Position numbers and translations under genes: made by a program | The notes under the pieces: generated by a model | Database searches by the model: none | The model's input: only the letters and a program-made list of their open reading frames with translations | Told to the model about the DNA's origin: nothing | DNA from: a virus | Lineage: Duplodnaviria > Heunggongvirae > Uroviricota > Caudoviricetes | IMG/VR virus record: IMGVR_UViG_2547132277_000001 | Length of the DNA stretch: 27,860 bases | Direction: 5' to 3' (one strand) | In this document: piece after piece, positions 1 through 27,860 of the stretch | Layout: every line of letters begins with the position of its first letter | How positions within the stretch are numbered: position 1 is the first letter of the stretch

Positions 1-618
1 CTGGGCGGCGACGCGCATAGCGTTAATTGCTGTTGCCAGACCGCCGTCGGTGCCGTTTTTAAAACCAACCGGCATGGAAAGCCCGGAGGCCATTTCACGG
101 TGAGTTTGCGATTCCGTTGTACGAGCACCAATTGCTGACCAGCTAAACAGATCGCCCAGGTATTGCGGGCTATTCGGATCTAACGCTTCCGTCGCCAGTG
201 GCAGTCCCATATTCACCAGCTCAAGCAGCAATTTACGCGCGATCTGCAGCCCGGCTTCTACATCAAAAGAGCCATCCATATGGGGATCGTTAATTAACCC
301 TTTCCAGCCGACAGTGGTACGGGGTTTTTCAAAATAGACGCGCATTACCAGATAGAGGCTATCGCTGACCTCTGCGGCAAGGGCTTTAAATCGACGAGCA
401 TATTCCAGAGCAGTTTCCGGATCATGAATGGAACAAGGACCACATACTACCAGCAGACGAGGATCGCGCCCGGCGATAATATCTGAAATGCTTTTACGCG
501 AGTCAGCAATCTGGGCTTCTTGTTGCAGGCTCAATGGAAAAGCGGCCTTCAGTTGTTCCGGAGTCATTAAAACCTGTTCGTCGGTAATATGTACGTTATT
601 CAGCGCGTCTTTTTGCAT
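1..618 (-). CDS. aroF: DAHP synthase, tyrosine-sensitive (AroF), N-terminal portion; 3' end lies beyond the window start
   Basis: Minus-strand translation from the ATG at 618 reads MQKDALNNVHITDEQVLMTPEQLKAAFPLSLQQEAQIADSRKSISDIIAGRDPRLLVVCGPCSIHDPETALEYARRFKALAAEV..., which I recognise as E. coli AroF. The ORF runs to the window edge. Confidence 0.9.
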   Translation of the reverse strand, partial: MQKDALNNVHITDEQVLMTPEQLKAAFPLSLQQEAQIADSRKSISDIIAGRDPRLLVVCGPCSIHDPETALEYARRFKALAAEVSDSLYLVMRVYFEKPRTTVGWKGLINDPHMDGSFDVEAGLQIARKLLLELVNMGLPLATEALDPNSPQYLGDLFSWSAIGARTTESQTHREMASGLSMPVGFKNGTDGGLATAINAMRVAAQ

Positions 619-712
619 GATGGCGATCCTGTTTATGCTCGTTTGCGATAGTTGATCCTCAGCGAGGATGACGTAACGATAACACATAAAGTAAAGTTTT
701 CAATCCATATTT

Positions 713-782
713 CGTACATTTTTATTTACACAGGCAATTTAGTCGCGCTTTCAACCCTTACCTCTGTATAGATAAATTTACA
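713..782 (-). promoter_or_regulatory. aroF promoter region with two TyrR-box-like palindromes
   Basis: TGTAAATAAAAATGTACG (minus-strand reading of 713-730) and TGTATAGATAAATTTACA (765-782) both fit the TyrR box pattern TGTAAA-N6-TTTACA. They sit upstream of aroF, a TyrR-regulated gene by established knowledge. Confidence 0.5.
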
Positions 783-827
783 CTCCCTTTGAAAACAATC
801 CGCTATGCTTTGAAAAAGGAGAAAGAA

Positions 828-1205
828 ATGATGAAAAAGTTTATCGCCCCCTTGTTGGCTTTACTGGTTAGCGGATGTCAGATTGATCCTTATACTCACG
901 CGCCAACCTTGACCAGCACCGACTGGTATGATGTCGGTATGGAAGATGCGATATCGGGCAGCGCCATAAAAGATGACGATGCATTTAGCGATTCACAGGC
1001 GGATCGCGGTCTATACCTTAAAGGATATGCCGAAGGACAAAAGAAAACTTGCCAGACCGATTTTACTTATGCCCGAGGACTTTCCGGTAAAAGCTTTCCT
1101 GCCAGCTGCAACAATGTTGAAAATGCCAGCCAACTGCATGAAGTATGGCAAAAAGGGGCTGATGAAAATGCCAGCACAATACGGGTAATGACTCCAACTT
1201 ATTGA
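828..1205 (+). CDS. yfiL: lipoprotein YfiL; the last codons and stop are now supplied by the IS1 end
   Basis: AAGGAG RBS 6 nt upstream of ATG 828. [17 protein letters not shown] carries a lipobox. The reading frame crosses the IS1 boundary at 1184 and stops inside IS1 (...[10 protein letters not shown]). Confidence 0.75.
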
Positions 1206-1702
1206 TAGTGTTTTATGTTCAGATAATGCCCGATGACTTTGTCATGCAGCTCCACCGATTTTGAGAACGACAGCGACTTCCGTCCCAGCCGTGCCAGGTG
1301 CTGCCTCAGATTCAGGTTATGCCGCTCAATTCGCTGCGTATATCGCTTGCTGATTACGTGCAGCTTTCCCTTCAGGCGGGATTCATACAGCGGCCAGCCA
1401 TCCGTCATCCATATCACCACGTCAAAGGGTGACAGCAGGCTCATAAGACGCCCCAGCGTCGCCATAGTGCGTTCACCGAATACGTGCGCAACAACCGTCT
1501 TCCGGAGCCTGTCATACGCGTAAAACAGCCAGCGCTGGCGCGATTTAGCCCCGACGTATCCCCACTGTTCGTCCATTTCCGCGCAGACGATGACGTCACT
1601 GCCCGGCTGTATGCGCGAGGTTACCGACTGCGGCCTGAGTTTTTTAAATGGCGGAAAATCGTGTTGAGGCCAACGCCCATAATGCGGGCGGTTGCCCGGC
1701 AT
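1199..1702 (-). CDS. insB: IS1 InsB reading frame, expressed as an InsAB' fusion by -1 frameshift
   Basis: 167-aa [19 protein letters not shown]...[12 protein letters not shown], recognised as IS1 InsB. It overlaps insA in the -1 frame. Confidence 0.92.
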
Positions 1703-1896
1703 CCAACGCCATTCATGGCCATATCAATGATTTTCTGGTGCGTACCGGGTTGAGAAGCGGTGTAAGTGAACTGCAGTTGCCATGTTTTACGGCAGTGAGA
1801 GCAGAGATAGCGCTGATGTCCGGCAGTGCTTTTGCCGTTACGCACCACCCCGTCAGTAGCTGAACAGGAGGGACAGCTGATAGAAACAGAAGCCAC
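1621..1896 (-). CDS. insA: IS1 InsA
   Basis: 91-aa [46 protein letters not shown]..., recognised as IS1 InsA (zinc-finger/HTH). Confidence 0.92.
1639..1647 (-). other. IS1 programmed -1 ribosomal frameshift motif (TTAAAAAAC on the coding strand)
   Basis: Plus strand GTTTTTTAA at 1639-1647 is TTAAAAAAC on the minus strand, inside the insA/insB overlap. This is the established A6C slippery site of IS1. Confidence 0.8.
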
Positions 1897-1952
1897 TGGA
1901 GCACCTCAAAAACACCATCATACACTAAATCAGTAAGTTGGCAGCATCACCT

Positions 1953-2054
1953 AATGACGTCAGATTTGCCGTAAACCTGGATGCCTTATCGCGTAGCGGT
2001 GTAAAGGTCAACCCGGATGTCTTAATGCTCGCACGGAAGAAAAATGATGGATAA
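1953..2054 (+). pseudogene. yfiR: 3' remnant of yfiR (periplasmic repressor of DgcN/YfiN), truncated by IS1
   Basis: An open frame starts immediately right of the IS1 end and reads [33 protein letters not shown]. Its stop (2052-2054) overlaps the dgcN start as expected for the yfiR-yfiN junction. No start codon or 5' part is present. Confidence 0.6.
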
Positions 2055-3270
2055 CGATAATTCTCTTAATAAGCGCCCCACGTTTAAAAGAGCATTACGC
2101 AACATCAGTATGACCAGCATATTTATCACTATGATGCTGATCTGGTTGCTGCTTTCCGTGACCTCGGTGCTGACCCTGAAACAGTACGCGCAAAAAAACC
2201 TGGCACTGACAGCAGCAACAATGACTTACAGTCTGGAAGCAGCTGTCGTTTTTGCCGATGGCCCTGCAGCAACTGAAACACTGGCAGCGCTGGGCCAGCA
2301 AGGGCAATTTTCAACTGCAGAAGTACGTGATAAGCAGCAAAATATTCTGGCATCCTGGCATTACACCCGTAAGGATCCAGGCGATACTTTCAGTAATTTC
2401 ATAAGCCACTGGCTCTTCCCTGCCCCCATCATTCAGCCGATTCGTCACAATGGTGAAACCATTGGCGAAGTACGCTTAACCGCTCGCGACAGTTCAATCA
2501 GCCATTTTATCTGGTTTTCGCTCGCCGTACTGACCGGTTGTATTCTGCTGGCATCAGGCATCGCAATTACCCTCACCCGCCATTTGCACAATGGCCTGGT
2601 AGAAGCGCTGAAAAATATCACCGATGTCGTACATGATGTGCGTTCCAACCGCAATTTTTCCCGACGAGTTTCGGAAGAACGTATCGCTGAGTTTCACCGC
2701 TTCGCTCTCGACTTCAACAGTCTGCTGGATGAAATGGAAGAGTGGCAGCTTCGTTTACAGGCTAAAAATGCGCAGCTTCTACGTACCGCGCTACATGACC
2801 CATTAACCGGGCTGGCTAACCGCGCAGCGTTTCGTAGCGGCATCAACACGTTGATGAACAATTCCGATGCCCGAAAAACGTCGGCGTTACTATTTCTTGA
2901 TGGCGATAATTTCAAATACATCAATGATACCTGGGGTCATGCGACGGGCGATAGAGTCTTGATTGAAATCGCAAAACGGTTAGCTGAATTTGGCGGGCTG
3001 CGACATAAAGCATACCGCCTGGGCGGCGATGAATTCGCTATGGTGCTCTATGATGTACAGTCGGAATCTGAAGTGCAGCAGATATGTTCAGCACTGACAC
3101 AAATCTTTAATCTCCCGTTTGATCTTCATAATGGCCATCAGACCACCATGACATTAAGCATTGGTTACGCGATGACCATTGAGCACGCCTCTGCGGAAAA
3201 ATTACAAGAGCTTGCCGATCACAATATGTATCAGGCCAAACACCAGCGTGCCGAAAAGCTGGTGAGATAA
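2044..3270 (+). CDS. dgcN: diguanylate cyclase DgcN (YfiN): TM/periplasmic sensor, HAMP and GGDEF domains
   Basis: 408-aa [35 protein letters not shown]... with a C-terminal GGDEF signature ([11 protein letters not shown]), recognised as E. coli YfiN. Confidence 0.92.
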
Positions 3271-3285
3271 CAAGGATATATCGAT

Positions 3286-3768
3286 ATGATAAAGCACCTG
3301 GTAGCACCCCTGGTTTTCACCTCACTAATACTGACTGGCTGCCAGTCCCCTCAGGGAAAGTTTACTCCTGAGCAAGTCGCCGCTATGCAATCTTATGGAT
3401 TTACTGAATCCGCCGGCGACTGGTCGCTGGGCTTATCAGATGCCATTCTGTTCGCAAAAAATGACTACAAATTGCTCCCGGAAAGCCAGCAACAGATCCA
3501 AACCATGGCAGCTAAATTGGCCTCGACAGGGCTAACACATGCCCGTATGGATGGACACACCGATAACTATGGTGAAGACAGTTACAACGAAGGCTTATCA
3601 TTGAAACGGGCGAATGTCGTGGCCGATGCATGGGCTATGGGTGGACAAATTCCACGCAGCAATCTCACCACACAGGGTTTAGGAAAAAAATATCCCATAG
3701 CCAGTAACAAGACCGCCCAGGGCCGCGCCGAGAACCGCCGCGTCGCAGTGGTGATTACTACCCCTTAA
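3286..3768 (+). CDS. yfiB: OmpA-family outer-membrane lipoprotein YfiB
   Basis: 160-aa ORF with lipobox (LILTGCQ) and an OmpA-like C-terminal motif (NRRVAVVITTP). RBS AAGGA upstream of ATG 3286. Confidence 0.9.
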   Translation: MIKHLVAPLVFTSLILTGCQSPQGKFTPEQVAAMQSYGFTESAGDWSLGLSDAILFAKNDYKLLPESQQQIQTMAAKLASTGLTHARMDGHTDNYGEDSYNEGLSLKRANVVADAWAMGGQIPRSNLTTQGLGKKYPIASNKTAQGRAENRRVAVVITTP

Positions 3769-3782
3769 AACACCAGCAAACA

Positions 3783-3818
3783 GATAAAAAAGGGCCAGCC
3801 AATTGGCCAGCCCTTCTT
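3783..3818. terminator. stem-loop terminator downstream of yfiB
   Basis: AAAAAGGGCCAGCCAATTGGCCAGCCCTTCTT: GC-rich dyad flanked by an A-run and a T-rich stretch. Confidence 0.5.
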
Positions 3819-3939
3819 AACAGGATGTCGCTTAAGCGAAATCTTAGTTAAGACGCTCCTATTAACACCCCACAGCGAACAAACACTTACCATATAAAAC
3901 AACTAGTTAAAGTAATTTTTAATGCAGTGAATTGCAGTG

Positions 3940-4989
3940 TTATGCAACCTCTGCCGCCACATTGTCGCCAACATACAGCGATAACGGATTGAGGGTTACA
4001 GCTTGTTCAAGGTGGTCAGGAGCAAAGTGCGCATACTTCATTGTTTCTCGAATATTGGCATGTCCGAGAATTTTCTGCAGCACCAGTATATTCCCTCCGT
4101 TCATCATAAAATGCGCACCAAAAGTATGACGCAAAACGTGCGTCTTCTGCCCTTCCGTCAATTCAATATTCGTTAGTTTGAGCATCTTTTTAAACTCCTG
4201 ATAGCAGGGTTTAAACATTCTGCCTTGACGTACGGACAACTCGTCGTACAGCCATTTAGGAATGGGAACTGTGCGATTCTTCTTACCTTTGGTTTTGGAG
4301 AACGTTAGTTTATATGGAGAAAGTTGAGGTCGGGTCAATCTCTCCGCTTCCCCCCATCGAGCGCCGGTTGCAAGGCACACCTTAACAATCATGGTGAGGT
4401 CTTCTTTGCCGTATTGCTCGCAGGCTCGAAACAGCTCCGGGAGCTGAGACAAAGTTAGCCAGGACATTTCTTTCTCAGCTTCTTTGAATACTCGGATCCC
4501 ATCAAGTGGATTGGGTAGGCTCCACTCCCCTAACCGGCGGAGCTCATTAAACACTGCTTCTAGGTATTGTTGTTCGCGATTGACGGTTATAGGTTTGGCG
4601 ATCCATTTCGAGGGGTCTTTATGATAACCATTGTCTATTTCACCACGTAATCGACGGTCACGATAATGAGCCCAGTCTTTCGCGGTAAGGCGAGATGCAA
4701 TCGGGTCGCCAAGTCCATTACATACGATTTGAAGCTTTGCAAACCTCGACTTACTGGCGACTAACGCTTGACCGTGCAAATTGTGCCAAAGCTGAATAAT
4801 CTCGCTTAAGCGTCGGCGGTCTTCTTTCTTGCCGAGCCACGGCTTATCTTCACTCTCGCTTTTGGTAAATGCTTCAAATGCCTCGGCCTCACCTTTGGTA
4901 TTGAATTGCCGACGTATACGCCGCCCTTCTCGACCATTTGGATAGAGTTCACACAACCATTTTCCACTTTTTTGTTTACTTACAGTCAT
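3940..4989 (-). CDS. int: P2-family tyrosine integrase
   Basis: 349-aa ORF. N-terminal RIRRQFNTKGEAEAFEAF and C-terminal GARWGEAERL ... HVLRHTFGAHFMMNGGNILVLQKILGHANIRETMKYAHFAPDHLEQAVTLNPL match the P2 Int pattern, including the catalytic R..H-x-x-R..Y region. Confidence 0.9.
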   Translation of the reverse strand: MTVSKQKSGKWLCELYPNGREGRRIRRQFNTKGEAEAFEAFTKSESEDKPWLGKKEDRRRLSEIIQLWHNLHGQALVASKSRFAKLQIVCNGLGDPIASRLTAKDWAHYRDRRLRGEIDNGYHKDPSKWIAKPITVNREQQYLEAVFNELRRLGEWSLPNPLDGIRVFKEAEKEMSWLTLSQLPELFRACEQYGKEDLTMIVKVCLATGARWGEAERLTRPQLSPYKLTFSKTKGKKNRTVPIPKWLYDELSVRQGRMFKPCYQEFKKMLKLTNIELTEGQKTHVLRHTFGAHFMMNGGNILVLQKILGHANIRETMKYAHFAPDHLEQAVTLNPLSLYVGDNVAAEVA

Positions 4990-5013
4990 TGCGATACCGA
5001 GGCTAAAAGAAAA

Positions 5014-5352
5014 TTAATTACAAAGGGCTGTAGCGGCATCAATCACCGGTGAAATTGAAATTTTAACGCCGTCATACTCAGGGTCATCCTTCCATACGTC
5101 ATCTAAGTTAGACCCCTCCAGCTTTCCTGATTTAACAGCATCTACCGCCATGCCATTCAGAGGATATCTATCATCAGTTTTGATGTCATACACAAAAGCA
5201 TAAGCACGGTTAACACATGATACCTTTGCCTTTTCAAAGGTTAGAGGCCACTTGTCACCATATGCAGCGCCGTCTATCTCTTTAAACTTCTCAGCGGCTA
5301 TGGCTGAGGAAGAAAGTGCAATGCAGACTATCGCAAATATAAACTTTTTCAT
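5014..5352 (-). CDS. small secreted protein with cleavable signal peptide (moron between int and repressor); family uncertain
   Basis: AGGAG RBS. MKKFIFAIVCIALSSSAIA|AEK looks like a Sec signal peptide with an AXA cleavage site. Two Cys in the mature part. GC content is visibly lower than the flanking prophage genes. Confidence 0.6.
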   Translation of the reverse strand: MKKFIFAIVCIALSSSAIAAEKFKEIDGAAYGDKWPLTFEKAKVSCVNRAYAFVYDIKTDDRYPLNGMAVDAVKSGKLEGSNLDDVWKDDPEYDGVKISISPVIDAATALCN

Positions 5353-5361
5353 TACTGCTCC

Positions 5362-6207
5362 TTAAACATGCTTTTCCAAAGTAAAAATAACCGCACCTGA
5401 TGGTGTGATATCTGAAATATTACATTCAAACTCAGCAGACTTATTTGATAACCTGACCTTTCCGCCTGGCAACCTGATTACGTCAAAAACATCGAGTGCA
5501 CCATCAATACCAATAAGCCAGCGACCATTTCCTATCTTCGAGTTAGAACTATCAACAAGCCAAGATGTGCTCACACCATCAATAAACACTAAATCATCAG
5601 TATTTGATGGAACCATAGATATATCAGGAGTCCAGCGTCCGATATCTTTGAGTTCGCCCGCCTCGAGGCGGCACTTTCTAATCGTTAAAGCATTTGCCGG
5701 TTCACCATCATTACTGTTACGCATCTGGCCTTTTCCGGTTGATAACCATTCTAACGATACGCCAGTATCAAGGGCGCAAGTGACAACCACGTCACCGGGG
5801 AAAAAATCGCGTCTAACCCAAGTGCTTATAGTGCCGGAAGATATACCTAATAAATCTCCAAGCTCTTTTTGCAGAGTAAAACCATACGCATCGAGAATCC
5901 GACGCAGAACCGCCCTCCCTCCATTTGCCATGATTTCATCATAGAGTTGCTTACCTTTAAGCTTAGTTTTCACCACTTCAAATCTTGCATTTGCAAGCTC
6001 ACCATTAATTAGCCATCGCAGGTCAGCTCCAGTATCAAGAGCACACTCAACGAAAACGTTGCTAGGGATTACGTTTCTAGCAAGCCAGCTACTCACGTTG
6101 TTTGCATGTATGCCAAGCCTTTCGGCTAGTTCCTTTTGCTGCTTAAAGCCGTATGCAGAAAGGACACGTTCCAATGCGGCAGACGCATTAACATCATTTT
6201 TAGACAT
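5362..6207 (-). CDS. cI: CI-type prophage repressor with two tandem HTH DNA-binding domains and a C-terminal domain
   Basis: Start taken at ATG 6207 (MSKNDVNAS...). Two homologous repeats (ERVLSAYGFKQQKELAERLGI...VECALDTGADLRWL and RRILDAYGFTLQKELGDLLGI...VTCALDTGVSLEWL) are followed by a ~110-aa C-terminal domain. Position between int and the divergent early operon is as expected for a repressor. The ORF track extends the frame to 6396 but the first ATG with the conserved N-terminus is at 6207. Confidence 0.7.
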   Translation of the reverse strand: MSKNDVNASAALERVLSAYGFKQQKELAERLGIHANNVSSWLARNVIPSNVFVECALDTGADLRWLINGELANARFEVVKTKLKGKQLYDEIMANGGRAVLRRILDAYGFTLQKELGDLLGISSGTISTWVRRDFFPGDVVVTCALDTGVSLEWLSTGKGQMRNSNDGEPANALTIRKCRLEAGELKDIGRWTPDISMVPSNTDDLVFIDGVSTSWLVDSSNSKIGNGRWLIGIDGALDVFDVIRLPGGKVRLSNKSAEFECNISDITPSGAVIFTLEKHV

Positions 6208-6320
6208 ATGACACCAACAAGAATTTTGTTTACAACCAAAATTTAGCGATCTATATTGGTGCTCATCGACCAAGATGCACACCACTGCACTACATTTCAA
6301 ACAACAGGAGATAATGCGAT
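6208..6320. promoter_or_regulatory. lysis/lysogeny switch region between cI and the early lytic operon
   Basis: 113-bp non-coding gap between the divergently oriented repressor and the Apl-like gene. Promoters and operators are expected here by analogy with P2/186. No operator was defined. Confidence 0.4.
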
Positions 6321-6692
6321 ATGTCAGATGCAAAATCAATCTCGACGCACGACTCGCAAAACTCACAAAATCAAACTGTGCTGCTAGATCCAACACAGTT
6401 TGATGCCATCGTTACCGCCATGCTGCCAGCTCTACAGACAATGATTCGCTCCGCTATGTCAGACACGATGACTGTGAAAGACTTCGCCGCTACTCGCGGT
6501 GTTAGCGAGCGTCTGGTCTGGCAATGGCTCGATGAGGGAGTCCTTCTCAAAGCTCCGACCAAAGACTTTTCCAACAAAGAGGAAGCTGCTAAACGAAGCC
6601 GAACCCTCGTAAATGTAAAAGCATGGCGCGATAAGCTGACTCAACAAGCGATTGATTGTCGCTACATCGACCAGCGCACCGCTCTCAACTGA
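6321..6692 (+). CDS. Apl/Cox-like excisionase-type HTH regulator, first gene of the early rightward operon
   Basis: AGGAG RBS ~10 nt upstream. The C-terminal half has an AlpA/excisionase-like HTH (MTVKDFAATRGVSERLVWQWLDEG). Confidence 0.55.
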   Translation: MSDAKSISTHDSQNSQNQTVLLDPTQFDAIVTAMLPALQTMIRSAMSDTMTVKDFAATRGVSERLVWQWLDEGVLLKAPTKDFSNKEEAAKRSRTLVNVKAWRDKLTQQAIDCRYIDQRTALN

Positions 6693-6724
6693 ATTTGATT
6701 ATGCAAGTTAGAGGGAATTTAACC

Positions 6725-7234
6725 ATGTTTGATTTTCAGGTTTCCAAACATCCCCACTATGACGAAGCATGCCGCATTTTCGCACAGCGTCACAACATGG
6801 CGAAGCTGGCCGAGCGTGCAGGTATGAACGTTCAAACGTTACGTAACAAGCTCAACCCGGAACAGCCTCACCAGTTCACGCCGCCTGAATTGTGGCTGCT
6901 GACTGACCTGACCGAAGACTCAACCCTCATTGATGGTTTTTTAGCGCAGATTCACTGCCTACCATGCGTGCCGGTTAATGAGTTGGCTAAAGACAAATTG
7001 CAGTCTTATGTCATGCGCGCAATGCGTGAACTCGGCGAACTGGCGAGCGGCGCGGTATCTGATGAACGTCTGACCATTGCCCGTAAGCACAACATGATTG
7101 AAAGCGTTAACTCCGGCATTCGCATGTTGTCATTGTCGGCTCTGGCGCTGCATGCACGTCTGCAGACTAATCCAGCTATGTCGAGCGTGGTCGATACCAT
7201 GAGCGGTATTGGCGCATCGTTTGGTCTGATTTGA
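6725..7234 (+). CDS. cII: phage CII-like regulatory protein (186 CII family)
   Basis: GAGGGA RBS then ATG 6725, giving 169 aa (MFDFQVSKHPHYDEACRIFAQRHNMAKLAERAGMNVQTLRNKLNPEQP...). HTH near the N-terminus. Position after the apl-like gene matches 186 early-region order. Confidence 0.8.
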   Translation: MFDFQVSKHPHYDEACRIFAQRHNMAKLAERAGMNVQTLRNKLNPEQPHQFTPPELWLLTDLTEDSTLIDGFLAQIHCLPCVPVNELAKDKLQSYVMRAMRELGELASGAVSDERLTIARKHNMIESVNSGIRMLSLSALALHARLQTNPAMSSVVDTMSGIGASFGLI

Positions 7235-7241
7235 GGTGCGT

Positions 7242-7442
7242 ATGCTGAAAAGTGAACCGTCATTCGCATCTCTGCTCGTTAAGCAAAGCCCCGGCATGCA
7301 CTACGGCCACGGCTGGATCGCAGGTAAGGACGGCAAGCGCTGGCACCCGAGCCACTCGCAGGCTGATTTACTGGCTGGCCTCTCTACTCAAAAGCGGGGG
7401 GGATCATGGCTATCGAAGCTGTTTCCGCGACTGTTCCGCTAA
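7242..7442 (+). CDS. hypothetical early protein
   Basis: GAGGTG RBS before ATG 7242. 66-aa ORF in the early operon. No recognisable motif. Confidence 0.4.
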   Translation: MLKSEPSFASLLVKQSPGMHYGHGWIAGKDGKRWHPSHSQADLLAGLSTQKRGGSWLSKLFPRLFR

Positions 7443-7744
7443 AAGCGGGTGAACGTCTGGCCGGTCTCAATCATGTTGCCGAATTGCGCGCGAGATATTG
7501 GGGCGATAGCTGGAAAGAGGTTGAACGTTTTGTCGATGATATGCGCGATAAACGTGACCCACAATTTGAAGAAAATAATCGGGCGCTGGCCGCTATTTTC
7601 TTTCTGGCAAAAATACCGGCGGCTCGTCATGAACTCGAATTAAGTGAGCTGACTACTGACGAGAAAAAGGCGCTTATTACAGCGATGAATCATTTTCGTG
7701 CAGTAGTGAGCTTATTTCCCAAACGGCTAACCATGCCGAATTAA
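7406..7744 (+). CDS. hypothetical early protein
   Basis: 112-aa ORF. ATG 7406 is preceded by a 7-G run (7396-7402) acting as RBS. Overlaps the previous ORF by 37 nt in another frame. Confidence 0.5.
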   Translation: MAIEAVSATVPLKAGERLAGLNHVAELRARYWGDSWKEVERFVDDMRDKRDPQFEENNRALAAIFFLAKIPAARHELELSELTTDEKKALITAMNHFRAVVSLFPKRLTMPN

Positions 7745-7811
7745 TCTAAACAGAAATTTAATGGCGTAAACCCGCCGGGCATCTTATTGCCCGAAATCAG
7801 GAGAGTTAATT

Positions 7812-8039
7812 ATGCGTAATACCGAAATCTGTAGTTTTAACACTGATAGCAATGCGCTGGCCGTATTGCTGACCGATGCAAAAAAAGAAGAGCGTAAAGA
7901 CCGCGCGCTCGCTGTTTCCATCCGCCTTGAGGCGCTGGCTATCCATATTACCAGAGAGGGTATGAGCGGCACCGAAGCTGCCGAACTGCTGCGCCGTGAA
8001 GCAACCCGCTTTGAGAATGAATCACAGGAGCTGCACTAA
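7812..8039 (+). CDS. hypothetical early protein
   Basis: AGGAGAG RBS. 75-aa ORF. Its stop overlaps the next start (TAATG). Confidence 0.55.
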   Translation: MRNTEICSFNTDSNALAVLLTDAKKEERKDRALAVSIRLEALAIHITREGMSGTEAAELLRREATRFENESQELH

Positions 8040-8260
8040 TGGCCGACGCAATGGATTTAGCACAACTGCGCGAGCAGGAAGACCGCGAACGCCACATCAG
8101 CAACGCACGCACCCGTATCGCTGCACCTTCCCGTTTTCTTTGCGAGGAATGTGACACACCAATCCCGGAAGCTCGCCGCATTGCGATTCCGGGCGTGGCT
8201 TTTTGCGTAACCTGCCAGCAAATAGCAGAGCTAAAAAACAAACACTATCGGGGGGTATAA
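8039..8260 (+). CDS. TraR/DksA-family C4 zinc-finger protein
   Basis: CEECDTPIPEARRIAIPGVAFCVTCQ matches the TraR/DksA C4 zinc-finger pattern (CxxC...CxxC). Confidence 0.85.
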   Translation: MADAMDLAQLREQEDRERHISNARTRIAAPSRFLCEECDTPIPEARRIAIPGVAFCVTCQQIAELKNKHYRGV

Positions 8261-8261
8261 A

Positions 8262-10484
8262 TTGGCTGTTCAATTCGCTTATCCGTGGAACGTCCCACGG
8301 TCGGCAATCTCCAGCCCATACCTTACTTATGAGCAACAGCATCGCCGCGAACGTATGTTCGCGGCTTTGCTGCATGCAAAAAAGGTGCTTTCTCTCCAGC
8401 CCGACTGCGTGCGGTTAGATGTTTATCGCACTGCTGCGGTGCTGGAACAAAATCAGGGTAGTCAACGAGCCAATGCATTTTTAATCAACTTCTGCAAAAA
8501 GGCATTGCCGCGTCTTGAACTGGTCGCAAAAAAATACGAATGTGCTGGTATCAACAGCAAGGTATCAACCGCTGTTTTTGGAAGTCATTTTGATACTCAG
8601 CAAATGCAATATCTGTCGTCACGCATGGTTAATATGGTCGCCCGATATAACCGTCTCCCGGATATGTCGCGCGCTGATGTTGACCTGTTGGCCGCTGATA
8701 TTGCTAATTTCATTCGTGGTGAACTTGCCAACATTAATGACCGCGGATTCGGCGAGCTTAAAACGCTGTACACCTGGTATATTCGTGCTGGCTTTATTTC
8801 CCTCCAATTTAACGTTATCCCACCACATTGGGAGCGGGTTGAAAAAAAATATGTCGGTGCGGATGAAATCGCACCGGCTATCGCCAAAATGTTTAACGAT
8901 GGGTGGTGGCGCGGTCGTTTGCGCCGTGTTGCAGCTACGTGGCGCGAACACCTGCAAATTGCAGTCGGCAACGTCAGTAAGAAAAAAAACACTTACGCGA
9001 GTAAAAACTGCGTGACTGACTGGCGTGAACAAAAGCGCCGCACTCGTGAATTTCTCAAAGGTCTGGATCTCGAAGACGAAGACGGCAACCGTATCAGCCT
9101 GATTGAAAAATATGATGGCTCAGTTGCTAACCCTGCGATTCGCCGCTGTGAGCTCATGACCCGCATTCGTGGGTTTGAAAACATCTGTAATGAGCTCGGT
9201 TATGTCGGTGAGTTTTACACTCTAACCGCGCCGTCAAAATATCACGCCACGACTAAAGCCGGTTACCGTAACAGCAAATGGAGCGGTGCCAGCCCGGCTG
9301 ACACGCAAAACTATCTAACCGGTATCTGGGCGCGTATCCGTGCCAAACTACATCGGGAAGATGTCCGTATTTTCGGTATTCGTGTCGCCGAGCCTCATCA
9401 CGACGGCACTCCACACTGGCACATGCTGATGTTCATGCTGCCGGAAGATGTTGAATATGTTCGCTCCATCGTCCGTAAATACGCATGGAAAGAAGACCGC
9501 CACGAACTGAAAAGCGATAAATCCAAAAAAGCACGTTTCCACGCCGAGTCCATTGACCCGGAGAAAGGCAGCGCAACCGGCTATGTTGCTAAATACATTT
9601 CAAAAAATATCGACGGTTATGCTCTCGATGGTGAAACCGATGATGAAAGCGGTGAGCTGCTGAAAGAGACAGCCCCCGCCGTTTCAGCATGGGCTGCGCG
9701 CTGGCACATCCGTCAGTTTCAGTTTATCGGTGGTGCGCCGGTGACGGTTTACCGTGAGTTGCGTCGCCTCGCTGATACCGAAACCGCGCACGGACTGAGC
9801 GTTGAGTTTGCCGCCGTCTATGATGCCGCCGACGCTGGTGACTGGGCTGGTTATGTTAATGCTCAGGGTGGGCCGTTTGTCCGTCGCGATGATTTACAGG
9901 TGCGCACACTGTATGAACCGCGTACCGAGCTTAATCAGTACGGTGAGGAAACGGTATGTATTAAGGGAGTCTACGATTCCTCCATAGGTGCAGGGAGTCC
10001 GATTTTAACCCGGCTCACTCAGTGGAAGATTGTTCCGAAGCGTGCTGTTGATTTGGCCGTTGACCTTCAGGACGGCAAAGCCGTCCCTCGGAGTTCTGTC
10101 AATAACTGTACGGGAAGCGAAAGCGATCCACCGATACTGGATTTAACAAAACCACTGAGTCGGCGTGAAAGACGAGAATTGACCAACCGACTCAGGAAGC
10201 AAAAGCCAGCAGCACGGCGAAAATTCATCCACGGAACGGATGAGCAAAACGCAGCTATAGCTAAAACTATCGATGAGATACATCTGACAACCGGCATTAA
10301 TATCAGCCGGGGCGAAGCCCTGCACCTGATGGCCGGTGGTAAAAGTTGTTTTGATGGTAAATGGCTACGCGGAACGGCCAAAGGAGAAATATTTTCCGCA
10401 GCACCATCGCATGAGGCTAAAGCTCGGAAAATCCTTAATCGTGTTGCGGCGATGGCTGAAGCATCAAAACCAATACATGAGTAA
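8262..10484 (+). CDS. A: replication initiation endonuclease (P2 gene A family, rolling-circle)
   Basis: 740-aa ORF with the conserved EPHHDGTPHWHMLMF and GYVAKYISKNIDGYALDG motifs of P2 gpA. Start is a TTG at 8262 preceded by a GGGGGG RBS; the first in-frame ATG is 31 codons downstream, so the start is uncertain. Confidence 0.85.
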   Translation: MAVQFAYPWNVPRSAISSPYLTYEQQHRRERMFAALLHAKKVLSLQPDCVRLDVYRTAAVLEQNQGSQRANAFLINFCKKALPRLELVAKKYECAGINSKVSTAVFGSHFDTQQMQYLSSRMVNMVARYNRLPDMSRADVDLLAADIANFIRGELANINDRGFGELKTLYTWYIRAGFISLQFNVIPPHWERVEKKYVGADEIAPAIAKMFNDGWWRGRLRRVAATWREHLQIAVGNVSKKKNTYASKNCVTDWREQKRRTREFLKGLDLEDEDGNRISLIEKYDGSVANPAIRRCELMTRIRGFENICNELGYVGEFYTLTAPSKYHATTKAGYRNSKWSGASPADTQNYLTGIWARIRAKLHREDVRIFGIRVAEPHHDGTPHWHMLMFMLPEDVEYVRSIVRKYAWKEDRHELKSDKSKKARFHAESIDPEKGSATGYVAKYISKNIDGYALDGETDDESGELLKETAPAVSAWAARWHIRQFQFIGGAPVTVYRELRRLADTETAHGLSVEFAAVYDAADAGDWAGYVNAQGGPFVRRDDLQVRTLYEPRTELNQYGEETVCIKGVYDSSIGAGSPILTRLTQWKIVPKRAVDLAVDLQDGKAVPRSSVNNCTGSESDPPILDLTKPLSRRERRELTNRLRKQKPAARRKFIHGTDEQNAAIAKTIDEIHLTTGINISRGEALHLMAGGKSCFDGKWLRGTAKGEIFSAAPSHEAKARKILNRVAAMAEASKPIHE

Positions 10485-10544
10485 TTCATATCCATATCAT
10501 GCACATACAGCAATCGCTCTATTCGTTTTTTTCTTCCCATCTTT

Positions 10545-10577
10545 TGCCAATACGTGCTACTGTATAAATATACAGTA
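10545..10577 (+). promoter_or_regulatory. LexA-repressed (SOS) promoter: -35 TTGCCA, -10 TATACA, overlapping LexA box
   Basis: TACTGTATAAATATACAGTA (10558-10577) is a perfect CTGT-N8-ACAG SOS box overlapping a sigma70-like promoter directly upstream of ORF 10597. Confidence 0.75.
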
Positions 10578-10596
10578 ACCCTGTGGGAGGGATTTC

Positions 10597-10779
10597 ATGG
10601 TTGGCGAACATTTCAGCCGAACGCAGCAAAAGTGGGCTTGTGTGCAATTTATTGCCGAGGTATCTCTGATTGCAAACTGCAAGCCATCAGACTTAAAGCT
10701 CGCGCTCACTCTCATTGCAGACCTAGCAAACAGCGAGAATAACGAAACCGAAGATGATAATTTTTATAAGGCTGATTAG
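10597..10779 (+). CDS. SOS-controlled small protein, candidate Tum-like antirepressor N-terminal module
   Basis: GGGAGG RBS. 60-aa ORF immediately downstream of the LexA box. In 186 the LexA-controlled gene at this position is the tum antirepressor. Confidence 0.5.
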   Translation: MVGEHFSRTQQKWACVQFIAEVSLIANCKPSDLKLALTLIADLANSENNETEDDNFYKAD

Positions 10780-10782
10780 ATT

Positions 10783-11016
10783 ATGAGAATCAATATCACG
10801 TTGGATAAAGAGCAAAAAATTAGTCAGGCAACATTGGATGCACTTGAGGCTGAACTGTACCGCAATCTTCAACCTATTTACCCAAAGACTGCTATCCGAA
10901 TTCGCAAGGGCTCCGCTAATGGCGTTGAACTAAGCGGTTTGAAACTGGACGAAGATAAAAAACGAGTAATGGAAATCATGCAGCAGGTATGGGAGGACGA
11001 TAGCTGGCTGCATTAA
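10783..11016 (+). CDS. DinI-family protein
   Basis: MRINITLDKEQKISQATLDALEAELYRNLQPIYP...VMEIMQQVWEDDSWLH aligns by eye with E. coli DinI (MRIEVTIAKT...ALAGELSRRIQ...ISEILQETWE). Confidence 0.85.
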   Translation: MRINITLDKEQKISQATLDALEAELYRNLQPIYPKTAIRIRKGSANGVELSGLKLDEDKKRVMEIMQQVWEDDSWLH

Positions 11017-11149
11017 CAAACGCCGCCGGAGCTGAAACTCGCTTTCAGGTCTGGCGGGGTTGAACAACGAGCTACGCGAGGCGTTAGCCGGTCATAGCGT
11101 CGCAAATACTTCAACCGTCTGCTGGTTAAATAATTCGAGGTTTTTGGAC

Positions 11150-11344
11150 ATGCAAAATCCCCTTTCATCGAAAAATGACCCGTTTGCCGATTGGGCAAAG
11201 AATCTGACTTTAATGGCTTTAAATAACGACCTGAGCTCTCGCGAGGTGGAAAGCTACACCGCAAAAATGGTCGGGCAGGCCGGTAAAGATGAGCTATCAG
11301 TCGTTATCAAACACCTGTTAAATCACATCAGAATGCGCAAATAA
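11150..11344 (+). CDS. hypothetical protein
   Basis: GAGG RBS then ATG 11150, 64 aa. The ORF track begins this frame at a TTG at 11060, which I consider less likely. Confidence 0.4.
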   Translation: MQNPLSSKNDPFADWAKNLTLMALNNDLSSREVESYTAKMVGQAGKDELSVVIKHLLNHIRMRK

Positions 11345-11360
11345 GAGGAACTATATAAAT

Positions 11361-11462
11361 ATGTTATCTCTCGTTTATGAAAATCCGTGGACGACGATTT
11401 TTCTGATGATTGTTGCCAGCATGTGCCTCAACAGTGTTATTGGCGCATTGCGCGGCCATTAA
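11361..11462 (+). CDS. 33-aa hydrophobic peptide (predicted single TM helix)
   Basis: Strong RBS AAGAGGA 11 nt upstream of ATG. MLSLVYENPWTTIFLMIVASMCLNSVIGALRGH. Followed within 20 nt by a canonical terminator. Confidence 0.35.
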   Translation: MLSLVYENPWTTIFLMIVASMCLNSVIGALRGH

Positions 11463-11480
11463 TCGCGACAAAACCAGACT

Positions 11481-11511
11481 AAAACCGGCACCCTGAATGC
11501 CGGTTTTTTTA
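11481..11511 (+). terminator. rho-independent terminator
   Basis: ACCGGCA-CCCTGAA-TGCCGGT stem-loop followed by TTTTTTT. Confidence 0.7.
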
Positions 11512-11670
11512 TGCCATTTTTCCGCGAATTTCCCGTTTTTTAGTCGTGCATGCATCAGGTGCATGGTTTTGCATGCGTCAGTCTTGCCCGTTCTGTCCGT
11601 GCGCCGCCAGAGCTAGCGCGGATCCAGAGTTGTCATGCAACTGCATTAAAACCGCCCCATAAAGCGGGCA

Positions 11671-11689
11671 GGCGTGGCGGGGAAAGCAT
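11671..11689. other. phage cos site (19-nt cohesive-end sequence of the P2/186 family)
   Basis: GGCGTGGCGGGGAAAGCAT closely matches the P2 cohesive end GGCGAGGCGGGGAAAGCAC as I remember it. It lies between the early/replication block and the portal-terminase genes, where cos sits in P2-type prophages. Confidence 0.7.
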
Positions 11690-11908
11690 TGCGCGCCAGC
11701 AGTGATGCGTAATAATAAAAATTATCCTCTGAGCGCGTCGTGATGGCGCTGTCGTGGTCGCTGCTGGTTCGTTGGTGGTCGAGTGTGTTCGTGCGCGTGA
11801 GACGCATCTGATGCGTGATGGTGGTGTGCATGGAAAAGCCACCAGGAGCAGCGGCTTTACAGGAGTGGCAGGATTCAAACTGCTAATTATGTTTCTACTA
11901 TGATTAAA

Positions 11909-12913
11909 CTAATTTACATGTATGTAGAGTTCACCGTCGCCAGACCAATCGGGACACTCTAAAACAAGCCCAAACTGCTTGAATATTTCATCAATGATTA
12001 TTGTTATCTCCCGAAAATCACCAAAACCTGTAATGTGCTGGTCATTAAACTTCCCATAAAGATTCTGAAAAGCAATGCCTAATTCTGATAATTGATATCT
12101 TATCTTTGAGTTGGATAGTGTAAGGGATAGCTTTGGATCGTATTCTTTAATATTGATGTTTAGAGAATGGACATAACCCATCGCATAAGCATAAGAGTTG
12201 ATGATTAGCCTGATACGTTTTTTTACTTCAAGATACATGTCATTCAGAGAAAGATTACCGTACTTATAACCCCAGATGAGTTTTTCAATCTCGTCAGATA
12301 CTTCATTTACAACAGTGTCAAGATTCTCTAAAAATAAATCGATAGTTTCTTGAGGGGCAGACCCCGAAGACATGTAATTAGCGAGATATTCAGACCATGC
12401 ACGCGTGGCTGAGATAAGAAGCGCGCTACCATACTCGTTGACTGTAAAGTTTTGGGCTAAGCATGTTAGTAAGTTTTTTCATGTACGTGCACTAATTCAT
12501 GGTGAATGCGATGGATGACTGCGAGGTATCCTTCTTCTTTCAGTTTTAAGAAGCTACCATCATTGAAAAGCTCAACAAAAAAAATCAATCGATAGCACAA
12601 GGGTATATTCTTCATATAGCCCATCATTGCCAATTTTTGTTACTAACTGCCCGACGGCTGCGCCCTGTTTGCTATTGGTAAATGAACTAGGGGATTTGTG
12701 TTGGTAAGAGGATGTTACCTTTTGAAGAGCTTCACTGAAGTTATAGGAAACAATCACGCATTTTAATTTGGAGATATCAAGATTGAGATTCTTTGTTAAA
12801 GCTCGGATAGCTTCTAGTGTGAAATTACCGATATTATTTGCTTCTTGCTCAGTAGCGAAACCTTCGAGGGTTATTTTAAAATCAGTTTCCAAAATATTAA
12901 TCTCCGCGCCCAT
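11909..12913 (-). pseudogene. AT-rich cargo gene of unknown function, apparently one ~325-aa ORF interrupted by two frameshifts at homopolymer tracts
   Basis: Minus-strand ORFs 12913-12572 and 12373-11909 are in the same frame. The 198-bp gap between them is open in the -1 frame (FFVELFNDGSFLKLKEEGYLAVIHRIHHELVHVHEKTY) and then again in the original frame (KNLLTCLAQNFTVNEYGSALLISATRAWSEYLANYM-). The frame switches coincide with a T8 run (plus 12577-12584) and an A6 run (plus 12474-12479). Confidence 0.5.
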
Positions 12914-12990
12914 TGTTTTGATATTCGATGCACTATAGCTTTCGCAGATTGCATCTTCAATAATGAGCGCAGAGATTGTGGCGGCCTAAG

Positions 12991-14037
12991 TTATTCTGGG
13001 TTGTCGAGGGTGTACTCTTTGAATCTGATGACCTCCATGCCGAGCCAGTCATTTACCTCCCTGAACCTGTCCTGTAGCGGCGACAGCTCGTTGCGCACAA
13101 ATACCTTTGCCACCTTCTCAACATCACCGAGTGAACCGATATTCTCGGGCTTGCCGCCCATGAGCTGGAACGGTACGCGGTGCGCGTCCATCAGATCGGC
13201 GGCACTGGCCTTCTTGATGTTGAAAAAGTCATCCTTTGTGGCGACCTCGCTCAGTGGCACGATTTTGATGCCGTCCGGTTTTCCGCCGGGAGCGTAGAAA
13301 AACAGGTTCTTAAAGTTGCCGAGCCCTTTTGAGTTGCGCATCGCCTCGCGCAGCGATTCGACGTCGGTCGCGCTCTGCGCCGGGTCAGTCACATACATGA
13401 TGTAGCCTGCGTGCGCGCCGTTCTGATAATACTTGCGGCGGAACAGCGTCGCGGATTCATTCAGCCAAGCGGAATTAAGCGCGCTGAGATATTCCGGCAG
13501 ACCGTAAATCTCCTGATTAATGTCGGGCTCCAGCAGGTGAAACACGGTATCAGGCGCGAACTCGTGCGGCTGGGTGAAGTTTTCCACAAACCAGAAAATC
13601 GAATCGTCGACTCCGCGTCGGGTGTATTTGGCTGGCGAGGCCAGCAGTTTGATTAACTGGCCGGTGACGCTGTGGCGCTGCTCAAGAAAGGCGTTACCGA
13701 ACACCAGATAATCGAGCGCAAAGCGGCTGAAATCCTGACGGGATAACAACGGGTGCGGAATGTAGGTGCTCGCGAGCACGTTACGCTTAACATAAATTGG
13801 CGAGCTGTGATGCACGGCAGAGCGCAGGCTCTTTGCCAGCCCTGAGAAGCTGACCGGCGGCTCGTACCATTTGCCGTTACTGATGCACTCGACGTAATCC
13901 AGAATGTCGCGCTTATCGAGTACCGGCACCGGCTCGCCGAAGGTGAACGCTGTCGTTTTTGGCGGTGCGCTGGCGGTCAGTTGTTGTGGTTTGCTGGCCT
14001 TTTGTGCGTTGGCTTTACGGGATTTTTGTTTACCCAT
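12991..14037 (-). CDS. Q: portal protein (P2 gpQ family)
   Basis: 348-aa ORF in the conserved position and orientation next to the terminase large subunit. Size and order match P2 Q. Confidence 0.85.
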   Translation of the reverse strand: MGKQKSRKANAQKASKPQQLTASAPPKTTAFTFGEPVPVLDKRDILDYVECISNGKWYEPPVSFSGLAKSLRSAVHHSSPIYVKRNVLASTYIPHPLLSRQDFSRFALDYLVFGNAFLEQRHSVTGQLIKLLASPAKYTRRGVDDSIFWFVENFTQPHEFAPDTVFHLLEPDINQEIYGLPEYLSALNSAWLNESATLFRRKYYQNGAHAGYIMYVTDPAQSATDVESLREAMRNSKGLGNFKNLFFYAPGGKPDGIKIVPLSEVATKDDFFNIKKASAADLMDAHRVPFQLMGGKPENIGSLGDVEKVAKVFVRNELSPLQDRFREVNDWLGMEVIRFKEYTLDNPE

Positions 14038-14038
14038 T

Positions 14039-15808
14039 TTAGTTGAACTCCAGAATAGATTTAGGCTGCATGCCGCTACCGGCAGAAAGCGGTTCGTTTA
14101 ACAGGGCGTGCATGGTCGCCCATGCGATATCGGCGTGGCTGGCTTCCTCGGTGCGGCTGGCCTCATAGGTGGCGCAGCGCCCGCTGCTGGTCATGGTTTT
14201 GCGGATGGACATAAACGACTGCGTGACGTCGGTTGCTCCGGCGTCGTACTCCAGACAGCCACGGCGAATGGTGTCTTTCGCCTTGAGTACCATTGCGGTT
14301 TTCATTTCAGGTGTGTAACGGATGCCGCGTGCCGCCGGGTAAAATGAGCGCACCAGCTGGAACACGCCGAGACCGAGGCCGGTTGCGTCAATGCCGATGT
14401 ATTCGACGTTGTATTTCTCGGTCAGCTTGCGGATGCCCTCTGCCTGTGCTGCAAAATCCATGCCCTTCCACTGGTGGCGCTCCAGCATGCGGAACTTGCC
14501 ACCAGAGACCACCGGCGGCGCGAGCACGACGCACCCGGCACTGTCGCCGGTGTGTGACGGGTCGTAGCCAATCCAGACAGGACGAGAGCCGAACGGATGG
14601 TCGGCGAACGGGGCAAAGTCCTCCCATTCCTCCATCACATCGACCATGCAGCGCTGCAGCTCCTCGAACGGGAATACCGACGCTTTATCGTCGACAAACT
14701 CGCACATAAACAGGTTCTTAAAGTCCTCATCACTGTTTTCGCGTTTGAGCTGGTCGAGGTCGAACAGGGTGCAGCCACCCGCAAGGGCGTCCTCAATGGT
14801 GACAATCTGCCGCCACTGGCCATCGTCGCAGAGCTGGCCACCGGCGAGCGCGCTGTGACTGATGTCGATTTCGATGCGGTCGGCAATCCGGCTGCGCCCC
14901 TTGTTGAACAGCTCGCCAGACCAGAAGGGGTAAGCGCCGTGCGCCAGCGTGGAAGGTGTTGAAAAATAGGTCGAGCGCAGGTGCTTTTGCGAGGCCATGC
15001 CCGAGGCGACTTTGCGCAGTTTCTGAAAATTCGGGATCCAGAATATTTCATCGACATACAGATCGCCGTTATGGCTCTGCGCGGTGTTGGAATTGGTACC
15101 GAGAAAAATCAGTTTTGCGCCGTTGTTACCGATGACAATCGGGTCGCCAGTCAGGTCAACGTCGACCAGTCGCGCAAACTGGATGATGTATTCGCGGAAC
15201 ACGTAAGCCTGCGTTTTACTGGCTGATAAAAATATCTGGTTATGGCCGGTTTTGAGTGCGCGCAGCAGTGCCTCGCGGGAGAAATAGAATGTCGCGCCAA
15301 TCTGGCGGGATTTGAGAATGTCACGAATACGGTGCTCCAGTCCTGCGCGGTACCACTGCAACTGGTACTCGAAAGACTGGTCGAAAAATAATTCCTCTAG
15401 TTTATCGATAGCCTCGTCGCTGAAAAAATTCTTTTTCGGCTTTTTGCGCTCCCCTTTGTTGCGGTTGGCGACGTTGGGGTTAAGGTCGGCTTCGTTGCCG
15501 GTCTGGCTGTAGCGGTTGACTCGCGCCAACCGTTCAATCTGCCGTCCGAGTAGGTCAATCTCTTTGAAATCACCCCCTGTCTTTTGCGGCTTGGCGATGA
15601 GCTGAATCAGCCTGGCCTCAAGGCTGCTTTCAACGCGGGAAATCGGCGCGATGCCGTCCCAGCCGTCGCGCTGCTTCCAGCTCTGCACGGTCGGGCGCTT
15701 GACCTGCAGCATTTCGGCAATCTGTGGCACGGAAAAACCCTGCCAGTAAAGCAGCGATGCCTGCCGTCGCGGGTCATGCAACAAGGTTGTATCGGTGGAA
15801 TTGGTCAT
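14039..15808 (-). CDS. P: terminase large (ATPase) subunit (P2 gpP family)
   Basis: 589-aa ORF with N-terminal HTH-like region (GFSVPQIAEMLQVKRPTVQSWKQRDGW) and terminase ATPase/nuclease body. Divergent from the O-N-M-L operon as in P2. Confidence 0.9.
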   Translation of the reverse strand: MTNSTDTTLLHDPRRQASLLYWQGFSVPQIAEMLQVKRPTVQSWKQRDGWDGIAPISRVESSLEARLIQLIAKPQKTGGDFKEIDLLGRQIERLARVNRYSQTGNEADLNPNVANRNKGERKKPKKNFFSDEAIDKLEELFFDQSFEYQLQWYRAGLEHRIRDILKSRQIGATFYFSREALLRALKTGHNQIFLSASKTQAYVFREYIIQFARLVDVDLTGDPIVIGNNGAKLIFLGTNSNTAQSHNGDLYVDEIFWIPNFQKLRKVASGMASQKHLRSTYFSTPSTLAHGAYPFWSGELFNKGRSRIADRIEIDISHSALAGGQLCDDGQWRQIVTIEDALAGGCTLFDLDQLKRENSDEDFKNLFMCEFVDDKASVFPFEELQRCMVDVMEEWEDFAPFADHPFGSRPVWIGYDPSHTGDSAGCVVLAPPVVSGGKFRMLERHQWKGMDFAAQAEGIRKLTEKYNVEYIGIDATGLGLGVFQLVRSFYPAARGIRYTPEMKTAMVLKAKDTIRRGCLEYDAGATDVTQSFMSIRKTMTSSGRCATYEASRTEEASHADIAWATMHALLNEPLSAGSGMQPKSILEFN

Positions 15809-15973
15809 TGATGCCTCGCCGTAGTGGATTCAGGGCAAGGCTACTTAATGGCCGTCAGTGATTCGCTAAGGTGCTGTTGTGTGGGCGGTTGTCCAGTCGT
15901 CATTGGTGGTCTGGCGTGTCCTGAGTCTGGAAACTGGCGGTGACCAGTAACCTCAACCTCAGGACTCCTGACA

Positions 15974-16828
15974 ATGGCAAAAAAAGTCTCAAAATTCTTT
16001 CGCATCGGCGTCGAGGGTGACACCTGCGACGGCCGCATTATCAGCGGCAACGATATTCAGGAAATGGCCGAATCGTTTGACCCTCGCGTCTACGGTTGCC
16101 GCATTAACCTTGAGCATATTCGCGGTCTCTTTCCTGATGGCGACTTCAAACGCTTAGGCGATGTGGTTGAACTGAAAGCTGAAATAATTGACGACGATTC
16201 TGCGCTTAACGGCAAATGGGCGTTGTTCGCCAGAATCACCCCAACCGACGACCTGATTGCGATGAATAAAAAATTGCAGAAGGTCTACACCTCAATGGAA
16301 ATTCAGCCGAATTTTGCCAATACCGGCAAATGCTACCTCGTCGGCCTTGCTGTCACCGATGACCCGGCGAGCCTCGGCACTGAATACCTCGAATTCTGCC
16401 GCAACGCGAAGCACAACCCTCTGCAGCGCTTTAAGGCCAACCCTGAAAACGTCTTTTCCGCTGCCACGCTGGCCGAACTGGAATTTGAAGACGTTCCCGA
16501 TACGGTGCTAAACAGCCTGGCAGATAAGGTGAAAGCCATTTTCAGCCGTAAGCAGGTCAGCGACGATGCGCGCCTGAATGATGTGCATGAAGCGGTGACC
16601 ACCGTCAGCGAGCATGTGCAGACCAACCTCACTGCGCAGGATAAGCGTCTTTCCGCTATGGAAGCCGCGCTTACCACCTTTAAACAGGAACTGACCGGCA
16701 AGATTGAAGAAACCAGCCAGGCATTTTCCGCCCTGAAAGCCACCCTCGACAAAACCGAAAGTTTCAGCCAGCCGCGACGCACGAAAGCCAGCGGCGGTGG
16801 TGGCGATGAGCTGCTGACCGACTGCTGA
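15974..16828 (+). CDS. O: capsid scaffolding protein (P2 gpO)
   Basis: MAKKVSKFFRIGVEGDTCDGRIISGNDIQEMAESFDPRVYGCRINLEHIRG... is near-identical by eye to P2 gpO. Confidence 0.9.
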   Translation: MAKKVSKFFRIGVEGDTCDGRIISGNDIQEMAESFDPRVYGCRINLEHIRGLFPDGDFKRLGDVVELKAEIIDDDSALNGKWALFARITPTDDLIAMNKKLQKVYTSMEIQPNFANTGKCYLVGLAVTDDPASLGTEYLEFCRNAKHNPLQRFKANPENVFSAATLAELEFEDVPDTVLNSLADKVKAIFSRKQVSDDARLNDVHEAVTTVSEHVQTNLTAQDKRLSAMEAALTTFKQELTGKIEETSQAFSALKATLDKTESFSQPRRTKASGGGGDELLTDC

Positions 16829-16904
16829 TAAACCGCAGACCAGAAACCGGGCGGTAACTCCGCCCGATGCAGTGACTAACCGATAAATTCAAACAGGAAA
16901 TACT

Positions 16905-17972
16905 ATGCGCCCGGAAACCCGTTTTAAGTTCAATGCCTATCTGACCCGCGTCGCTGAGCTGAACGGCATCAGCACTGATGACGTCAGTAAAAAATTCACC
17001 GTCGAGCCGTCCGTCACGCAAACGCTGATGAACAAAGTGCAGGAGTCATCCGCGTTTCTGCAGACGATTAACATTCTGCCGGTCGCAGAAATGAAGGGTG
17101 AGAAAATCGGCGTCGGTGTGACCGGTACTATCGCCAGCACGACCGACACCTCGGGCGATGATGAGCGTAAGACCGCAGACTTCACCGCGCTTGAGTCCAA
17201 CAAGTACGAGTGCGACCAGATTAACTTTGACTTCCATCTGAAATATAAAACCCTCGACCTGTGGGCGCGTTTTCAGGACTTTCAGCGCCGCATCCGTGAC
17301 ACCATTGTTAAGCGTCAGGCGCTCGATTTCATCATGGCCGGTTTTAACGGTACCACCCGCGCCGCCACCTCTGACCGCACCAAAAATCCGATGCTGCAGG
17401 ATGTAGCCATCGGCTGGCTGCAGAAATACCGCAACGAAGCCCCGACGCGTGTGATGAGCAATATCACCGATGCTGACGGTAAGGTCGTTTCGGCAGTGAT
17501 TCGCGTCGGTAAAAACGGCGACTATGAGAACCTCGACGCGCTGGTGATGGATGCTACCAACAACCTGATTGACGAGGTTTATCAGGATGACCCGAAACTC
17601 GTTGCCATCGTTGGCCGTAAGCTGCTGGCCGACAAATATTTCCCACTGGTGAACAAGCCGCAAGAAAACAGCGAAGCGCTCGCGGCAGATATCATCATCA
17701 GCCAGAAGCGAATCGGCAACCTGCCTGCTGTGCGTGTGCCGTACTTCCCGGCGAATGCCGTGTTAGTGACAACGCTGGAAAACCTCTCTATCTATTTCAT
17801 GGATGAGAGCCACCGCCGCAGCATTGATGAAAACCCGAAAAAAGACCGCGTGGAAAACTACGAGTCAATGAATATCGACTATGTGGTCGAGGCGTATGCC
17901 GCCGGGTGTCTGCTGGAAAACATCACCCTGGGCGATTTCACCGCACCTGCAGCACCGGAAAGCGGAGAGTAA
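16905..17972 (+). CDS. N: major capsid protein (P2 gpN)
   Basis: 355-aa ORF following O, with the P2 N-family size and position. Confidence 0.88.
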   Translation: MRPETRFKFNAYLTRVAELNGISTDDVSKKFTVEPSVTQTLMNKVQESSAFLQTINILPVAEMKGEKIGVGVTGTIASTTDTSGDDERKTADFTALESNKYECDQINFDFHLKYKTLDLWARFQDFQRRIRDTIVKRQALDFIMAGFNGTTRAATSDRTKNPMLQDVAIGWLQKYRNEAPTRVMSNITDADGKVVSAVIRVGKNGDYENLDALVMDATNNLIDEVYQDDPKLVAIVGRKLLADKYFPLVNKPQENSEALAADIIISQKRIGNLPAVRVPYFPANAVLVTTLENLSIYFMDESHRRSIDENPKKDRVENYESMNIDYVVEAYAAGCLLENITLGDFTAPAAPESGE

Positions 17973-17976
17973 GCCC

Positions 17977-18726
17977 ATGACGAGCCCCGCACAGCGTCAC
18001 ATGATGCGGGTCTCGGCCTCTCAAGCCGCGCAGCGGGAACAAGCCCCGCTGCGCCATGCAACCGCCTACGAGCAGATGCTGGTAAAGCTGGCCGATGACC
18101 GCCGCACGTTGAAAACCATCCGTTCAAACGAACTGAAAGCCGCGAAAAAGCGTGAGCTGCTGCCGTTCTATGCGCCGTGGGTCGCCGGTGTGCTGGCTGA
18201 TGGCCGTGGTGCGCAGGATGACATTCTGATGACAGTCATGCTGTGGCGTCTCGATGCCGGTGATATCGCTGGCGCACTGGAAATTGCGCCATACGCGCTG
18301 AAGCACGGCCTCACCTCTGACTATCGCCGCACGACACCTTACATGCTGGTTGAGGAGGTGGCGCTTGCCGCGCTGCGCCTGCGCGATGCCGGTGAGCCTG
18401 TCGACCTCGCATTACTGCTGACCACCCTTAGCCTGACCGACGGCGCTGACGTTCCCGATATGGTGCGCGCTCGACTGCATAAGGTGACCGGTCTAACCCT
18501 GCGCGATGCCGGTCAGAGCGCCGAAGCACTGGCACAGTTTCAGCGCGCGATGCAGCTCGACCGCAATGCCGGTGTGCGCAAAGAGATTGAGCGACTGGAG
18601 CGGGCATTGAAGCCTAAGCCCGATGCCGCGCCCCGTAAAACGACTAAACCGCGCACGCGCAAACCTGCCACCAAACCGGCGGCAAAGCGCGGGCGTCCAC
18701 CAAAGGCGGTAAAAACCGCCGGTTAA
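17977..18726 (+). CDS. M: terminase small/endonuclease subunit (P2 gpM)
   Basis: GGAGAG RBS then ATG 17977. MTSPAQRHMMRVSASQAAQREQAPLRHATAYEQMLVKLADD... matches P2 gpM. The ORF track begins this frame earlier at 17881. Confidence 0.88.
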   Translation: MTSPAQRHMMRVSASQAAQREQAPLRHATAYEQMLVKLADDRRTLKTIRSNELKAAKKRELLPFYAPWVAGVLADGRGAQDDILMTVMLWRLDAGDIAGALEIAPYALKHGLTSDYRRTTPYMLVEEVALAALRLRDAGEPVDLALLLTTLSLTDGADVPDMVRARLHKVTGLTLRDAGQSAEALAQFQRAMQLDRNAGVRKEIERLERALKPKPDAAPRKTTKPRTRKPATKPAAKRGRPPKAVKTAG

Positions 18727-18819
18727 CTGAACGCTCCCCGAGCCGGGCGGCACGCCGGTCAAAGCGGGTTTTGACCCTGACGGCGACCGGCGTCCACCGC
18801 CCAACCTAATGAGGTTGTC

Positions 18820-19329
18820 ATGACGACAGTAATACTGAATCAGCCCGACGAACCGCAGGACGTACCGGGCGTGGTGATTCCCGCACCGGAGACGGGCGAC
18901 GCAGTGATTAAAAACACGTTCTTTTTCCCTGATGTGGATCCGAAGCGGGTGCGCGAGCTGATGCGCCTTGAGCAGACGGTTTCCGATGCGCGCCTGCGCA
19001 ACGCCATCAAGACCGGCATGGCGGAAACCAATGCGGAGCTTTACGACTACCGGCTGCGCCAGATTGCCGCAGGGTTTAAGACACTGGCCGACGTGCCTGA
19101 CGCCGAGGAAATCGACGGCGAGAATGTGCGCGTTTTCCACTACCTCAGCGCCGTGACGGCGATGGCGACCGCCACCCTGTATGAGCGTTATCGCGGGGTT
19201 GAGGCCACCGGCAAGGGTGACAAAAAAGCCGACAGCGTCGAAACCACCATTGATGACCTGTGGCGAGATATGCGCTGGTCGGTCTCGCGCCTGCAGGATA
19301 AGCCGCGCTGTATCGTGGGTCAGCTCTGA
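18820..19329 (+). CDS. L: head completion/stabilisation protein (P2 gpL)
   Basis: ...VIKNTFFFPDVDPKRVRELMRLEQTV... matches the P2 gpL pattern. Confidence 0.88.
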   Translation: MTTVILNQPDEPQDVPGVVIPAPETGDAVIKNTFFFPDVDPKRVRELMRLEQTVSDARLRNAIKTGMAETNAELYDYRLRQIAAGFKTLADVPDAEEIDGENVRVFHYLSAVTAMATATLYERYRGVEATGKGDKKADSVETTIDDLWRDMRWSVSRLQDKPRCIVGQL

Positions 19330-19532
19330 TGAAAGTCTACGCGATGCAGGGCGACACCATCGACGCGCTTTGCGCCCGGTATTACGGGCGCACTGAGGGC
19401 GTGGTCGAGGCGGTGCTGCAGGCTAATCCCGGTCTGTCTGAGCTGGGCGTCATTCTGCCGCATGGCATGGCAATTGACCTGCCCGACGTGGCATCGTCAC
19501 CCGTAACAGAAACTATCAACCTTTGGGAGTAA
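19329..19532 (+). CDS. X: tail protein X (P2 gpX)
   Basis: 67-aa ORF MKVYAMQGDTIDALCARYYGRTEGVVEAVLQANPGL... at the conserved position after L. Confidence 0.8.
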   Translation: MKVYAMQGDTIDALCARYYGRTEGVVEAVLQANPGLSELGVILPHGMAIDLPDVASSPVTETINLWE

Positions 19533-19535
19533 ACC

Positions 19536-19832
19536 ATGACAGAAGGGGAAAAAGGCGTCCTGTCACTGTTTGTGATTGGCGTGATGATTGTTGTCGGAAA
19601 AGTGCTGGCGGGTGGTGAGCCCATTACCCCGCGCCTGTTTATCGGCCGCATGCTGCTCGGCGGTTTTGTTTCAATGGTCGCCGGTGTTGTTCTGGTGCAG
19701 TTTCCAGATATGTCACTGCCTGCCGTTTGTGGGATTGGATCCATGCTCGGCATTGCAGGTTATCAGGTGGTGGAAATCGCCATTCAGCGCCGCTTTAAGT
19801 CACAAAAGGGGGATAGCGATGCCGGTCATTAA
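19536..19832 (+). CDS. Y: holin (P2 gpY)
   Basis: 98-aa protein with hydrophobic helices (LSLFVIGVMIVVGKVLAGG..., LLGGFVSMVAGVVLV...) and a charged C-terminus. Confidence 0.8.
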   Translation: MTEGEKGVLSLFVIGVMIVVGKVLAGGEPITPRLFIGRMLLGGFVSMVAGVVLVQFPDMSLPAVCGIGSMLGIAGYQVVEIAIQRRFKSQKGDSDAGH

Positions 19833-20316
19833 TACTCACCAGAATATCGCCGCGTTTCTGGACATGCTGGCCTATTCCGAAGGGACGGCGACGCATCCGC
19901 TGACGAAAAATCGTGGTTACGACGTCATTGTCACTGGCATTGATGGCAAGCCGGAAATTTTCACCGACTACACCGACCACCCTTTCGCACATGGCAGACC
20001 AGCGAAAGTGTTTAATCGACGCGGCGAAAAATCCACGGCATCAGGGCGTTACCAGCAGCATTATCTCTACTGGCCGCACTATCAGAAACAGCTCGCATTG
20101 CCTGATTTCAGCCCGTTGTCGCAGGACAAACTTGCGATTCAGTTAATCCGGGAGCGCGGTGCCATTGAGGATATTAAAGCGGGGCGTATTGAGCGAGCAA
20201 TTTCACGTTGCCGCAATATATGGGCGTCGCTGCCGGGTGCAGGTTACGGCCAGCGTGAGCACAGCCTCGACAAACTGGTCACTGTGTGGCGCACGGCTGG
20301 CGGGGTGATGGCATGA
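19819..20316 (+). CDS. K: endolysin/lysozyme (P2 gpK)
   Basis: MPVINTHQNIAAFLDMLAYSEGTATHPLTKNRGYDVIVTG... is a phage lysozyme N-terminal signature. Start overlaps the holin end. The ORF track merges it with an upstream out-of-context extension. Confidence 0.85.
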   Translation: MPVINTHQNIAAFLDMLAYSEGTATHPLTKNRGYDVIVTGIDGKPEIFTDYTDHPFAHGRPAKVFNRRGEKSTASGRYQQHYLYWPHYQKQLALPDFSPLSQDKLAIQLIRERGAIEDIKAGRIERAISRCRNIWASLPGAGYGQREHSLDKLVTVWRTAGGVMA

Positions 20317-20726
20317 AAATCCTGATAACGCTGCTGGTGCTGGCCGTGCTCGGGCTGCTGTGGTTGCGCCATGAGAACGGCAATTTATCCCGCTCCTTTG
20401 AGACGGCAAACCGCGTCGCAAGCGAACAAAAGACGACGATTGGCATGCTGAAAAATCAGCTCAGTGTTGCCGGTCAGCTTGCCCGACGTAATGAATCCGC
20501 GCAGGTGGAACTGCGCGAACAGCTCGCAAAGGCCAGCGCAGAGGCCAGCCGCCGTGAGCAGACGATAACGAGGTTACTTAATGAAAATGAAGCCTTTCGC
20601 CGCTGGTATAACGCTGCTTTGCCTGATGTTGTGCGTCGGCTGCACACCCGCACCGCCTGCGCCAGTGCCGGTGATTGTGGTCAGCGGATGCCCGAGGGTG
20701 AGCCTTTGTCCGATGCCGGGAAGTGA
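20313..20726 (+). CDS. lysB: i-spanin (Rz / P2 LysB-like)
   Basis: N-terminal TM helix (ILITLLVLAVLGLLWL) followed by a predicted coiled-coil region. ATG overlaps the K stop (ATGA). Confidence 0.7.
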   Translation: MKILITLLVLAVLGLLWLRHENGNLSRSFETANRVASEQKTTIGMLKNQLSVAGQLARRNESAQVELREQLAKASAEASRREQTITRLLNENEAFRRWYNAALPDVVRRLHTRTACASAGDCGQRMPEGEPLSDAGK

Positions 20727-20871
20727 CCCGAAAACCAATGGTGACCTGAGCGCAGATATCCGCCGTCTTGAGGGCGCGCTGACCGCCTGCGCGCTGCAGG
20801 TTAAAACCGTCAAACACTGTCAGGATGAACTCGATGCAGAAGCACAAAAGCCTGCGCAAAGCGCTGATTAA
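20581..20871 (+). CDS. lysC: o-spanin lipoprotein (Rz1 / P2 LysC-like), overlapping lysB in another frame
   Basis: Lipobox LCVGC and a proline-rich mature region (TPAPPAPVPV), in the typical embedded/overlapping arrangement. Confidence 0.6.
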   Translation: MKMKPFAAGITLLCLMLCVGCTPAPPAPVPVIVVSGCPRVSLCPMPGSDPKTNGDLSADIRRLEGALTACALQVKTVKHCQDELDAEAQKPAQSAD

Positions 20872-21301
20872 CGCCGTGCCGCAGCTCCGAAATAATCCCG
20901 ATATGCTGCGCCTTTTTGCCGACAACGGCCATACCGATTCCCGACTGGCGAGCTCGCTGTCGTTTGAAAAGGTGTACGTGCTTAACGTGGTGGTGACCGA
21001 CTTCACCGGTGACCTTGATTTGATATTCGTGCCGGTGCAGGCGTGGCTGCGTGAACATCAGCCGGACATTATGACCACCGACGACGGGCGGGAAAAAGGA
21101 TTCACCTGGATTATTGATATCAATAACGACGATTCGCTCGATATCAGTATCAGCCTGAGGCTCACCGAGCGCACGCTCGTCAAAGAGGTCGACGGCGCGC
21201 TGCACGTCAGCTATGCCCCTGAGCAGCCACTGCCTGAGCCGGTGACGCGCCCGGTCGAGCTGTACGTTAACGGCGAACTGGTGAGTAAGTGGGATGAGTG
21301 A
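20825..21301 (+). CDS. R: tail completion protein (P2 gpR)
   Basis: ...NPDMLRLFADNG...LSFEKVYVLNVVVTDFTGDLDLIFVPVQAWLREHQPDIMTTDDG...PVELYVNGELVSKWDE matches P2 gpR closely. Confidence 0.88.
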   Translation: MNSMQKHKSLRKALINAVPQLRNNPDMLRLFADNGHTDSRLASSLSFEKVYVLNVVVTDFTGDLDLIFVPVQAWLREHQPDIMTTDDGREKGFTWIIDINNDDSLDISISLRLTERTLVKEVDGALHVSYAPEQPLPEPVTRPVELYVNGELVSKWDE

Positions 21302-21749
21302 ATTAACCGCGCTGCAGGAACGCCTTGCCGGTCTGATTGCCAGCCTGTCACCGGCGGCACGTCGGCAAATGGCGGTTGAGGTTGCGAAAAAGCTGCGTAC
21401 CAGTCAGCAACAGCGTATCAAGCGCCAGCAGGCACCCGACGGCACCCCGTATGCGGCACGAAAGCGCCAGCCGGTGCGGAGCAAGAAAGGTCGGATTAAA
21501 CGTGAAATGTTCGCCAAACTGCGCACCAGTCGCTTTATGAAAGCCAAAGGCAGCGACAGTGCGGCGGTGGTGGAGTTTACCGGCAAGGTGCAGCGCATGG
21601 CGCGGGTGCATCAGTACGGCCTAAAAGACCGGCCAAACCGCAACAGCCGGGATGTGCAGTACGAGGCGCGACCGTTGCTCGGATACTCTTCATCAGACTT
21701 ACAAAAAGTTGAGAGTTTAATTATGGATGCTTTATGTCAACGCCATTGA
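21294..21749 (+). CDS. S: tail completion/virion morphogenesis protein (P2 gpS)
   Basis: 151-aa ORF overlapping the R stop, at the conserved position. Confidence 0.8.
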   Translation: MSELTALQERLAGLIASLSPAARRQMAVEVAKKLRTSQQQRIKRQQAPDGTPYAARKRQPVRSKKGRIKREMFAKLRTSRFMKAKGSDSAAVVEFTGKVQRMARVHQYGLKDRPNRNSRDVQYEARPLLGYSSSDLQKVESLIMDALCQRH

Positions 21750-21839
21750 CTTTGGATTCGCTGAGAATTATTATATAACTCAGCGATAGAGGTGGACTGG
21801 TGTCTAGGTGGGCGTGCCCACTGAGTTGGGTTCGATTCC

Positions 21840-22676
21840 CTAACCTCGTATTATTCCTCTCGATATTTTTATTGCTGGGTTTTCCTTTCTTATTTCATTT
21901 TTAATTTGCTCATCACAAATTAAATAATCTATGTTTTTTGCTTTAACAAGTTCTTTAACGCTAATGTTAATTGAATTTAATAGATTTGCATTCCGCATGT
22001 TAGCCCCTTCATAAGTAACGGATTTAAAATCACATCCTTTTAATATGCAGCTTTTCATTTCGCTATCTGTAAAATACCCCCCTTCAAAACTGCAGTTTTC
22101 GAAAGTGACATTTTGAAAACATGTATTAAATGCCTTAATATTTCTTAGCTTGCAGTTTTTGAATTTAACACTCTTAACTCTATTGCCTGTAATATTTAGA
22201 GCTTGAATTGTGCAATTATCGAAAGAACAATCTCTAATGTATGATTCGCTCATATTCAAGCCGGTTAAGTCAGCGTCTTTAAAATGTAAATATTTGATAG
22301 TGGACATTTTATCAAGTTCAATCCTTGGAACTTGAATGTTATATATTCCTTTAGCATTTAACTGACGTATGATTTTTATCTTCATAATATTCAGTTCTGC
22401 AGAAGAATGCTTTGCCAGATTTTCAAGATCTTCAATTAGTTCGTGAATAGCATCTTTATTTTGCCTTTTATTTTCAAAATAGTAAAGAATCACACCCAAA
22501 ACAAGAAAGTCTAAAATTGAAGAATTTGCATTAACAAGAAAATTCTCCATGAATTTTGAGTTGTAGTTATCATTATAAACAGACAACCCTACTATAAGCC
22601 CGGAGTATAAAAAAAAGATACCTATAATATATTTCATATTGCTTATTGTACGCCTAAAAGATGAAGTTCTTTTCAT
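21840..22676 (-). CDS. membrane-anchored pentapeptide-repeat protein (AT-rich cargo gene between S and V)
   Basis: Two predicted TM helices (YIIGIFFLYSGLIVGLSVY, ILDFLVLGVILYYF) then about 20 tandem pentapeptide repeats (CSFDN CTIQA LNITG ... VTFEN CSFEG ... ANMRN ANLLN). Markedly AT-rich compared with neighbours. Start chosen at ATG 22676; ATG 22637 is an alternative. Confidence 0.7.
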   Translation of the reverse strand: MKRTSSFRRTISNMKYIIGIFFLYSGLIVGLSVYNDNYNSKFMENFLVNANSSILDFLVLGVILYYFENKRQNKDAIHELIEDLENLAKHSSAELNIMKIKIIRQLNAKGIYNIQVPRIELDKMSTIKYLHFKDADLTGLNMSESYIRDCSFDNCTIQALNITGNRVKSVKFKNCKLRNIKAFNTCFQNVTFENCSFEGGYFTDSEMKSCILKGCDFKSVTYEGANMRNANLLNSINISVKELVKAKNIDYLICDEQIKNEIRKENPAIKISRGIIRG

Positions 22677-22813
22677 TACTACCTGCCATATGTTTTGTGT
22701 GATTTTCGAATGAGTCAACACTCAAATGATACATGAATGCACACCGAATTGTGTAGAAGAGCATACAGCTGAATCGTTTTGCTCTTGGCTTTAACAATCG
22801 GCATTCTTTGTTC

Positions 22814-23449
22814 ATGAACACATTAAACACCATTCAAGAGTTAGCACGTGCCATTCGCAACCTCATCCGCTCAGGCGTGGTGACTGAGGTCGATACTGTG
22901 CAGGGGCTGTGCCGCGTACAAAGCGGCGGGATCCAGACTACATGGCTGAACTGGCTGACCACCCGCGCCGGTCGTTCGCGGACGTGGTGGGCTCCCTCGG
23001 TCGGTGAGCAGGTTCTGCTGCTGGCAATCGGTGGCGAGCTTGATACCGCTTTCGTGCTGCCGGGTATTTTCTCCGACGATAACCCCGCCCCGTCTGCCTC
23101 GGCGGATGCGTGGCATGTGGCTTTCCCTGATGGTGCGGTCATTGAGTACGAGCCCGAAACCGGCGCGCTGACGGTCAGCGGCATAAAAACGGCCGACGTG
23201 ACGGCATCGGAGTCCATCACCGCAACCGTACCGCTGGTACTGGTGAAAGCCTCGACCAGTATCACCCTCGACACCCCGGAGGTGATTTGCACCAATAAGC
23301 TAACGACGGCGACGCTTGAGGTGCAGAAAGGCGGCAAGATGAGCGGCAATATCGAACATACCGGCGGGTCACTGTCGTCTAATGGCAAGGTACTCCACAC
23401 CCATAAACACCCGGGCGACAGCGGCGGGCAAACGGGGGCACCGTTATGA
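22814..23449 (+). CDS. V: baseplate spike/assembly protein (P2 gpV)
   Basis: MNTLNTIQELARAIRNLIRSGVVTEVD...GKVLHTHKHPGDSGGQTGAPL is near-identical in pattern to P2 gpV. Confidence 0.9.
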   Translation: MNTLNTIQELARAIRNLIRSGVVTEVDTVQGLCRVQSGGIQTTWLNWLTTRAGRSRTWWAPSVGEQVLLLAIGGELDTAFVLPGIFSDDNPAPSASADAWHVAFPDGAVIEYEPETGALTVSGIKTADVTASESITATVPLVLVKASTSITLDTPEVICTNKLTTATLEVQKGGKMSGNIEHTGGSLSSNGKVLHTHKHPGDSGGQTGAPL

Positions 23450-23793
23450 CGGCGCGCTATCAGGGGATGAACCGAAATACCGGCCTTGGCATCAGCGATA
23501 CCGAGCATATCAGCCAGAGCATGCGCGATATTCTGCTGACGCCGGTCGGCTCGCGGGTGATGCGTCGTGAATATGGCTCGCTTCTGTCGGCGCTGATTGA
23601 TATGCCGCAAAACCCGGCGCTCAGGCTGCAAATTATGGTGGCGTGCTATTCGGCTATCCAGAAGTGGGAACCGCGCATCAGGCTTACATCCATCAGCTTT
23701 GAGGCCGGCGACGCTGGCGAGATGTATGTCGATATTACCGGGATGCGTACCGATACCGGTGCGTCAGTTTCAACCACTGTTTCACTGAGTTAA
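23446..23793 (+). CDS. W: baseplate wedge protein (P2 gpW, gp25-like)
   Basis: 115-aa ORF with start overlapping the V stop, at the conserved position. Confidence 0.85.
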   Translation: MTARYQGMNRNTGLGISDTEHISQSMRDILLTPVGSRVMRREYGSLLSALIDMPQNPALRLQIMVACYSAIQKWEPRIRLTSISFEAGDAGEMYVDITGMRTDTGASVSTTVSLS

Positions 23794-23799
23794 ATAACT

Positions 23800-24708
23800 A
23801 TGGCAACCGTTGACCTGAGTCAGTTACCCGTTCCCGATGTGGTTGAGGAACTGGACTATGAAACCATCCTTGCGGAACGCAAAGCGACGCTGATATCGCT
23901 CTATCCAGAAGACCAGCAGGAGGCCATTGCCCGGACGCTCACACTTGAGTCAGAGCCGGTTGTTAAGCTGCTGCAGGAAAACGCCTACCGTGAAGTTATC
24001 TGGCGTCAGCGGGTGAACGAAGCCGCGCAGGCGGTGACGCTGGCCTACTCCGCCGGTAACGACCTCGACGTCGTAGCCGGGAACAATAATACCGAACGCC
24101 TGACCATCACCCCGGCGGATGATACCACCATCCCGCCGACACCTGCCGTTATGGAATCTGATACCGACCTGCGACTGCGCACGCAACAGGCGTTTGAGGG
24201 ATTGAGCGTGGCGGGTCCGGTCGGTGCATATGAGTATCACGGCCGCAGCGCCGACGGGCGGGTCGCTGACGTTTCGGTCGCCAGCCCGTCGCCAGCCTGC
24301 GTGACGATTACCGTGCTATCGCGTGAGGGGGACGGCACTGCCAGCCCTGAGCTACTGGCGATTGTTGATAAAGCGCTGAACGCCGAAGATGTGCGCCCGG
24401 TAGCTGACCGGGTGACCGTCCAGTCAGCCGAGATTGTGCCGTACCAGATTGACGCGACGATCTATGTTTACCCCGGCCCCGAATCTGAACCCATCAGGCA
24501 GGCGTCAGAGCAGAAGCTGCAGAGCTACATCAGCGCGCAGCACCGCCTCGGGCGTGATATCCGTCTGTCAGCCATTTATGCGGCGCTGCATGTTGAGGGG
24601 GTGCAGCGTGTCGAGCTGACATCACCGCAGGCCGACATAGTGCTGAGTAAGTCGCAGGCGTCGAACTGTACCGAGTACCAGATAACTATCGGGGGCTCGG
24701 ATGAATGA
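23800..24708 (+). CDS. J: baseplate assembly protein J (P2 gpJ)
   Basis: 302-aa ORF at the conserved position and size. Confidence 0.88.
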   Translation: MATVDLSQLPVPDVVEELDYETILAERKATLISLYPEDQQEAIARTLTLESEPVVKLLQENAYREVIWRQRVNEAAQAVTLAYSAGNDLDVVAGNNNTERLTITPADDTTIPPTPAVMESDTDLRLRTQQAFEGLSVAGPVGAYEYHGRSADGRVADVSVASPSPACVTITVLSREGDGTASPELLAIVDKALNAEDVRPVADRVTVQSAEIVPYQIDATIYVYPGPESEPIRQASEQKLQSYISAQHRLGRDIRLSAIYAALHVEGVQRVELTSPQADIVLSKSQASNCTEYQITIGGSDE

Positions 24709-25309
24709 CCGGCTATTACCCGTTGGCTCGTCGCCGCTGGAGGTCGCCGCCGCCGCTGCGTTCTCTGAGATTCAGCGCGTGCCGGTACCGCTGCGCACCC
24801 TGTGGAACTGGCGCACCTGCCCGGTAAAGCTGCTGCCGTATCTGGCGTGGGCGCTGTCGGTCGACAGGTGGGATGAGAAATGGCCGGAGGCGACAAAGCG
24901 CAGCGTCTGCGCGTCCTCGTTTTTCGTCCATCAGCACAAAGGCACCATCAGCGCATTGCGTCGGGTCGTCGAGCCGCTCGGCTTTCTGATTGAGGTGCGC
25001 GAGTGGTGGCAACTCGACGAGGAGCCAGGCACATTCCGCCTCGTTGTTGGCGTCCTCGACAGCGGCATCACTGACGAAATGTATCAGGAGCTTGAGCGCC
25101 TGATTGAAGACGCCAAACCGGCAAGTCGCCACCTGACCGGGCTGGCTATCAGTCTGAGCTCGACCGGCGAACTGTATGTCGGCGCGGGATGCTATCACGG
25201 CGACGCGCTGACTGTTTACCCCTACACCCCCGAGGAGATTGTCGTCGGCGGTGAATATTACCCGGCCTCGGCCATCCATTTGATTGATAATCTGAGAGTG
25301 AACGCATGA
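24701..25309 (+). CDS. I: baseplate/tail protein I (P2 gpI)
   Basis: MNDRLLPVGSSPLEVAAAAAF... at the conserved position, overlapping the J stop. Confidence 0.85.
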   Translation: MNDRLLPVGSSPLEVAAAAAFSEIQRVPVPLRTLWNWRTCPVKLLPYLAWALSVDRWDEKWPEATKRSVCASSFFVHQHKGTISALRRVVEPLGFLIEVREWWQLDEEPGTFRLVVGVLDSGITDEMYQELERLIEDAKPASRHLTGLAISLSSTGELYVGAGCYHGDALTVYPYTPEEIVVGGEYYPASAIHLIDNLRVNA

Positions 25310-26262
25310 CCGCAAAATATTTTGCCATTCTGACCAATCAGGGCGCGGCGCGGCTGGCGAACGCGGCGGCACTCGGTACCAAACTCAACCTGACGCAGAT
25401 GGCCGTCGGTGATGCGAATGGTACGTTGCCGACCCCTGACCCGGCGCAGACGAAGCTCATTAACCAGAAACGCATCGCGCCGCTGAACCTGCTGACCGTT
25501 GACCCGGCCAATACCAGTCAGATTATCGCGGAACAGATTATTCCCGAGAATGAAGGTGGTTTCTGGATCCGCGAGATTGGTCTCTATGACGATGATGGTA
25601 TTCTGATTGCCGTGGCGAACTGTCCGGAGACCTACAAGCCACAACTGCAGGAGGGAAGCGGTCGCACGCAGACCATTCGCATGATTCTGATTGTGTCGAG
25701 CACATCGGCAATCACCCTGAAAATCGACCCGGCAGTCGTGCTGGCAACGCGCCAGTATGTCGACGACAAGATTATCGAGGTGAAAGGATATGCTGATGAC
25801 CTGATGAAAAAACATGTTGAGGCCGCCAATCCACACAAGCAGTACCCGTTAATCGCTAATGCTCTGAAAGAAATGGTTGACGCGGGACTGGCCGGCGACG
25901 TTCTTAAAAACCTTGGTTTGGGGGAATTGGCTCTGGCTGGCGCAACAACCGGCGCTATGTTGGTGAATGGGTATGTAGCAATTCCATTAATTATTTCTGG
26001 CGTTCGGAGACCACTTATTATCCAGTGGGGAGTGGGGCAGTTTGGGGGAAGTCTGGGGGATGATGCGGGATATTTAAACAATTTCCCTTTCGCTTTTCCG
26101 TCGGCGTGCTACGTGATGGTTGCCAGCCACGTGGGGCATACACCTTCGGGTGCCGGAATACTATCTGCTTCCGCAATCACAAAAAGCGGCTTTCGTGGTT
26201 TTTCCAGCGTAGCGACTGCCGCAAATCCTGTATCGGGCTGTTATGTTGCTATAGGAGGGTGA
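25306..26262 (+). CDS. H: tail fibre protein: P2 gpH-like constant N-terminus plus variable C-terminal domain (orientation-dependent)
   Basis: N-terminal ~160 aa (…MAVGDANGTLPTP…GGFWIREIGLYDDDGILIAVAN…YKPQLQEGSG…) resemble P2 H. The C-terminal part lies beyond the crossover motif at 25902-25927. Confidence 0.85.
   Translation: MTAKYFAILTNQGAARLANAAALGTKLNLTQMAVGDANGTLPTPDPAQTKLINQKRIAPLNLLTVDPANTSQIIAEQIIPENEGGFWIREIGLYDDDGILIAVANCPETYKPQLQEGSGRTQTIRMILIVSSTSAITLKIDPAVVLATRQYVDDKIIEVKGYADDLMKKHVEAANPHKQYPLIANALKEMVDAGLAGDVLKNLGLGELALAGATTGAMLVNGYVAIPLIISGVRRPLIIQWGVGQFGGSLGDDAGYLNNFPFAFPSACYVMVASHVGHTPSGAGILSASAITKSGFRGFSSVATAANPVSGCYVAIGG
25773..25923 (+). repeat. left inverted repeat of the tail-fibre invertible region (151 bp, identical to the reverse complement of 27710-27860)
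   Basis: Direct comparison: plus 25773-25923 equals the reverse complement of 27710-27860. Identity ends at 25923/27710 and is truncated only by the window edge on the other side. Confidence 0.9.
25902..25927. other. hix/gix/cix-like recombination site (serine DNA-invertase crossover site), left copy
   Basis: TTCTTAAAAACC-TT-GGTTTGGGGGAA resembles the Hin hixL site TTCTTGAAAACC-AA-GGTTTTTGATAA as I remember it (11/12 in the left half-site). It sits exactly where sequence identity between the two fibre cassettes ends. Confidence 0.6.
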
Positions 26263-26263
26263 C

Positions 26264-26698
26264 GTGTTTTTTAGTCCATCTTTAAATATTTTTGTGAATC
26301 CTGCGCTTAAGGATGACTACATCAATGTAAATTCATGGCCAGATGATGCTGTTGAAGTTGATGAGCAGGTGTATATTGAGTTTTCCGGATTACCGCCGAA
26401 AGGAAAAATCCGTATCGCTGGGGAAAATGGTTTTCCTGCATGGTCTGAAATTCCACCACCAACGCATGAGGAACAGATTGCCGCAGCCGAATTGAAAAAA
26501 CAGCAATTGATTAATCAGTCCAACGAATATATGAATACCAAGCAATGGCCTGGTAAAGCGGCTATTGGTCGTCTGAAAGGTGAGGAACTGGCGCAATATA
26601 ATTTGTGGCTGGATTATCTGGACGCACTGGAACTGGTTGATACCTCCAGTGCTCCAGATATTGAATGGCCTACGCCTCCGGCAGTTCAGGCCAGATGA
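26264..26698 (+). CDS. tail fibre assembly chaperone (Tfa / gpG-like) for the plus-orientation fibre
   Basis: 144-aa ORF immediately after the fibre C-terminus. AGGAGGG RBS with a GTG start at 26264. Converges tail-to-tail with a second Tfa gene on the minus strand. Confidence 0.65.
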   Translation: MFFSPSLNIFVNPALKDDYINVNSWPDDAVEVDEQVYIEFSGLPPKGKIRIAGENGFPAWSEIPPPTHEEQIAAAELKKQQLINQSNEYMNTKQWPGKAAIGRLKGEELAQYNLWLDYLDALELVDTSSAPDIEWPTPPAVQAR

Positions 26699-27263
26699 CA
26701 TCCGGCGCGGTGCTCGTATCTGTTGCCGTCACCGCGTCAATGTAATCAAGCACGGCGTTAAGCCGGGTGGTTTCTGCCTGCGTCAGCTTCCGCCCGGCCT
26801 GTAATTTCAGCTGAATCAGACTGATGGAAGCCATTGCAGCATCAATCAGTGACTGGCGCTGTGCTTCTGCCGCTTCTACTGCGGCACCGTGTTGTGCCTC
26901 AGTATCTGTCACCCATTTCTCACCATCCCATTTATCATATGGCGTTAACGGTGAAAGCGTGACATAACCGTTTTTGATGGCACCGATATAATCCACTGTA
27001 ACAGCAGCACCATTTTCGATTGAGTAAACAGTCTCATTGCGATGGTCTTCTTCATGGCTCCATCCCTTACCTGTAAATACTGCCACTCTTCCCGGAATGT
27101 TTTCGCCAGGGTCAATACCAGTGGAACAGGCGGGCATACTTACGCCAGTATTAATATATTCATCAGACCAGCCCGTATACTCAGATGTTTCAGCATCATA
27201 ATAAAAACAACGCATATCGCCCGGCACTGTAGCCAGCCCATTTTCATCAAAAAAAGGTTTCAT
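26670..27263 (-). CDS. alternative tail fibre assembly chaperone (Tfa')
   Basis: 197-aa ORF with GAGGG RBS. Its ATG overlaps the stop of the upstream minus-strand fibre C-terminal cassette (TAATG). Its C-terminal region (AVLDYIDAVTATDTSTAPDVIWPELPEA) parallels the plus-strand Tfa C-terminus (DYLDALELVDTSSAPDIEWPTPPA). Confidence 0.7.
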   Translation of the reverse strand: MKPFFDENGLATVPGDMRCFYYDAETSEYTGWSDEYINTGVSMPACSTGIDPGENIPGRVAVFTGKGWSHEEDHRNETVYSIENGAAVTVDYIGAIKNGYVTLSPLTPYDKWDGEKWVTDTEAQHGAAVEAAEAQRQSLIDAAMASISLIQLKLQAGRKLTQAETTRLNAVLDYIDAVTATDTSTAPDVIWPELPEA

Positions 27264-27860
27264 TATTTAGCCCTCACCAGAAAGTTAAATGCAATATTTC
27301 GAGGTCTGACAGCAACAAAACTCACACCATCACCCACAGAGTTACTGGTGAAATTAAATCGTGAAAATCCTGGCTGATTTCCGGCGATGCCATCATGAAA
27401 GTTAATTGCGTGTCCCGCACCTCCGCCTATATTCCCGGCAAACTGAGAAAAGTTTGTAGCTTCCTGCCAGCTTAATAATTCGCGACCACCATCTGCACCT
27501 CGCCCGTCATCCCAGATACGAATGAAATCACCGCGGGCTTCAGGTAATACCAGTGAAGGAAACACTTTCGCCAGCACAGGGTAATCAGAGGCAGAAAATT
27601 TCGCCCCGTTGAACTTCAAAAACACCATACTGGACCAGCTGTCGATTACAGTATTTGGCATTGCAGCGGACGGCCAGAAGAACGGAACACCAATAGCTGG
27701 AGCACCTTCTCCCAAACCAAGGTTTTTAAGAACGTCGCCGGCCAGTCCCGCGTCAACCATTTCTTTCAGAGCATTAGCGATTAACGGGTACTGCTTGTGT
27801 GGATTGGCGGCCTCAACATGTTTTTTCATCAGGTCATCAGCATATCCTTTCACCTCGATA
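27263..27860 (-). CDS. alternative tail fibre variable C-terminal cassette (Hv'), 5' end beyond the window
   Basis: The minus-strand ORF begins with the same 49 residues (KGYADDLMKKHVEAANPHKQYPLIANALKEMVDAGLAGDVLKNLGLGE) encoded by H at 25783-25929, then diverges into a different C-terminal domain. Confidence 0.75.
   Translation of the reverse strand, partial: IEVKGYADDLMKKHVEAANPHKQYPLIANALKEMVDAGLAGDVLKNLGLGEGAPAIGVPFFWPSAAMPNTVIDSWSSMVFLKFNGAKFSASDYPVLAKVFPSLVLPEARGDFIRIWDDGRGADGGRELLSWQEATNFSQFAGNIGGGAGHAINFHDGIAGNQPGFSRFNFTSNSVGDGVSFVAVRPRNIAFNFLVRAK
27710..27860 (-). repeat. right inverted repeat of the tail-fibre invertible region (runs to the window edge)
   Basis: Reverse complement of 27710-27860 is identical to 25773-25923. 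It contains the second hix-like motif at about 27706-27731. Confidence 0.9.

Follow-up and report, generated by a model that had tools for sequence, protein, structure and literature searches.

How did a complete IS1 element come to stand between yfiL and dgcN in place of most of yfiR, and is the diguanylate cyclase DgcN encoded downstream unbraked or silenced as a result? The question arises from the window analyzed here, a stretch of DNA of 27,860 nucleotides, in which a sequence-only reading had recognized an IS1-mediated adjacent deletion removing yfiR. In E. coli K-12, YfiR is a DUF4154 protein of 172 amino acids, the N-terminal part of which, with a putative signal peptide, is required for export. 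YfiR inhibits YfiN/DgcN in E. coli, where native yfiN expression is very low (PMC4992967), and DgcN itself lacks a product-inhibition site (PMC4992967, PMC10127611). Active DgcN can shut off motility, induce cellulose production, halt division or growth, and confer antibiotic tolerance (PMC4992967, PMC10127611); deletion of yfiR alone causes no growth arrest (PMC10127611).

Structure of the locus and extent of the loss

The sequence-only reading had described a complete 768-bp IS1 with both inverted repeats and without the usual 8-9 bp target duplication, flanked on the left by a near-complete yfiL and on the right by some 33 yfiR codons that overlap the start of dgcN, with the 5' region and promoter of yfiR gone. 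Annotation of the window and alignment to K-12 MG1655 bear out this description in full. The element, of the IS1B type, occupies positions 1184-1951 on the minus strand, with both ends present and the Pfam domains of IS1, and agrees with the length of approximately 768 bp and the imperfect terminal inverted repeats of about 23 bp (GGTGATGCTGCCAACTTACTGAT / GGTAATGACTCCAACTTATTGAT) by which the IS1 family is recognized. Along the window, it starts with GGTAATGACTCC on the side of the right inverted repeat (IRR) and finishes with GGCAGCATCACC on the side of the left inverted repeat (IRL); IRR (1184-1206; GGTAATGACTCCAACTTATTGAT) adjoins yfiL, and IRL (1929-1951; reverse complement, GGTGATGCTGCCAACTTACTGAT) adjoins the yfiR remnant and dgcN. 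The transposase genes are antisense to yfiL, yfiR and dgcN, and both reading frames are open: insA (1621-1896, minus strand) encodes 91 amino acids that match the Pfam profiles Zn_ribbon_InsA (3e-21) and HTH_Tnp_IS1 (1.7e-30), and the insB' frame (1199-1702, minus strand), which encodes the DDE transposase part of InsAB', matches DDE_Tnp_IS1 (2.3e-78), with all three scores well past the cut-offs. The A6C motif for -1 frameshifting, AAAAAAC, is located at position 307 of IS1 (window about 1639-1645). The bases flanking the element, CACAATACG on the left and TAATGACGT on the right, form no direct repeat. The target duplication of a simple IS1 insertion, absent from the window, is present in the pre-deletion allele described below, and its absence is what a secondary rearrangement would leave and does not speak against IS1.

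At the deletion junction (1183-1184), the last retained base of yfiL (K-12 locus position 2216) abuts the first base of IRR. The gene itself (828-1205, plus strand), which encodes a DUF2799 lipoprotein, keeps 119 of its 121 native codons. The deletion also took the yfiL stop codon; the final residues LN are swapped for VMTPTY, six codons encoded by IS1, and the truncated gene ends at a stop codon inside the element. In the identical locus of L001, this gene is annotated as a yfiL of 378 nt. On the other side of IS1, positions 1952-2054 (plus strand) contain exactly the last 33 codons of yfiR and the stop codon, which encode residues 140-172 of YfiR (NDVRF...KKNDG*); this remnant and dgcN, which starts at 2044, share 11 nt. 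The first 8 nt of the remnant, TAATGACG, represent the one copy of the original target duplication that has survived. The remnant, a RefSeq pseudogene in L001, has no start codon, N-terminal region, signal peptide or promoter, and its match to the YfiR/HmsC Pfam profile (143 positions) is confined to positions 116-143.

The genes further downstream are intact. The product of dgcN (yfiN; 2044-3270, plus strand) is a protein of 408 amino acids identical to K-12 DgcN, with CHASE8 and GGDEF domains and the GGDEF motif visible in the translation, and that of yfiB (3286-3768, plus strand) is a protein of 160 amino acids with an OmpA domain, identical to K-12 YfiB. Of the YfiBNR module, the locus retains the cyclase DgcN and the downstream OmpA-like YfiB, and lacks the periplasmic repressor YfiR.

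In the alignment to K-12 MG1655, a comparison that the sequence-only reading had proposed for measuring the deletion, the left arm stops at locus position 2216 and the right arm begins at 2792. The 575 bp that are absent comprise the last 10 nt of yfiL, the whole yfiL-yfiR intergenic region of 149 bp, and nt 1-416 of yfiR. This segment has no match in 45 of the 5,426 complete E. coli genomes, which fits the carriers of the allele having no second yfiR, and no yfiR was found on genuine E. coli plasmids. Neither a full-length yfiR elsewhere nor a natural absence of the gene with an intact target duplication, the two findings that the sequence-only reading had named as contrary to it, came to light.

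Origin of the deletion

The apparent parent of the window allele is represented in TUM9803. This genome carries a 768-bp IS1 that is 100% identical to the element in the window (as is the IS1 of L001) and is inserted at the identical yfiR site (locus positions 2792-2799) in the same orientation, with the 8-bp duplication TAATGACG on both sides and the 5' part of yfiR still present. Removal of 583 bp left of IS1 (locus positions 2217-2799) from the TUM9803 allele yields the allele of the window, with a 100% identical right flank. The insertion-only allele, with IS1 at this site and in this orientation and with the 8-bp duplication, was detected in 12 genomes (TUM9803 and 11 others). One of these, AR_0085, has a frameshifted dgcN, a change that may have arisen as a suppressor or may reflect a sequencing error at a run of G. 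Another, independent leftward deletion from the same IS1 was found in FG92-1, which shares the right junction of the window and differs in the endpoint (2159 vs 2216). The backbone of all genomes with IS1B at 2792 is K-12-like, with 0-2 SNPs in 3.6 kb. Thus, the missing DNA begins precisely at one end of IS1, the element and its other flank are unaltered, and both a parental allele (12 genomes) and an alternative endpoint (FG92-1) exist, in support of the IS1-mediated adjacent deletion that the sequence-only reading had called.

We consider it quite probable that yfiR was lost in two IS1-driven steps, insertion into the gene and a later adjacent deletion, and that the resulting allele was fixed in the ancestor of O6:H16-type ETEC. 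In the first step, which the comparison of alleles shows, an IS1B-type element entered yfiR at codon 139/140 in antisense orientation, generating the 8-bp duplication TAATGACG, cutting off the last 33 yfiR codons and parting dgcN-yfiB from the yfiR promoter. In the second step, the IRR end of the resident IS1 would have attacked the end of yfiL, a target adjoining the AT-rich intergenic region, by what we infer from the resulting structure to be intramolecular transposition. This event would have removed 583 bp, consisting of one copy of the duplication, nt 1-416 of yfiR, the 149-bp intergenic/promoter region and the last 10 nt of yfiL, leaving IS1 and its right flank untouched and producing no duplication. 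The allele would then have become fixed in the ancestor of the O6:H16-type ETEC carriers, lineage L2 included. In one respect, this sequence of events amends the sequence-only reading, which attributed the loss of yfiR to the deletion. The deletion did remove the remaining 5' part of the gene and the promoter region, but because the insertion at codon 139/140 is already present in the TUM9803-type allele, yfiR was broken before the deletion, and its inactivation is due to the earlier insertion.

Adjacent deletions by IS1, explained by intramolecular replicative transposition, are classically known from the gal region and from Tn9/IS1 plasmids. Like these classical cases, the deletion in the window starts at one end of IS1, leaves the opposite flank unchanged and has lost the duplication, and the endpoints vary from one resident element (2216 in ETEC, 2159 in FG92-1); its endpoint adjoins AT-rich DNA. 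Unlike the classical laboratory deletions, it occurs naturally, has become fixed in a lineage of pathogens and is known from sequence comparison.

A single IS1 with mismatched flanks, as observed, would also be left by RecA-dependent recombination between the resident IS1 in yfiR and a second, direct copy at the end of yfiL. That IS1 does insert there is seen in NT1N31, where an unrelated IS1 variant (94.8% identical) forms a simple insertion 1 bp from the left junction of the window, in the same orientation. We nevertheless regard this route as improbable, given that the two-copy intermediate is found in none of the 5,426 genomes, that the endpoints 2216 and 2159 would demand two separate second insertions within 650 bp, and that IS1 is classically known for RecA-independent deletions starting at its end. 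Furthermore, both deletion derivatives stem from the 768-bp IS1 with an intact IRL rather than from the 767-bp variant, the more common of the two, in which IRL is damaged; this also argues against recombination but could equally be phylogenetic chance. That the window allele arose independently of the TUM9803-type insertion, for example by entry of IS1 at the yfiL end and a subsequent rightward deletion that halted by chance at the same yfiR nucleotide, is extremely improbable: both ends sit in IS1 hot spots, but such an origin would need a base-pair coincidence with the right junction of a 100% identical IS1 on a K-12-like backbone, and the TAATGACG still present in the window corresponds precisely to the target that the simple insertion duplicated. 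The possibility that NT1N31 shares the exact left junction of the window was considered and rejected, base-level inspection giving 2215 vs 2216.

Four independent IS1 events fall within 28 bp at the 3' end of yfiR, which makes this stretch a hot spot for the element (a count at this locus, from which we claim no selection-driven hot spot). The common ancestry of insertion and deletion assumed in the two-step scenario is therefore suggested by the identity of IS1, the shared junction and the K-12-like backbone, and not by genome phylogeny. Other natural IS1 events at yfiL-yfiR-dgcN were seen in ten strains (LR-31, YZ3-11, 3385, VG1046-3E9, LR-24, O121 201805972, DS26-1, LR-71-1, NT1N31 and LCP30S3_I3). 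These events involve the same element family and the same 1.2-kb locus as the window allele; several of them also lose yfiR, and some carry deletions as well. They differ from the window allele in insertion site, IS1 variant and genetic backbone, and are therefore independent of it; in DS26-1 and LR-71-1, the dgcN start is additionally removed. With the empty site, the simple insertion and two different adjacent deletions, the locus provides an unusually complete natural IS1 series.

An antisense bias among the IS1 events was considered as a sign of selection for outward promoters and rejected, because the junction queries join same-strand pieces only and favour one orientation; in the orientation-neutral list, three events are antisense and lie within yfiR, and a single one, in the intergenic region, is sense, numbers too small to support any conclusion. 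Orientation could, moreover, be set by the likeness of the target AATAATGACG to the IS1 end GGTAATGAC.

Distribution of the deletion allele

ETEC of the O6:H16 type, which include vaccine-challenge strains, rank among the commonest agents of ETEC diarrhoea. The deletion allele is present in 28 of the 5,426 complete E. coli genomes. Wherever the yfiL-IS1 junction occurs (28 genomes), the right junction lies exactly 888 bp away, and the recurrence of this spacing in independent complete genomes shows that the structure is not an assembly artefact. The carriers that could be identified are ETEC, with three records named O6:H16. Eight are listed as ETEC lineage L2, ST-4, isolated in 1971-2014 (PMC13212926), and M9682-C1 is an O6:H16 strain from 1975 (PMC8085198). 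The H16 typing of the carriers is known from record names and has no weight either way on whether DgcN is active. In every deletion-allele genome inspected, dgcN and yfiB are annotated as intact.

The deletion allele was found together with the exact prophage of the window in no complete genome of the collection. E66 combines the deletion allele with a prophage that is 98% identical to that of the window over the tested junction stretch. Scans for the exact junction in metagenome contigs and in one genome per species gave no matches and were uninformative. A description of the yfiR deletion allele was not found in the literature on yfiR/dgcN with IS1, ETEC or pseudogene, and the allele is apparently a clean, undescribed instance of a well-known mechanism. 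All 28 carrier genomes permanently lack the only known inhibitor of DgcN, and the exact junction may be worth trying as a PCR marker for carrier strains.

Expression of dgcN and yfiB

With YfiR absent, any DgcN made by the carriers is certainly made without the periplasmic inhibitor. The deletion and IS1 separate dgcN and yfiB from the native promoter, and no plus-strand promoter above the scan threshold was found upstream of dgcN. The only candidate between position 1800 and the dgcN ATG falls below this threshold; it is a putative IS1-flank hybrid, TTGGCA-17-CAGATT (1938-1966, plus strand), that matches 8 of the 12 consensus positions, with TTGGCA located inside IRL and CAGATT, a -10 matching at 3 of 6 positions, in the yfiR remnant. 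On balance, we favour the reading that transcription of dgcN-yfiB is strongly reduced and the module mostly quiet, because the two genes have lost their native promoter, transcripts reading through from yfiL would need to extend over approximately 840 untranslated nt, and the candidate hybrid promoter at IRL is weak. Such read-through would also traverse a C-rich, G-poor stretch (plus-strand C/G of 1.3-1.6 over 1228-1617) of the kind that suits Rho termination. The presumed roles of IS1 polarity and Rho termination at this locus follow classical knowledge and base composition.

The sequence-only reading had weighed derepression of c-di-GMP synthesis against silencing of the operon by polarity without choosing between them. 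Derepression, which we hold to be a tangible but lesser possibility, would mean low but constitutive, unrestrained DgcN activity and a gain of signalling, in which DgcN would still be transcribed from the IRL hybrid promoter or by read-through, and the resulting constitutive c-di-GMP, as in the yfiR small-colony variants of Pseudomonas, would have been selected in ETEC. The dgcN and yfiB genes are intact and K-12-identical in the window and annotated as intact in other carriers, and a successful lineage has kept the allele for over 40 years. Intact genes could mean continued use, but in so young a clone they have no statistical weight; purifying selection on dgcN-yfiB in the carriers was considered and rejected, since a 1.7-kb target offers too little sequence, and the clone too little time, for intact genes to be informative.

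Activation by IS1 hybrid promoters was reportedly described by Prentki et al. in 1986, and IS1 upstream of acrEF is another case. Such promoters are documented (PMC8764528, PMC9330008); in ST131, where IS1 is found upstream of afaA, one of three IS1 insertions raised transcription (PMC8764528). As in these cases, the inverted repeat in the window faces the downstream gene and carries an outward TTGGCA 8 nt from its tip. In the window, the -10-like CAGATT follows at 17 nt. However, the outward -35 of IS1 helps only in combination with a good, correctly placed -10 (PMC8764528), and, unlike in the documented cases, the -10 partner in the window is poor, the overall match is weak, and the promoter is a prediction from sequence.

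Loss of yfiR derepresses YfiN (PMC4992967, PMC2837407), and the window resembles the yfiR mutants of E. coli CFT073 and K-12 and the small-colony variants of Pseudomonas aeruginosa in that the inhibitor is missing and the cyclase and YfiB are intact. The studied mutants, however, keep yfiN expressed, the knock-outs having been built to avoid polarity (PMC4992967, PMC10127611), whereas the window lacks the native promoter and carries 768 bp of antisense IS1 upstream of dgcN; dgcN expression is therefore in doubt, and the mutant phenotype cannot be carried over. Also at odds with a gain of signalling, native yfiN expression is already below detection (PMC4992967), and dgcN is frameshifted in the insertion-only AR_0085, be it by a suppressor mutation or a sequencing error. 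If dgcN is not transcribed, the carriers are natural null strains for the entire YfiBNR stress-sensing module; if it is transcribed, they are natural constitutive-DgcN mutants. Either outcome would bear on the c-di-GMP, biofilm and motility phenotypes measured in carrier strains.

It is rather doubtful that the loss of YfiR was adaptive in O6:H16-type ETEC, with the weak IRL promoter providing low, constitutive expression of unbraked DgcN and thereby a raised c-di-GMP set-point. Were this the case, DgcN would operate without redox or envelope-stress input, with effects on adherence, cellulose or antibiotic tolerance, and the raised c-di-GMP would have helped the clone to persist worldwide for decades. 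The allele would then be a natural enteric counterpart of the Pseudomonas yfiR small-colony variants in cystic-fibrosis lungs, and the clustering of independent IS1 events in yfiR would reflect selection and not target preference alone. Downstream of yfiB, the palindromic stem-loop of the yfiB-rplS intergenic region (3787-3818) is retained, and the scan scored it as a terminator for the minus (rplS) strand alone.

The IS1 element and the truncated yfiR locus

A complete IS1, exactly 768 bp long, occupies 1184-1951 of the window, with the transposase genes on the minus strand, the IRR end (GGTAATGACTCC...) adjoining yfiL and the IRL end (...GGCAGCATCACC) adjoining a remnant of yfiR. Both insA (1621-1896, minus) and insB' (1199-1702, minus) are open, an A6C frameshift motif is found, and their products score far above threshold against three IS1-specific Pfam domains; the element belongs fully to the IS1 family. 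The 9-base flanks, CACAATACG and TAATGACGT, are unrelated, so a target duplication is lacking. On the left side, yfiL (828-1205) retains 119 of its 121 codons, followed by six IS1-encoded codons (VMTPTY) and a stop. To the right, the yfiR remnant (1952-2054) codes for exactly the last 33 YfiR residues, overlaps the dgcN start codon at 2044 and, of the 143 positions in the YfiR/HmsC profile, spans only 116-143; in RefSeq, it is already annotated as a partial YfiR/HmsC pseudogene. The downstream genes dgcN (2044-3270) and yfiB (3286-3768) are intact and encode proteins identical to those of K-12 MG1655. Of the YfiBNR module, DgcN and YfiB pass the defining test and YfiR fails it. The sequence-only reading, which described a 768-bp IS1 with both inverted repeats and no target duplication, a near-complete yfiL on its left and only some 33 terminal yfiR codons overlapping the dgcN start on its right, is correct in every element of this observation.

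The size of the loss, for which that reading had proposed comparison with a reference locus, was measured against K-12 MG1655 (yfiL 1861-2226, yfiR 2376-2894, dgcN 2884-4110 in locus coordinates). In the alignment, the left arm of the window stops at 2216 and the right arm starts at 2792. Of the missing 575 bp, 10 nt come from the end of yfiL, 149 bp are the whole yfiL-yfiR intergenic region, the expected site of the yfiR promoter, and the remainder is yfiR nucleotides 1-416, in agreement with the claimed loss of the yfiR 5' region and its (putative) promoter.

Origin of the deletion and other IS1 events at the locus

The E. coli strain TUM9803 carries an IS1 that is 100% identical to that of the window, in the same orientation and with the same right junction, but still has yfiL, the intergenic DNA and yfiR up to nucleotide 424; here IS1 is flanked on both sides by the 8-bp direct repeat TAATGACG (K-12 locus 2792-2799). 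The window is the TUM9803 allele minus 583 bp directly left of IS1. The goose isolate FG92-1 shares the element and the right junction and has a larger leftward deletion, which ends at 2159 inside yfiL. Two deletions from the same end of one resident IS1 are classical for adjacent deletion by intramolecular transposition, and the window rearrangement displays all sequence-level hallmarks of this process. IS1 first inserted into yfiR, inactivating it, and the later deletion took only the remains of yfiR and the promoter region. The proposed adjacent deletion is supported by these alleles; the claim that the deletion removed yfiR holds for the remains and the promoter region, but not for the inactivation itself, which the TUM9803 intermediate assigns to the insertion.

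The left endpoint of the deletion adjoins very AT-rich intergenic DNA, and in the pig strain NT1N31 an unrelated IS1 variant (94.8% identical) has inserted independently 1 bp from this endpoint, which therefore is a preferred IS1 target. This preference keeps alive an alternative route, in which another IS1 copy landed at the yfiL end and then recombined with the resident one, giving the identical product; however, no two-copy intermediate was detected among 5,426 complete E. coli genomes. We consider recombination unlikely and one-step deletion probable. Each of the 28 genomes that have the yfiL|IS1 junction shows the right junction exactly 888 bp away. We found no paper that mentions this allele, which is a new, well-documented case of a known mechanism.

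The TUM9803-type simple insertion was found in 12 complete genomes, in 10 of which IRL has lost 1 bp, leaving an IS1 of 767 bp (for example, 4168-4934 in locus L002; 99.2% class). This loss changes GTTGGCAGC to GTTGCAGC, altering the outward TTGGCA as well, and the damaged end might immobilise the element. The deletion alleles of O6:H16-type enterotoxigenic E. coli (ETEC) and of FG92-1 both derive from the intact 768-bp IS1, not from the 767-bp form.

At least ten further independent IS1 events map to the 1.2 kb between the end of yfiL and the start of dgcN. These include simple insertions in yfiR (LR-31, YZ3-11, 3385, VG1046-3E9 and LR-24), an intergenic insertion in LCP30S3_I3, and deletion alleles (O121 strain 201805972, DS26-1 and LR-71-1), of which those of DS26-1 and LR-71-1 take the dgcN start as well. 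NT1N31 carries two IS1 insertions (L004, 2560-4842), at the end of yfiL and at dgcN codon 21-24, inverted relative to each other; yfiR is intact between them and dgcN is disrupted, an arrangement resembling a composite transposon that carries yfiR. Four independent events, all in the same orientation, fall within 28 bp at the yfiR 3' end (K-12 2792-2819; window 1952-1979): IS1B at 2792-2799, the O121 strain at 2800, VG1046-3E9 at 2803-2811 and LR-24 at 2812-2819. The target AATAATGACG is similar to the IS1 IRR tip GGTAATGAC, and older studies of IS1 link similarity of this kind to hot spots; the clustering may reflect a hot spot or selection. Nearly all events at the locus are antisense to yfiR, most of them found by queries that detect this orientation only; in the orientation-unbiased list, three events lie antisense within yfiR and one lies upstream in the sense orientation, too few to prove a bias.

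Expression and function of dgcN-yfiB

YfiR is certainly absent in this allele. In both E. coli and Pseudomonas, YfiN/DgcN is inhibited by the periplasmic protein YfiR, whose loss derepresses the cyclase, DgcN being devoid of product-inhibition sites; native yfiN expression is below detection, and yfiR deletion alone causes no growth arrest (PMC4992967, PMC10127611, PMC2837407). Outward -35 elements at IS1 ends can form hybrid promoters, only with a well-placed -10, and among three IS1 insertions in ST131 transcription increased in one, decreased in one and was unchanged in one (PMC8764528, PMC9330008).

In the window, a tool scan detected no promoter on the plus strand ahead of dgcN; a looser scan gave one candidate, TTGGCA (inside IRL)-17 nt-CAGATT (in the yfiR remnant), matching at 8 of 12 positions. 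Transcripts reading through from yfiL to dgcN would need to traverse some 840 untranslated nucleotides, and the stretch 1228-1617 (31-37% C, C/G 1.3-1.6 in most windows) appears suitable for Rho loading. IS1 is classically polar in both orientations. Given the loss of the native promoter region, the long untranslated distance, the scan results and the conditional nature of hybrid promoters, we lean, with some reserve, towards strongly reduced dgcN-yfiB expression. Low constitutive, unrestrained DgcN activity is a possibility that we entertain more tentatively. Both dgcN and yfiB are intact in every inspected carrier, which has no statistical weight because the clone is so young. A physiological consequence in an important pathogen lineage is plausible but unproven.

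In LCP30S3_I3, IS1 lies in the yfiL-yfiR intergenic region (L016, 1658-2355), some 47 bp ahead of the yfiR start and with its transposase genes co-directional with yfiR; yfiR, dgcN and yfiB are all intact, making this strain a natural test case for the effect of IS1 on the operon promoter. In the yfiR::IS1 strain AR_0085, dgcN (L007, 3653-4878) is annotated as frameshifted, one of four consecutive G residues being missing (CTGGGGTC, K-12 locus 3773), which may be a mutation that suppresses unrestrained DgcN or a sequencing error in the homopolymer.

Distribution of the allele and the adjacent prophage

The exact deletion allele is present in 28 of the 5,426 genomes. Eight carriers are listed as ETEC lineage L2 (ST-4, LT+STh, CS2+CS3), with isolation dates between 1971 (B2C, Viet Nam) and 2014 (PMC13212926). 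The 1975 strain M9682-C1 is O6:H16, and the plasmid of the carrier FORC_031 has been compared with the CS1 plasmid of the L1 reference strain (PMC8085198), which hints that the sister lineage L1 may have the allele too. At the locus, every carrier of the IS1B insertion shows a K-12-like backbone (0-2 SNPs in 3.6 kb), and the other IS1 events occur on clearly different backbones.

At least 80% of yfiR is covered in one place in 5,365 of the 5,426 genomes, an upper bound for intact yfiR, as some IS1-interrupted copies are counted where the search joined the two pieces. The deleted segment has no match in 45 genomes, as expected if a second copy is lacking from the 28 carriers, FG92-1, the O121 strain and the 14 genomes without a yfiR match. 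No yfiR homologue was found on genuine E. coli plasmids, the four 'plasmid' matches being records of 1.4-4.9 Mb. As far as these complete genomes and plasmids reach, no intact yfiR was found elsewhere, the circumstance that the sequence-only reading had named as counter-evidence.

Past the yfiB terminator region, the rest of the window (3859-27860) is a P2-like (Peduovirus) prophage throughout. The prophage, with its integrase gene at 3940-4989 (minus), shows 97.8% identity across 89% of its length to Escherichia phage vB_EcoM-613R3. Because K-12 homology ends at 3858, 15 nt into the rplS 3' end, the latter appears to be the phage attachment site. A prophage occupies this rplS junction in 47 complete E. 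coli genomes; in most ETEC genomes with the deletion allele, rplS instead directly follows yfiB. The prophage, together with two SNPs relative to K-12 at the opposite end of the window (positions 11 and 42, in the 3' part of aroF), suggests that the window strain is absent from the complete genomes searched; both SNPs are lacking in M9682-C1, whose locus is otherwise identical.

Follow-up and report, generated by a model that had tools for sequence, protein, structure and literature searches.

The CI repressor of a 186/PSP3-like prophage of Escherichia coli carries two tandem DNA-binding heads of the helix–turn–helix (HTH) type on a single chain, and these heads evolve in strikingly unequal fashion. 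The outer head (NTD1) exists in discrete types that co-vary with the DNA of the pR promoter, while the inner head (NTD2) is nearly invariant. A joint model, in which NTD1 would be the head for pR and immunity and NTD2 the head for conserved flanking and late sites, is considered probable from sequence comparison. The subject touches on a well-studied relative, since the CI repressor of phage 186 is a model for DNA wrapping, looping and transcriptional interference, in which one head puzzlingly reads two unrelated sequences. The binding of two distinct sequences by the single 186 head is reported by Shearwin et al. (2002), as that work is cited in PMC3675496.

Architecture of the repressor and its prophage

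The window (the whole stretch of DNA analysed, 27,860 nucleotides) is a segment of the E. coli chromosome, 100% identical to strain I4, and the region is matched in 67 of 5426 complete E. coli genomes. The element is a 186/PSP3-like (Eganvirus) prophage. Its switch is laid out as in the 186 type, with a leftward cI-(x)-int operon facing a rightward apl-like/cII lytic operon. On the minus strand lie the PSP3-type cI gene (5362..6207, ATG at 6207, 281 aa plus stop), int (3940-4989) and, between them, a DUF2511/YebY-like gene (5014-5352). On the plus strand, the first lytic-operon gene (6321..6692) encodes an Apl/Cox analogue of 123 aa (phrog_3554, E 3e-75), which has a weak Cox-like match to phrog_575 at aa 48-110 and matched no Pfam family; it is followed by cII (6725..7234, 169 aa; PF06892, E 3e-46). 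Rightward of cII come fil, a DUF5347 gene and the replication gene A.

Further right on the plus strand, a LexA box (CTGTATAAATATACAG, 10560..10575), the sole match in the window, stands upstream of a gene for a TumA-like antirepressor of 60 aa (10597..10779), itself followed by a dinI-like gene (10783..11016; PF06183, E 7e-24) that corresponds to the second half of a split tum. The tumA homologue carries the TumA annotation in PSP3, for which the split arrangement (tumA plus dinI) and the role of TumA have been reported (PMC3121763). SOS induction through a LexA-controlled antirepressor of the Tum type is thereby predicted for the element.

The cI gene is 100% identical in DNA in the I4 chromosome, where its product is labelled ‘phage repressor protein CI’. 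The initial annotation had described, at 5362-6207, a prophage repressor with two tandem HTH copies and one C-terminal domain, and in this it was right, including the coordinates and the repeat consensus. In Pfam searches, PF07022 (Phage_CI_repr) matches the protein twice (total E 1.5e-47), once in each head, the best stretch being aa 99-163 and the other N-terminal (~10-70), and PF16452 (Phage_CI_C) matches once at the C terminus (aa 176-269, E 4.6e-19). When aa 1-85 are compared with aa 86-281 by BLASTP, 31 of 61 residues are identical (51%, E 3e-22), so that the repeat stands far above chance.

The protein is thus divided into NTD1 (aa 8-70; 5998..6186, minus strand), an extra and variable PF07022 head with the recognition helix HANNVSSWLARN (type I); an inter-head linker (aa 71-96; 5920..5997, minus strand) with a disordered part (72-80) followed by a conserved LKGKxLYDEI helix; NTD2 (aa 97-160; 5728..5919, minus strand), a near-invariant head with the recognition helix SSGTISTWVRRD that matches the position of the 186 CI head; and a C-terminal oligomerisation domain or CTD (aa 176-281; 5365..5682, minus strand), assigned by PF16452 and by its fold match to 2FKD. 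All elements of the PSP3-type order, namely NTD1, the LKGKxLYDEI linker, NTD2 with SSGTISTWVRRD and the CTD, are present in the window protein.

A structure model was computed with AlphaFold2 from an 80-sequence alignment (mean pLDDT 85.7, pTM 0.43). NTD1 is modelled as a five-helix bundle (H8-19/24-31/35-44/49-59/63-68, pLDDT ~90), and the second repeat is an HTH five-helix bundle like the first, with the same helix pattern (H97-108/113-120/124-132/138-148/152-157), contrary to the possibility, raised in the initial annotation, that it might not adopt such a fold. The linker is disordered at 72-80 and the CTD (aa 176-278) is rich in beta structure; given the pTM of 0.43, the relative orientation of the domains is undefined in the model. 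Its best Foldseek matches are 186 CI (2FJR, E 9e-17) and the CTD of the latter (2FKD, TMt 0.90, rmsd 1.6), in keeping with a 186/PSP3-like CI. In sequence, residues 10-182 of 2FJR align with aa 100-274 at ~33% identity. Because 2FJR is collinear with NTD2 and the CTD, these two parts correspond to a complete 186-type CI, to which NTD1 is an additional N-terminal head.

The comparison with 186 can be extended to the whole switch. Both CIs combine PF07022 with PF16452 and share a neighbourhood of int, cI, a divergent apl-like gene, cII and fil, and both phages have a LexA-controlled Tum-type antirepressor. However, 186 CI has one head and 192 aa, whereas the window CI has two heads and 281 aa; the Apl analogue of the window is no homologue of Apl, and its tum is split into tumA and dinI. 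The 186-type CI forms a wheel, a heptamer of dimers, that wraps and loops DNA; the structure predicted for the window CI is that of the monomer. Resemblance to lambda CI and LexA is more distant (Foldseek E 3e-6 to 1e-4), resting on an N-terminal HTH and a beta-rich CTD with the same biological role; unlike the window CI, these proteins have one head per chain and a Peptidase_S24 domain, and they are inactivated by RecA-stimulated cleavage instead of an antirepressor. No match of CI to Peptidase_S24 (PF00717) was found among the 17 Pfam families listed.

Distribution of the two-head form and unequal evolution of its heads

The same two-head CI occurs in the isolated phages SI22 (92% identity), PSP3 of Salmonella (73%; NP_958086 is the PSP3 CI) and Midge (67%), as well as in SW9 and, by DNA comparison, in vB_EcoM-613R3. 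These PSP3-type CIs (67-92% identity) share the two heads, NTD2, the CTD and TumA with the window, whose own CI belongs to type I, like that of SI22; the NTD1 helix and the pR DNA, in contrast, take one form in the window and SI22, a second in PSP3 and 613R3 and a third in Midge. The 120 nearest protein clusters, drawn from many Enterobacterales, all measure 267-289 aa.

An exhaustive search of representatives at 50% identity gave 414 matches; among the matches listed, most are single-head proteins 185-215 aa long. In the 150 of these 414 that were listed, proteins of at least 170 aa divide into 68 with one head and 23 with two heads. The initial annotation had itself raised the objection that the arrangement might be the standard form for the family; the dominance of single-head CIs (68 versus 23 among the matches listed) rules this out. 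The single-head representatives listed all align to positions 95-280 of the query and 2FJR aligns to 100-274, which identifies NTD2 plus CTD as the counterpart of a single-head CI.

A second two-head clade is represented by Klebsiella phage 4LV2017, with proteins of about 310 aa (313 aa in 4LV2017) that contain PF07022 twice and PF16452. The CI of 4LV2017 is only about 32% identical to the window CI, and its two heads match those of two different groups of single-head CIs at about 85% identity each. Identity between heads is 0.50 within the PSP3 clade and 0.60 within the 4LV2017 clade, against 0.37-0.46 across clades. Heads are closer within than across clades, which implies at least two origins of the architecture, or two events of homogenisation; by sequence, the duplication or fusion of heads in the 4LV2017 clade appears independent of that in the PSP3 clade. 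The two-head CI is therefore neither unique nor the family standard, but a PSP3-type architecture common in Enterobacterales. In the literature consulted on the PSP3 repressor, the PF07022 family and two-HTH repressors, no account of a head duplication was found. The PSP3 CI has been described as having ‘a longer C-terminal domain’ than 186 CI (PMC3448106), which places the extra length in the C-terminal domain and suggests that the duplication went unrecognised. The two-head architecture is thus present in databases yet apparently undescribed, and the division of labour between heads proposed here is, as it appears, new.

Across 120 homologues, mean column entropy is 0.88 for NTD1, 0.22 for NTD2 and 0.73 for the CTD; in CIs of the 4LV2017 type, this asymmetry is weak (0.74 versus 0.63). 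The NTD2 helix reads ISSGTISTWVRRD(F) in 100 of 119 homologues. In NTD1, the recognition helix has 15 variants among the 120 homologues, which fall into at least six discrete types: type I (HANNVSSWLARN; window and SI22), type II (AKHSVSGWVQRD; PSP3 and 613R3), type III (YANNISSWLARD), type IV (PSNSVSTWVQRN; Midge), type V (PANNISSWIQRE) and type VI (AANNISGWTKRG).

The contrast is equally marked at the codon level. Relative to PSP3, Midge and contig L007, the window shows 3-5 nonsynonymous versus 27-34 synonymous differences in NTD2 codons, and 10-13 nonsynonymous differences relative to the more distant contigs L009 and L011; NTD1 codons show 20-33 nonsynonymous versus about 20 synonymous differences. 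The whole of cI is 55-85% identical in DNA between the window and 613R3, and the comparison is sharp only at the right boundary (about 6263-6273). The gene is thus old and diverged and silent changes in NTD2 are many, so that the constancy of NTD2 reflects purifying selection and not recent homogenisation or recombination. A recently swapped recombination cassette made of NTD1 and pR was considered and ruled out, because cI is 55-85% identical throughout and the left edge is not sharp.

Such asymmetry might also mean that NTD2 alone binds DNA, with NTD1 as a degenerate or regulatory HTH-like module whose variability stems from relaxed or arms-race selection. NTD2 does sit where the functional 186 head sits, and NTD1 does change about six times faster in protein. 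However, NTD1 still shows the complete PF07022 signature and a canonical HTH with its turn glycine, its five-helix fold is modelled with confidence, and it occurs in discrete conserved types and not in stages of decay. Under this reading, pR, which is free of NTD2-type sites, would moreover be left without a repressor, and the pR DNA follows the NTD1 type independently of its right-hand flank (see below). We regard the reading as very improbable. The non-DNA roles suggested for NTD1 under it are those of a decoy or a contact surface for the Apl analogue, an antirepressor or RNA polymerase.

Candidate operators of the two heads

The pR candidate (6229..6257, plus strand) consists of TTTACA, a 17-nt spacer and TATATT, agrees with the consensus at 10 of 12 positions and lies 22 bp from the cI start, at the same place relative to cI as 186 pR. 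The stretch between the cI start and the pR -10 (55 bp, 6208..6262), which covers the -35 and the spacer, is distinct for each NTD1 type and common within a type (8 loci, 6 types); it is taken as a candidate type-specific operator zone. From about 6263 rightwards, the DNA is near-identical in the four related phage genomes aligned, and some divergence is seen there in contigs L007, L009 and L011, which are more distant. The right-hand flank has two variants, one shared by the window, 613R3 and Midge and the other by SI22 and PSP3, which assort independently of cI type; the pR zone goes with cI type despite the flank, being common to the window and SI22 and to PSP3 and 613R3. The suggestion in the initial annotation that two heads per chain could relate to immunity specificity is supported by this co-variation of pR DNA with the type of the first head. 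NTD1 and the pR DNA are adjacent, and linkage could therefore partly account for it.

Within the zone, candidate arms are AATTTTG (6222-6228) and CAAAATT (6237-6243), together with AACAAGAATTTTGTT (6216-6230). A palindrome scan of the pR zones gave no single unambiguous operator pair for type I, and a search for distal copies of the type-specific zone by exact 8-mers gave none for type I. In other types the picture is more regular. Types III and IV have paired sites 21 bp apart in the pR zone, and such a two-turn spacing (21 bp) is known for the pR operators of 186 (PMC3675496). Where NTD1 helices are alike, so are the spacer palindromes, as in type V (AATCGCATTTGCGATT) and a Serratia double with the helix APNNISSWQQRGS (AGTCGCATTTTGCGATC). 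The initial annotation had also looked to 6208-6320 for a half-site spacing altered by the presence of two heads per monomer; no sign of it was found there, and the data instead suggest two classes of site.

On the minus strand, a weak pL candidate (6311..6339; TTGATT, 17 nt, CATTAT) was chosen by eye and by analogy with 186 pL. It is overlapped by the half-site-like repeat GCAAAATCAA (6330-6339), a second copy of which lies at 6365-6374. This repeat was rejected as the main motif, as it is not enriched over the window (7 matches versus 3.8 expected); clustered at 6330-6704, it possibly provides weak half-sites over pL. A 14-nt inverted repeat at 6370-6404 was likewise ruled out as a CI operator, since it is altered in SI22, which has the same CI type as the window.

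The second class of site emerged from a conserved palindrome. Rahnella-type, Chimaeribacter and Yersinia prophages encode single-head CIs with 80% identity to NTD2 in the head and an NTD2-like recognition helix, and all three loci have a palindrome of the AACTTGCAAATGCAAGTT type in the pR spacer: TTGACA-ACTTGCAAATGCAAGTT-TAGATT in the Rahnella type (a perfect 18-mer), TTGACA-GCTTGCAAAGTCAAGAT-TAGAGT in Chimaeribacter and TTGACG-ACTTGCAAATTTAAGAT-TAGATT in Yersinia. At the Rahnella-type locus, neither a cII gene nor a gene for an Apl analogue was called, which leaves CI as the shared factor for the palindrome.

In the window, the corresponding motif AACTTGCANNTGCAAGTT, with up to 3 mismatches, has exactly 2 matches in 27.8 kb (0.23 expected; none of 100 shuffles reaches 2). 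The first, an FL-like candidate operator (ATCTTGCATTTGCAAGCT, core TTGCATTTGCAA; 5982..5999), lies inside cI over the codons G-E-L-A-N-A; the second, an FR-like candidate (AATTTGATTATGCAAGTT; 6692..6709), has only one good half (3 mismatches) and lies between the stop of the Apl analogue gene and the cII start. In 186, FL is located inside cI and FR between apl and cII (U32222 annotation). The FL-like position is kept, with up to 3 mismatches, in SI22, PSP3, 613R3, Midge and L007/L008; L011 has 4 mismatches, and L009 has the core with one mismatch, which the scan with the 18-mer did not pick up. The site is displaced by 9-12 nt in Midge and in type VI (L011), where the coding is different, and this retention of the DNA despite a different peptide speaks for selection on the DNA and not on the peptide. 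An FR-like site is found at +484 to +493 in SI22, PSP3, 613R3, Midge, L007/L008 and L009; L011 yielded none.

In all three loci that include pB (SI22, PSP3 and Midge), the motif occurs a third time, over the -35 of the ogr/B-like late-activator gene. E. coli I4 carries the identical prophage, and there the pB sequence, at the far end of the element, runs GATTTGCAAATGCAATTT and then TATTAT. The motif positions equal the accessory sites FL, FR and pB of 186 and are statistically unusual, which makes them putative operators. The layout, as judged from motifs in the window, thus resembles that of 186, with a main operator zone at pR and accessory sites in cI, in the apl-cII gap and at the late-activator promoter. 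The sequences, however, are unrelated: the 186 sites form one class at pR (TCTCAATTGGGAGA) and another at FL, FR and pB (ATTCAC-N5-GTGAAT; U32222). The NTD2-type motif was not found at the 186 locus; at that of 4LV2017 it has a single match, with 4 mismatches, far from cI.

At pR itself, the zones of types I-VI contain no NTD2-type motif within 4 mismatches. One Serratia double, however, has an NTD2-like 18-mer (3 mismatches) at the cI start and pR -35, so that NTD2 sites may not always be kept out of pR. This bears on the idea of a single-chain pseudo-dimer, in which both heads of one subunit would read one composite asymmetric operator made of a constant and a variable half-site, with an altered operator geometry at pR of the sort suggested in the initial annotation. 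The linker of ~25 aa, partly disordered, would permit the heads to lie side by side; in the pR spacer, the end next to the -10 (CGATCTA, CGATTTA) is alike across types while the upstream part is variable; and FL and FR of type V look like hybrids of two half-site types that differ by one base. Yet CGATCTA shares bases with the -10 and with the recombination junction and so is explained without CI, the FL, pB and single-head pR sites are palindromes built symmetrically from a single half-site type, as fits identical heads, and the pR zones of types I-VI, as stated, lack an NTD2-type motif within 4 mismatches. The pseudo-dimer is accordingly considered unlikely.

The invariance of NTD2 could alternatively stem from docking of the antirepressor, the TTGCA-WW-TGCAA sites then being bound by another factor or incidental. 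A tblastn search found TumA in 10 phage records, all PSP3-like, at 98-100% identity. PSP3, 613R3, SI22, SW9 and Midge are among them, and those typed for cI cover NTD1 types I, II and IV; SEN1 and RCIP0057 are further members of the set. In 186, Tum binds CI and blocks its binding to operators (PMC3121763). Such docking leaves unexplained why the motif occupies the pR spacer in three single-head relatives that share the NTD2 helix, why its three positions equal those of 186 CI sites and why FL is kept by displacement when the coding changes. As the main cause of NTD2 invariance, docking is given a low probability. It is nevertheless compatible with operator reading, and only the idea that the sites are incidental is disfavoured.

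A proposed division of labour and its consequences

In the preferred joint model, the CTD would assemble CI into dimers, and probably into a higher-order oligomer, supplying oligomerisation and looping of the 186 kind. Pairs of NTD1 would bind type-specific operators over the pR -35 and spacer (6208-6262), so that immunity specificity would be set by NTD1. Pairs of NTD2 would bind the palindrome AACTTGCA-WW-TGCAAGTT at the FL-like, FR-like and pB sites, and perhaps also weak GCAAAAT-type half-sites over the presumed pL (6330-6374). The LexA-controlled TumA, being near-identical across NTD1 types, presumably acts on the conserved NTD2/CTD part of CI, which may be a second reason for the frozen state of NTD2. 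More tentatively, the dual specificity combined in one head in 186 might be fully split here, with the fast-evolving outer head alone serving pR immunity and the frozen inner head serving FL, FR and pB, with a probable role as the handle for TumA.

If the model is true, mutation head by head would separate pR repression from looping and late-gene control. Immunity would change through one head and one operator zone, the three distant sites and the induction circuit being left unchanged. Any CI type would then repress pB of heteroimmune relatives, and partial cross-repression is predicted. Heteroimmune prophages of this kind are common in the genomes of E. coli, Klebsiella, Enterobacter and Salmonella, and their pairs of NTD1 and operator on a common scaffold could serve synthetic biology as orthogonal parts.

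Conserved DNA between pR and the Apl-analogue gene

In the window, the stretch of ~100 bp that runs from the −10 element of pR into the first part of the Apl-analogue ORF (6263-6360) is 100% identical in five phages, the cI genes of which are only 67-92% identical. This conserved segment contains TGCAC-N5-TGCAC repeats with a 10-bp periodicity (6276-6290), which are plausible candidate sites for the Apl analogue by analogy with coliphage 186, where pR and pL flank the Apl sites. The analogue itself carries an N-terminal extension of 47 aa and has only a weak match to Cox-like proteins. Within its ORF, an inverted repeat (6370-6404; ATCAAACTGTGCTG / CAACACAGTTTGAT), with 14-nt arms that are 93% complementary and separated by a 7-nt gap, is present in the window and in phage 613R3 and absent from SI22 and PSP3.

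SOS module and accessory genes

The region 10560-11016, comprising a LexA box (CTGTATAAATATACAG), a tumA-like gene for a 60-aa antirepressor and a dinI-like gene, is predicted from sequence to be a complete SOS-induction module. Where coliphage 186 has tum, the window has a split form of this gene (tumA-like plus dinI-like). By tblastn, TumA is found in only 10 records of the phage collection, all of them PSP3-like. The interval that separates the tum/dinI region from the portal gene holds two adjacent minus-strand ORFs of 154 aa (11909-12373) and 113 aa (12572-12913), which look like one cargo gene, split or disrupted, since they match opposite halves (C-terminal and N-terminal, respectively) of a single PHROG family, phrog_11743 (323 aa). 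In the lysogenic operon, a DUF2511/YebY-like gene (5014-5352, minus strand) is located between cI and int; it is found in PSP3, SI22 and Midge and is missing from 186. Its product has a signal-peptide-like N-terminus, and the gene would be expressed in the prophage jointly with the repressor.

Other arrangements of the repressor heads

Protein searches with the repressor reported seven matched stretches to its HTH region in P0224 (525 aa) and five in P0252 (1170 aa); these proteins may be arrays of several PF07022-like domain copies. A stricter local profile finds one copy in P0224 and no copy in P0252.

A two-head repressor in ‘split’ form occurs on the ENA metagenome contig NODE_824 (L014, 2713-3570; reached via protein P0135). 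There, a 69-aa NTD1-like PF07022 ORF ends in two in-frame stop codons (TGA and TAA), after which comes a full 189-aa single-head CI that has an ATG of its own. Three readings are possible: an ancestral state with two separate genes, a linker that has become pseudogenised, or an artefact of sequencing.

Two-head CIs of ~290-330 aa also form a second clade, which includes the cI product of Klebsiella phage 4LV2017 (L005, 2417-3358) and proteins P0271-P0320. Because each head is ~85% identical to that of a different single-head CI group (the 207-aa and 196-aa types), the architecture of this clade suggests that two pre-existing specificities became fused, instead of one head being duplicated in place.

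Follow-up and report, generated by a model that had tools for sequence, protein, structure and literature searches.

The DNA analysed here, called the window throughout, is one stretch of 27,860 nucleotides, which is host DNA up to about position 3900 and a P2/186-like prophage beyond it. The locus of interest is a small operon directly downstream of the replication gene A; gpA ends at 10484 and the first gene of the operon, tumA, starts at 10597, in a layout like that of phage PSP3. The features needed in the following are given by their positions in the window.

3940-4989, minus strand: integrase, the first prophage gene
5014-5352, minus strand: gene between int and cI whose product of 112 aa has a DUF2511 domain (E 1.1e-18)
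5362-6207, minus strand: cI, repressor of 281 aa, assigned by Pfam
5728-5916: second helix-turn-helix domain of CI (HTH-2), residues 98-160
Between cI and gene A: apl and cII (Phage_CP76), followed by DUF5347, DUF2732 and DksA-type zinc-finger genes
8262-10484: replication gene A, ORF of 740 aa (Phage_GPA, E 2e-130)
10534-10539 (-35, TTCCCA) and 10558-10563 (-10, TACTGT), plus strand: putative p95-like SOS promoter with an 18-nt spacer, placed by homology only
10558-10577: putative LexA operator (SOS box) TACTGTATAAATATACAGTA, with one departure from the 20-nt consensus and with the LexA site of phage 186 as its homologue
10560-10575: core of this operator, CTGT-N8-ACAG, CTGTATAAATATACAG, a pattern that occurs once in the window
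10585-10591, plus strand: Shine-Dalgarno sequence GGGAGGG, 5 nt before the ATG of tumA, read from the sequence
10597-10779, plus strand: tumA, 60 aa, presumed CI antirepressor, with ATG at 10597 and TAG at 10777-10779
10783-11016, plus strand: tumB, 77 aa, DinI family, with ATG at 10783 and TAA ending at 11016
11019-11090, plus strand: conserved element of ~69 nt, consisting of a GC-rich hairpin at 11019-11061 and the motif GGTTGAACAACGAGC..CGCGAGGCGTTAG
11671-11688: core of cos, GGCGTGGCGGGGAAAGCA, with 0 chance matches expected
3' of cos: portal gene

Since the cos site lies ~650 bp downstream of tumB, the tum operon closes the series of conserved transcription units towards the right end of the linear phage genome. 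The Shine-Dalgarno sequence of tumA appears to be strong. The TAG stop of tumA is separated from the ATG of tumB by ATT alone, so that the two genes are in the same reading frame with a gap of 3 nt. The only sequence resembling a ribosome binding site of tumB is an AAGG 11 nt before the ATG, which is not well spaced, and we infer from the sequence that translation of tumB is probably coupled to termination of tumA.

The operator was evaluated in two forms. The core 16-mer CTGT-N8-ACAG is by itself weak evidence for a LexA box, with 0.29 matches expected by chance and at least one match in 25 of 100 shuffled sequences. The full 20-mer matches the LexA consensus TACTG(TA)5CAGTA at 19 of 20 positions, while none of the 100 shuffles contained a match with three or fewer mismatches. 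With these figures the LexA box that an earlier note on this DNA had placed before the two ORFs was confirmed. The putative box ends 20 nt upstream of the 60-aa ORF, is identical to the box of PSP3 and aligns with the annotated LexA site of 186. A survey of 32 loci (29 from genomes, two from phage records and the window itself) showed a CTG-N10-CAG box in every locus (32/32; ~25 genera or species), at 35-41 nt before tumA. The segment 10558-10577 thus has the appearance of an operator of the LexA (SOS) regulon, being a palindrome with an AT-rich spacer that lies over the putative promoter.

A generic sigma-70 consensus scan of positions 10300-12000 found no site, and the promoter was therefore assigned by homology only. 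It aligns column for column with the annotated p95 promoter of 186 (-35 TTCACA, -10 TACTGT), although both putative hexamers are poor matches to the consensus. The -10 hexamer is identical in the window and in 186, and sits inside the LexA operator. The earlier proposal that the box overlaps a promoter stands in this form, by homology and not by consensus, since it is the aligned -10 that falls within the operator; the hexamers which that proposal implied do not hold. A promoter beginning at 10545 (TTGCCA) had to be given up, as the -35/-10 pair that it implies has an unworkable spacing.

Comparison with known phages placed the locus among described systems. The DNA around the locus (621 bases; identity over 10480-11087) is 94-96% identical to Salmonella phages PSP3, SEN1, SW9 and SI22, Escherichia phage Midge and Klebsiella phage RCIP0057. 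The record of PSP3 (GenBank AY135486; Eganvirus PsP3) contains the same two ORFs with equal lengths and spacing, and describes tumA as 'similar to 5' end 186 tum; UV induction of prophage' and tumB as 'similar to dinI and 3' end of 186 tum'. PSP3 shares with the window the site after gene A, the LexA box CTGTATAAATATACAG, the TAG-ATT-ATG junction and a long CI with tandem HTH domains. TumA is 98.3% identical to its PSP3 counterpart (60/60 residues aligned) and 100% identical to that of phage 613R3, and TumB is 99% identical to TumB of PSP3. In phage 186 the likeness extends to the homologous p95 promoter and LexA operator, and to the placement of tum after gene A.

The literature carries the same arrangement. 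A stop codon splits tum in PSP3 and Fels-2 (Lemire et al., 2011; PMC3121763). The antirepressor of PSP3 is the upstream gene, as relayed in PMC3121763 from a personal communication of E. Christie in Bunny et al. (2002). Tum of 186 is known from the literature as a LexA-controlled antirepressor; it binds CI and blocks operator binding (PMC3121763). A classification paper attributes the UV inducibility of 186, PSP3, Fels-2 and SopEphi to tum (PMC2771037). Because both the PSP3 record and the literature hold this arrangement, the locus of the window is an instance of it: a PSP3-type tumA/tumB operon, already described and ordinary for PSP3/186-like prophages, which leaves the current understanding unchanged. 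The earlier view of a Tum-like, LexA-controlled module at the position of 186 tum is well supported by the PSP3 annotation of tumA and tumB and by Lemire et al. (2011).

The second ORF was readily classified. TumB matches PF06183 with an E-value of 7.4e-24 and 84.3 bits (gathering cut-off 24.2), aligns over its full length with DinI of E. coli (PDB 1GHH; residues 1-75, E 2.6e-9) and covers positions 71-148 of the 151 positions of the phrog_189 profile. A 60-aa ORF followed 3 nt on by a DinI-family ORF of 77 aa, as noted earlier, was recovered at the positions given. The part of 186 Tum that corresponds to TumB is residues 71-145, with an identity of 47% (E 5e-28). An internal GTG in the 186 gene gives rise to a DinI-only 'truncated Tum', and this GTG aligns exactly with the first residue of TumB.

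The first ORF was more difficult to place. TumA has no Pfam family, and is labelled 'unknown function' in PHROGs (phrog_1993) and 'hypothetical protein' in RefSeq; transfer of the TumA name from PSP3 would for this reason help annotation. BLASTP did not align TumA with 186 Tum, and a profile comparison was therefore needed. An alignment of TumA relatives was compared by hhalign with an alignment of 186-type N-terminal halves, which matched TumA residues 16-53 to 186 Tum residues 14-51 with a probability of 88.6%, an E-value of 2.6e-6 and 29% identity over 38 columns only. The two share the pattern V-x-x-I-A ... C ... D ... A-L-x-L-I-A-[DE]-[IL]-A, and TumA and the N-terminal half of 186 Tum are probably distant homologues, as judged from this profile match. 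Alignment of both ORFs to 186 Tum, the check suggested with the original observation, thus came out clearly for TumB, whereas TumA was negative by BLASTP and was matched only at the level of profiles. TumA is acidic, and the AF2 model, of moderate confidence (pLDDT 70.8), predicts a hairpin of two helices (residues 8-25 and 30-51) and an acidic tail that is disordered. The TumA profile found no match among PDB sequences, and a Foldseek search of the model against the PDB returned generic helical hairpins only, with E-values above 1.

The absence of BLASTP similarity to Tum, of a Pfam family and of a functional PHROG label would also suit a 60-aa protein with some other SOS-induced task, such as a toxin, an inhibitor of division or replication, or a superinfection exclusion factor, with a coincidental resemblance to Tum and with induction of the prophage depending on something else. 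We consider this joint reading very unlikely. Position, promoter and operator are those of 186 tum, the profile match runs in register with the N-terminal half of Tum, and the ORF shows tight co-occurrence and co-conservation with one domain of CI, as described below. UV induction through tum has moreover been reported for phages of the PSP3 group (PMC3121763, PMC2771037).

The repressor itself also speaks against a 60-aa protein with another task. By Pfam, CI of the window consists of two tandem Phage_CI_repr HTH domains and a Phage_CI_C domain, and no S24 autocleavage peptidase domain was found in it; since CI lacks a cleavage domain, some antirepressor is needed. To our knowledge, repressors of the 186 CI family are not cleaved during induction. 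TumA is accordingly presumed, from its sequence relations together with the literature, to be the antirepressor of the cognate CI.

As to the division of the Tum-like function into two adjacent ORFs by a stop codon, the earlier reading of the locus was borne out: TAG and ATT stand between them. Whether the division is natural or a nonsense mutation had been left undecided in the earlier note. In 186, tum is a single fused ORF of 146 aa, and the window, with two ORFs and TAG between them, does not have the fused form of ~146 aa. The in-frame arrangement with only TAG and ATT between the genes, seen next to the single ORF of 186, could therefore be taken for a recent nonsense break in a fused tum, which would leave the module as a pseudogene or only partly functional. 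We regard such a break as barely conceivable. The layout of 60 and 77 aa with an identical junction is present in seven isolated phages and also in several genera. TumA relatives form 208 protein clusters across Enterobacteriaceae, almost all of them 59-62 aa long; greater lengths come from miscalled start codons, from which the reading frame runs across the LexA box. An exhaustive profile search among 1.84 billion representatives returned 35 relatives with lengths of about 58-74 aa, none of them fused to DinI; relatives of ~60 aa in more than 100 clusters, with none fused among these representatives, are not what a broken gene would leave. TumB keeps its own ATG, and nothing in the window corresponds to the ~24-aa linker of 186 Tum.

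Substitution patterns gave a further argument. Counted by codon position, the differences within the tumA core numbered 2450/969/9268, and with this strong bias to third positions tumA appears to be under purifying selection; coding-type substitution patterns were found in both ORFs, against a recent break. The junctions in other loci vary as well. A DinI-like ORF directly 3' of tumA was present in 11 of the 31 evaluable loci and absent from the other 20. Eight of these eleven tumB-bearing loci have the 3-nt in-frame junction (stop TAG in 7/8, TAA in one), and the remaining three have gaps of 2, 13 and 17 nt that are out of frame, two of them with a Shine-Dalgarno sequence of their own for tumB; gaps of this kind again disagree with a broken tum. 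A recent nonsense mutation was rejected on the stand-alone TumA family, the lack of fusions and the coding-type substitutions, and the split of the two genes is, on these comparisons, natural. Of the two possibilities named earlier, the natural division is hence the one that held, by the same lack of fusions, the substitution patterns and the surveyed loci.

The in-frame gap in 8/11 tumB loci, with TAG in 7/8, might also point to low-level readthrough of the TAG, by an amber suppressor or as a programmed event, so that a 186-like TumA-TumB fusion would be the real antirepressor. The 186 gene, which yields both a fused and a DinI-only product, fits this idea. It is nevertheless highly improbable. 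Programmed readthrough is not expected when other loci have tumB out of frame or lack it: three junctions are out of frame, and 20/31 loci without tumB still keep the LexA box and tumA. One in-frame locus has TAA as its stop. Further, the literature (PMC3121763) assigns antirepression to the upstream gene alone.

There were two observations that concern the modularity of these genes. Firstly, a sharp mosaic boundary was seen at the tumA/tumB junction. Phage 613R3 and the surveyed locus L005 have TumA 98-100% identical to that of the window and TumB only 47% identical, while the junction sequence AAGGCTGATTAGATTATGAGA is identical across the boundary in 613R3, L005 and the window; the tumB segments compared with window positions 10783-11016 were L002 1805-2035 and L005 8187-8417. 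On the strength of this boundary, tumB seems to be a module that is exchanged independently. The second observation was that the 186-type N-terminal half occurs also on its own, as a protein of 63 aa with the same LexA-box promoter in front of it (L034 1501-1692; also L035 and L036), where the next gene encodes a DNA methylase and a DinI gene is missing. The 186-type N-half is in this way found both fused and alone, and because it stands alone there too, the N-half appears to be an independent module in both subfamilies. Fused 186 Tum is, by the sequences compared, not the pattern for the PSP3-type TumA family. The survey and the modularity together indicate that the conserved unit is the LexA box with a small N-half protein, and that DinI is an optional accessory. 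In evolutionary terms, a stand-alone small antirepressor behind a LexA box would be the conserved core and the DinI gene an exchangeable add-on.

Taken together, we interpret the locus as the SOS induction operon of a PSP3-like prophage (Eganvirus, P2/186 group) that acts by antirepression, with a probability of about 0.85. In an undamaged cell, host LexA bound at 10558-10577 would cover the -10 of the p95-like promoter and keep the operon off. Upon DNA damage RecA would become active, LexA would cleave itself and the promoter would fire. TumA would then bind the prophage CI without cleaving it, CI would leave its operators and the lytic promoter would be derepressed. TumB would be translated from the tumA mRNA, probably by termination and reinitiation at TAG-ATT-ATG, and would likely modulate RecA filaments and hence how strong or how long the SOS signal is, being dispensable for antirepression itself. 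Induction by antirepression rather than by repressor cleavage, as proposed in the earlier note, is consistent with a CI that has no S24 domain, and is supported also by the match to PSP3 tumA/tumB and by Lemire et al. (2011). The likely induction route of the prophage in the window is thereby identified as SOS response plus antirepressor, not cleavage of the repressor.

In E. coli, DinI is a modulator of the RecA filament. TumB retains the acidic C-terminal helix motif W-E-D-D-S-W of that protein, and we infer from this homology alone that TumB acts on RecA filaments; it differs from E. coli DinI in being phage-encoded and, as predicted, co-transcribed with an antirepressor. A similar logic is known from Salmonella prophages Gifsy-1/2/3, whose operons carry a LexA-controlled dinI-antirepressor pair (gfoA/gftA; PMC3121763). 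In both systems a LexA box stands together with a DinI homologue and with a small antirepressor binding a non-cleavable repressor (PMC3121763), but in Gifsy dinI comes first, so that the gene order is reversed, the phages are lambdoid and the repressor belongs to another family.

The relation between TumA and CI was considered domain by domain. Residues 100-274 of the window CI align to full-length 186 CI (PDB 2fjr), and since they cover all of it, the unusually long CI of the window begins with an additional HTH copy of ~90 residues; CI of 186, in contrast, has a single HTH domain. The long tandem-HTH form occurs also in PSP3, SW9, SEN1, Midge, RCIP0057, 613R3 and most TumA-bearing prophages. 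Conservation was expressed as mean pairwise identity over 17 loci, and amounted to 86% for the TumA core, 78% for CI HTH-2, 50% for CI HTH-1, 42% for the CI C-terminal domain and 22% for the linker between HTH-2 and the C-terminal domain. Within the phage collection, an HTH-2 at least 90.8% identical to that of the window was found only in ten records, all carrying TumA. The next-best HTH-2 (56.9%) belongs to Yersinia phage vB_YenM_31.17, which, alone among the remaining records, gives a weak TumA match. In the few TumA loci with a single-HTH CI, that domain aligns best to HTH-2. CI of PSP3 differs from that of the window, with 73% identity overall and 91% in HTH-2, and because of the low overall identity the two phages are probably heteroimmune.

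This pattern suggests that TumA may dock on HTH-2 of CI. The co-conservation could also stem from kinship of the phages, or from conserved operator or DNA binding, instead of contact between the proteins. A wider proposal, that TumA-type antirepressors recognise HTH-2 as a dedicated conserved receptor while the variable HTH-1 sets immunity specificity, is put forward here only tentatively, and we hold it for rather doubtful. If it were true, a single TumA could act in trans on several PSP3-like prophages that are heteroimmune and induce them, in an SOS cross-talk like that of Gifsy, and the tandem-HTH CI would separate operator specificity from sensitivity to the antirepressor. The pairing of TumA with HTH-2 of a tandem-HTH CI might be the sole new lead from this locus.

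Downstream of tumB, the locus of the window differs from its relatives. The hairpin at 11019-11061 has a predicted dG of -28.6 kcal/mol (z -4.6) and belongs to the ~69-nt element, whose motif conserved across loci reads GGTTGAACAAC..GC...GCGAGGCGTTAG. The hairpin is not followed by a U-run, and the terminator scan did not list it. Its candidacy as the terminator of the operon was rejected as unproven, given the missing U-run. A search of Rfam with the element, under gathering and E-value thresholds, gave nothing relevant. One copy of the element is present in 186, after orf97, a gene downstream in the operon that distinguishes 186 from the window, and two copies are present in PSP3 and the closest E. 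coli prophages; copies were located at L001 3544-3608 and 3949-4013, L033 841-909 and 1246-1314, and L003 ~6343-6413. In PSP3 and those prophages, the element forms a direct repeat 405 bp apart that flanks a gene for 69 aa, the PSP3 gp37 homologue (phrog_11386). PSP3 thus has a gp37-like gene between two repeat copies 3' of tumB, whereas the window has no such gene and a single, hybrid copy of the element. With the single hybrid copy and the missing 69-aa gene, it looks like a deletion between the repeats has taken place in the window.

A few observations were made in the wider surroundings of the operon. The gene with the DUF2511 domain is probably a lysogenic-conversion cargo gene. The N-terminus of its 112-aa product resembles a signal peptide. 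Between cos and the portal gene, on the minus strand at 11909-12913, there are two ORFs of 154 and 113 aa, whose counterpart in a 99.5%-identical prophage of E. coli JKHS016 is one gene of 327 aa (phrog_11743). The window differs from that gene by two single-base indels, near 12473 and 12577, which shift the frame between the two ORFs and point to a pseudogene or else to an error in the sequencing. In the host DNA upstream of the integrase, two overlapping ORFs of 167 and 91 aa on the minus strand at 1199-1896 resemble what we take to be InsB and InsA of IS1. The neighbours of these putative IS1 ORFs encode a membrane protein of 408 aa and an OmpA-like lipoprotein.

What the first reader, a model, noticed from the sequence alone, without database searches (positions are those of the whole stretch)
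21750..22813. AT-rich membrane-anchored pentapeptide-repeat protein inserted between tail genes S and V
A single minus-strand gene (21840-22676) sits between the otherwise contiguous P2 S and V genes. Its base composition is far more AT-rich than the prophage backbone, which marks it as horizontally acquired cargo. The product joins two N-terminal TM helices to about 20 pentapeptide repeats. Pentapeptide-repeat proteins such as Qnr and McbG are DNA mimics that protect gyrase (established). A membrane-tethered one carried in a P2-family moron site is not something I can place in a described family. Candidate lysogenic-conversion or anti-phage (superinfection exclusion) function, which is inference.
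Basis: partly seen in the sequence, partly recalled or inferred. Interest (0 to 1): 0.8.

Follow-up and report, generated by a model that had tools for sequence, protein, structure and literature searches.

The report
Membrane pentapeptide-repeat protein with tRNA-shaped antisense RNA
The AT-rich insert between the P2 tail genes S and V is a real, conserved two-part accessory module, made of an inner-membrane pentapeptide-repeat protein and a previously unnoticed tRNA-shaped small RNA gene that overlaps its stop codon from the opposite strand; it looks like an undescribed RNA-controlled toxin or anti-phage module.

Summary
A 278-aa minus-strand gene (21840-22676, GC 0.30 against about 0.6 in the flanks) sits at the S-V junction of a P2-like prophage. 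It encodes two N-terminal TM helices, a helical linker and a 22-repeat pentapeptide beta-helix. It is under strong purifying selection (dN/dS 0.05-0.15). Alleles down to 52% identity occupy the same junction in Escherichia, Klebsiella, Salmonella and Enterobacter. Relatives at 25-30% identity lie on small Acinetobacter and Psychrobacter plasmids, two of the three next to restriction or toxin-antitoxin genes.

It is not Qnr-like: the repeat domain is basic, membrane-tethered and far below the family cut-offs. It is not Hailong HalA: there is no channel domain and no HalB.

New here: every locus with readable downstream DNA carries a convergent gene for an anticodon-less tRNA-shaped RNA. In the window the promoter is at 21746-21774 and the cloverleaf at 21789-21847. 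The RNA overlaps the protein's stop codon. Compensatory changes occur in all four helices.

Best reading (inferred, about 0.4): a membrane toxin or effector held in check by the RNA, acting in phage defence or element maintenance. No function has been tested. No paper in the held library describes the pair.

The parts
21685..22800 (.). AT-rich inserted module; both boundaries are approximate
   Evidence: Alignment with the empty S-V junction of E. coli EC1 shows homology breaking near 21685, inside the 3' end of S, and resuming just upstream of V. GC is 0.28-0.35 here against about 0.6 in the flanks.
21840..22676 (-). CDS of the 278-aa membrane-anchored pentapeptide-repeat protein, including the TAG stop
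   Evidence: dN/dS is 0.05-0.15.
22575..22631 (-). TM helix 1 (aa 16-34), preceded by a basic N-terminus (MKRTSSFRRTISNMK), so N-terminus inside
   Evidence: Kyte-Doolittle hydropathy; AF2 helix 15-34.
22479..22541 (-). TM helix 2 (aa 46-66), motif FLVNANSSILDFLVLGVILYYFE; the most conserved stretch of the protein, with a polar stripe N49/S52/S53/D56
   Evidence: Invariant columns of A2 include N49, S53, D56, F57, L60, G61, V62, L64, Y65 and Y66, even in the 25%-identical Paenibacillus homolog. The motif recurs in distant homologs.
22320..22478 (-). Cytoplasmic helical linker (aa 67-119): continuation of the TM2 helix to aa 87, then helix 93-108
   Evidence: AF2 secondary structure.
21960..22289 (-). 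Pentapeptide-repeat right-handed beta-helix: 22 pentapeptides, aa 130-239, about 5.5 coils
21843..21959 (-). C-terminal cap (aa 240-278; helices 240-243 and 256-265); its last two codons are overlapped by the RNA's closing stem
22690..22718 (-). Candidate promoter of the protein gene: TTGACT, 17 nt, AAACAT
   Evidence: In my reading of the upstream alignment, the TTGAC -35 and the 17-nt spacing to an A2/T6 hexamer are shared by the window, L012 and L013. L008 keeps the -35 but has a poor -10. A second candidate (22755..22726, TACACA-18-TATCAT) came from the scan.
21746..21774 (+). Promoter of the antisense small RNA: TTGACT, 17 nt, TATTAT (10 of 12 consensus positions). The -35 hexamer overlaps the S stop codon (21747-21749)
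   Evidence: This is the best sigma-70 match in the region. The geometry is conserved in 12 of 12 variants from Enterobacterales and Moraxellaceae.
21789..21847 (+). tRNA-shaped, anticodon-less RNA core. Closing stem 21789-21793 with 21843-21847. D-arm with CTGGTG loop motif 21795-21804. Variable hairpin 21807-21822. T-loop GGTTCGATTCC 21829-21839. The predicted transcript starts near 21781; its 3' end is undetermined
   Evidence: Covariance model hit 21782-21857, 92.6 bits. Covariation in the alignments. The element abuts a homolog of the protein gene wherever found. Coordinates verified.
22750..22767 (+). TGT-N12-ACA motif of the late V-operon promoter (Ogr/activator site). It belongs to the phage backbone and abuts the cargo gene's promoter region
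   Evidence: Sequence read. The equivalent site is annotated in P2 and is present in L008, L012 and L013.

Best explanation
The insert is a self-contained two-gene accessory module with a promoter at each end. Gene 1 encodes an inner-membrane protein. It has an N-in/C-in hairpin of two TM helices; the second carries an almost invariant polar motif (NANSSxxD). A long cytoplasmic helix follows, then a mildly basic 22-repeat pentapeptide beta-helix. Gene 2 lies on the opposite strand and is driven by a conserved TTGACT-17-TATTAT promoter. It encodes a small cloverleaf RNA of roughly 60-75 nt, with tRNA-like D- and T-loops but no anticodon loop. The 3' strand of its closing stem covers the last two codons of gene 1, and the stop codon lies in the adjoining T-stem. 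I propose that the protein is a membrane-acting toxin or effector, in which the TM hairpin oligomerises into a pore or ion leak. I propose that the RNA is its antidote or regulator, most simply by pairing with the 3' end of the mRNA as in type I toxin-antitoxin pairs. The module would then give the lysogen, or the plasmid host, abortive-infection-type phage defence and/or stabilise the element. Shown: the anatomy, conservation, linkage, strand and structure of the RNA, and the mobile-element contexts. Inferred: transcription of the RNA, toxicity, the regulatory link and the defence phenotype.
For: (1) The module sits at a classical P2 moron site. P2's characterised cargo (old, tin, Z/fun) is anti-phage.
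(2) Alleles at 52-81% identity occupy the same S-V junction, always antiparallel, in Klebsiella, Salmonella, E. hormaechei, E. cloacae and a second E. coli allele. One allele sits in the moron end of a lambdoid prophage beside umuDC and dinI.
(3) Homologs at 25-30% identity lie on 9-11 kb plasmids. In Acinetobacter pittii the gene lies between a RelE/ParE-NadS pair and a restriction endonuclease. One of the two Psychrobacter plasmids carries a SinI restriction-modification system and an HNH nuclease.
(4) TM2 is the best-conserved part of the protein, which is unexpected for a mere anchor. The two-TM-plus-linker domain is found with pentapeptide repeats in 47 of 52 representatives.
(6) RNA linkage. 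The RNA pattern occurs 4 times in 241 million metagenome records, each time abutting a homolog's 3' end. All 8 enterobacterial IMG/VR loci, 3 plasmids and 3 further viral loci have it.
(7) RNA specificity. A covariance model gives exactly one hit per locus, at that position, in 148 kb searched on both strands.
(8) RNA structure. 85.7% of cells are paired, against 44-59% when partners are slid. 14 of 19 pairs show compensatory change, in all four helices.
(9) RNA strand. In the central hairpin the table shows 9 G.U cells; the 3 unpaired cells read U.U in the alignment, so I see no A.C cells. That fixes the strand as antisense to the protein gene.
(10) Promoter geometry is conserved in 12 of 12 variants.
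(11) By my count, the RNA core differs at 3 of about 60 positions between the window and the Klebsiella allele, whose synonymous sites are 71% different.
Against: There is no expression, toxicity or phage-challenge data.
PADLOC gives no defence hit, only a weak SLATT-like match on the TM region (E 0.0027).
Classical type I toxins are peptides under 60 aa, not 278-aa proteins.
The overlap with the coding region may be only a few codons, because the RNA's 3' end is unknown.
No intrinsic terminator was found for either transcript.
Fold energies of the RNA are not better than those of shuffled sequences (z -0.1 to -1.5).
The covariation alignment A6 was fitted to the model.
My crude cognate versus non-cognate test of the closing stem was not significant.
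Four of the six distant RNA hits are not significant on their own (E 0.14 to 1.1).
Most close prophage relatives do well without the module.
Confidence: 0.4

Rival explanations
1. Superinfection-exclusion protein. The inner-membrane protein blocks DNA entry or ejected proteins of incoming phages at the cytoplasmic face without killing the cell. The RNA only tunes or insulates its expression against late-operon read-through.
For: Prophage membrane proteins at tail-region moron sites are typical exclusion factors (own knowledge: HK97 gp15, P22 SieA; PMC10883804 is listed). The repeat domain is cytoplasmic and membrane-proximal. The gene is antiparallel to the late operons.
Against: This reading does not explain why a structured tRNA-shaped RNA is conserved with the gene on small plasmids, where there is no late operon. 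It also does not explain why the polar TM2 motif is the most conserved part.
Confidence: 0.2
2. RNA-gated effector (type III-like). The tRNA-shaped RNA binds the basic pentapeptide-repeat domain directly and holds the membrane domain inactive, as oligo-dA does for HalA. Infection-triggered loss or cleavage of the RNA releases it.
For: HalA's repeat-containing cytoplasmic part binds an oligonucleotide that gates the channel. The repeat domain here is basic in nearly all family members. D- and T-loop sequences are conserved much more strictly than antisense pairing alone would need.
Against: There is no binding evidence. The conserved overlap with the stop codon points to cis-antisense action. 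HalA similarity is limited to the repeat fold.
Confidence: 0.12
3. The tRNA-like element is a decaying remnant of a tRNA gene or attachment site that travelled with the cassette. The protein is a plain membrane protein of unrelated function, for example lysogenic conversion.
For: Islands often integrate at tRNA genes. A 78-nt tRNA-like gene lies upstream of the Paenibacillus homolog. ARAGORN and Rfam do not call the element.
Against: The same orientation, the same overlap with the stop codon, a conserved promoter and compensatory changes persist while the protein diverges to 25-30% identity and synonymous sites saturate. A relic would have decayed.
Confidence: 0.06
4. Qnr/McbG/AlbG-type DNA mimic that protects gyrase, or a DNA-mimic anti-defence protein such as the Vibrio phage 24_60 pentapeptide-repeat protein.
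Against: The protein is membrane-tethered. The repeat domain is basic, not acidic. It scores 27.9 bits against the Qnr cut-off of 240 and 28.1 bits against the MfpA cut-off of 360. It has its own promoter antiparallel to the phage late genes.
Confidence: 0.05

Closest known systems
Hailong effector HalA (PDB 9nyi; NCBIfam NF051894)
   Different: HalA has the repeats at the N-terminus and an IRK-type K-channel domain at the C-terminus, and it needs the HalB nucleotidyltransferase. Here the order is reversed, the TM part is an unrelated two-helix hairpin, there is no HalB, and the partner is an RNA gene. The score is 44.8 bits against a cut-off of 250.
Qnr / MfpA / AlbG / McbG gyrase-protecting pentapeptide-repeat proteins
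   Same: Right-handed quadrilateral beta-helix of tandem pentapeptides.
   Different: Those proteins are soluble, dimeric and electronegative DNA mimics (own knowledge). This one is membrane-anchored, basic and far below their family cut-offs.
Phage P2 orf30 (non-essential gene between S and V)
   Same: Same locus, same antiparallel orientation, AT-rich, membrane protein, dispensable.
   Different: No sequence similarity (P2 was not among the tblastn hits). It has no pentapeptide repeats and no tRNA-like element downstream.
Type I toxin-antitoxin pairs with 3'-overlapping antisense RNAs on prophages (txpA/RatA and bsrG/SR4 of B. subtilis; hok/sok)
   Same: A membrane-targeted protein gene with a convergent, promoter-driven small RNA that overlaps its 3' end, on mobile elements. 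PMC3531473 is listed; the details are my own knowledge.
   Different: Those toxins are peptides under 60 aa and the RNAs are not tRNA-shaped. Here the protein is 278 aa with a large cytoplasmic domain.
P4 CI RNA and P1/P7 C4 RNA (Rfam C4 family): tRNA-like, RNase P-processed antisense regulators of P2-satellite and P1 immunity (own knowledge)
   Same: Small phage-encoded regulatory RNAs built on a tRNA-like scaffold.
   Different: No Rfam match at E <= 10. The targets and the genomic setting differ.
Transfer RNA
   Same: The covariance model built from the element retrieves genuine phage tRNAs at 20-28 bits. The two shown in full align D-arm, central arm and T-arm in register. The T-loop GGTTCGATTCC and D-loop TGG motifs are present.
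   Different: There is no 7-nt anticodon loop; the central hairpin varies in sequence and loop size. The closing stem has 4-5 bp. No CCA is encoded. ARAGORN is negative.

Membership tests
Pentapeptide-repeat proteins (Pfam PF00805/PF13599) | Tandem A(D/N)LXX-type pentapeptides scoring above the Pfam gathering thresholds | tested here: met
   PF13599 scores 60.6 bits (cut-off 38) and PF00805 38.8 bits (cut-off 20.2). There are 22 in-register repeats.
Pentapeptide-repeat proteins (Pfam PF00805/PF13599) | Right-handed quadrilateral beta-helix fold | tested here: met
Qnr/MfpA-type gyrase protectors | Score above the NCBIfam family cut-off | tested here: not met
   27.9 bits against 240 (Qnr) and 28.1 bits against 360 (MfpA).
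Qnr/MfpA-type gyrase protectors | Soluble, electronegative DNA-mimic surface | tested here: not met
   Two TM helices. The repeat domain has net charge +2 and pI 8.2; the family range is pI 6.8-9.3.
Qnr/MfpA-type gyrase protectors | Protects gyrase from quinolones or toxins | not testable with these tools
   Needs MIC and gyrase assays.
Hailong (HalA/HalB) | HalA equivalog score of at least 250 bits | tested here: not met
   44.8 bits, covering the repeat region only.
Hailong (HalA/HalB) | IRK-type ion-channel TM domain C-terminal to the repeats | tested here: not met
Hailong (HalA/HalB) | Adjacent HalB nucleotidyltransferase gene | tested here: not met
   The neighbours are S and V or other unrelated genes in all loci.
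Type I toxin-antitoxin | Antisense RNA gene overlapping the toxin gene | tested here: inconclusive
   A conserved promoter and a structured RNA overlap the stop codon. Transcription has not been observed.
Type I toxin-antitoxin | Small (<60 aa) hydrophobic toxin | tested here: not met
   The protein has 278 aa.
Type I toxin-antitoxin | Toxicity relieved by the RNA | not testable with these tools
   Needs expression experiments.
tRNA | Cloverleaf with D- and T-loop elbow motifs | tested here: met
   (the L004 variant's minimum-energy fold is a 4-arm cloverleaf).
tRNA | 7-nt anticodon loop and detection by a tRNA finder | tested here: not met
   ARAGORN finds none. The central hairpin has a variable loop, 4 nt in the folds made. 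Rfam tRNA was not reported even at E <= 10.
C4/CI antisense RNA family (Rfam) | Match to the Rfam covariance model | tested here: not met
   No such hit at E <= 10 in 21500-23000.
SLATT 2-TM effector domains | Significant profile match of the TM region | tested here: inconclusive
   PADLOC RTasSLATT gives E 0.0027 and 15.5 bits on aa 6-69 only. There are no Pfam SLATT hits in 52 family members.
P2 orf30 family | Sequence similarity to P2 Orf30 | tested here: not met
   P2 is absent from the tblastn hits. The sequence and topology differ.

The most novel reading that the evidence does not exclude
This is a new class of RNA-guarded membrane effector. An anticodon-less tRNA mimic is made constitutively and binds the basic pentapeptide-repeat domain, the RNA counterpart of oligo-dA gating of HalA. 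That keeps a pore formed by the conserved polar TM hairpin shut. Phage-induced tRNA-directed nucleases, RNA turnover or transcription shut-off remove the RNA and trigger membrane depolarisation. The module would thus use tRNA mimicry as the infection sensor.
Probability: 0.12. Interest if true: 0.9.

Novelty: new variant of a known kind. Interest (0 to 1): 0.68.

Why it matters
The third classical P2 moron site (S-V, orf30) has no known function, and this family is a recurrent resident of it across several genera of Enterobacterales. If the module is an RNA-controlled membrane toxin or defence system, it adds three things. First, a second and architecturally different use of pentapeptide repeats in a membrane effector, after HalA. 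Second, a new family of tRNA-shaped regulatory RNAs that is absent from Rfam. Third, a compact 1.1-kb module that can be tested directly by cloning. It also shows that annotation of 'single-gene' morons can miss an RNA partner.

Tried and rejected
- ARAGORN on the window and on five homolog loci, and a permissive Rfam scan of the window region (E <= 10), did not call the element. Its tRNA likeness had to be shown with a custom covariance model.
- The profile search of the 5.8-billion protein set did not return the distant two-TM relatives.
- afdb50 was unavailable. The BFVD search gave only generic repeat proteins.
- The Hailong paper itself is not held, so HalA's architecture was taken from two other papers and from PDB/NCBIfam matches.
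- Fold-energy z-scores of the RNA are unremarkable.
- A crude cognate versus non-cognate closing-stem test did not separate the two groups, so I rely on the position-anchored counts.
- On A4 alone only the central hairpin showed compensatory change.
- Membership in Qnr-like, Hailong, orf30 and C4/CI families was considered and rejected (see the membership tests).
- Four literature searches for a pentapeptide-repeat anti-phage or prophage protein, or a pentapeptide-repeat plus tRNA-like RNA module, found nothing that describes this one.
Full report
**1. The observation**

The window holds most of a P2-like prophage. From left to right it has an integrase region, the replication gene A, portal, terminase, capsid genes, lysis genes, R, S, V, W, J and I.

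Between S (21294-21749) and V (22814-23449) lies one minus-strand ORF, 21840-22676. It has an ATG start, a TAG stop and 278 codons. GC falls to 0.28-0.35 there against 0.54-0.64 on either side, and this is the lowest GC in the window. RefSeq annotates the same ORF as WP_001530900.1. The identical gene is present in the isolated phage vB_EcoM-613R3.

The gene is not a chance ORF. Between alleles, dN/dS is 0.05-0.15 while synonymous sites are saturated (pS 0.58-0.88).

Alignment with a closely related prophage that has an empty junction (E. coli EC1, 68-bp S-V gap) defines the insert. It runs from about 21685, inside S, so it replaces roughly the last 21 codons of S. It ends just upstream of V.

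Of 5426 complete E. coli genomes, 14 carry this allele and 4 carry a 67%-identical one, again at the S-V junction. Another 56 match only the flanks.

**2. The protein**

- Hydropathy and the AF2 model (pLDDT 86.4, pTM 0.72) agree on two TM helices, aa 16-34 and 46-66.
- The basic N-terminus and the basic stretch after TM2 place both ends in the cytoplasm.
- TM2 continues as a long helix to aa 87. A second helix covers aa 93-108.
- A beta-helix of 22 pentapeptides spans aa 130-239, followed by a helical cap.
- Pfam pentapeptide models score above threshold.

The best-conserved segment of the whole family is TM2 (FLVNANSSILDFLVLGVILYYFE). N49, S53, D56, G61, Y65 and Y66 are invariant even in a Paenibacillus homolog at 25% identity. 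The motif recurs in more distant members.

A search with the N-terminal 126 residues against 1.84 billion representatives found 52 proteins. Of these, 47 also carry pentapeptide repeats, so the architecture is fixed. Named members come from Citrobacter, Serratia, Yersinia, Acinetobacter, Paenisporosarcina and Paenibacillus. All are annotated only generically. PHROG 12514 (function unknown) matches at 5.8e-142.

**3. What the protein is not**

Not Qnr, MfpA or AlbG:
- The scores are an order of magnitude below the curated cut-offs.
- The protein is membrane-anchored.
- The repeat domain is mildly basic throughout the family (pI 6.8-9.3). The gyrase protectors are electronegative DNA mimics (own knowledge).

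Not Hailong HalA:
- HalA was the best NCBIfam hit, but at 44.8 bits against a cut-off of 250.
- HalA joins N-terminal repeats to an IRK-type channel and needs the HalB nucleotidyltransferase.

PADLOC gave only a weak SLATT-like match on the TM region (E 0.0027), which I treat as inconclusive.

P2's own gene at this site, orf30, is an unrelated membrane protein.

**4. Context**

The S-V junction is the boundary between two late operons. In P2 it holds a terminator after S and the activator-dependent V promoter. The TGT-N12-ACA activator motif is intact here at 22750-22767. The junction is one of the three recognised P2 moron regions (PMC6823313). The other two carry the anti-phage genes old/tin and Z/fun, and many newer defence systems.

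Alleles of this gene at 52-81% identity sit at the same junction, always antiparallel, in four other hosts: Klebsiella, Salmonella, E. hormaechei and E. cloacae prophages. Two further IMG/VR contigs (L079 and L080) show an S-like C-terminus beside the RNA gene. A 339-aa form lies at the moron end of a lambdoid prophage in Citrobacter, next to umuDC and dinI.

Homologs at 25-30% identity lie on small plasmids:
- In Acinetobacter pittii the gene lies between a RelE/ParE-NadS pair and a restriction endonuclease.
- One of the two Psychrobacter plasmids carries a SinI restriction-modification system and an HNH nuclease.

**5. The unexpected partner**

Several homologs have odd C-terminal tails (…EVRESNPTQ, …GIEPNSVGKPT). 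These turned out to be different reading frames of one conserved DNA block just past the stop codon.

Read on the opposite strand, which is the plus strand of the window, the block has these parts:
- TTGACT, 17 nt, TATTAT, then about 7 nt.
- ATAGAGGT, a closing stem.
- GGAC-TGGT-GTC, a short D-arm with the TGG motif.
- A hairpin whose sequence differs between lineages but stays paired.
- GGG-TTCGATT-CCC, a canonical T-arm.
- ACCTC, the 3' strand of the closing stem.

In the window the promoter is 21746-21774. It is the best sigma-70 match in the region, at 10 of 12 positions. The cloverleaf is 21789-21847. The protein's TAG stop lies in the 3' strand of the T-stem, and its last two codons lie in the closing stem.

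Linkage of the RNA to the protein gene:
- The pattern occurs only 4 times in 241 million metagenome records, each time abutting a homolog.
- All 8 enterobacterial IMG/VR loci carry it.
- All three Moraxellaceae plasmids carry it.
- Three more distant viral loci (T-loop GGTTCAATTCC) carry it, in the same orientation and with the same overlap.
- P2 orf30 and the empty sites lack it.

Promoter: its geometry is conserved in 12 of 12 variants.

Structure:
- RNAalifold finds four compensatory pairs in the central hairpin.
- The L004 variant's minimum-energy fold is a clean four-arm cloverleaf.
- A covariance model built from ten variants retrieves bona fide phage tRNAs at 20-28 bits. In the two alignments shown, the D-arm, central arm and T-arm are in register with the model.
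- Across 148 kb of 15 loci, that model hits exactly once per locus, always at the expected place.
- On the resulting 15-sequence alignment, 85.7% of cells pair, against 44-59% when partners are slid. 14 of 19 pairs carry compensatory changes, spread over all four helices.

Strand: G.U pairs are frequent in the central hairpin (9 cells) and I see no A.C cells there, so the structured strand is the one antisense to the protein gene.

Selection: by my count, the RNA core differs at 3 of about 60 positions between the window and the Klebsiella allele, whose synonymous sites are 71% different. The RNA is therefore under its own purifying selection.

Caveats:
- ARAGORN and Rfam do not call the element, and it has no anticodon loop.
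- Fold-energy z-scores are unremarkable.
- The big alignment was fitted to the model.
- Four of the six distant hits are individually non-significant (E 0.14 to 1.1).
- A crude closing-stem control failed.
- Neither transcript end is known, and transcription itself has not been observed.

**6. Mechanism**

The anatomy is a compact module bounded by two inward-facing promoters. It is mobile between prophages and plasmids, AT-rich and dispensable. It consists of a membrane protein and a convergent structured RNA that overlaps its stop codon.

The closest functional templates are two:
- Type I toxin-antitoxin pairs with 3'-overlapping antisense RNAs on prophages (details are own knowledge).
- The Hailong effector, in which a pentapeptide-repeat-bearing channel is held shut by an oligonucleotide.

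I therefore favour, at about 0.4, an RNA-restrained membrane toxin or effector that serves abortive-infection defence and/or element maintenance. In this reading the conserved polar TM2 does the membrane damage. The RNA acts by pairing with the mRNA's 3' end, possibly removing the stop codon after RNase III cleavage (speculation), or by binding the basic repeat domain.

Rivals:
- A non-lethal superinfection-exclusion protein (0.2).
- Direct RNA gating (0.12).
- A tRNA or attachment-site relic beside an unrelated membrane protein (0.06).
- A Qnr-like or anti-defence DNA mimic (0.05).

**7. Novelty and verdict**

The site and the fold are known. The protein family has no characterised member. 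I found no description of its pairing with an anticodon-less tRNA-shaped RNA in Rfam, PADLOC, NCBIfam or the searchable literature.

I rate it a new variant of a known kind: an RNA-controlled membrane toxin or defence module. Interest is 0.68. The feature is real, conserved and cheaply testable, but its function is entirely inferred.

Noticed in passing
window 21746-21857 (+): A conserved promoter plus an anticodon-less tRNA-shaped RNA gene, convergent with the pentapeptide-repeat gene and overlapping its stop codon. ARAGORN, Rfam and RefSeq do not annotate it. It became the core of the interpretation.
   Followed up: yes
window 21685-21749: About the last 21 codons of tail gene S are encoded by AT-rich DNA that differs from empty-site relatives (…SSSDLQKVESLIMDALCQRH* against …DDEQMIEDVIIRHLGK*). 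The S stop codon overlaps the -35 hexamer of the small-RNA promoter.
   Followed up: partly
window 21759-21785: A perfect 7-bp inverted repeat, CGCTGAG-N13-CTCAGCG, encloses the -10 hexamer and the predicted start of the small RNA. It is present only in this allele lineage. It could be an operator or the remnant of the O-operon terminator.
   Followed up: no
L016 about 7000-7060 (E. cloacae CP009756): Three tandem copies of a 14-nt unit, GGAATCGAGGTTAG, at the end of the gene. They duplicate the stop codon, the 3' strand of the T-stem and the 3' strand of the closing stem.
   Followed up: no
L004-L007 (Citrobacter) and homologs P0005-P0010: 339-aa forms carry an extra N-terminal extension of about 60-75 aa. 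The Citrobacter one (P0005) sits not at the S-V junction but at the cargo end of a lambdoid prophage, between a SRAP-domain gene and umuDC/dinI, still with the RNA gene. The E. cloacae 339-aa form (P0008, L016) is at the S-V junction. The contexts of the others were not examined.
   Followed up: partly
L018 2683-2760 (Paenibacillus whitsoniae): ARAGORN calls an atypically short (78 nt) 'tRNA-Ser(tga)' 160 nt upstream of the distant homolog, on the same strand. It is unclear whether this is a real tRNA, an attachment site or a relocated version of the RNA partner.
   Followed up: no
window 10540-12990: The other P2 cargo hotspot, between replication gene A and the portal gene, holds a DinI-like gene (10783-11016). 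It also holds two ORFs of unknown function (11909-12373 and 12572-12913) in or beside a stretch where GC falls to 0.37 (12001-12600). Neither has a Pfam or PADLOC match.
   Followed up: partly
window 22690-22767: The cargo gene's candidate promoters lie back to back with the activator site (TGT-N12-ACA) of the late V promoter, and one of them overlaps it. Late-gene activation and cargo expression could therefore interfere with each other.
   Followed up: no
window 26250-26549: A second, milder GC dip (0.41) downstream of gene I, in the tail-fibre region. Not examined.
   Followed up: no

Follow-up and report, generated by a model that had tools for sequence, protein, structure and literature searches.

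The window analysed here, a stretch of 27,860 nt, runs from the E. coli chromosome (aroF to yfiB) into a P2-like prophage, with a tail-fibre region at its end. In this region the fibre gene H is followed by tfa and then, on the opposite strand, by tfa' and Hv'. The features are as follows:

25306 to 26262, plus strand: H, tail fibre, the form expressed here (A form), 318 aa, from the ORF and Pfam
25773 to 25922 and 27711 to 27860, no strand: left and right arms of a perfect inverted repeat of 150 nt
25901 to 25926, no strand: left crossover site, 26-bp Din-type, TTCTTAAAAACC TT GGTTTGGGGGAA
26264 to 26698, plus strand: tfa, tail-fibre assembly chaperone for Hv, 144 aa, Caudo_TAP, E = 3e-35
26670 to 27263, minus strand: tfa', chaperone of the alternative cassette, 197 aa, Caudo_TAP, E = 5e-27
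27263 to 27706, minus strand: Hv', silent alternative C-terminal cassette, about 146 aa past the switch point, from the ORF
27707 to 27732, no strand: right crossover site as it stands in the window, 26-bp Din-type, TTCTCCCAAACC AA GGTTTTTAAGAA
27721 to 27860, minus strand: inverted copy of the H constant sequence 25773-25912, extending the Hv' frame in frame to the window edge

A Pfam search of H revealed Phage_tail_fib over residues 1-150 (E = 9e-63) and Gp53-like_C over residues 237-317, and an NCBIfam scan of H and Hv' returned no named family. The gene divides into a constant part (~25306-25926, residues 1 to about 208) and a variable part, Hv (~25927-26262). An identical copy of the A-form protein is found in 48 public contigs. 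The tfa and tfa' genes are convergent and overlap by 29 bp. The Hv' ORF continues past the window edge on the minus strand; in E1535, a relative with the flipped orientation, Hv' is the C-terminus of a 354-aa fibre, as it is in a flipped-form protein cluster of 44 members drawn from many contigs. Both fusions are in frame (...NLGLGE/LALAG... and ...NLGLGE/GAPAIG...), and two Caudo_TAP genes are present. The ORFs and domain matches thus agree with the first-pass annotation, which had described a constant H N-terminus followed by a variable C-terminus and a Tfa chaperone, with an alternative Hv'-Tfa' pair encoded on the opposite strand.

The two crossover sites are inverted with matching cores, TT on the left and AA (TT inverted) on the right, and each agrees with 18-19 of 20 consensus positions. 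For the left site the match is 18/20, with no such site in 50 shuffles, and its TT core (25913-25914) falls within codon 203 of H. The AAACCNNGGTTT pattern occurs at these two places only, and a site search of the fibre region disclosed no further crossover site. Weak site-like 26-mers are located far off, at 3662-3687 and 4277-4302. Both crossover sites match those of the e14 P segment as well as the inversion repeat published for e14, TTGGTTTGGGAGAAGG (PMC12529663).

Comparison of the two ends of the segment disclosed inverted arms at 25773-25938 and 27695-27860 (166 nt, 96% identity, far beyond chance). It had been claimed that perfect 151-bp repeats bound the cassettes, that their identity stops at a motif resembling Hin/Gin/Cin sites, and that they extend about 129 bp beyond the crossover site to the window edge. 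A perfect repeat is indeed present in the given sequence, although at 150 nt rather than 151; its identity ends inside the two 26-bp sites, and the right arm ends at 27860. The repeat reaches 128 nt past the left site, or 140 nt past its central dinucleotide, but this outer part was found in none of nine closely related prophage loci. Because the window edge cuts the right arm, the true length of the repeat cannot be read from this sequence.

To evaluate the segment in both orientations, we compared related prophages. The prophage of N21 is also present in E1535 (99.95% identity), but with a 1,814-bp segment in the inverse orientation. The breakpoints of this inversion lie within the site cores, and the half-sites are swapped exactly as expected; in E1535 the exchange point maps inside the left site of the window (25901-25926). 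N21 and E1535 share the same dead invertase, and flipping in trans is therefore implied. A draft contig 99.99% identical, L012, contains the flipped junction and ends at the switch. The right end of the window is identical to the final 171 nt of L012 and to the H/Hv' junction of flipped E1535. A 29-mer spanning the flipped junction had one match in genome contigs, a Pseudocitrobacter prophage with the normal single-copy layout, and no match in metagenome contigs. In viral contigs it was found in four, with differing downstream cassettes, and none of the four had the two-junction arrangement of the window.

From its half-site sequences, the right site of the window is the recombinant junction of the flipped orientation: the inner half is the normal Hv' half-site, but positions 27721-27732, on the outer side, have the sequence that belongs on the outer side of the left site. 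Seven same-orientation relatives checked at this position read ...AAACC AA CCTTTTAGAAAA or ...AA CGTTTAAGAAAA, and the version found in the window occurs in flipped E1535, at the H/Hv' junction. At its two sites the window thus shows different states: on the left the junction of one orientation, and on the right the H/Hv' junction that belongs to the opposite one.

Relatives in the same orientation illustrate what normally lies to the right of this site. L005 is 100.000% identical to the window over 15306-27720 (12.4 kb), beyond which it runs on through invertase-side DNA into the sheath gene. In seven of eight same-orientation relatives (L001, L003-L008) homology to the window ends at 27720-27725, the site core; in the eighth, L009, the match ends earlier, at 27277. 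None of these eight has an inverted H copy right of the site. Among 5,426 complete E. coli genomes, none aligns at a single place to more than 95% of 25000-27860, none extends the match beyond the right site in this orientation, and none has one junction of each orientation; the right-end junction was found in E1535 only, as a plain flip. Neither version, 198 aa or 196 aa, of the protein truncated at the window edge had an exact match in a public gene index.

A tblastn search with PinE detected no serine recombinase gene in the window, in agreement with the earlier statement that the invertase lies elsewhere. In the relatives a Gin/Pin-like gene, intact or internally deleted, adjoins the segment directly on its right, before the sheath gene. 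L006 and L008, which belong to the class of relatives with an identical H protein, have an intact 188-aa Resolvase+HTH_7 protein right of the site. This protein matches Mu Gin (PDB 3uj3) over residues 1-184 (E = 1e-92) and is 87% identical to PinE; an NCBIfam scan of it gave matches below the cut-off only. L001, L002, and L005 carry an internally deleted copy, and that of L009 is annotated as a frameshifted pseudogene. The deleted copies retain the first ~200 nt of the gene. In the Gin, Cin, and Hin systems, the 5' part of the invertase gene holds the Fis-dependent recombinational enhancer, which acts in cis and would here fall outside the window. With two Din sites, an adjoining invertase gene (intact or not) in relatives and both orientations in nature, the proposed likeness to the Mu G and P1 C segments is supported.

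These data point to a classical Din-family fibre switch of a P2-like E. coli prophage, in which the long repeat is most likely a chimeric contig end; we place the probability of this reading at about 0.78. It draws on the anatomy, the sites, the two orientations found in nature, and the missing outer repeat in relatives, all of which are observed. A serine invertase, encoded outside the window and in relatives directly right of the segment, would pair the sites at 25901-25926 and ~27707-27732. Strand exchange at the central TT/AA dinucleotide would then flip the 1.8-kb segment, replacing Hv and tfa (318-aa fibre) with Hv' and tfa' (354-aa fibre) behind the constant H N-terminus. The flip would change the receptor-binding tip of the fibre and could thereby alter host range. 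Since the invertase is internally deleted in the relative identical to the window, flipping there would rely on a resident Pin-type invertase acting in trans, as may also be the case in the strain sequenced here.

The repeat itself could have arisen during assembly. From a culture containing both orientations, an assembler may join one junction of each at a contig end; the window holds one junction of each orientation and stops there, so a chimeric contig end is the most likely source. It is thus probable that no single molecule carries positions 27721-27860 joined to the remainder of the window. The last 151-mer that still holds an Hv'-specific base is 27710-27860, and the window ends with it, an end point that would fit a word or read length of 151. 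An origin of the repeat length in SPAdes with k = 127 was rejected, because the length fits 151 and not 127. The start of the window within single-copy aroF and its unrounded length are consistent with an arbitrary cut on the left and a contig end, presumably 27860, on the right. Against a chimera, a majority-rule assembler should keep one orientation at both junctions; a chimera would thus need roughly balanced orientations or a path-resolution error.

Alternatively, the inverted H copy could be real if the right site of this prophage had been joined, by a Din invertase or by homologous recombination, to the left site of another P2-like prophage that lies in the opposite orientation and shares its H constant region. 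The result would be a large chromosomal inversion, and the DNA right of 27720 would be the H-I-J side of the other prophage. Many E. coli genomes do carry several related fibre modules, at up to eight places per genome, and all relatives examined share the same 128 nt outside the site, which makes perfect identity no objection to a second copy. Left of the right site, prophages of the L005 and L008 types are 99.98-100% identical to the window; right of it, the two types are about 70-77% identical to each other or unalignable, the change falling at the site core. This pattern shows exchange between prophages at or beside this site, and the mosaic boundary hints at the kind of between-prophage event that is required. 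However, constant sequence on both sides of the segment was found in none of the 5,426 complete E. coli genomes, and a window end within 140 nt of the junction would be a coincidence. Furthermore, Din invertases normally act only when a single supercoiled domain carries the enhancer and the two sites in cis, as in the Hin and Gin invertasomes. We consider such a joining improbable, and its narrower form, an invertase-mediated exchange with the left site in another P2-like prophage of the chromosome, slightly more so. If true, Din-type fibre switches would, in addition, be a source of large chromosomal inversions and of mosaic prophages bounded exactly at crossover sites.

It is very improbable that the switch truly includes the long repeat, with arms of at least 150 nt allowing RecA-dependent as well as site-specific inversion. 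In favour are the perfect match over 150 nt seen in the given sequence and the long repeats (0.6 kb) of the phage P1 C segment; the latter, however, lie inside the invertible segment and not beyond the crossover sites. The outer 128 nt are lacking at the right site in all eight same-orientation relatives, including the one identical over 12.4 kb, and in all complete E. coli genomes searched, and a second constant copy would leave no space for the invertase promoter region present in relatives. The earlier suggestion that the element may also invert by homologous recombination is therefore not upheld.

Multi-segment shufflons, such as Min of p15B and that of R64, have three or more crossover sites and several invertible segments. 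A multi-segment shufflon had also been suggested. Such a locus (Min/p15B-like, or like the three-repeat P2-like locus of EPEC), with more cassettes right of the window, is the least probable reading: multi-repeat versions do exist in other P2-like E. coli prophages (PMC4272514), but the fibre region has just two good sites, and in relatives 98.3 to 100% identical over 22793-27720 the right site is followed at once by the invertase gene and the sheath gene, with no cassette between, which largely refutes it.

The closest known counterpart of the window's switch is the e14 P segment with PinE (stfP-tfaP-tfaE-stfE-pinE). Both have the same gene order, convergent tfa genes with a 29 bp overlap, and a 1.8-kb segment. 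Their sites are near-identical, sharing the inner arm given above and an outer right half-site of the TTTTCxTAAACG type, and the tfa/tfa' junction is 88% identical in DNA to that of tfaP/tfaE. In contrast to the e14 remnant, the switch described here belongs to an apparently complete P2-like prophage, behind the baseplate genes V-W-J-I, and its fibre is fused to a P2-type H N-terminus (Phage_tail_fib). Hv and Hv' show for the most part no sequence relationship to stfP and stfE, and, unlike in e14, the invertase is internally deleted in the relative identical to the window. Flipping of the e14 segment by PinQ and PinR has been shown.

The Mu G/Gin and P1 C/Cin systems likewise have a constant fibre part and two C-termini, each with its own assembly gene, along with 26-bp sites, a 2-bp core, and an adjoining serine invertase (here in the relatives). 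They differ in segment length (3 kb, compared with 1.8 kb in the window), in their fibre cassettes, and in the P2-like backbone of the present prophage. The long repeats of P1 lie inside the segment, whereas that of the window lies outside and is probably not real. In the P2-like prophages of EPEC E2348/69, tail-fibre inversion switches were detected by read mapping and PCR, one a simple two-variant switch and one with three repeats (Goldberg et al. 2014, PMC4272514). By description, the switch in the window is like these in kind; the cassettes may differ.

Fibre inversion of the Gin/Cin/Pin type is textbook knowledge and already known in P2-like E. coli prophages, and the switch in the window is not new in kind. 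Where a long perfect inverted repeat reaches a sequence end beside a recombination site, it should be taken to indicate mixed orientations in the sample rather than be assigned to the element. Should the window indeed end in a chimera, the repeat would be indirect evidence of flipping in the culture that was sequenced. Although the invertase of the closest relatives is dead, both orientations occur among them, and it therefore appears that other resident Pin-type invertases flip such orphan segments.

The window begins inside the single-copy gene aroF, passes through yfiL-yfiR-dgcN-yfiB into a P2-like prophage and closes on the switch region, which forms its final 2.1 kb. Judged against complete E. 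coli genomes with annotation, the prophage genes follow the order integrase, repressor, replication gene, portal and terminase, capsid, lysis, baseplate V-W-J-I and the tail fibre gene H. The open reading frames and their domains agree with the first-pass annotation, which had described H and Tfa together with an opposite-strand Hv'-Tfa' pair (Hv and Hv', expressed and silent C-terminal cassettes).

Features of the switch region
25306-26262, H, tail fibre gene, 318 aa, Phage_tail_fib and Gp53-like_C domains
tfa, chaperone gene, 144 aa, Caudo_TAP domain
tfa', chaperone gene of the silent cassette, opposite strand, 197 aa, Caudo_TAP domain
27263-27706, Hv', silent cassette, continuing past the window end
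25901-25926, left crossover site, TTCTTAAAAACC TT GGTTTGGGGGAA, Hin/Gin/Cin/Pin layout
27707-27732, right crossover site, TTCTCCCAAACC AA GGTTTTTAAGAA, Hin/Gin/Cin/Pin layout

A repeat search of the window returned inverted arms at 25773-25938 and 27695-27860 (166 nt, 96% identity). The perfect repeat noted earlier is present, with a length on direct comparison of 150 nt (25773-25922 versus 27711-27860, the right arm being truncated by the window edge); the reported 151 counts the first mismatch. Identity stops within the two 26-bp sites, as expected from the hix-like crossover sites proposed at this point. Across the whole window the pattern AAACCNNGGTTT matched these two sites only, and no other place matched a two-half-site consensus strongly; 50 shuffles gave no such match. 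Two further 26-mers (3662-3687 and 4277-4302) resemble Din-family sites at 15-16 of 20 consensus positions, with ~0.1 expected by chance; one lies at the yfiB/prophage boundary and the other, with a perfect half-site GGTTTTGGAGAA, within the integrase gene. These could be quasi-sites or chance matches.

The exact H protein occurs on 48 public contigs, and the fibre of the flipped form (354 aa) belongs to a 44-sequence cluster found on many contigs. The Hv' DNA is 92-98% identical to side tail fibre tips of the lambdoid phages mEp213 and mEp043 and of O157:H7 prophages, implying that the same receptor-binding tip is common to unrelated phage backbones.

We compared nine related prophage loci: six with an identical H protein (L003-L008), N21 (L001) and 52F4 (L009), all oriented as the window, and E1535 (L002), which is flipped. 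One and the same prophage is present in N21 and E1535: both flanks are 99.95-99.97% identical, and a 1,814-bp segment is inverted between the two. The N21 sites are TTCTTAAAAACC-TT-GGTTTGGGGGAA and TTTTCTAAAAGG-TT-GGTTTGGGAGAA, and those of E1535 are TTCTTAAAAACC-TT-GGTTTGGGAGAA and TTTTCTAAAAGG-TT-GGTTTGGGGGAA, exactly the half-site swap predicted for a crossover at the central dinucleotide. This pair supplies both orientations of the proposed switch.

A search of the window found no serine recombinase, as the first-pass annotation had stated in pointing rightwards for the invertase. In all nine loci, Hv' is followed there by a short spacer, a serine recombinase gene and the tail sheath gene. 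L006 and L008 have an intact recombinase (188 aa, Resolvase and HTH_7 domains), which matches Mu Gin (PDB 3uj3) at E=1e-92 and shares 87% identity with PinE of the cryptic K-12 prophage e14. Other copies are defective: in L009 the gene is annotated as a frameshifted pseudogene, and in L001 (8788-8987), L002 (5735-5934) and L005 (12482-12724) an internal deletion removed approximately codons 68-178, leaving ~200 nt of the 5' end. The enhancers of gin, hin and cin lie in the 5' part of the gene, the part kept in these deleted copies.

L001 and L003-L008 stay homologous to the window as far as the right site core (27720-27725), and L009 only as far as 27277. L005 is 100.000% identical over 15306-27720 (12,415 nt), and L006 and L008 show 1-2 base differences up to 27725. 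The right-end bases beyond these points find no match in any of the eight same-orientation relatives except, in reverse, in the H constant region. The right site of the window is therefore hybrid, with the Hv' half-site on the inside and the outer half of the left site on the outside. Exactly this H|Hv' junction belongs to the flipped form: E1535 has the identical sequence, as do the last 171 nt of a 23,990-bp draft contig (L012). Only with a duplicated H constant region could one molecule carry H|Hv from one orientation together with H|Hv' from the other. None of 5,426 complete E. coli genomes had a place covering >95% of 25000-27860, and the right-end junction occurred in E1535 only, as a simple flip.

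Draft assemblies break at the switch locus: L012 stops ~20 nt beyond the flipped junction, and two other partial flipped-form proteins are encoded at contig ends (contigs of 24-26 kb). The window itself ends with the last 151-mer (27710-27860) still holding an Hv'-specific base, and beyond 27860 an assembler would meet only words used before, as reverse complements. Such an end would fit graph-based or greedy assembly with words or reads of 151 nt, and a contig end at 27860 is also consistent with the unrounded length of the window and with its left cut, placed arbitrarily in aroF. Taken together, these observations indicate that the repeat's outer 128-140 nt most likely arose where a contig from a culture with both orientations ended in a chimera, so that the repeat described as extending ~129 bp outside the site, an outer arm missing from the relatives, is most likely an assembly artefact.

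Much less probably, the inverted duplication is real, for example through exchange of this right site with the left-hand one in a second P2-like prophage. Prophages of the L005 type and of the L008 type each match the window at 99.98-100% identity over the 12.4 kb leading to its right site. L005 (12400-12830) and L008 (12400-13200) diverge from each other exactly at the central dinucleotide (window 27719-27720): identity is 77% across the next ~290 nt (invertase alleles) and 69% in the sheath region, and the tail modules differ (tape measure of 814 versus 1025 aa). A mosaic boundary thus falls exactly on a crossover site, which hints at such exchange; however, the window would have to stop by chance right after the junction, and the arrangement is without counterpart in the complete genomes. 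Two earlier suggestions are contradicted, a multi-segment shufflon by the site scan (two sites) and the relatives, and inversion through long homologous arms by the absence of such arms from the relatives.

Elsewhere in the prophage, the variable region from the replication gene to the portal gene (11000-12950), the usual P2 accessory-gene hotspot, differs from that of 52F4, where an nSTAND1 NTPase sits; its small minus-strand ORFs (154 and 113 aa) had no PADLOC or NCBIfam match. A low-GC (30%) insert between tail genes S and V (21840-22721, minus strand) encodes a 293-aa protein with pentapeptide repeats, a possibly membrane-associated N-terminus (weak SLATT-like match) and a weak resemblance, below cut-off, to the Hailong effector HalA. 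The gene could serve defence or exclusion from within the prophage; some relatives carry variants of it, and L003 has none.

In its working the system resembles the Din-family fibre switches Mu G/Gin, P1 C/Cin and e14 P/Pin, and the criteria tested place it among them, in line with the Mu G and P1 C architecture first recognised. The e14 P region (stfP-tfaP-tfaE-stfE-pinE) has the same layout and sites, and the e14 repeat as published (PMC12529663) is the inner arm TTGGTTTGGGAGAAGG. Simple and multi-repeat fibre-gene inversion switches have been described in P2-like E. coli prophages by read mapping and PCR (PMC4272514). The switch is real and of an already known kind; only its seemingly unusual feature, the long repeat, is most likely artefactual. 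N21 and E1535 share an identical deleted invertase copy with an additional 1-nt frameshift, and their flank alignment is gapless. By parsimony, at least one flip would have followed the death of the invertase gene, through an invertase acting in trans; a dead-invertase prophage found in both orientations implies flipping by another resident invertase. Such action in trans is established for this invertase family; the e14 segment is inverted by PinE, PinQ and PinR alike (PMC12529663).
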